A DNA stretch of 30,964 bases, taken from positions 152,008 through 182,971 of the forward strand of contig JBNGIO010006285.1 in assembly GCA_049999805.1 (NCBI GenBank), in the 5' to 3' direction. The notes beneath the pieces are model-generated. The model was given only the letters and a program-made list of their open reading frames with translations. It was not told the DNA's origin and made no database searches. This document shows positions 1 through 30,964 of the stretch, piece by piece. Position numbers and translations under genes: made by a program. Each line of letters begins with the position of its first letter. The stretch's first letter is position 1. This DNA comes from Folioceros fuciformis (taxonomy: Eukaryota).

Positions 1-392
1 TAACTCGGTCCGGAAAATCTCATCGGTCCTTGACTGGTCACCGTAGCACTTGTCCAGTTTGTAGGTTTCACCGCGGCTGCACGCACCCATCCCCCGTCGT
101 CAGCTGGCAAGCAAGCCATGAAATCTTCAGCCTTCCCTTCTTCCACATGTCCACTTCACCTGGTTTTGGAGTCCGCAATCTGTAGAGCCACCTCGCCATC
201 ATCGGCACTTCTCACCACTGTAACACACGATTGAAGAGCCCCTTGCGCCCCTTCGATCTCCGATGCCAAGAAAGGCCGCACTCTGGCCACAACCCGCACC
301 TTGGAGCCCTGTCCTGTTCTTGTGGGAGTGGGTGGTGCAAATCTGGAGCGGCCTGGAGTGTGCCTGGGCGACATGAGCCTCGGGGACATCAT
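1..392 (-). CDS. Kinesin-10 family (KIF22/KIN10B-like) motor protein, 5' part only; exons 392-160 and 76-<1
   Basis: Spliced translation ...SKVRVVARVRPFLASEI...SCVTVV...EVALQIADSKTSRGETYKLDKCYGDQSRTDEIFRTEL matches the N-terminal motor domain of plant kinesin-10 (VRVVxRVRPFL, YxLDxxYG, IFxxE). GT-AG intron 159-77 keeps the frame. The gene runs off the window. Confidence 0.85.
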
Positions 393-590
393 CCTTCTCG
401 TCTTCAATTCTTGATCCAAATGCGGGCAAGGAAGAGAAATTCCCCTCGCACACACCCAGACTGCCCAGAAATTGGAAGAAATTGCACGATGGCAATGCAC
501 CACACAAGTTGCCTCCGATTGCTCCTCCAGTGGACTGGAATGCTGAACTGGGGACTGGCGAGAGCGAACAAGTTCAAACACAGCCGAATG

Positions 591-601
591 TGGCCGTTGG
601 A
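591..601 (-). promoter_or_regulatory. MSA (mitosis-specific activator, 3R-MYB) element
   Basis: The minus strand reads TCCAACGGCCA, an exact match to YCYAACGGYYA, about 200 bp upstream of the kinesin ATG. Confidence 0.5.
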
Positions 602-733
602 ACGTAGACCCGCTCCCTTGTTAACGTAACTGTGTATATCTCGCAGCATAACTGGGACTGCTTCCAGTTACAGCGTATTTGTTACGACTCCAAATTGCAG
701 GCAACCGGCAACGGGGAAGGGGGGTGGCGACCT

Positions 734-973
734 ATGGCGGATCCTGGAGCAGCCAGTCGCACCGCAGAATTCTTCAAGGCGATTAATCAGTATCGTCATC
801 ATCCGCTGCTGAGCAACAACCTGAAACATGCGACTCCGGGGCACGGAACCGCGGTCGGCGCCTTTGCTGCCTACCGTTTCCTGGACGGGATGGCGTCCAA
901 GCTGAGCAAAACGGCCGCGATTCAGATCAGTGACCTCCGCGCTGTGGCTTGTGGACCTCACCTTCCTTGTTGA
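734..973 (+). CDS. NADH:ubiquinone oxidoreductase B12 subunit (NDUFB3)-like small protein, possibly degenerate
   Basis: MADPGAASRTAEFFKAINQYRHHPLLSNNLKHATPGHGTAVGAFAAY resembles plant B12 (TGEFF...WRKHPMLxNxxRHAxPGLGIxxxAFxxY). Putative 5'UTR intron 626-700 (AAC|GTAACT...TTGCAG|G). Confidence 0.65.
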   Translation: MADPGAASRTAEFFKAINQYRHHPLLSNNLKHATPGHGTAVGAFAAYRFLDGMASKLSKTAAIQISDLRAVACGPHLPC

Positions 974-994
974 CTCATCTCAGATCAGGCTGGC

Positions 995-2052
995 ATGGCG
1001 GATTCCGAGGGTTTGGCAGACAATAGTGTGTGGAAGTCCACCGCATTGCTGGTGGTGGACATGCAGGTGGAATCTCTGTTGCACATATCGCAACCGTGAG
1101 CTCCAGCTCCTGCTTCGTTGTGGATATGGCTCTGAGCTTCTGATGCGGCGGGTTTGCAGGTTGACTTCATCTATCCTGGTCCTATTTGTGTGAATGGAGG
1201 TCTGGACATTGTGCCTGCGGTGGCGAAGGCAGTTTCGAAAGCACGTCAGCGGGGTGCCGTGGTTGTCTGGGTGAGCAGATTTGTCCCTTCTGTACGTGGT
1301 TTTGCAGAGTTGTTCTTACCCTGGTTGGATGACGAATGAAATTCGCCACTTCTTCGTGTGCAGGTCAAGCGAGAGCACGACCTTAGTGGCAGGGATGTTG
1401 AGGTCTTTCGCGTGTGCTTGTACGGTGGCGAGACACCAGGGCCTGTGGTGAAGGGAACAATGGGTGCCGCTTTTGTGGAGGGCCTGGATCCTCTGCCGCA
1501 GGAGCCAGTCGTCGTCAAGTATAGGTTTAGTGCGTTTTTTGAGACCAATTTGGACCGCGTTCTCCGCCGTCTTGGAGTGAAGAGGATTGTTGTTGCAGGT
1601 GTGTATTTTGGCAGGCACTTGTCACCAGTACGAATTTCCCTCGTGGTTTATAGGACACTGTTTCCAGTGCCTGTGCTTGACCTTGCTAGCTGTGATGACT
1701 TTACTCTTGGTGGACTGTGTAGGAGTTCAAACTCCGAACTGCATCCGTGCCACAGCATTTGATGCTGTTGCTCTGGACTATGAGTACGTCTCTGTTCTGG
1801 CAGATGCTACTGCTGCGAGTAGCCCGGAAATTCATGCCGGTAACAACCGTTCAGATACCTTGCATCTCTCTGTGTTCCGACTCCCCTTGCCTCACATAGC
1901 ATTGTGTCGCATAGTGATTCATCTCATGGGTCTCTGAGTAATTCCACCCTTCCGCTTGCGCAGCCAATCTTCTGGACATGCGCAACATTGGTATCAAGAC
2001 ACCTGCCGTTGCTGACTGGGGAGCAGACCAACTGCACGGCGATCAGCTGTGA
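995..2052 (+). CDS. Isochorismatase/cysteine-hydrolase family protein (At3g16190-like probable nicotinamidase), about 207 aa; exons 995-1066, 1160-1270, 1364-1598, 1723-1839, 1964-2052
   Basis: Motifs TALLVVDMQ, VKYRFSAFFETNL and GVQTPNCIRATAFDA carry the Asp-Lys-Cys triad. Four GT-AG introns give a continuous frame. Confidence 0.9.
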
Positions 2053-2415
2053 CCCAAGTTCCAGCCGCACGGCTGGTCGTTGTGACAGAGCTTTGTCACA
2101 ACTGATGATGTATTTCGTCTCTTTCTCTTCGGAGGCTTATCTCGTCGTGTAAGCATAGCCGGCTTTAGAAGCAAAGCCAGATCCCTGTGACGGTGAAGTT
2201 CTGAACTGTAGGAGAAGCGCGCCTTGAAGTAGAATATGGGGGGCCTTGAAGTGCTTAATTGTAAGCATCCTAGTTATTTACAACTGAAAGAAACCCGATG
2301 CAAGTCGAACGGTTGTGTACATAGTTGTTTGGCCATTCCTTTCCACTCGTGCATTCGAACAGTCTGTGATGAATACAGCGGCCAGAGCTGTGGCACTTTC
2401 TTCTTTGTCAGCAGC

Positions 2416-5400
2416 ATGAATCGATTGCGGCTGGTGCATGATCTGGGTCCCGGAATCCCTCGGCCGGTTGTCCATGGATCCAAGAAAGGAGCTTTCTGCC
2501 ATTCCAAGGAGCGCACATTCAAGGATTTCGCTGGCATCGCCGCCGAGGAAAGCGGGGAAAGGCTCAATCGCCTGAGAAGCACACTGTTGGCAGTGCATGT
2601 CGGAAGGTTGCGGAAGGAAGCCAGAAAAACAGCTGCCAAGGGTGGAGACCAGAGCCTGAATAATTCTGCCTCCAGGTTGCGAGATGGACCAGGAATTGCC
2701 ACCCAATTTAATAACCGCAACGGTGCGGAAAGAACCTCCCGGACAGGCTGTGAGGAGGAGGGTGCGTGGACTGTCGCCGACAGCTCCATGCTTTACAGGG
2801 TTGCAGGTTGGGGAGCCCCATATTTTGGCATCAACTCCACTGGCAATGTCTGCGTTCATCCTCTGGGAGGCGGTGATCGTAAGATGGCACCTCAGAACTT
2901 TTTCTTGGGTTTTTGCGACTCTCAGGGTTTAGGGTTTAAGGTGATGGTGGGTTCGAAGTAGACACCTCGCTGCTGGCGATTCTGACAATGTGTGCTCTCT
3001 GGCAGAAGCTGACGAGCTCGATATTGTTGATCTAATTGGTGCCCTGCTGAAGAGAAACGTGCAGCTTCCTATGGTGATAAGATTTCCTGACATCGTGCAA
3101 CATAGAATCCAGCAACTTCAAGACTGCTTTAACTCTGCTATATCCAAGTTTGGATATCAAGTATGTCACCAGCTTGTGTGACTCGTTGCCTTGTGGTGCA
3201 GCAACAGGGTAGTTCCATGACCTTTTGTATTGTTTACACCATGTTTTTGCTTTTGCAGAGGCATTTTCAAGGTGTTTTTCCCGTTAAATGTAATCATGAC
3301 CGGCACCTTCTTGAGGACATTGTGGAGTTTGGCCGGCAGTGCAGATTTGGCCTCGAAGCCGGGTCGAAAGCTGAACTTCTCATCGCCATTGCGAATTTGC
3401 GTGGAAAGCAAGACGCCCTTCTCATCTGTAATGGATACAAGGTGTGGCCACTTTTCAGTGCATTTGGGAAACTCTGCCACCTGTGTGAGGTTGATATTTG
3501 CAAGAAGCGGTCATTTAGGCCCTTCCCTACTGACAATGTGGCAGAAAATTTGGAACATTGAGGTGCGAATTGATTTATCTCCACACTGATCTTTCAGGAT
3601 CAGGTGTATATTGAAAGTGTCCTCCTCTCAAGACAGCTTGGGGTGAATGGAGTCATTGTCCTTGAGCAGGTAACATCGAGCCGGAGATGACGTCGTATGA
3701 GTTCTCAGGCATGGGCACAGCACCGGCGTGTAGGTGCTTTGTAGTTCATGGTCGTCTCCTATCGTAGGCATCTTATACCTTTAGGTGCTCACATTATGAT
3801 GCCCCTCAAAGCAGATGGAGGAGCTGGACCTTGTGATTGACGTTAGTAAGAAGCTAAGGATTAGGCCCTTGATTGGTGTGAGGGCAAAACTTAGTGTAAG
3901 GCATGATGGGCACTGGGGCGAAACCTCAGGTGATAGGGGAAAGTTTGGCCTGACAACGAATGAGATTGTCAGGGTTGTCTACAGACTGAAGCAGGTAGGT
4001 GAATTCCCGCACATTTTGGCATTAGCTACGAACGTGTTACTTTATACTCGGATGACGTCATTCTGACGTTTGTGTTTTGTGAACAGGAAGGCATGCTCGA
4101 TTGTTTGCAGCTCCTTCATTTCCACATAGGATCGCAAGTCCCGTCTATCTCTATAATCAAGGATGCAATGCGTGAAGCCAGCCATATGTATTGCGAGCTT
4201 GCTTTGCTGGGTGCTGCTATGGTTAGTGCATCCTTGAGATTGGAAGCCCAACTTGAGGGGCAGCTTTTCCTGAAATGCCATGAAAGTCCTTGAGTTGTGA
4301 AGGAATGATCTCTTTGTTTTCGTGTGAGCAGGGATACATTGACGTTGGGGGCGGATTGGGTATTGATTATGATGGCACCAAAGGACGGTCAGAAGCATCA
4401 ACCAACTATAGTATGCAGGTACGACGCAGCTTGGTGAATGAGTTCTTAATTGCAATCTGCTAGAACCCGTCTCACCTAGCAGGTTTTTGACTGATGGTTA
4501 GTTTGGTTTCAGAATTATGCAAACGATGTGGTAGCAGCTCTGTCGGATGCCTGTTTATTGAAACAAGTGGCTCAGCCAGTGATAATCTCAGAAAGCGGTC
4601 GTGCGTTGGCATCACATCATTCAGTGTTAGTGTTTGATGTACTGAATGCGTCACAGCGCTCTGAAGCTGCGGCTTTGGAGAACTTGAGTAATTTAGTGAG
4701 ATGTGCGGGAATAGGAGAGGCCAGGTCACAAAGTGGAACAGGTGAAAACTCCGGTCCCACTCAGCGGGGAGTGATCGATGGTACGCAGACAACAGCAGGT
4801 GACTATCTTTTGTCAACTTTTTTCGAGGTGTACGATACCATGGACGAATTCAACTTCCAAGAAGCGTATAATGATGCCAAGCAATTTAAGTCTGAAGCCT
4901 GGAGCTTATTTAAGCTCGGTTGTCTGAGTTTGGAGCAAAGGGCACAAGCAGATGCCCTCTATGATGCTGTGTGCCACCGAGCTGTAAAGTACTCAAGGGG
5001 GACTGAGCTGCCTGATGAGCTGCAAGCTGTGAGCAAGTCTTTTGCTGCTGTATATCATGTGAATATGTCTGTATTCCGTTCTGCTCCAGATTCATGGGCC
5101 ATCAGTCAACTTTTCCCTGTCATGCCTTTGCAACGCCTAAATGAAAAACCAGGAGTACAAGCAACACTTGCAGATTTAACCTGTGACAGCGATGGGAAGA
5201 TCAACCGATTCATAGGTGCAAATGGTGAGTCCACCAGTGTTCTGCCGGTGCATGAACTCGTCAAAGGTGAATTATACTACTTCGGCTTATTTCTCGGCGG
5301 GGTCTATCAGGTATGTCATTCAATCGTATGTTTGGTCGTCTGACTTGATATTGTCTGATACTAAACTCGCCGGCACGTTGACACTGCAGGAGGTGATGGG

Positions 5401-5704
5401 AAGCTCCCACAACCTATTTGGAATGACAAACGTAGTGCATGTGAGGGCGAAGAGGCATAACAACGGTAATGACCTGTCGAGCACCCACAAGAACGGAGAA
5501 TACATCGTGGAGCATGTTATCAGGGGCCAAACCATGGAGGAACTGCTTCAGACGGTTCAACATGTTGGAGAGGATATGATGGAAGCTCTCCGCAGGGAGA
5601 CAGAAAATGCTGTAGCTAGTGGGTGCCTCACAATAGAAGAAGCACAAAGGTTGCTGATCAACTACAGGCGTAGCTTGGGCTCATACACGTACTTGACTAG
5701 ATAG
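2416..5704 (+). CDS. ADC: Arginine decarboxylase, about 795 aa; exons 2416-2878, 3006-3160, 3259-3441, 3598-3669, 3815-3994, 4087-4221, 4332-4418, 4513-5310, 5390-5704
   Basis: Motifs [18 protein letters not shown] (PLP lysine), [43 protein letters not shown] and [16 protein letters not shown]. All introns are GT-AG and frame-consistent. The first donor could be 2873 or 2879. Confidence 0.95.
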
Positions 5705-6332
5705 GCGTTGAGCCTGAAGATTCTGCAGCTGCTGTGCTAATTTTTTTGCGGAACGCACATGTTCCTTCATCCAAAGACGATCCAGTGCATGGCTTTCGGT
5801 GTCTGGACTGCGCAGATTTTGAGAAAGTCAAGAGCGTTCCATACTCTACGTCGAAGTTCAATTGTGTCTCGAGCTCCTTGGTGGCTAGGTTATTCTCAAT
5901 GGCATCTGGCAATCAGGCTAGTGGACCAGAGGTCGGGCTTAAGGTGTGTGGTCTCCTACTCAACCATAGGAATATCTGCTTCTTGTTCCTTTGCAAGTGT
6001 TTTGCACGCAAGCCGTATCTCCATCACAGACACTGGTAACCACATGACCCTGACCTCCCTACCTTTTGGCAAACCGTGTCGCTTCACTGGTTGCTCAACT
6101 GCGCAACTGGTGTCAGGCCGCTCCATGTCTTGAGTGTAATAACGAAAGTGGAATTGTTTTGCGATCACACCTTACTGCGTTGCTGCAAACAGTAGAAAGG
6201 CTTTGTACCTCACTAGGACCCAATCAGAGCAGTCCGGAAGAACCCGTTGCGCTTTGGTATTGAGACAAGGACCTATCGTGCATCGTCCATGTTTTCGAAT
6301 GCCTGTCGATCGTCGTAAAGTGCTCAGCAGTA

Positions 6333-6917
6333 CCTTGGGTCCATATGGGCCTACAAAGGTACGATACGGAATGTGGAAGACCAATTCCTGGTGCTTGTAC
6401 AGCCAACCCAAAGCAGACAAGGGCGTCTACAGTATTGGAGTTGCCAAGATGGATTCATGTAGCTCCCCGCTGGTTCCTGTAGGTGAACTAACCAGACCAA
6501 AATCCAAATTCATGTTACAGAGTAACTGTTCCAATGGCCAATAACCTGTGCTCCCAAGTTCTGGAAGCGACCACAGCTGAGATGGTCCAGAGGTCCAGCG
6601 GTCCCACTTGGCAGGTACCCATTTCCAAACGCCTTCGCGGATTTTTCTGGTCCGGAACAGTTTCAGATGAACTGGATTGACTGGATGGAATGAGCTCCAG
6701 TGCCAAGTCTGATGAACATGTACAAATAGTGGACTTCTCGAGTCCCAGGACAGCAGAGTCTACCAGCCAGACAACCAACTCGCTCAGGCACCACATCAAT
6801 TCTCGGGACTACTTTTCAGGGCCTGTAAGCAAACTCCCTTGGCATCTGTGGTTTTCGTCGTCCTAGAAACATGAACTTCAAGTTTTTGCAAGCATTGATG
6901 GAGGGATGCATATTGCA
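6333..6917 (+). repeat. Orphan diverged duplicate of the promoter, 5'UTR exon and leader intron of the CHI-fold gene at 11976
   Basis: Collinear matches to about 11260-11939, e.g. ccaacccaaag, tccccgctggtt, ccagaggtccagc, tgactggatggaatg, gccaagtctgatgaaca, cgagtcccaggacag, gcctgtaagcaaactccc. Confidence 0.85.
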
Positions 6918-7470
6918 TGCCATAACATTAAGGCTCTCCCTCCAGGGACATGTGACATAACATTTTGCCATAACATTGTGCCATAACATTAAGCCTTCAT
7001 GTGAAATCTTGGTACCTCAAGGGCTGGAGAGGATAGATGAGCATTGGTAAAGCGAATATCAGATGTCGTACCCAACTCTTATGGTACTTATTAATCATGT
7101 GCAGCCCTTCCTCGTACATACATCATCAAGAAAACCAACATCATGTCAACAAGTTGTTGATTTGTGGTTGCATATAGATTGGGTAGAGATCTACGTTCAT
7201 TGATTGTGACCTCTAAGTATAGAGTTGGTGACTATGACCTCCAAATATAGAGTTGGTGACATCACAATTGTTAAGTATTCAAATCTCATTATTTCCATCT
7301 GATAAGTGATCCTACAAAGCTGTATTCTATATTTGTGGCCTTCCTTTTGCTCAATGGTAGATTGAAATATCTCAAGCCTTTAAGGAGTAGACCTTATTAT
7401 CTAACGTTGTTGATTCTATAGATAGGTCTTTCATCAAGTTTCCGATTTGCCTCCTAAGTGATACACTCCT

Positions 7471-7725
7471 GCAGCCTAAGGCTAAAAGCAATACAATATG
7501 CAACATTCTTGTAGCCTACCACTAAAAGCAATACAATATGCTACCTGCTGCCTATCACTAAAAGCAATCCAATATGCTACCTACAACTTATCACTGAAAG
7601 CAATGCAACATGCTACACTTCTACAGCCTATCACTAAAAGCAATTCAATATGCTACATGCAACCTATCACTAAAAGCAATACAATATACTACTTGTAGCC
7701 TATCAATAAAAGCAATACAACATGC
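7471..7725. repeat. Minisatellite, 7 units of 36-40 bp
   Basis: Consensus gcagcctatcactaaaagcaatacaatatgctacct. Units start at 7471, 7511, 7547, 7583, 7623, 7659 and 7695. Confidence 0.95.
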
Positions 7726-8092
7726 ATTGTATGATGCTTCAAGTTGTATATGACAATAGAAAGATGTTGCTCGACATGACATATGTGCAAACAACTAGGA
7801 GGTTCCAATGATGTTGGTATGTCAACATTCTCAAAATAGTATAATATGTGAAAGTTGGAAGGGGGCCAATGTACCACCCCTCTTCTATGGGTGGTAGATC
7901 CTCTTATCGGCGCATTTTGGACCTCCATGTCATTCTAGTCCTAACAACTTGGATGGCAAGACTATGCTGGTCAACAAGTGCACTTGGAAGCACAACACCA
8001 AGGACTACATTTACTAAGAAATACTATTGTTAAAATTCATCAAAATTCAATTCTCTAATGAATCCGACTACTTATTCCTCAGTTTCTACTTC

Positions 8093-8153
8093 AACCCTAA
8101 AACCCTAAACCCAAAAACGCTGAAGTTGTTTAGGGTTTAGGGTTTTAGGGTTT
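8093..8153. repeat. Inverted interstitial plant telomere repeats forming a hairpin
   Basis: aaccctaaaaccctaaacccaaaaac-gctgaa-gttgtttagggtttagggttttagggttt. Confidence 0.9.
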
Positions 8154-8828
8154 GTTTTCTGCAGGAGTCACCTATGTTGTAATTGTTATAATTCATAAAA
8201 ATTATAATAGTGATTCTTATCTTCATGACTTGTTTTGCAACTCATGCATGGGTTTAGAAAGAAATTGGACTAAATTTTATTTTCTTTACTTACAAAGTCA
8301 TATTATCAAGTAGTATCACTCTCTCACTATCTAATCCAACTCTTTTGGTGTAGAATTCGTCCTTTAGTGTAGCAGGTGTTCTTACAAATTTGTACCTTAT
8401 GTTGGTTGTTTAGTCAAGACTCTTCATTACTTTAACAATGGTATACTTGGTACCCAAGAATTCAAATACTAACAGACCCAACAACTCAAACCCTCAAGAG
8501 CAAGCACAATTATTAGAGTGGTTACATGTTACCTCTATTATAATAACCAATATTACAAAAACGAGGACTAGGCTTGTCCTTCCAGGCGTCCTTTTACAAC
8601 AACAGGCCCTCTTCTAAGAACAAGCGGTTAGCATAGAAATCTAGGCTAGCAATAAAGTCCCTCACAAGCTAATAGGTTGCTGCTACACGATTCCCTAGAA
8701 AATGTCATTCCCATCGCCTTACTCATGTTCCTAGCCTACTTAGTCCAACTTGAGGTACAAGCAAGAATTATATTGTTTACATTTACAATCTCTCTCATTG
8801 GATCAATAGTATTCTCGTTGCTACATTA

Positions 8829-10496
8829 TCAGTTGTAAAGCATATAGTAGAGAGTAACAAGCGCCATGCATATCGACATTAGTGCATTCATAAACACGCT
8901 GGAATTCCATGCTCTACTACAATTAGTAGATGTACATACAGCTACGGGAAAGTTGCAACCATAGGTCAAACTTGGATCCTTCTTTATAACTATTGCCAAA
9001 CCGTGGAAATTGCAAGTTGAGTGCTTTTGACCATGTGCTTGATAATAGCTGTTGAGGGCATAAGAGGCTTCTTTGTGCATGCCCATACCTATGGTCTTAT
9101 TGCAAGACCCTCCATGTTCAAAGGATGTACAATCTCCACCATGATGGCATGCATAGTGAATGATGTGTTCTACATGGCTCTTGTTGAAGGGTTCATCCTT
9201 GTTCAAAACACACCACTTCTTATCCATGTACTTCACACGAGCATGAACAAGGGGAATATTCAAGCCTTGGCCTGATAAATCAAGTGAGTATTTGGCTTGT
9301 CCAGCATAGTCAAAAATACCCCAATGTCTTTCAAAGTTGCCAAGCAGAGTATCCTTGGCATCTTCATCGAATAGTTCAAGAAGGTAGAAGTCAAAAGATG
9401 TGTTGGGTTGCCTAGGAGTGCCCTTCATCTGGAAAGAGAAATTAAGGAAACCTTGATTGAACTTTTGAGCATTGATAAGAGTTGCATGCAAGTCACCATC
9501 TGTAGGCCATCCAATTTCTCCTAGAACTATAGGCATACTAGCAGGTGCTCCTACACTAGCCAAGGCATTTGCAACTGAGTCAATGCTAGCCTCCAACGCA
9601 TTTGTGTAGGTGTATGCACCATCAATAAAGGCAACACTGCTATTACTATTGAAGAAAGCAAAATTCTTTGGAACATGACGATTCTTGACGAGACTCAAGT
9701 ATGGGTTAAGATTGACCATGAAAGGGGACCCGTATTGAGTGAGGTTTGAAACAATGTTGGTCATGACTTCCGAATACTCTTTCTTAAATAATGTTTGACT
9801 AGGGAGATGAGTCTTTGTTGATAGAACATCAACAGCTATAGGTACTACAAGCTTCACAACACCTTGCAACTTAGCTTCCTGCAAAGCTTGATGAACATTA
9901 TTCATGGCAGGAAGAATGTATCCAACATATTCGTCATAGTAGGTGCCCAAAAATGGATTGTTCCCTATTGCAATATACCTACAAAACAATACTTAGAGGA
10001 TGAGAAAGTGCATAAGACAAGGAAAATTTATCTCTTATCTTATGCTAAATTCAACAACAAAACCAATTCGCAACAATGTAAGTTACAATGGATACAAGTG
10101 CAGAACTTGTATGGAGACAATGGATAGCATGGAAGAGGAAATAAAAGCTTACGCAATGTTGACATGTTTCTTTTGTATGTAGTAGGATACATTGTACTTC
10201 ACCCATGCCCTAGCATGATGAATGTTCTGCAAACTTTGAAGCATAAAGTTTGGAGCGCTTATCATCACTTCGCAGCTAGTCGATCCCAAAGCGTTGAGTA
10301 GTTTTTTATCTGCATCATCGAGCTTCACTTTTGTGATATTGTTGTCCTTGAGGAGCTGAATCATGGACTTCATTAGTAGTGGCCGCCTAGTAGAAGTTCC
10401 CCAATTTACACCAATAGCTTGTGCTGAGCACAATTGTAGCATCACCAACATCATGAATAGCACACAAATCCAAGATGAACTCATGAATCTCGCCAT
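8829..10496 (-). CDS. GH17 beta-1,3-glucanase-like protein with signal peptide, X8 (CBM43) domain and C-terminal GPI-type hydrophobic tail, about 497 aa; exons 10496-10153, 9978-8829
   Basis: Motifs IGVNWG, SPFMVNLNPYLS, GEIGWPTDG and GNFERHWGIF, X8 cysteine pattern WCV...YAC...DCT...GSC...ASYALNSYYQ...CNF, and one GT-AG intron. Confidence 0.92.
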
Positions 10497-10775
10497 TTCT
10501 TCAAATCAAATTTATGTCCAAGTCTTCCTAATCTTGATGGACAAGAGTACAAATTTGTCAACCATTCATCAAGTATCAGAAACAGTGCAAAACATACAAC
10601 ACAATATGCAAAGCATAAGATCAAAGAGAGAGCCATGATGTAGAAGAAAAAAATCAATTATACCAGGATCACATGAACGTAGCAAGAACTTTAAAAGAGT
10701 AGACTACAGTACATTAATAGAGCTAGGAGAGGCCCTTTATGTATGTTAGGAAGACTATCCAACATAGTACTAGAA

Positions 10776-10995
10776 TATAAACCTCTAACCTCTATAAGGC
10801 TATAAAATTTACCATAAATGCTAATGTGTGTAGTAACCGTTAACCTTAGAAACTACCTTATAAATCTCTAACCTCTATAAGGCTATAAAATTTACCATAA
10901 ATGTTAATGTGTATAATAACCATTAACCTTAGAAACTATCTTATAAACCTCTAACCTCTATAAGGCTATAAAATTTACTATAAATGCTAACGTGT
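10776..10995. repeat. Tandem repeat, 83-bp period, about 2.6 copies
   Basis: Units begin tataaa(c/t)ctctaacctctataaggctataaaattta at 10776, 10859 and 10942. Confidence 0.95.
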
Positions 10996-11975
10996 AAAGC
11001 AAATCCAAGGGTTTAAGCAAATCCATGGAAACTGGCTCAATTACTGGTATGTTAAGAACAACAATTTCTTCTTGGCTCATGATTTTAACCGAATCTATGG
11101 AGATTGACTCAAGGTTTTTAAGAGAACCTATGGAGGCTGAAATATCTATGTCAAGCTTTTGAGAGAATCCGTAATAATCCTTGCTATATATATATGTGGA
11201 TGATCTCATTCTCATTTGCTATGATTTGGAACTTATGTAGAGTACAAAAGAAGAGCCTTCTTTGTGCTCCGCATAAGAGCCTAAACGATGTCCTGGTAGG
11301 GTTGTAGACCCAACCCAAAGTTGGATATGAGTATGCAGCAGTGCTGCAGTAGCCAAGATAGTTCCAGGCAGGTCCCCGCTGGTTGCGTAGGTGACCCAAT
11401 TGTGCAGATCCATGCTCTAGAGTTCCACGGACCAATGAGGAGCTGCGCTGGGAAGTTCTGGAAGGGACAGCCGGTGAGATGGTGTTGGTCCAGTGGGCCA
11501 GAGGTCCAGCAGTACCAGCTCGGAAATGAGCAGGTGCTCATTTCCAGCAACTTCGCGGAGGCGTCCACCATTCACAGTGTCGGGAACTGTTGGTGGATGC
11601 GACTGTCGGGTTTGACTGGATGGAATGGGCTCAACGGCCAAGTCTGATGAACACATACAAATACTGGAATCTTGCGAGTCCCAGGACAGAAGTGTCTACA
11701 ACAACGTTCTCATCTCGTTGAATTTGAAGCCCAGTCTGTTCAGGCTCCAGGTTTCCTCTACCTTACTGATCCAAAAGTCTTGTGAAAGCTGCAGCCAGGC
11801 ACCCAACTCGCTCCGGCAACACATCAGTTCTCCAAGCCTGTAAGCAAACTCCCCGACATCTGCGTTAATTGTTGTAGTGCTATGTAGATGAACTTGGAGT
11901 TTTTTTGCAGGCTGCAATGATTGACGGATGTATGTTGCAGCTGATTAATATTCTGTGACTTTCCAGCAGAACGTG

Positions 11976-12951
11976 ATGGCTCAGATCGGGGACCTCCAGG
12001 CAACCATCACTGCCCCTGCCGGCTGCTCCAAGACTTTGCACCTGGCCGGCCACGGTACCAGTCCGGATTCTTTGACATTCCATCTGTGCATGTTGTGACC
12101 AATTCGAGACCCGAAGCCTCAGGCACTACTTGTGCAATTTGTGACATTCTGCCTGGTCATGCCTGCAGGAGTGGAGGAGAAGAACATCCAAGGAAGCCAG
12201 GTGAAAGTGGCCCGGTTGGCTGTGTACGTAGAGAAAGATGTCACTTCTCACCTGCGAGCCTGGAAAGGGAAGTCTGCTCATGATCTGGCACATGACAACG
12301 CCTTCTTCACCGCCTTGATCAAAGGTGCCATTTCCACAAGCTTGCATTGATTTCCGAGATGCAGGTGTGAGTGATAGTCTGCTGTTGCGATCTGTCTGGT
12401 TTAGGACTGACAGCCTCGAGTGACTACGTCATTCATGATTGTGCAGCGCCTGTGGAGAAGTTTGTCAAGGTTGAGTTGCTCGTGGGTCCAGTTCCTGGGC
12501 CTAACTACGGACTCCAAGTAGAGGTGTCCACCAAGGAGAGGCTCGTGAAGGAAGGCAAGTTGGGAGAGGTTGAGGAGAAGGCTCTTGTGGAGCTGCTGCA
12601 CTTCTTCAAGCCCATCACCCAACTGGGCCCCTCTGTGCTATACGCCTTCCCCTCGCCGTCCGTCGTCGTCCTCACGGTACTCACAGCATGCATGTCAACC
12701 AACCATCTATACAGCTGGTTGATGGTCACCAAGACCTTACACCATATCCTGTTCACACCTTACAACTAAACCGTGTAAGCTGGTGTGGCTCTTGGTGTTT
12801 TCAGGTGCAAGCAGATGGAGGCGAGGCGTCTCATGCAATCTCTAACGAGGCTATTGTGTTCGCTCTGCTGGACACTGTTTTTGGCGGGAATACGCTCAGT
12901 CCTTCCGCTACTGCTTCCACTGTCGAAGGCATTGCTGCTTGGCTGAACTAG
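11976..12951 (+). CDS. Chalcone-isomerase-fold protein (divergent, CHIL-related), copy A, 203 aa; exons 11976-12054, 12169-12324, 12447-12676, 12805-12951
   Basis: Segments TITAPAGCSKTLHLAGHG, VYVEKDVTSHLRAWKGKSAHDLAHDNAFFTALIKAPVEKFVKV, GPNYGLQVE...KERL and LSPSATASTVEGIA align with CHI/CHIL. It has the four-exon structure typical of plant CHI genes. Putative leader intron 11840-11966/11969. Confidence 0.88.
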
Positions 12952-13109
12952 CACCCCCAAGGCTTTGAGCCACGGCATTCAGCACAACATGCCCTCTTCC
13001 ACAATGCCCTCCAGCTACGGGCAAGCTCGTCCTCGAGCTACCATGTGTCGTTTGCAATAATAAAGTCTTGTTTTCAATGTGATCATCTCTTTCGATTCAC
13101 TCCCTCATC

Positions 13110-13375
13110 GCCACCTAGCCCATTCCCCATTCCCTCCTAGCACTGTTACGGTATGTGGATCACAGATCCTGCGGGAGCAGCTAGTCAGGCCCCCCTTTCC
13201 ATTCGGACACTTTGAGGCATGCCATGCAATTCTCAACGAGGCTATTGCATTGGCTCTGACGGATACAATTCCTGGTGGGAACACTCCAAGTGCCTCTACT
13301 ACTGTTTCCACTCTCCAAGAAATCTCTGCTTGGCTGACAGAATCACACAAAAAAGCCACATTTATCAGGTACTAA
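13110..13375 (+). pseudogene. 3' fragment of a third CHI-fold coding sequence (end of exon 3, intron remnant, exon 4)
   Basis: FPPSTVT|gtatgt, then EACHAILNEAIALALTDTIPGGNTPSASTTVSTLQEISAWL, versus copy A EASHAISNEAIVFALLDTVFGGNTLSPSATASTVEGIAAWL. Confidence 0.8.
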
Positions 13376-14689
13376 TGTTCAGGATGAAGCTTCCTTTCCT
13401 CTTTCGTTCTTCCTGCTTACCACGTTCTGTTTTCTCGGAGCATGGAGTTTGAACGCTACTTCCGGTTACCTTCCCCAGGCCATTCTACTCATCACTGTCA
13501 TTCTTCATAAAATATTGTTATTTAATTATTTTAAAAGACTTCAATGCGGATTGAATGTTGGTCCTATTTGGATCTAGTATGAATCAAATTAGTCAGGTTA
13601 GTATCTGCTGAGAGTAGATTACTTGAGTATCATTCTTGTTCATTCCTTGCAGTCTAAGTATGTAATTTTATCTCACAAAAAACTCAATTTTATATTTTAA
13701 TCACCTTAAGATTAAGGTAAACTTGTATCTTAGTAAGACAAATAAAATTAGATGTCTCACAGTTAGATATCACTTAAGAAACTTGTCTCCCTCTTAGTGG
13801 TTTTCAAACATGAGACAATGATATGGTCTACAGGTGAGGTGCATACTTATGATTACAAGGTACCTATCACGGACGGTGTGGTGTTTCGGGAGCAAGATCT
13901 TAGTGAAAGTATGTTAGCTTTGTTAAAATTAATATGTATAGATGGATGAAGTTGAGAAACTGGATGTTGTAAGCGGCGTAAAAGCGAGTGATTGTAGGAA
14001 AATGGGTTTACCGCGTACGTTTGGCGCTTATAAATTTGTGGGTGTCCCGGAGCCTGGGATTCTCGATGAGCTGAAGAGAAGAGGGTGTCCGGCCATGGTC
14101 GATCCGCGGGAAGGTGTCGGGGTTGCGTGTGTAGCTGGGACTTGTGAGAGCTAGAGGAGCGGGCGCACGGATTGGTGGGGTCTGTACGCGCTGAGTCTGG
14201 GGGAGCGTGTTGGGGGCGCTGTACAGGTTGTGGGGTGTGGCACAAGTTTGGTCCGCGCGCATCGGCTTGCGGGTTTGGGGGGCGTCGGGTGCTGGTTGCT
14301 GGGAGTGATGGTTGTGCAGCGGGTGAGTGAACTGGGTGGTGGTAGGGAGTCTTTGTTTTCTGTGCCTGAGGACGAGAGAGGAGTGAACTGCCCACCAGAA
14401 ATTCAGGCAGTTGTTGGGCGGGAGGAGCAATTGCTGGGAGGAGGTGGGTGGTGGGAGAGTGCGGAGCAGGATCTTGGTGTACCGTTCTGGAAGGGGACTT
14501 GTTCTTGGGTTCTGAGTTGAAGTGGGAAACTCAAGAAGATTAAGTTCGGGGGTGGGGATGGCTTGGGCTGGCTTTGGGGAGCTTGGCTTCACTGACTCGT
14601 TGTTTGAATGGGAATGATGGGCGTGCAGGTGGAGCAGCTTTGACCCGTGTTGGGTACTTGGCCATTTCGTTTCCTCGCAGTTTGGGAAC

Positions 14690-17600
14690 ATGAATGACGG
14701 GTCGGGAAATTCGCTGGTAGCGGGGCCTGAGGGGAGGAAGAAAAGGGTGGCTTACTTTTATGATCCCGAAGTGGGTAACTACTACTATGGGCAGGGGCAC
14801 CCCATGAAGCCTCATCGAATACGCATGGCTCATTCTCTGCTAGTTCACTACGGGGTGCATCAGAAGATGGAGGTTTTACGGCCCTACCCGGCTAAGGATC
14901 GGGATCTTTGTAGATTTCACGCTGACGACTATGTGTCATTCTTGAGAACAGTCACTCCTGAGACGCAGCACGAGCAGCTCAGGCAGCTCAAGCGATTCAA
15001 CGTGGGTGAGGACTGTCCTGTCTTCGATGGACTTTATTCCTTCTGTCAGATATATGCAGGGGGTTCTGTCGGGGGCGCAGTGAAACTCAACCACTTGCAT
15101 TCTGACATTGCCATCAACTGGGCTGGAGGTCTTCACCATGCCAAGAAGTGCGAAGCATCGGGTTTTTGTTACGTGAATGACATTGTGCTGGCCATTTTGG
15201 AGCTCTTGAAGTATCATCCTGTAAGTTGCGGTCCTGTGCTCCCCAGCTTCTGTTATGCGTTTCTTAGGGTTTTCGCTATGCGCTACTGTGCAAGAAGTTG
15301 TAGTCGCGTCTTCTCCCATGTTCCTTATTGTCTTTCAACATCTGTGCAGCGGGTTCTTTACATCGATATTGATATCCACCATGGGGACGGAGTGGAAGAA
15401 GCCTTCTACACAACGGATCGTGTCATGACTGTATCATTTCACAAATTCGGTGATTATTTCCCTGGCACAGGTGACCTCCGGGATGTGGGATATGGGAAGG
15501 GCAAATACTATTCCCTGAATGTTCCCCTCAATGATGGTATAGACGATGACAGCTACCAGTCTTTATTTAAACCTATTATCACCAAGGTAATGCAAGTATA
15601 TGACCCAGGGGCAGTAGTACTGCAATGCGGAGCAGACTCTCTTTCAGAAGACAGACTTGGTTGCTTCAACCTGTCAGTGAAGGGACATGCTGAATGTGTG
15701 AGGTTCATGCGCTCATTTGGTGTTCCCCTGTTACTGGTGGGAGGTGGAGGCTACACCATCAGAAATGTAGCTAGGTGCTGGTGCTATGAGGTGCGCTTTA
15801 CTTCCCCTCATTCACTCCTTGTGGCATGTCTGATGGTCTTGGTGGGTCCAGTATGCCTGCTGCAGTCATGTGTGAAGACGTCACTGCTTTTATCAGGCCT
15901 TGTAGAGAGTTACCTTGTTTCCTAGACACCAGCAGCTCTTTGACTGGGTTGTGCTGGACATTACACACTTTCCTGTCTTGTGTGAGGATGTTGGGATATC
16001 TATGGTAATTATCTCCGAGCGTGCTTTCTTGTTCTAGACTTGCAGACCGGGGTAGCTGTGGGAGTTGAGCTCGACGATAAGATGCCTTACAACGACTACT
16101 ATGAGTATTTTGGACCTGACTACACTCTTCATGTAGCTCCTAGTAACATGGAGAATCAAAATACGAGGGCATACCTTGACAGCGTCAGGTCGTTCTGGAT
16201 TAGAGCGCACAGTGTTGCTTGAAATGATACCAGTGGCTATGCTGTCATGTCTTAAATGCGATTTGTTGTCTACTGCAGAGAAAGGTTGCTTGAAAATTTG
16301 TCCAAGTTACAGCATGTACCAAGTGTTCCCTTTCATGACAGGCCTCCAGACACAGAATTCCCAGAAGAGGTGAAATCTGCAGGACTTGGGTTTTGGGATC
16401 TCGTCTACTAGGATTTGTATTTTGTACGTGACGTGAATTGTTCCGGTTCTCTTTTTCAACTCTTCTGGCTTGTGTAGGATGACGAAGACATGGATGCCCG
16501 AGGAAAAAGCCGTGCGTGGGATGGATCACTCTCAGATTCTGATGGGGAAGATGGTCCAGGACCCAGGCCTAGATACCGAGATAGCATGGCCAGTGACAAC
16601 TACGTTCCAAGGTCGTGCCGAAAGTATCTCGATTGGAAAGTTCCTTTTTTTGCTGAAGTACTTTGTGCTGGGAGACTAATTTGAGGTTGAGAGTCGGTTG
16701 TGATCTTTCAGGAGGCCGATGTTGGTTAACATTGAAAGAACACTGGCAAAAGTGAAAGAGGAGCAGGAGTCAACAGATGCCGCATCCATGGTTAGTCTTC
16801 TTGCTGGCACGTTACGTGCGCTTCTTCGTCTTCACAATCTTGAAACTAAGGCCTTATGTATGTTTGTGGGTTTTAGTGCGGGTCTCGTGATTCACGTATC
16901 GTTGTGAGTTCAGGATGAGGACAGTGAAGATGAGGACGTGCCGAAGTCCGCAATCCCTGACAAGGAAGTGAAAACGGAAGTGGGAGAGGTTAGTTCTTTG
17001 GGAGGGGAGGGGGGTCGTCCTATCAAAGGTATCTTTCCAGGTTTGCCTCTCACAACAGGAATGGTGGCTTGTGCACAGCCCATGGAACTGGACCCTGAGC
17101 AGGCAACTGCAAATGAGCATGTGGTAAAGCCGGCAGAGGAAAGGGGTGACTTGGAGATGCGGGACGCATCAGACGTGGAAGTGAGCTCAGTCACGGGCGC
17201 AATAGAACCATCACAACCAGTTGTTGTGTCAGCTCCAACGCCTACAGCAGGGAGTCATTTACCTCCTCCATTCAACTCCAAGCCACCGACTGGGCGTTCG
17301 GCTCCTGCCCAGGAAGTTGCCGATTCCAAGTCTGTTACTGCAGCCCAAGAAGGTGCTGGCGGCCCGGCTGTTTCAAGTGCAGAGACCTCGGGAGCCCCTG
17401 CAGTGTCTGGCCAACGGGCATCGGGCTCCCATGCAGGGGTTGTTTCCGGGGCCAGTACTGCTTGGCCGCAGCAGCCGGTGCTGCATGGAGCCAGGCCGTC
17501 CCATCTCTCAGGGGGCAGTAGCCTTGCTGCGGGAAAGGGAGCTGCAATTCTGGGCCCAGGCCCTCCCGGCCTTGGAGGCTCCCAGGCCGGGTTGTTGCCT

Positions 17601-17876
17601 CGGCCGACCATAGTACCCAACATGTTGGCTGTCCGACCAGGCGGGCCCCTGGGCAGTGTAGCCATGGGCAATACAACCATGATGTTTCCACAGCCGAGAC
17701 CCTCAACTCAAGCTCCCAGATTCTCCATTCCAGGCACGTCTGGCCCAGCTGTAACTGTTACATCATCGGCGGATACCTCCTCCGCCGGCCTTCTGGGACA
17801 CACACCTGCAGATGCAGCTGCCAACAACATGAACCACCAAACTCCTGCAGGTCAAGGTTCTTCCCGGATGCCCTAG
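14690..17876 (+). CDS. Class I RPD3-type histone deacetylase (HDA19/HDA6-like), about 763 aa; exons 14690-15220, 15350-15790, 16046-16188, 16279-16369, 16478-16611, 16712-16790, 16914-16988, 17079-17876
   Basis: Motifs [54 protein letters not shown] and [14 protein letters not shown]. Splice phases are consistent through to the stop at 17876. The 3' exons are less certain than the catalytic domain. Confidence 0.93.
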
Positions 17877-18348
17877 GTTCAAGATATTACATTATGTCTG
17901 TGCAGGATATATTTCTTTTCAATCAGTCCATCGATGAATCAAATTAGTCAAGTATAATTCCTAGCTAGAAAGGCTGAGACTCGAGTGTACAGCGATGAAT
18001 TTTGTCTTCATAGTCTGTAGACATCACTTGTCCAAGGCACCAGTCCCTAGCAGTCTGCCATACAAATTAGAACCAAGCAGGTTCCCTCTGCCTGGCAAAT
18101 GGCAGACTTGTGCGGAAGATAATCTTATTTGAAAGGTCAATCAGATTGCAATTTATATTACAAGTTGTCGATTGCACCGAAATGGGTGCAGAGGAGTCTC
18201 AACTGAATCAAAATCGGCAGCAGCCCTTGAGGAAAGCGCCTGAGTTACAAGGGAACTGTCTTAGGAAGACTTGAGTCCAGGGAGAGTGGGAGGCTCAAAT
18301 TGCCAAGCCACAGTGAGGTTGCTGCAACACTTCGACAACGAGCTGAGC

Positions 18349-19497
18349 TCAGATGATTGGAAAGACGAGCAAGAAGGGAGCCGCGCATGTGATGCACTTG
18401 TCAACTGACATAAGCTGAGGCCTGACCACTGACAGCGTTGCGGGGAGACTTGGACAGTCTGAAAATCCTGCTGAGAAAGTAAAGGAAGGATAGATTAGGC
18501 GGATAAGCGAATAAGAGATGAGAAGCGGAATCAGGAAGAAAATTATGGCAATAGCAACGGTGATGTTCCAGGCAGCAGGAGTATACATGGCGGAAGGGCT
18601 GCCGCAGGCGGGCACAGTCGCAGAGGGCGAAGTTGGAAGCATAGTGATGGAGTCATCGTCGGTGTCGCTGGACAGCATTGCAGGGCAGAGGCAGGAGGCC
18701 AGCGTGCCGTCCTCCGATATGATAGGTAGTTCCGGCTTCCAGGAGCCGCTGTAGGTGCGCAGAGAGCGCCGTCTTCTCCTGGCAAACTTGGCGGGACTTG
18801 CATTCGCAGGCCGATCCTGCCAGGACCTCATCACCGGCTTCAAACTGCCGCTTTGCACAACAGTATGCTTGGTGAGCAGCTCGTACACGAGGTGGTGTGC
18901 CGGGCCCGGTTTGGAGCCGGTATCGAAGGCCGTGCCTAACTCGGGCGAAATCTTGGTGGAGATCCTCCTGGCTATGGCCGACTTGAGGGCTCCGCCTTGG
19001 CTCCCGCCCTGATTGCTGGATCCGGGGCCCCGTCTAGATCTTTGCAAACCGGAAAGATCCTCCCCGGACGATCTCCTCAAAAGATTGGACAGCGAGTTTG
19101 ACCCGTAACTGTGGAGGTTGCTCGCCCCGGTTTCCTGATCCTGTTCCTGTTCCTGCCGCTGCTCTGGCAGGGGAAGCGGCAAGACGAAGTATAGATGCCC
19201 GCGCTGCAGCTTCGCATCCAGGGGGAGACTTGGTCCTCCTTGCACCGGAGACGCTGGTGCGAAGAGCGGATTGTCCGCCATCCGAGCTGGTGGAGGAGGC
19301 GGGAAGAGCGGGGAGTTCGTCCCAGGAGTGGATGCCTCGCAAACGTAGTAGCAATCACCGCTCTTCAATCGCCGTAGAAGCTCTCCAACTGTGGTGGCCT
19401 TTCTCATCGTTAACACCTGGCCATCAGCTCGCACCACTCGCGCCGGCCCGGCAGAGCTCCAGCATCCGAGGCACATGTACTTGGACACCTTCCCCAT
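18349..19497 (-). CDS. DUF4228/PADRE-domain protein
   Basis: MG...C N-terminus, ARVVRADGQV, TVGELL, LPLDAKLQRGHLYFVLP and SWKPELPIISE match DUF4228 hallmarks. The 3' end is uncertain. Confidence 0.8.
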   Translation of the reverse strand: MGKVSKYMCLGCWSSAGPARVVRADGQVLTMRKATTVGELLRRLKSGDCYYVCEASTPGTNSPLFPPPPPARMADNPLFAPASPVQGGPSLPLDAKLQRGHLYFVLPLPLPEQRQEQEQDQETGASNLHSYGSNSLSNLLRRSSGEDLSGLQRSRRGPGSSNQGGSQGGALKSAIARRISTKISPELGTAFDTGSKPGPAHHLVYELLTKHTVVQSGSLKPVMRSWQDRPANASPAKFARRRRRSLRTYSGSWKPELPIISEDGTLASCLCPAMLSSDTDDDSITMLPTSPSATVPACGSPSAMYTPAAWNITVAIAIIFFLIPLLISYSLIRLIYPSFTFSAGFSDCPSLPATLSVVRPQLMSVDKCITCAAPFLLVFPII

Positions 19498-21546
19498 CGC
19501 TAATTCCTGTTCCGAACAACGCCAGATTCCGATCAATTCTGATACAAGCCCTTCTCCGCTTCCTCAGCTGAATCCAAAAGCCTGGGACATTCTCGGAACC
19601 AAAATCCCTGCCATCACTCGGGGACTTCCTCACAACGCTCGCTTGCCGAGAGAGGCGAATTCCTTCAACGAGTCAACCCGACCGCGCATCGTTTCCAGCA
19701 CATCGATGTCGACTTCCATGCACGCGCGACAAGCTTCTTGTGGTCTAGCACTGAACACCGAGCGTGAAGGAGAGCCGCAAATCGAGTCGTGAGACGCTCA
19801 ATGCACCGGCAGTAGCGGCAAGCAGGGAGGACCGAGGCGCAAGTTCGCGAAGAGCTCAGGAATATAAGGCGTGGAAGCAGAGAAAGGAGAAGGCAAAAGG
19901 CGGCTGCAGGAGAAATCTGGCGAAACTGGAAGACGGTCAGCGTGTGTGAGGTTGCGCGCCTGTCCTTGCGGACAGAATGCGGACGGCGCGGCCAAATCCC
20001 GTCCGAGGCCGCCACTTGGAGTCCGCACAGCTCCCGTCGCTTTATCTTTTATTAAACGCTGCCTTGTGGCTTTGCACTTCTGTGGGAAACGTGCCTACCG
20101 CTTCTAATGAAAGCGGCAACGTTGAACGCTGTACAGAGAACGAAACGCAACACGACTCACAGAACACGTCTCATGAATTACGAATCACGGCGGCAGCCGG
20201 GCCGCGCACCGGCCGTGAATGCTGCCAAGGAAGGCATGTAGGTTTTATCGCGCTCATTAGAGGACCGACATGACTACACTCAAAGTATATGTGCAGGGAG
20301 GAGCGATCTGGTGGAGCCGCTCGTCAGAGTTTGAGCGGCAAGGCAGCTCGCTTTTTGGAGGTTTTCACAGGAAGCAAGCCAGGGCGACAGGCGGCAGCCA
20401 GTGGACAGCGCGGAGGTAGCCAGGGCAGCGGCCAGCGGCCAGCGGTGATCGTGATGATCGCTCATCACAGAGCGGGGCCAAAGCTGCTGACACCGCCATA
20501 GCCGTGACTGGTTGCTACCTCCATTACAGCCGCCTGACGGCCGTGGTCCTGACTCCTCCCTGCCTTGCATGCAGTTGAAACCGACACAACGCTGTCACTC
20601 CCCTCATCCATCACTTGAGCTGGAATAACGTCTTCTTGCTTGCAGCATGAACTACTACACAGCGTAGAGTCTGACGAAAGATGTTGTCAAGCCCCAGTTT
20701 GTATGTACATACGTCCATACTGTACCTCGAAATCACATCCAGTAGGAAATGTTGGCGAGCGTGTGTGATTGGGTTGAGGTCAGATTATATGTTCTGTGAA
20801 GAGGGATGGGCCCAGGTATGTCCGTGCTTCCACTTCTTCCACACAGCTTCAAAGACTGGCGTTACAGTACACTCTCTGCTTGCCTTGTGGTGAAGGTGAT
20901 GATCAAGTGTGGTTGATGAGACTAGGGTTCCGGTCTGTCCAGAATGCGAGTACAGGTACAGTGCGTACGCGATGCGTTTGCCTGCTCACAATCATGCCCG
21001 TGGCCTGACAGGCGGGCGTTTATGCGTCTGCCTGTGCTGGAGTAGTAATGGCGCCTGCAACTGAATCACGGGGTGGAGATATAGTCTGCGGATTGCTGGC
21101 CGGTCCAGTAATTGCTGTGGAAGCGGGTAACCCCAACCACGCGTCATCAATCACACCCCGCTCTCAGAACTTGTCACGTTGCAGTTACTCTGCTGTATCT
21201 TGGGGTATGATTTTCTTCACCGACTCCAGATCAATTTCATAAAGAATGCAGAATAGAGAAATCGGCGATGCATTATTGGCGGCAACAGATCCTGAATAAC
21301 TTTCTACCACGAGAACTTGTGAGTCGGAGGAGTAGATTTTGTTCATAATTCCAACTCCTGCTTGCGAGTCACGAAATGAGAAGAGTAGCTTCGTACGATG
21401 GCCCGTAGGATCCCTGCTTAGCTGCAGGCAGTGGAGGCGAGGGAATTCAAAACTTCGCGGGGTTGTACATCAGGACACATCACATGATACTGCGCTGCGC
21501 TGCGAATTCTAGCCTTCGCAGGGTATGGAAGAGAGTCTGGTGCACC

Positions 21547-22164
21547 TCAGTCCTCTTCCAAATTGATCGAGTCTTTGAACTTCCCATACAGTATCCTCTT
21601 CAGCTCTGCCATCTTGGCAAGCACCGCATCTTTCTCCTCTTCCACACGAGCCAGGTCCTTTGTTGTTTCCTCCTTCAGTTGTTCCAGCCTGTTCTCCACT
21701 TCATCCCTCGACAAATGACTGAAAACCTCACCAATTTGGTACCGCACCACTTCGTCATCAGACAGAATCAGCTCGTTGCCTGCGTCTTCCAGATTCTCAG
21801 CCGTATCCTTTTACACATGACAAGAGAATCAAGTCAACAAGGCAATTGGCATCGGCATCACGAGCACGGGCCAGGACAGCGCACGACTGACCGTGCTCTA
21901 GCATAACCTAATTCCCAAAAGCAGTCTCACCTTCTTGATCTTGATCTCATCTTCCAGCTCGTGGAACTTGCTGTTGAGCCTTCCGAAAGTGTTGATGTTC
22001 AGTTGGTCCTCCCAAGTTACCTCGGTCTCTACTCCATCTCCCTGTAAGAACCACAGCACACTTGCTTAACGCTCCAAGATGATGAACCTATCTGAAGGAT
22101 GAGATGCCGTCAGTGTCATAGCAGGGTGGTCCGTCTGCGAGCAAAAACAGCCAACCTGCTGCAT
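21547..22164 (-). CDS. PFD4: Prefoldin subunit 4, 126 aa; exons 22164-22156, 22041-21931, 21807-21547
   Basis: [26 protein letters not shown]...[12 protein letters not shown]...YQIGEVF...[18 protein letters not shown]. Confidence 0.95.
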
Positions 22165-23055
22165 TTTGGAGGTATCCTGACCTCGATCTCAACAGCTTCT
22201 GTGAATCAACAGTTGTGACCTAGACCTGTGGCAGGGAGACGGGAGTGCTCAGTTTAGGGCTTCCAAGTTTCAACCCTCAGAACGTCAAGGTGCCCTCATC
22301 TAAGCGTAAGGGGACTGGCGTTATGGATAGAAAGTTATCACAGTGACATAAGTTTCCCGCTTGTCTTATTGCGGTGGTGTGCAGTGACATTGTTTGGGCG
22401 GAAGGAAAGTGCTCGGAACAACCGGAGGACAAGGAGTGCGGGGAAAGTGGCATACCTTTTAATTTGGATCAGAGCCGATTTCATCCCAGCTCGGTATCGT
22501 GGCCAGGACTAGACCGTCTGTATCGGTGGCCACTGGAAGCGAGTCTCCAAAGCACAGATTAGACAAGCTAGGTTGTTTCGTTTTGCGAGCAGCGAGGCAT
22601 CAAGTTCTGGAAGTTTCCATTTTAGGGGAATTTGGCATTGGCAAGTGAGCAACCGGACCCTGTCGACAAGAAGGATTTCCTCGCAACTTCGTTGCAAGTT
22701 TGCTGGAGTCAGCGGAAAGATGTTCGCACTGAGCAGTCGCTGGTTGTCTGCCAGAGCGGAGCTGACTGGACGGAGTAAGCTCAACGGCCACGTCCGCTCT
22801 AATGAATATATACGGGGCGTCTCGATCCCATGACACGCAACCACCTTCAGCATCTGCGATAAGCAACTCGACCACTTCAGGCTCCCGGATCCAGGCGTCT
22901 ACATCCCTCCGACTCCTTCTCCGTTTTCGGTTTTCAACGCCACTCCAAGACCAGTACGTAGCTCCGAAATGTGCCGGTTTCTGGGCTTTGAACATTGAAT
23001 GTTGGCGGGCAATTTGACAACATTGTGGCATTGCTTGGTTTCCCAACAGGACGTC

Positions 23056-24043
23056 ATGGCTCAGATCGGGGAACTCCAAGCAACCATCACTGCGCCTGCC
23101 GGCTGCTCCAAGACCCTCCACCTAGCTGGCCACGGTATTATGAGCTTCCTCAACGTTCTTTCACTGCTGAGTATCGACTGATCTGGAAACCGAAGGTTTA
23201 GAAACAATTTGCAATTTCGAACTCTAAGCACAAACATTTTTCTTGACAACCTGTTTGACCGAGGTGCTTGCAGGTGTGGAAGAGAAGTGCATCGAAGGAA
23301 ACCAGGTGAAAGTGGCTCAGCTGGGTGTGTACTTAGAAAAGGATGTCACTTCCCACCTCGAAGCCTGGAAAGGGAAGTCCGCTCATGATCTGGCACAAGA
23401 CAATGCCTTCTTCACGGCTTTAATCAAAGGTGCTCTAGAATGGATCACCCTCCTAGAATCTTCCATCGAGTGCCAAAGTTGAAATTTCATGTAGGTCTCA
23501 GACTCACCCTGTCTGATCACATCATTCTGCAGCACCTGTGGAGAAGTTCGTAAAGGTTGGGTTGCTCGTGGGCCCAGTCCCGGGACCTCATTACGGAAGC
23601 CAAGTGGAGGCCTCCATCAAGGAAAGGCTCCTCAAGGAAGGCAAGTTGGGCAACGCAGAAGAGAAGGTGCTGCAGGAGCTGATCCAGTTCTTCCAGCCCA
23701 TCTCTCAACTGGGCTCTGCTGTACTCTACGCCTTCCCCTCGCCGTCCCGTCTCAACCTCACGGTACTCACAGTGCAGTCCCCCAGTCCAGTTGGTCACAC
23801 ATCATTGCACCGCATCTGGTGTTCATCCAGCATTGTTACATGTATATGCACCTGTGAGTAAACTGTCTATGCTGTTGTTTCTGTTCACAATTTCAGGTGC
23901 AAGCAGATGGCGTGAAAGCATCTCATGCAATCTCCAGCGAGGCTATTGTCTTCGCTCTGTTGGACACCATCTTTGGTGGGAATACGCTCAGTCCCTCTGC
24001 TACCGCTTCCACTGTTGAAGGCCTCGCTGCTTGGCTCAATTAG
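23056..24043 (+). CDS. Chalcone-isomerase-fold protein, copy B, 203 aa; exons 23056-23134, 23274-23429, 23533-23762, 23897-24043
   Basis: Same exon lengths as copy A (79/156/230/147 nt), highly similar protein and diverged introns. Putative leader intron 22954-23049. Confidence 0.88.
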
Positions 24044-24569
24044 ATCACAACATGGCCTCTTGTGGGACGTTCAAAGCTAGCTCATTTAGGGCCTAACTGC
24101 AGCCTCAAGCCCTGTATAGGTAGTGAAAATGCCTAAACAGTAGCCTTTTGGTTTTTGGCCCTGCCCGGTTGTTCGTCCAATCTTTGGATCTCTTTCTCAA
24201 TAATAGAAAATATTTCATAAACAGTATCACTTACTCTCATATCGTTCGGGATCCGGCCATCCTGTCTCGAGTTATCATTTTAGGGCAACCCATCCCGAGT
24301 TACCACAGTTACAATTTTAGGGCAGGGCAACTCAGTGTCTCTGCCTTTTCGAAGTTTAAAAGTGCCGTATCATCAAGTCACGCAGCTACTGAAATGTGTG
24401 CACTTGTGTACATCGTACACAAAGCTATATAAATGCGAGGCCCGCTTACAAGCTGACAAGCGCTCATTTCTACGAACCCACCTTGTGTTTCTTAGGCTCA
24501 AGGCGAGAGCGAGAATTGGAGGCTCTTGACAGCCCTTGGATTTAGGGCTTTCCAGCGGCGAGTACCAAG

Positions 24570-25962
24570 ATGCCCAAATCCAAGCGCAACAGGATTGGTG
24601 CGCTCCCTGCAAGTGCTTTCTGTTTGCGTTTCCTGGTTAACTTGCCCTTCGCCAGAGTCGTGACGCTTCCCCCGATTTTTTTCTCGTGGTGTGCAGTGAC
24701 CACTTCTAAGACGCAGAAAAAGGGCAAGGAACACAAGGAATCACTGGTGAAGAAAGTGAGGGAGCACATTGAGCTCTACAAGTCCGTGTACGTCTTCTCC
24801 TATGAAAATCTGCGCAACAACACTCTCAAGGAGCTGAAGGACAAGCTGAAGTCCAGCAGCAGGTTTTCCACTCCTCAGTATCGAGTTTTGTTGTTTAGGC
24901 GGATATCTATGCTTCAGCTAATGCACGGTGGGTGATATGGTATGACAGAATTTTTTTGGGGTCGAACAAAGTGTTGAAAGTAGCCCTGGGCCGGTCAGAT
25001 GCGGAAGAGGTGAGGGATGGGCTTCATCAAGTCAGCGAGGTGAGCTACATCCCCAATCTTGATTTTGGGGTCGGAGGCTGTTTCAGACTTGTGTTAGCCG
25101 CTGCCCTGCTCACTCAATTCTACGTCTTTGTGCAGAAGCTAGAGGGCAATCGTGGGTTGCTGCTGACCAATCTTCCTAAAGAAGAAGTAATAAGGTTAGG
25201 ACTGACGGATTTTCTCATTTGCAATCTGAGGCTTGGTGTTGTATGGAGTGCATGAATGAGTTTGCTGCTGGTTTTCTGGCAGGTTATTTGGCAATTTTGA
25301 GGAGCATGATTATGCCCGCACAGGGAGTGTCGCCACAGAGACGGTATGGACGGGTTGCTAGGAAATGCACTCTTACGTTGCCATGAATCATTCTGTGCAT
25401 GGCCAAGGAGTCCTCACGACTAAGAGCGTTATGGTGTGCTCGGACACAGGTGGAATTGAAGGAAGGACCTTTGGAACAATTCACCCACGACATGGAGCCT
25501 TTCCTTCGAAAACAAGGACTGCCTGTGAGGCTGAACAGAGGTGTGGCCATTTTGCCAGGATCGCACAGCAACCGTGGTTTTGTCCATGGATAGCCAGTTC
25601 TATTGAGCCTCTCGAATTCTGTGAGTCAATCTGCTGACTTGGATCCATGGTTGGTTAATTTGTAGGCGTTGTTGAGCTGGTTGGAGACCACACAGTTTGC
25701 AGGGATGGCGAGCATATATCTCCTGAAGCTTCAAGGATACTGGTGAGAATCTAGCTCCCCAGCAGGTTGTGTTCGGAAACTGTTGGGTGGTGTGACTCCC
25801 TCCTGACTTTTGTCCCCCTTAATAAACTGTCTGCAGAGGCTTTTAGGAATCCAGATGGCGGCCGTCAAACTAAACCTTGTCTGTAGATGGAGTACAGACG
25901 AATTTGAATTATACGAGCAGGACTCAGACGCTTTGACAACGAAAACGTCAGACGGATCATGA
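24570..25962 (+). CDS. MRT4: Ribosome assembly factor / mRNA turnover protein 4, about 232 aa; exons 24570-24597, 24697-24862, 24949-25039, 25136-25194, 25283-25343, 25450-25540, 25666-25742, 25837-25962
   Basis: Motifs [55 protein letters not shown] and [11 protein letters not shown]. Confidence 0.95.
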
Positions 25963-26611
25963 AGATGTGAATCTATGTGCACATCAAAACTCGTGTACCG
26001 TACAGAAGATGAGTAGTTTCTTCAACGTATCTCTTGCCTGCGTTTTGAAGGTGGTGTGCCACGAGCAGGTGCTCGTTTTTTTCCCCGGCTGGGTTGATGA
26101 GGCGTATTCAGCACCTAGGCATTCCGTTTTGTTTACCAGACAGCTCACCGATGCAAAAGAGAGTATTGTATTGGGCAAATGAGAGCTACCTCGATGGCCG
26201 GAACGACAGTTCTGAAGCGGAATGGAGATTCTCATGTGCATCGGAGATTTCGGGTGGCCAGGCACTGTGTGAATTGTTAGAATACCAAGAGATCTCTCCT
26301 GTAAGGGTATTCTGTAATCACCAACTCTACCTACGGGATGAATATACTTGGGCACCTGCAGATCATGTTACTACGCTAGAGGGAATATACGTGATACCTG
26401 AAGCACCCTGCCAAAGGTATCCACAAGCTGTCCAGTTGCGTGTGTTAGCAGCAATATAGACCTTGCACGTACCTGACCCTTACCGTCATGTGTAGTAGGT
26501 AGGTTATGACAAGATGTGTAGGTTGTGAAACAGCATGTGCCTGAATGTGTAAGATGGATTAGCTCCAAATCGCGGTTGTCGTGTTCCCAATGACGTCTAA
26601 CAGTATGCATT

Positions 26612-26723
26612 CTGTGGCGGATGTGTCACGGCCCTCGTGTCACAAGTTGTGAATGAGGGCGCTATATTCGTGCTGTGGCGGGTGTGTCACGGCCCTCATG
26701 TCACAAGTTGTGAATGAGGGCGC
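26612..26723. repeat. Two direct copies of a 51-bp unit (61-bp period), each containing a 30-bp palindrome
   Basis: ctgtggcgg(a/g)tgtgtcacggccctc(g/a)tgtcacaagttgtgaatgagggcgc at 26612 and 26673. Confidence 0.9.
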
Positions 26724-26806
26724 CCGGGCCCACTCCTCTACTTCGAGCATGGTGATGCCGTACATCAGCCCGGGGCCACAGCCACTAGTGTAGCCACGCC
26801 CCTGAC

Positions 26807-26985
26807 GCATGTACCAACCTGTCCATGTTGCCCATGAAGCATGTACCAACCTGNNNNNNNNNNAGCATGTACCAACCTGTCCATGTTGCCCATGAAGCAT
26901 GTACCAACCTATCCATGTTGCCCATGAAGCATGTACCAACCTGTCCATGTTACCCTAAGCATGTACCAACCTGTCCATGTTACCC
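26807..26985. repeat. 32-bp tandem repeat spanning a 10-N assembly gap (26854-26863)
   Basis: Unit gcatgtaccaacctgtccatgttgcccatgaa starts at 26807, 26839, 26865, 26897, 26929 and 26959. Confidence 0.95.
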
Positions 26986-27831
26986 AACCAGCAACAATTG
27001 CTTATTTGGGTAAGAACAATTGCTTATTCTCTGGCCTTCTCTCTTCCTTGGAAAAGTAATGAGGTCATTTGTCCAATTTCTCTACTTCCTTATCCTCGCT
27101 ACGGGCCTCTCCTCCCTCTTCCTCAACTCTACCTATTTGGCTTCCTCCATAGCAACTCTATCTTCTTCACGAATGCCTTGAATGAAGGCTTTCACATTAC
27201 CCCCACTATCCACCACATCCCATAAACTCTGCAACGTCTCCATACTTCGAATTGCCCCAAATGCTATTTCATTCACTGTAGGGTACCATCTGTATTTGTC
27301 CTTGAACCATGTTTAATGCAATCCATTCATCTTGTTCTCCTTTGCCCCAAGGATTCGGGCCTCTTCCACTTGCTTTCGTCAACCTAGCTTATACTTCTTT
27401 GATAAGCATTGCCCAACAACGTGGCCCGATCTGAAAGCATTTCAGATGTAGCATCCGCCTTTGCCGCCATGTCCTCTGGTGTTCACACACCTTTCAAGTC
27501 TGCATCTGTTCGCTAGGCCTAAATATCGGTTCGCCAAGGTACGGCCTAGCGAACCGACATGCCATGCCATGAGCATGGCCTTCCTCTCCCCTACTCCTCT
27601 CTCTCTTATCCGTGCCAACCCGTGATCGAGCTACCGGGAGTGACAGGAAACTAATTCAAGTTCTCGTCGCCCTGATTGTCATGGCAATTCTTGCGACGAC
27701 ATTGCTCGCCCTTCGTTTATTTCAGTTGAGAACGAGAGCGGAGAGAGCGCTCTGCTCAAAGCACGGCACACGGTAAGAGTTGAAAGATCGAAGGCTGGGG
27801 AGGATGCACGTATACTGATCGTGCTCCAACA

Positions 27832-29107
27832 ATGGATGAGGTTGCAATGCATTGTCCTTTTGCAGTTCAGAGGCCTGGTGGAGGGAAAAAAAATTTCAAT
27901 GACTTGGAATGGCTGCAATCCTCATACAAGCATCCATCTTGTCCTGGCCAAGAGCTAGCTTACATCCCTTGGACCAGAGTGCACGATTTCATAGAGGGCA
28001 TGAACTCATTGCCACATGCTCCTACAAATTATTATAAGGCATCTCGTAGAGGGCCGGCCAGCAATACTTCAGCAGTAAGTTGTTTGAAGCTAGATGCAGC
28101 CATTGTCACAATACGGTATGTATGAACCCTAAGGATTCAATCCGTTTACTTTCTACTTGTTGGTATCATTGAAAGATTTCATCATCAGTGTTTTGCTTGC
28201 AGTTATTGGTGTGGATATGGGCCACAGGACTTGCGGAATGTTCCCATGCCTCCACCACATGTACCTATTATTGTGGAGGGTGAGAAGAAGCGTAGACGGT
28301 CTCGGATTGCTAACGGTGAAAGCATCAAACACGGTTGTCAAGCTTCGTTTGCCATTGCACAGTTATGAAGATGGCCAGTTATTGCTCAAGTAACATTATA
28401 GGAAACTATGCACGTGGATGTTTCTGGAAGAGTGTGTCATGGCCTAGAGTACGTAGGCATGCCAAGAGATGTCAGGGTTCCTCACTTGAGTGCTGACAAG
28501 AAGGCATGGGTGAAACATGGTTTACTATGTAATGTTTCTATGTCAGAGATTCTTAGACGATACCAGGAGTAGGTGTGGGCGAAATGTTGTGGGCTTTCAA
28601 CAAGCTGGGAGCATGAGTCACAATATGTTCAGGTTAGAGATGATTTCTTGACACGTGCAGACATTGACAATCTTGTCGTTGACTTGCAAGGTACAATGTG
28701 GAAACATCATCAGGATGACACTATTAGTGTGGGTATATGGATGCGGCTCAATGCTGCATTTGTGTTTCACAAGTCCACTGCTGATTAGTCGTTTTGTTTG
28801 GGGATTCAGACCCCGCTCATGCTTCAGACCTGTTTGACACATGGAAGGAATAATGTGCTCAAGATTGACTCCATGTTTGGTGTAAACCAGTACAAGTACC
28901 AGCTCTTCACAATTATGGCTTTTGACCTTCACATGAATGGTATTCCGGTAGCGTGGGTTTTGGCAAAAGACGGTACAAGTGACACCATAGCCAGGTGGTT
29001 GACATCTTTTCACGAGGTTTTGTTAAGTAGGGATGCAACTTGGTTGCCCTCCGCAATATTGGTTGATGATTGTGCAGCTGAGATTGCTGCAATTCGAAAG
29101 GTTTTTT
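27832..29107 (+). mobile_element. Decayed MULE-type (Mutator-like) transposase of the At4g13970/At1g60560-like SWIM family; intron 28116-28202; four in-frame stops; cut by a LINE
   Basis: Segments LAYIPWTRVHDFIEG, RYWCGYGPQD, HGCQASF, HVDVSGRVCHG, RDDFLT, FCLGIQT, IDSMFGVNQYKYQL, GIPVAWV and ILVDDCAAEIAAIRKVF are collinear with that family as recalled. Stops lie at 28366, 28399, 28570 and 28786. Confidence 0.85.
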
Positions 29108-30964
29108 CGCGTAAACAAGGATTTTGATTAAGAGTGGCATCCTCTTACAATACTAAGGGGACCCCTGCCTAAGTATTCACATAGCCTGCGTAACCCACTC
29201 GGGGGAGGTAACACCCCAACCCCGAGTCCAGCTCTCTAACCAGGGCTCGGGAAATGCTCCCCATCACCCTACTATTAGCGGACTGCTAAGACCACCTCAA
29301 ACTCGCCCTGGGATCATTGGGGTTCACCTTCCCCAAGGACAGACGTGGTTCCATTGCTCGTTATTCCGGTTAACTAGGAAACCCGCCGACCTCCATTCGC
29401 TCCTCTTGAACTGTTTTGATGTCTGAGTCAGACTTTCAGCTGCAATTAGTAAGTGCTCCCAGATGCGCCATAGCAAAGCCTTAGATGAGACTGGCTCATT
29501 ACCTCCATAGACCACAGAAGACCAGTTGACCCAAAGATGAAAAATGCACGAAGACCATAGTAAGCCCCACCACTGCGCCTGAAGTAGAGCTTTGCCCCAG
29601 GTTGCATCCAACCTAAAAAGGCAGTTTGTTTTGTGATCTTGAGGCTAGCGCCAGAGATAATCCTTTGCAGCCAATTGCCCACCTCACTCCATATCTCTTG
29701 AGCGAAACTGCAGTGGAAGAACGTGTGTTGGCTTTTATTTGGGGCACTGGAGGTGCACAGCCGACATTGATCTTCCCCCGTAGCAGCCAACAAGCCATCC
29801 CACCGATCCACATTAGGCAAACAAGCTTGGAAACAACACCAAATTGTCGTCCTAACCTTGGGAGGAATTCCCACTGACTTCCAAATCAGCTTGATAGCCA
29901 CCTTTTGCCTCCGCTCAGACAACTGTAGCCTGGGAGCCATTGGTTGCTGCTGCTTGAGTTTCTGCGCTCGAACCATCTAAAGGTAAAGGTTCGCCGTTGG
30001 GAAGTTGAAGAAAGACCGAAGGTTGACCGCCTTATATCCAGGTCTCCTAGGCCAATTGTATAAATCAGGTCTTAAGGCCAACTCCCAATTTTCCGCAAGC
30101 CGAAGCCAACATCGAACTCCTAGCTTGTCCGAGAGTTGCAGCCCATTAGAACGTTCGACTTGGGTGCACCACCGCCCTGCGCGAATAGATTTAGAGAGGA
30201 CCGTGATGGGCCGAAGTTCCCCTCTTTGAATGTCTCCATCATCCCTGCCCTTATCCTCCAAAAGCCCTTCAGGTGAAAGGACCTTAAATGACCGTAGTTC
30301 TTCTTTTTCAGCCGTGCCTGTAAGCCAAATTGCCCTATCCAGTTCAAGGACATCCTCTTGTTCATCCTCCTCAGAATCTGCTCCCTTACTATCCATGGAA
30401 TACACATACCACCCCTCAGCGCCCCGGGCAGGTTGTTGCCTTAACGCCTGTTGAACCTTCTCCTCTAACCCCTCTTGCAACCAGGAGAAAATGTGCCGAA
30501 CATGTCGAGTCCCTAAACCAAATTCACCCTTGACTTCCTCCACCTCCTTCTAACGGGCCTATGATCTGTTCCATAGGTGACCAAGCTGGGTAACTCCTTT
30601 CCAACACGCCAATCCGAAGATTTGTGACCGATACACCCTTGCCCTAAATTCTTGTGCCCACAGCCTCGAGAAACCTTGCAAAGGAATTCCCAGAGCATCA
30701 TCAACTTGCAGAGGGTAACTAGGGAGAATGCATCGCTTAACCTCTAAGTAGCTACTCCAGATTGACTTGAAGAGTGCAGAGCACTCTGCCATATCAAGAA
30801 GTGGTTTATCCGCAAGGATGTTGTCGATAGACCTCCTTCCCCCAGGAACAGCTTGAGTGCCCTCCAGATGTTGTGTTAGCAGGCTCTTCCAAGGGTAGAA
30901 GGCCGGATCCGCCGCCTTGATAACCCACTGAGCATGCAAGACTTTCATCTTGGCAACCGGATCA
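29102..30964 (-). mobile_element. 3' part of a decayed L1-type LINE (ORF2 C-terminus with zf-RVT, 3'UTR, short A tail); continues beyond the window
   Basis: Segments LHAQWVIKAAD..YPWKSLL, IWKS..PPKVRTTIW..LP....CRLC....SQHTFFHCSFAQEIW (zf-RVT) and IFHLWVN. One frame with in-frame TAGs and a frameshift near 29612. The ORF ends at 29324, and the element ends ...aatcaaaatccttgtttacgcgaaaaaa. Confidence 0.88.

What the first reader, a model, noticed from the sequence alone, without database searches (positions are those of the whole stretch)
11976..24043. Locally expanded, divergent CHI-fold subfamily that is neither catalytic CHI nor canonical CHIL
Two intact 203-aa paralogues lie 11 kb apart, with remnants at 6.3-6.9 kb and 13.1-13.4 kb. 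By manual alignment to Medicago CHI, Arg36>Glu, Phe47>Val, Thr48>Ala and Asn113>Ser, with Tyr106 kept. The CHIL motif (TDIEIHFLQIKFTAIG) is replaced by EEKNIQGSQVKVARLA / EEKCIEGNQVKVAQLG, although the CHIL-like YGxQxE...ERL is present. Exons are conserved while introns have diverged, suggesting purifying selection. Inference: a new ligand-binding or polyketide-synthase-partner function. This would be especially notable if the host is a hornwort, a group reported to lack flavonoids.
Basis: partly seen in the sequence, partly recalled or inferred. Interest (0 to 1): 0.7.

Follow-up and report, generated by a model that had tools for sequence, protein, structure and literature searches.

The report
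Divergent non-catalytic chalcone-isomerase-fold gene pair
A plant genome carries two expressed, well-kept copies of a small chalcone-isomerase-fold protein that lacks the residues needed to be the flavonoid enzyme and also those its known helper relative uses to dock on chalcone synthase, so it probably binds some other small molecule or partner.

Summary
Two intact genes on the + strand (11976-12951 and 23056-24043) each have four coding exons and encode 203 aa. They are 84% identical, with dN/dS about 0.2. Contigs of an RNA-like public run are spliced exactly at all predicted introns. Two dead fragments lie nearby: an exon-4 copy at 13214-13339 and a copy of the non-coding 5' leader at 6386-6917.

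The proteins belong to the CHI/CHIL part of the chalcone-isomerase fold, not to the fatty-acid-binding type.

They also lack most CHIL hallmarks:
- 1 of 14 CHIL-wide derived states is shared.
- 28 of 62 CHIL-conserved positions are kept.
- The hydrophobic hairpin tip is replaced by a CHI-type Gly turn.
- 1 of 6 published CHS-contact residues of interface 2 is kept.

They carry several CHI-type states (Gly40, Pro98, Val108, Gly120, Thr188 in ancCC numbering).

Phylogeny cannot place them. A divergent sister of moss CHILs, a de-activated CHI and a third branch all survive AU tests.

The function is inferred, not shown. The host is a streptophyte, and a hornwort origin was not established. I rate this a new variant of a known kind, of moderate interest.

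The parts
11500..11839 (+). Copy 1 non-coding leader exon. The 3' end at 11839 is fixed by a spliced joint. The 5' end lies at or upstream of 11500, the edge of the stretch laid.
   Evidence: joint 11839>11967 (GT..AG), and X3 depth in bin 11500-11933.
11840..11966 (+). Copy 1 5'-UTR intron (127 nt). It ends 9 nt before the ATG.
   Evidence: joint; and 68 sequence.
11976..12054 (+). Copy 1 coding exon 1 (Met1 to the first base of codon 27).
12169..12324 (+). Copy 1 coding exon 2. It holds the beta-hairpin with Glu at the Arg36 site and Ala at the Thr48 site.
   Evidence: (PF02431, 31.2 bits).
12447..12676 (+). Copy 1 coding exon 3. It holds Tyr106, Val at the L108V site and Ser at the Asn113 site.
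12805..12951 (+). Copy 1 coding exon 4 with stop. It holds Thr at the Thr190 site.
13214..13339 (+). Dead exon-4-like fragment, 263 nt downstream of copy 1's stop.
   Evidence: 62% over 42 aa, E 9e-11; family D3.
6386..6917 (+). Remnant homologous to copy 1's non-coding leader exon and UTR intron. No coding exon follows it.
   Evidence: 67-70% identity to 11291-11940; families D10-D12; (no credible protein match).
22954..23049 (+). Copy 2 5'-UTR intron (96 nt). It ends 6 nt before the ATG.
   Evidence: joint.
23056..23134 (+). Copy 2 coding exon 1.
23274..23429 (+). Copy 2 coding exon 2.
   Evidence: (PF02431, 34.8 bits).
23533..23762 (+). Copy 2 coding exon 3.
23897..24043 (+). Copy 2 coding exon 4 with stop.

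Best explanation
The two genes encode a non-catalytic chalcone-isomerase-fold protein of the land-plant CHI/CHIL superclade (types I/II/IV, not the fatty-acid-binding type III).

Shown: both copies are intact, spliced, transcribed and under purifying selection. The catalytic Arg36 is Glu and Thr48 is Ala. The hairpin that canonical CHIL pushes into chalcone synthase is replaced by a CHI-type Gln/Glu-Gly turn. The bulky Trp/Tyr pair that fills the CHIL pocket is replaced by Thr and Val/Ile.

Inferred: the protein keeps an open, CHI-sized pocket whose chemistry is altered. Glu-Glu-Lys stands where CHI has Arg-Gly-Leu, and the Arg/Gln next to the lost Thr is new. It therefore works as a binder, carrier or sensor of a small hydrophobic or phenolic ligand other than the chalcone-to-flavanone transition state, and not as an isomerase or a canonical chalcone-synthase rectifier.

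Its lineage is unresolved. My odds are: very divergent CHIL orthologue about 45%, de-activated CHI about 35%, third branch from the CHI/CHIL ancestor about 15%.
For: - Fold and family: exons 2, 3 and 4 hit Pfam PF02431 colinearly at profile positions 30-77, 79-148 and 166-198.
- PDB ranking: all three exons rank the reconstructed CHI/CHIL ancestors first, then CHILs, then real CHIs. A FAP (4dol) appears only for exon 2, at 20.7 bits.
- Transcription and splicing.
- Selection: dN/dS 0.17-0.20.
- Lost catalytic residues. Kaltenbach et al. (preprint 10.1101/174128, passages read) report that R34, T46 and Y104 are the critical residues, with 100-1000-fold loss of kcat on mutation.
- Not CHIL-like: 1 of 14 CHIL-derived states shared and 28 of 62 CHIL-conserved positions kept.
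- CHS contacts of AtCHIL (PMC13136490, passages read). ITF1 residues I33, I35, H36, F37, L38, V40, F42 read K, I, Q/E, G, S/N, V, V here. ITF2 residues K94, K97, Q100, Q104, N107, Y138 read V, P, N/H, Q, V/A, T/S here. I mapped these by eye from the alignment.
- Open pocket: position 188 is Thr. It is Trp in seed-plant CHILs and Leu in P. patens CHILs (PMC10276294 passages).
- CHI-type states at G40, P98, V108 (the 'founder' L108V), G120 and T188.
Against: - No structure could be predicted, because the spliced protein cannot be handed to the folding tool. The pocket shape is therefore inferred from alignment only.
- No ligand, partner or activity was tested.
- Moss CHILs, which do act on their CHS, also differ from AtCHIL at several interface-2 residues. 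Interface loss is thus weaker evidence than it looks.
- Overall similarity is highest to moss-type CHILs: 42-43% identity and 140-148 bits to the Sphagnum protein P0025, against 26-33% and 68-94 bits to real CHIs.
- An intron sits 6-9 nt before the ATG. This is close to the ATG-interrupting intron that PMC9670752 (passage) calls typical of CHIL. Both points fit an ordinary if fast-evolving CHIL.
Confidence: 0.45

Rival explanations
1. It is the host lineage's true CHIL orthologue. It still docks on a type III polyketide synthase through a co-evolved interface and improves that enzyme's rate or product fidelity. The sequence is simply very diverged.
For: - All 12 of the 13 significant library hits to exon 3 that I read are CHIL-type. 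P0004 is named P. patens CHIL2, and P0008 was not read.
- The best real full-length match is a Sphagnum CHIL.
- A position as sister of moss CHILs is not rejected: p-AU 0.34, 0.46 and 0.50.
- There is an intron next to the ATG (PMC9670752 passage).
- Reviews state that CHIL occurs in all land-plant lineages, including flavonoid-less hornworts (PMC7010833 and PMC13240065 passages).
- Gln104 of interface 2 is kept.
Against: - Only 1 of 14 CHIL-wide derived states is shared.
- The hairpin tip is Gly. In AtCHIL, F37A abolishes binding, and bryophyte CHILs have Thr there.
- 5 of 6 interface-2 residues are changed.
- The ATG itself is not interrupted by the intron.
- The ML tree puts it on the CHI side of ancCC, though weakly, with support 81.6/57.
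Confidence: 0.3
2. It is still an enzyme. It uses other residues, for example Lys at site 38 or the Glu pair, for isomerisation or another reaction on a phenolic or polyketide substrate.
For: - Tyr106, Thr190, Val at the founder L108V site, and CHI-type Gly40, Pro98 and Gly120 are kept.
- The pocket is likely open.
- Selection is strong.
Against: - Arg36 and Thr48 are both lost. Their mutation costs 100-1000-fold in kcat in CHI (preprint 10.1101/174128 passage).
- No precedent came up in the papers read here.
Confidence: 0.1
3. The genes are relics on the way to decay, transcribed but without a selected function.
For: - Two dead fragments lie nearby.
- Catalytic residues are lost.
Against: - Both reading frames are intact after dS of about 0.5.
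- dN/dS is 0.17-0.20, and 61 of 100 differences fall at third codon positions.
- All splice sites are kept and used.
Confidence: 0.05

Closest known systems
Moss chalcone isomerase-like proteins (type IV CHI-fold): P0025 (Sphagnum compactum record) and P0004 (P. patens CHIL2). PpCHIL-A is solved as 8DLD according to PMC10276294.
   Same: - The CHI fold, a length of about 200-218 aa and loss of the catalytic Arg.
- Ser at the Asn113 site.
- The best real sequence match: 42-43% identity to P0025.
- The positions of the two later CDS introns are seen in CHIL-type exon fragments.
   Different: - Glu, not Thr, stands at the Arg36 site, and Ala, not Thr, at the Thr48 site.
- The hairpin tip is Q/E-G-S/N, not E-T-V/I.
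- The acidic EEEEE stretch is reduced.
- Position 188 is Thr, not Leu.
- Only 1 of 14 CHIL-wide derived states is shared.
Reconstructed CHI/CHIL ancestor ancCC (PDB 5WKR; Kaltenbach et al., preprint 10.1101/174128).
   Same: - The highest PDB scores for every exon are to this ancestor and its engineered derivatives.
- 43-44% identity.
- Inactive as an isomerase.
- Ser111 and Tyr104 are shared.
   Different: - ancCC keeps Arg34 and Thr46; the window proteins do not.
- The window proteins already carry Val108, Gly40, Pro98, Gly120 and Thr188, which lie on the path to active CHI.
- ancCC was inferred without any hornwort sequence (passage).
Catalytic chalcone isomerase, for example Medicago CHI (1EYQ).
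   Same: - The fold, Tyr106, Thr190 and Val110.
- A Gly-tipped hairpin: copy 2 reads IEGN, as the Medicago-type sequence does.
- Intron positions are shared at or within about one codon.
   Different: - Arg36>Glu, Thr48>Ala, Asn113>Ser.
- Only 26-33% identity.
- 9-11 of the 39 ancCHI*-type states, against 19-21 in four real CHI domains.

Membership tests
Catalytic CHI (types I/II) | CHI fold / Pfam PF02431 | tested here: met
   exons 2-4 match the profile colinearly. Exon 2 scores 31.2 and 34.8 bits, above the 27-bit cut-off, even alone.
Catalytic CHI (types I/II) | Catalytic Arg36 (Medicago numbering) | tested here: not met
   Glu in both copies.
Catalytic CHI (types I/II) | Thr48 hydrogen bond to the substrate carbonyl | tested here: not met
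   Ala in both copies.
Catalytic CHI (types I/II) | Tyr106 | tested here: met
   Tyr in both copies.
Catalytic CHI (types I/II) | Asn113 and Thr/Ser190 (less critical) | tested here: inconclusive
   Ser at site 113, the ancCC state, and Thr at site 190, the CHI state.
Catalytic CHI (types I/II) | Isomerase activity on chalcones | not testable with these tools
   Needs an assay of the recombinant protein.
CHIL (type IV) | Hydrophobic beta-hairpin tip that enters the CHS pocket entrance (AtCHIL I35-H36-F37-L38; E-T at sites 36/37 in bryophytes) | tested here: not met
   I-Q-G-S in copy 1 and I-E-G-N in copy 2. Interface definition from PMC13136490.
CHIL (type IV) | Interface-2 residues K94, K97, Q100, Q104, N107, Y138 (AtCHIL) | tested here: not met
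   Only Q104 is kept, 1 of 6 (mapped by eye). P. patens CHIL2 in the same alignment also differs at several of these positions, so the feature is not universal.
CHIL (type IV) | CHIL-wide derived and conserved positions | tested here: not met
   1 of 14 derived states shared. 28 of 62 positions conserved in >=90% of 35 CHILs are kept.
CHIL (type IV) | Membership of the CHIL clade in a phylogeny | tested here: inconclusive
   AU p-values were 0.34-0.50 for sister of moss CHILs, 0.39-0.74 for the CHI side and 0.13-0.53 for outside both. No FAP outgroup and no liverwort, lycophyte or hornwort sequences were available.
CHIL (type IV) | Intron interrupting the start ATG (PMC9670752, authors' unpublished analysis) | tested here: inconclusive
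   An intron ends 9 nt (copy 1) and 6 nt (copy 2) upstream of the ATG. The ATG itself is not split.
CHIL (type IV) | Binds CHS and rectifies its product profile | not testable with these tools
   The spliced protein cannot be handed to the complex predictor, and no host CHS sequence is at hand.
FAP (type III) | Conserved Arg that holds the fatty-acid carboxylate; closest similarity to FAPs | tested here: not met
   The Arg is Glu. FAP3 (4dol) scores 20.7 bits on exon 2 and is absent from the lists for exons 3 and 4.

The most novel reading that the evidence does not exclude
These genes represent a so far undescribed extant branch at the CHI/CHIL split. They are either a third lineage or a chalcone isomerase that lost Arg36 and Thr48 and was re-used. 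They are kept, duplicated and expressed for a ligand or partner outside flavonoid synthesis.

If the host proves to be a flavonoid-less hornwort, three things would follow:
- They would show what the CHI/CHIL scaffold does once the pathway is gone.
- They would change the inferred ancestor, since ancCC was reconstructed without hornwort data.
- They would explain why early searches found no CHI or CHIL in hornwort transcriptomes.
Probability: 0.3. Interest if true: 0.7.

Novelty: new variant of a known kind. Interest (0 to 1): 0.5.

Why it matters
CHI is the textbook case of an enzyme that arose from a non-catalytic binding protein, and CHIL is the helper that keeps chalcone synthase on target.

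A selectively maintained, expressed relative combines three things:
- a CHI-like open pocket;
- loss of the catalytic Arg and Thr;
- absence of the CHIL docking features.

Such a protein would be a natural experiment on what else this scaffold can do. It would also be a missing data point for reconstructing the CHI/CHIL ancestor.

If it turns out to be only a fast-evolving CHIL, the value is smaller. It would be a lineage-specific variant whose partner interface has been rewritten.

Tried and rejected
**Close relatives**
- Exon 3 of copy 1 against proteins of 134-2000 aa found none at E <= 0.01 among 88 candidates.
- Exon 3 of copy 2 against 1.84 billion representatives gave 13 hits at E <= 1e-3, none at <= 1e-10, the best at 42-43% identity.
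- Six 8-residue patterns scanned in metagenome contigs matched 470 stretches, none confirmed.

**Whole genome**
- None is held. I could not ask whether a canonical CHIL, a CHS or further copies exist.

**RNA evidence**
- No RNA holder is listed on record. X3 is only guessed to be RNA, though its contigs are spliced.
- Run X8 laid nothing and X7 one short piece. Depths were not used to rank genes.

**Earlier findings of this scan**
- Nothing relevant turned up.

**Profile search for named CHI and FAP references**
- Of 589 hits, the 120 listed were all CHIL-type or engineered ancestors.
- Real CHIs were fetched instead with a degenerate motif scan. All 16 loci found encode CHI-like sequence.
- No FAP outgroup could be obtained.

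**Trees**
- The first constrained-tree run, on the 41 sequences left after removing the two reconstructed ancestors from the 43, hit the time limit. It was repeated with 24-25 sequences.
- LG+C20+G4 was applied to fixed topologies only.

**ESM Atlas**
- Exon 3 alone gave first hits of 0.83-0.85 to unrelated bacterial families, which is chance level.

**Papers**
- Schafran et al. 2025 is not held, and supplements are closed. I could not see which hornwort sequences the reviews call CHIL.

**Structure and complex prediction**
- Not attempted. The spliced protein is not a contiguous translation of the window.

**Coding remnant at 6.3-6.9 kb**
- Rejected (tblastn E 6.9).

**Metabolic gene cluster**
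- Rejected. The neighbours are isochorismatase-like, arginine decarboxylase, GH17+X8, histone deacetylase, PADRE, prefoldin, a ribosomal L10-like gene (Pfam PF00466; 'MRT4-like' in the full report is my own reading) and transposon fragments. There is no polyketide synthase.

Full report
**What is in the sequence**

The window is eukaryotic and gene-dense, with short GT..AG introns. On the + strand there are two genes with the same structure.
- Copy 1 has coding exons 11976-12054, 12169-12324, 12447-12676 and 12805-12951.
- Copy 2 has coding exons 23056-23134, 23274-23429, 23533-23762 and 23897-24043.
- Each gives 612 nt and 203 codons without an internal stop.
- All six introns are GT..AG, with phases 1, 1, 0 in both copies.
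- The proteins match at 170 of 203 residues and the CDS at 512 of 612 nt.
- The exons are 80-90% identical (71/79, 133/156, 183/230, 125/147 nt).
- Global alignments of the introns give only 82/146, 72/128 and 89/154 matching columns. The 200-nt flanks give 126/241 and 120/234.
- dN/dS is 0.17-0.20 by four methods, with dS 0.49-0.58. Of the 100 nucleotide differences, 61 fall at third codon positions.

The duplication is therefore old, and both copies have been kept by selection.

**Transcription**

One public run (X3) is recorded only as a guess at RNA. Its contigs nevertheless skip exactly the three predicted CDS introns of copy 1 (114, 122 and 128 nt) and of copy 2 (139, 103 and 134 nt). 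They skip one more intron in each 5' UTR: 11840-11966, ending 9 nt before the ATG, and 22954-23049, ending 6 nt before it. The DNA run X1 shows none of these joints. This is one run from one study. I do not use its depths to rank genes.

**Remnants**

An exon-4-like piece lies at 13214-13339, with 62% identity over 42 aa and E 9e-11.

The 6.3-6.9 kb 'remnant' is real but not coding. Positions 6386-6917 match copy 1's leader exon and UTR intron (11291-11940) at 67-70%. The proteins themselves find nothing credible there (E 6.9).

The locus thus holds two live genes and two dead fragments. The genes between and around them are unrelated:
- isochorismatase-like
- arginine decarboxylase
- GH17+X8 glucanase
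- histone deacetylase
- a PADRE-domain gene
- prefoldin
- an MRT4-like gene
- MULE and zf-RVT transposon pieces

No polyketide synthase is nearby. The PADRE and GH17+X8 genes, and Atlas clusters whose commonest phylum is Streptophyta, indicate a plant host. The organism name is coded, and I could not test the hornwort idea.

**Family**

Exons 2, 3 and 4 match Pfam PF02431 (chalcone-flavanone isomerase) colinearly.

Against solved structures, every exon ranks the reconstructed CHI/CHIL ancestors (ancCC and its engineered derivatives) first, then CHILs, then real CHIs. A fatty-acid-binding type (4dol) appears only for exon 2, at 20.7 bits.

HMMER with exon 3 of copy 2 against 1.84 billion representatives found only 13 proteins at E <= 1e-3, the best at 42-43% identity.
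- The 12 I read are all CHIL-type. P0008 was not read.
- P0004 is named P. patens CHIL2.

No close relative turned up in the protein collection or in metagenome contigs. The proteins belong to the CHI/CHIL superclade and have no near relative in the collections I could search.

**Residues**

I fetched real catalytic CHIs with a degenerate motif scan. All 16 loci found encode CHI-like sequence.

One of them, L007, has a first exon that matches residues 1-87 of Medicago CHI 1EYP/1EYQ at 174.6 bits. This gives the crystal numbering directly.

Kaltenbach et al. (preprint 10.1101/174128, passages read) name Arg, Thr and Tyr as the critical trio, so canonical isomerase chemistry is very unlikely.

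The proteins fit CHIL no better.
- Of 14 states that moss-type and tracheophyte CHILs share against ancCC, they have 1.
- Of 62 positions conserved in at least 90% of 35 CHILs, both copies keep 28, about as few as real CHIs keep (26).

The AtCHIL-CHS crystal paper (PMC13136490, passages read) defines two interfaces.
- Interface 1 is the hairpin I33, I35, H36, F37, L38, V40, F42, with E-T at sites 36/37 in bryophytes. The window proteins read K, I, Q/E, G, S/N, V, V. This is the CHI-type Gly turn, and copy 2 reads IEGN like the Medicago-type sequence.
- Interface 2 is K94, K97, Q100, Q104, N107, Y138. The window proteins read V, P, N/H, Q, V/A, T/S. I mapped these by eye.
- P. patens CHIL2 also differs from AtCHIL at several interface-2 sites, so this part is weaker evidence.

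The Trp that occludes the CHIL pocket is Leu in P. patens (PMC10276294, passages) and Thr here.

Of the 39 positions that separate ancCC from ancCHI*:
- the window proteins have the CHI state at 9-11 and the ancCC state at 11-13;
- the 35 CHILs have the CHI state at 4-7 and the ancCC state at 17-25;
- four real CHI domains have the CHI state at 19-21 and the ancCC state at 2-4.

The CHI states not seen in the five CHILs printed beside them are Gly40, Pro98, Val108 (the 'founder' L108V), Gly120 and Thr188.

**Phylogeny**

The first tree had 43 sequences and 211 columns:
- the 2 window proteins;
- 4 CHI domains from 3 loci;
- ancCC and ancCHI*;
- 11 moss-type CHILs (3 named, 8 unnamed);
- 2 unnamed CHILs;
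- 22 of the seed-plant CHILs listed, picked by eye for spread.

In it the pair sits on a long stem (1.06 substitutions per site) at the CHI/CHIL split. It falls on the CHI side of ancCC, but with support of only 81.6/57.

| Test | Position of the window pair | p-AU |
|---|---|---|
| 24 sequences, no ancestors | with CHI | 0.74 |
| | with moss CHILs | 0.34 |
| | with tracheophyte CHILs | 0.15 |
| 25 sequences, ancCC as root proxy | CHI side | 0.64 |
| | with all CHILs / sister of moss CHILs (the two constrained searches reached the same tree) | 0.46 |
| | outside both | 0.13 |
| LG+C20+G4 on fixed trees, all within 0.53 lnL units | all four trees | 0.39-0.53 |

Nothing is rejected. Several things were missing:
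- a FAP outgroup;
- liverwort, lycophyte and fern sequences;
- any hornwort sequence.

Raw similarity favours moss-type CHILs (42-43% to the Sphagnum protein against 26-33% to real CHIs). Real CHIs, however, sit on a long branch of their own.

All three CDS intron positions are shared, at or within about one codon, with CHI genes. The two later ones are also seen in CHIL-type exon fragments. They do not discriminate.

The intron just before the ATG recalls the ATG-interrupting intron said to typify CHIL genes (PMC9670752, passage). Here, though, the ATG is not split.

**Reading**

Shown:
- two intact, spliced, transcribed and selected genes;
- membership of the CHI/CHIL superclade;
- loss of Arg36 and Thr48;
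- absence of most CHIL-specific states.

Inferred:
- the pocket is open and CHI-sized, because the residues at sites 108 and 188-189 are small;
- its chemistry is changed, with Glu-Glu-Lys in place of Arg-Gly-Leu;
- the protein therefore works as a small-molecule binder or sensor rather than as an isomerase or a canonical chalcone-synthase rectifier (confidence 0.45).

The main rival is that it is the lineage's CHIL with a rewritten, co-evolved interface (0.3). Residual or new catalysis (0.1) and decay (0.05) are less likely.

On lineage, my odds are about 45% divergent CHIL, 35% de-activated CHI and 15% third branch.

**Relation to what is known**

Reviews state that hornworts lack flavonoids yet keep CHIL. 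They also state that CHI is absent from mosses and from all but one hornwort species examined (PMC7010833 and PMC13240065, passages).

Kaltenbach et al. found no CHI or CHIL in the three hornwort transcriptomes then available, and inferred ancCC without them.

A survey of 259 species lists only Bryopsida and Marchantiopsida among its bryophytes and names no Anthoceros (PMC11985768, passages).

I could not see the primary hornwort sequences. Schafran et al. 2025 is not held and supplements are closed. I therefore cannot say whether proteins of this type are what those papers call hornwort CHIL.

Whatever the host, this is a new variant of a known kind: a CHI-fold protein with an unusual mix of CHI-type and ancestral states and neither set of functional hallmarks. 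Interest is moderate. It would rise if the host is a flavonoid-less lineage and the branch proves distinct.

Noticed in passing
L013:482-1795 (- strand); the same gene is in L001: A single 437-aa open frame in a metagenome contig holds two complete catalytic-type CHI domains in tandem, each with the Arg and Thr motifs. Both halves are closest to solved catalytic CHIs (6ms8, 8v8p, 4doi). I had not met a CHI-CHI fusion before.
   Followed up: partly
window 24039: One X3 contig follows copy 2's last exon up to 24039, 4 nt before the stop codon. It then continues for 255 letters unlike the window (table 7). It may be a further paralogue elsewhere in the genome or another transcript form.
   Followed up: no
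window 11500-11839 and 6386-6917: Copy 1 has a leader exon of at least 340 nt. A diverged copy of that leader, without any coding exon, lies 4.9 kb upstream. Copy 2's leader shares only a 32-nt match with it (11613-11644 against 22763-22794, 84%).
   Followed up: partly
window 12069-12120 region of the proteins (residues 32-47): 6 of the 33 amino-acid differences between the copies fall in the 16-residue hairpin/pocket stretch: N32C, Q34E, S36N, R42Q, A44G, V47L. This includes Arg versus Gln next to the lost Thr48. It might reflect diverging ligand preference. No statistical test was run.
   Followed up: no
window 7468-7727, 10769-11017, 26604-27005: Tandem repeats of 36-40 nt (5 copies), 83 nt (3 copies), 61 nt (2 copies) and about 30-58 nt (5 copies). 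An 8-base run of N lies at 26856-26863.
   Followed up: no
window 28789-29124 (+) and 29449-30963 (-): Transposon fragments: a MULE / ZSWIM RNaseH-like domain and a zf-RVT domain of a non-LTR element.
   Followed up: no
L007, L006, L014 and L003-L005, L008-L010, L012, L015, L016: Metagenome contigs that are plainly plant genomic DNA with tandem CHI gene arrays. L007 and L014 carry a first exon that matches Medicago CHI 1EYP over residues 1-87 at 174.6 bits.
   Followed up: partly
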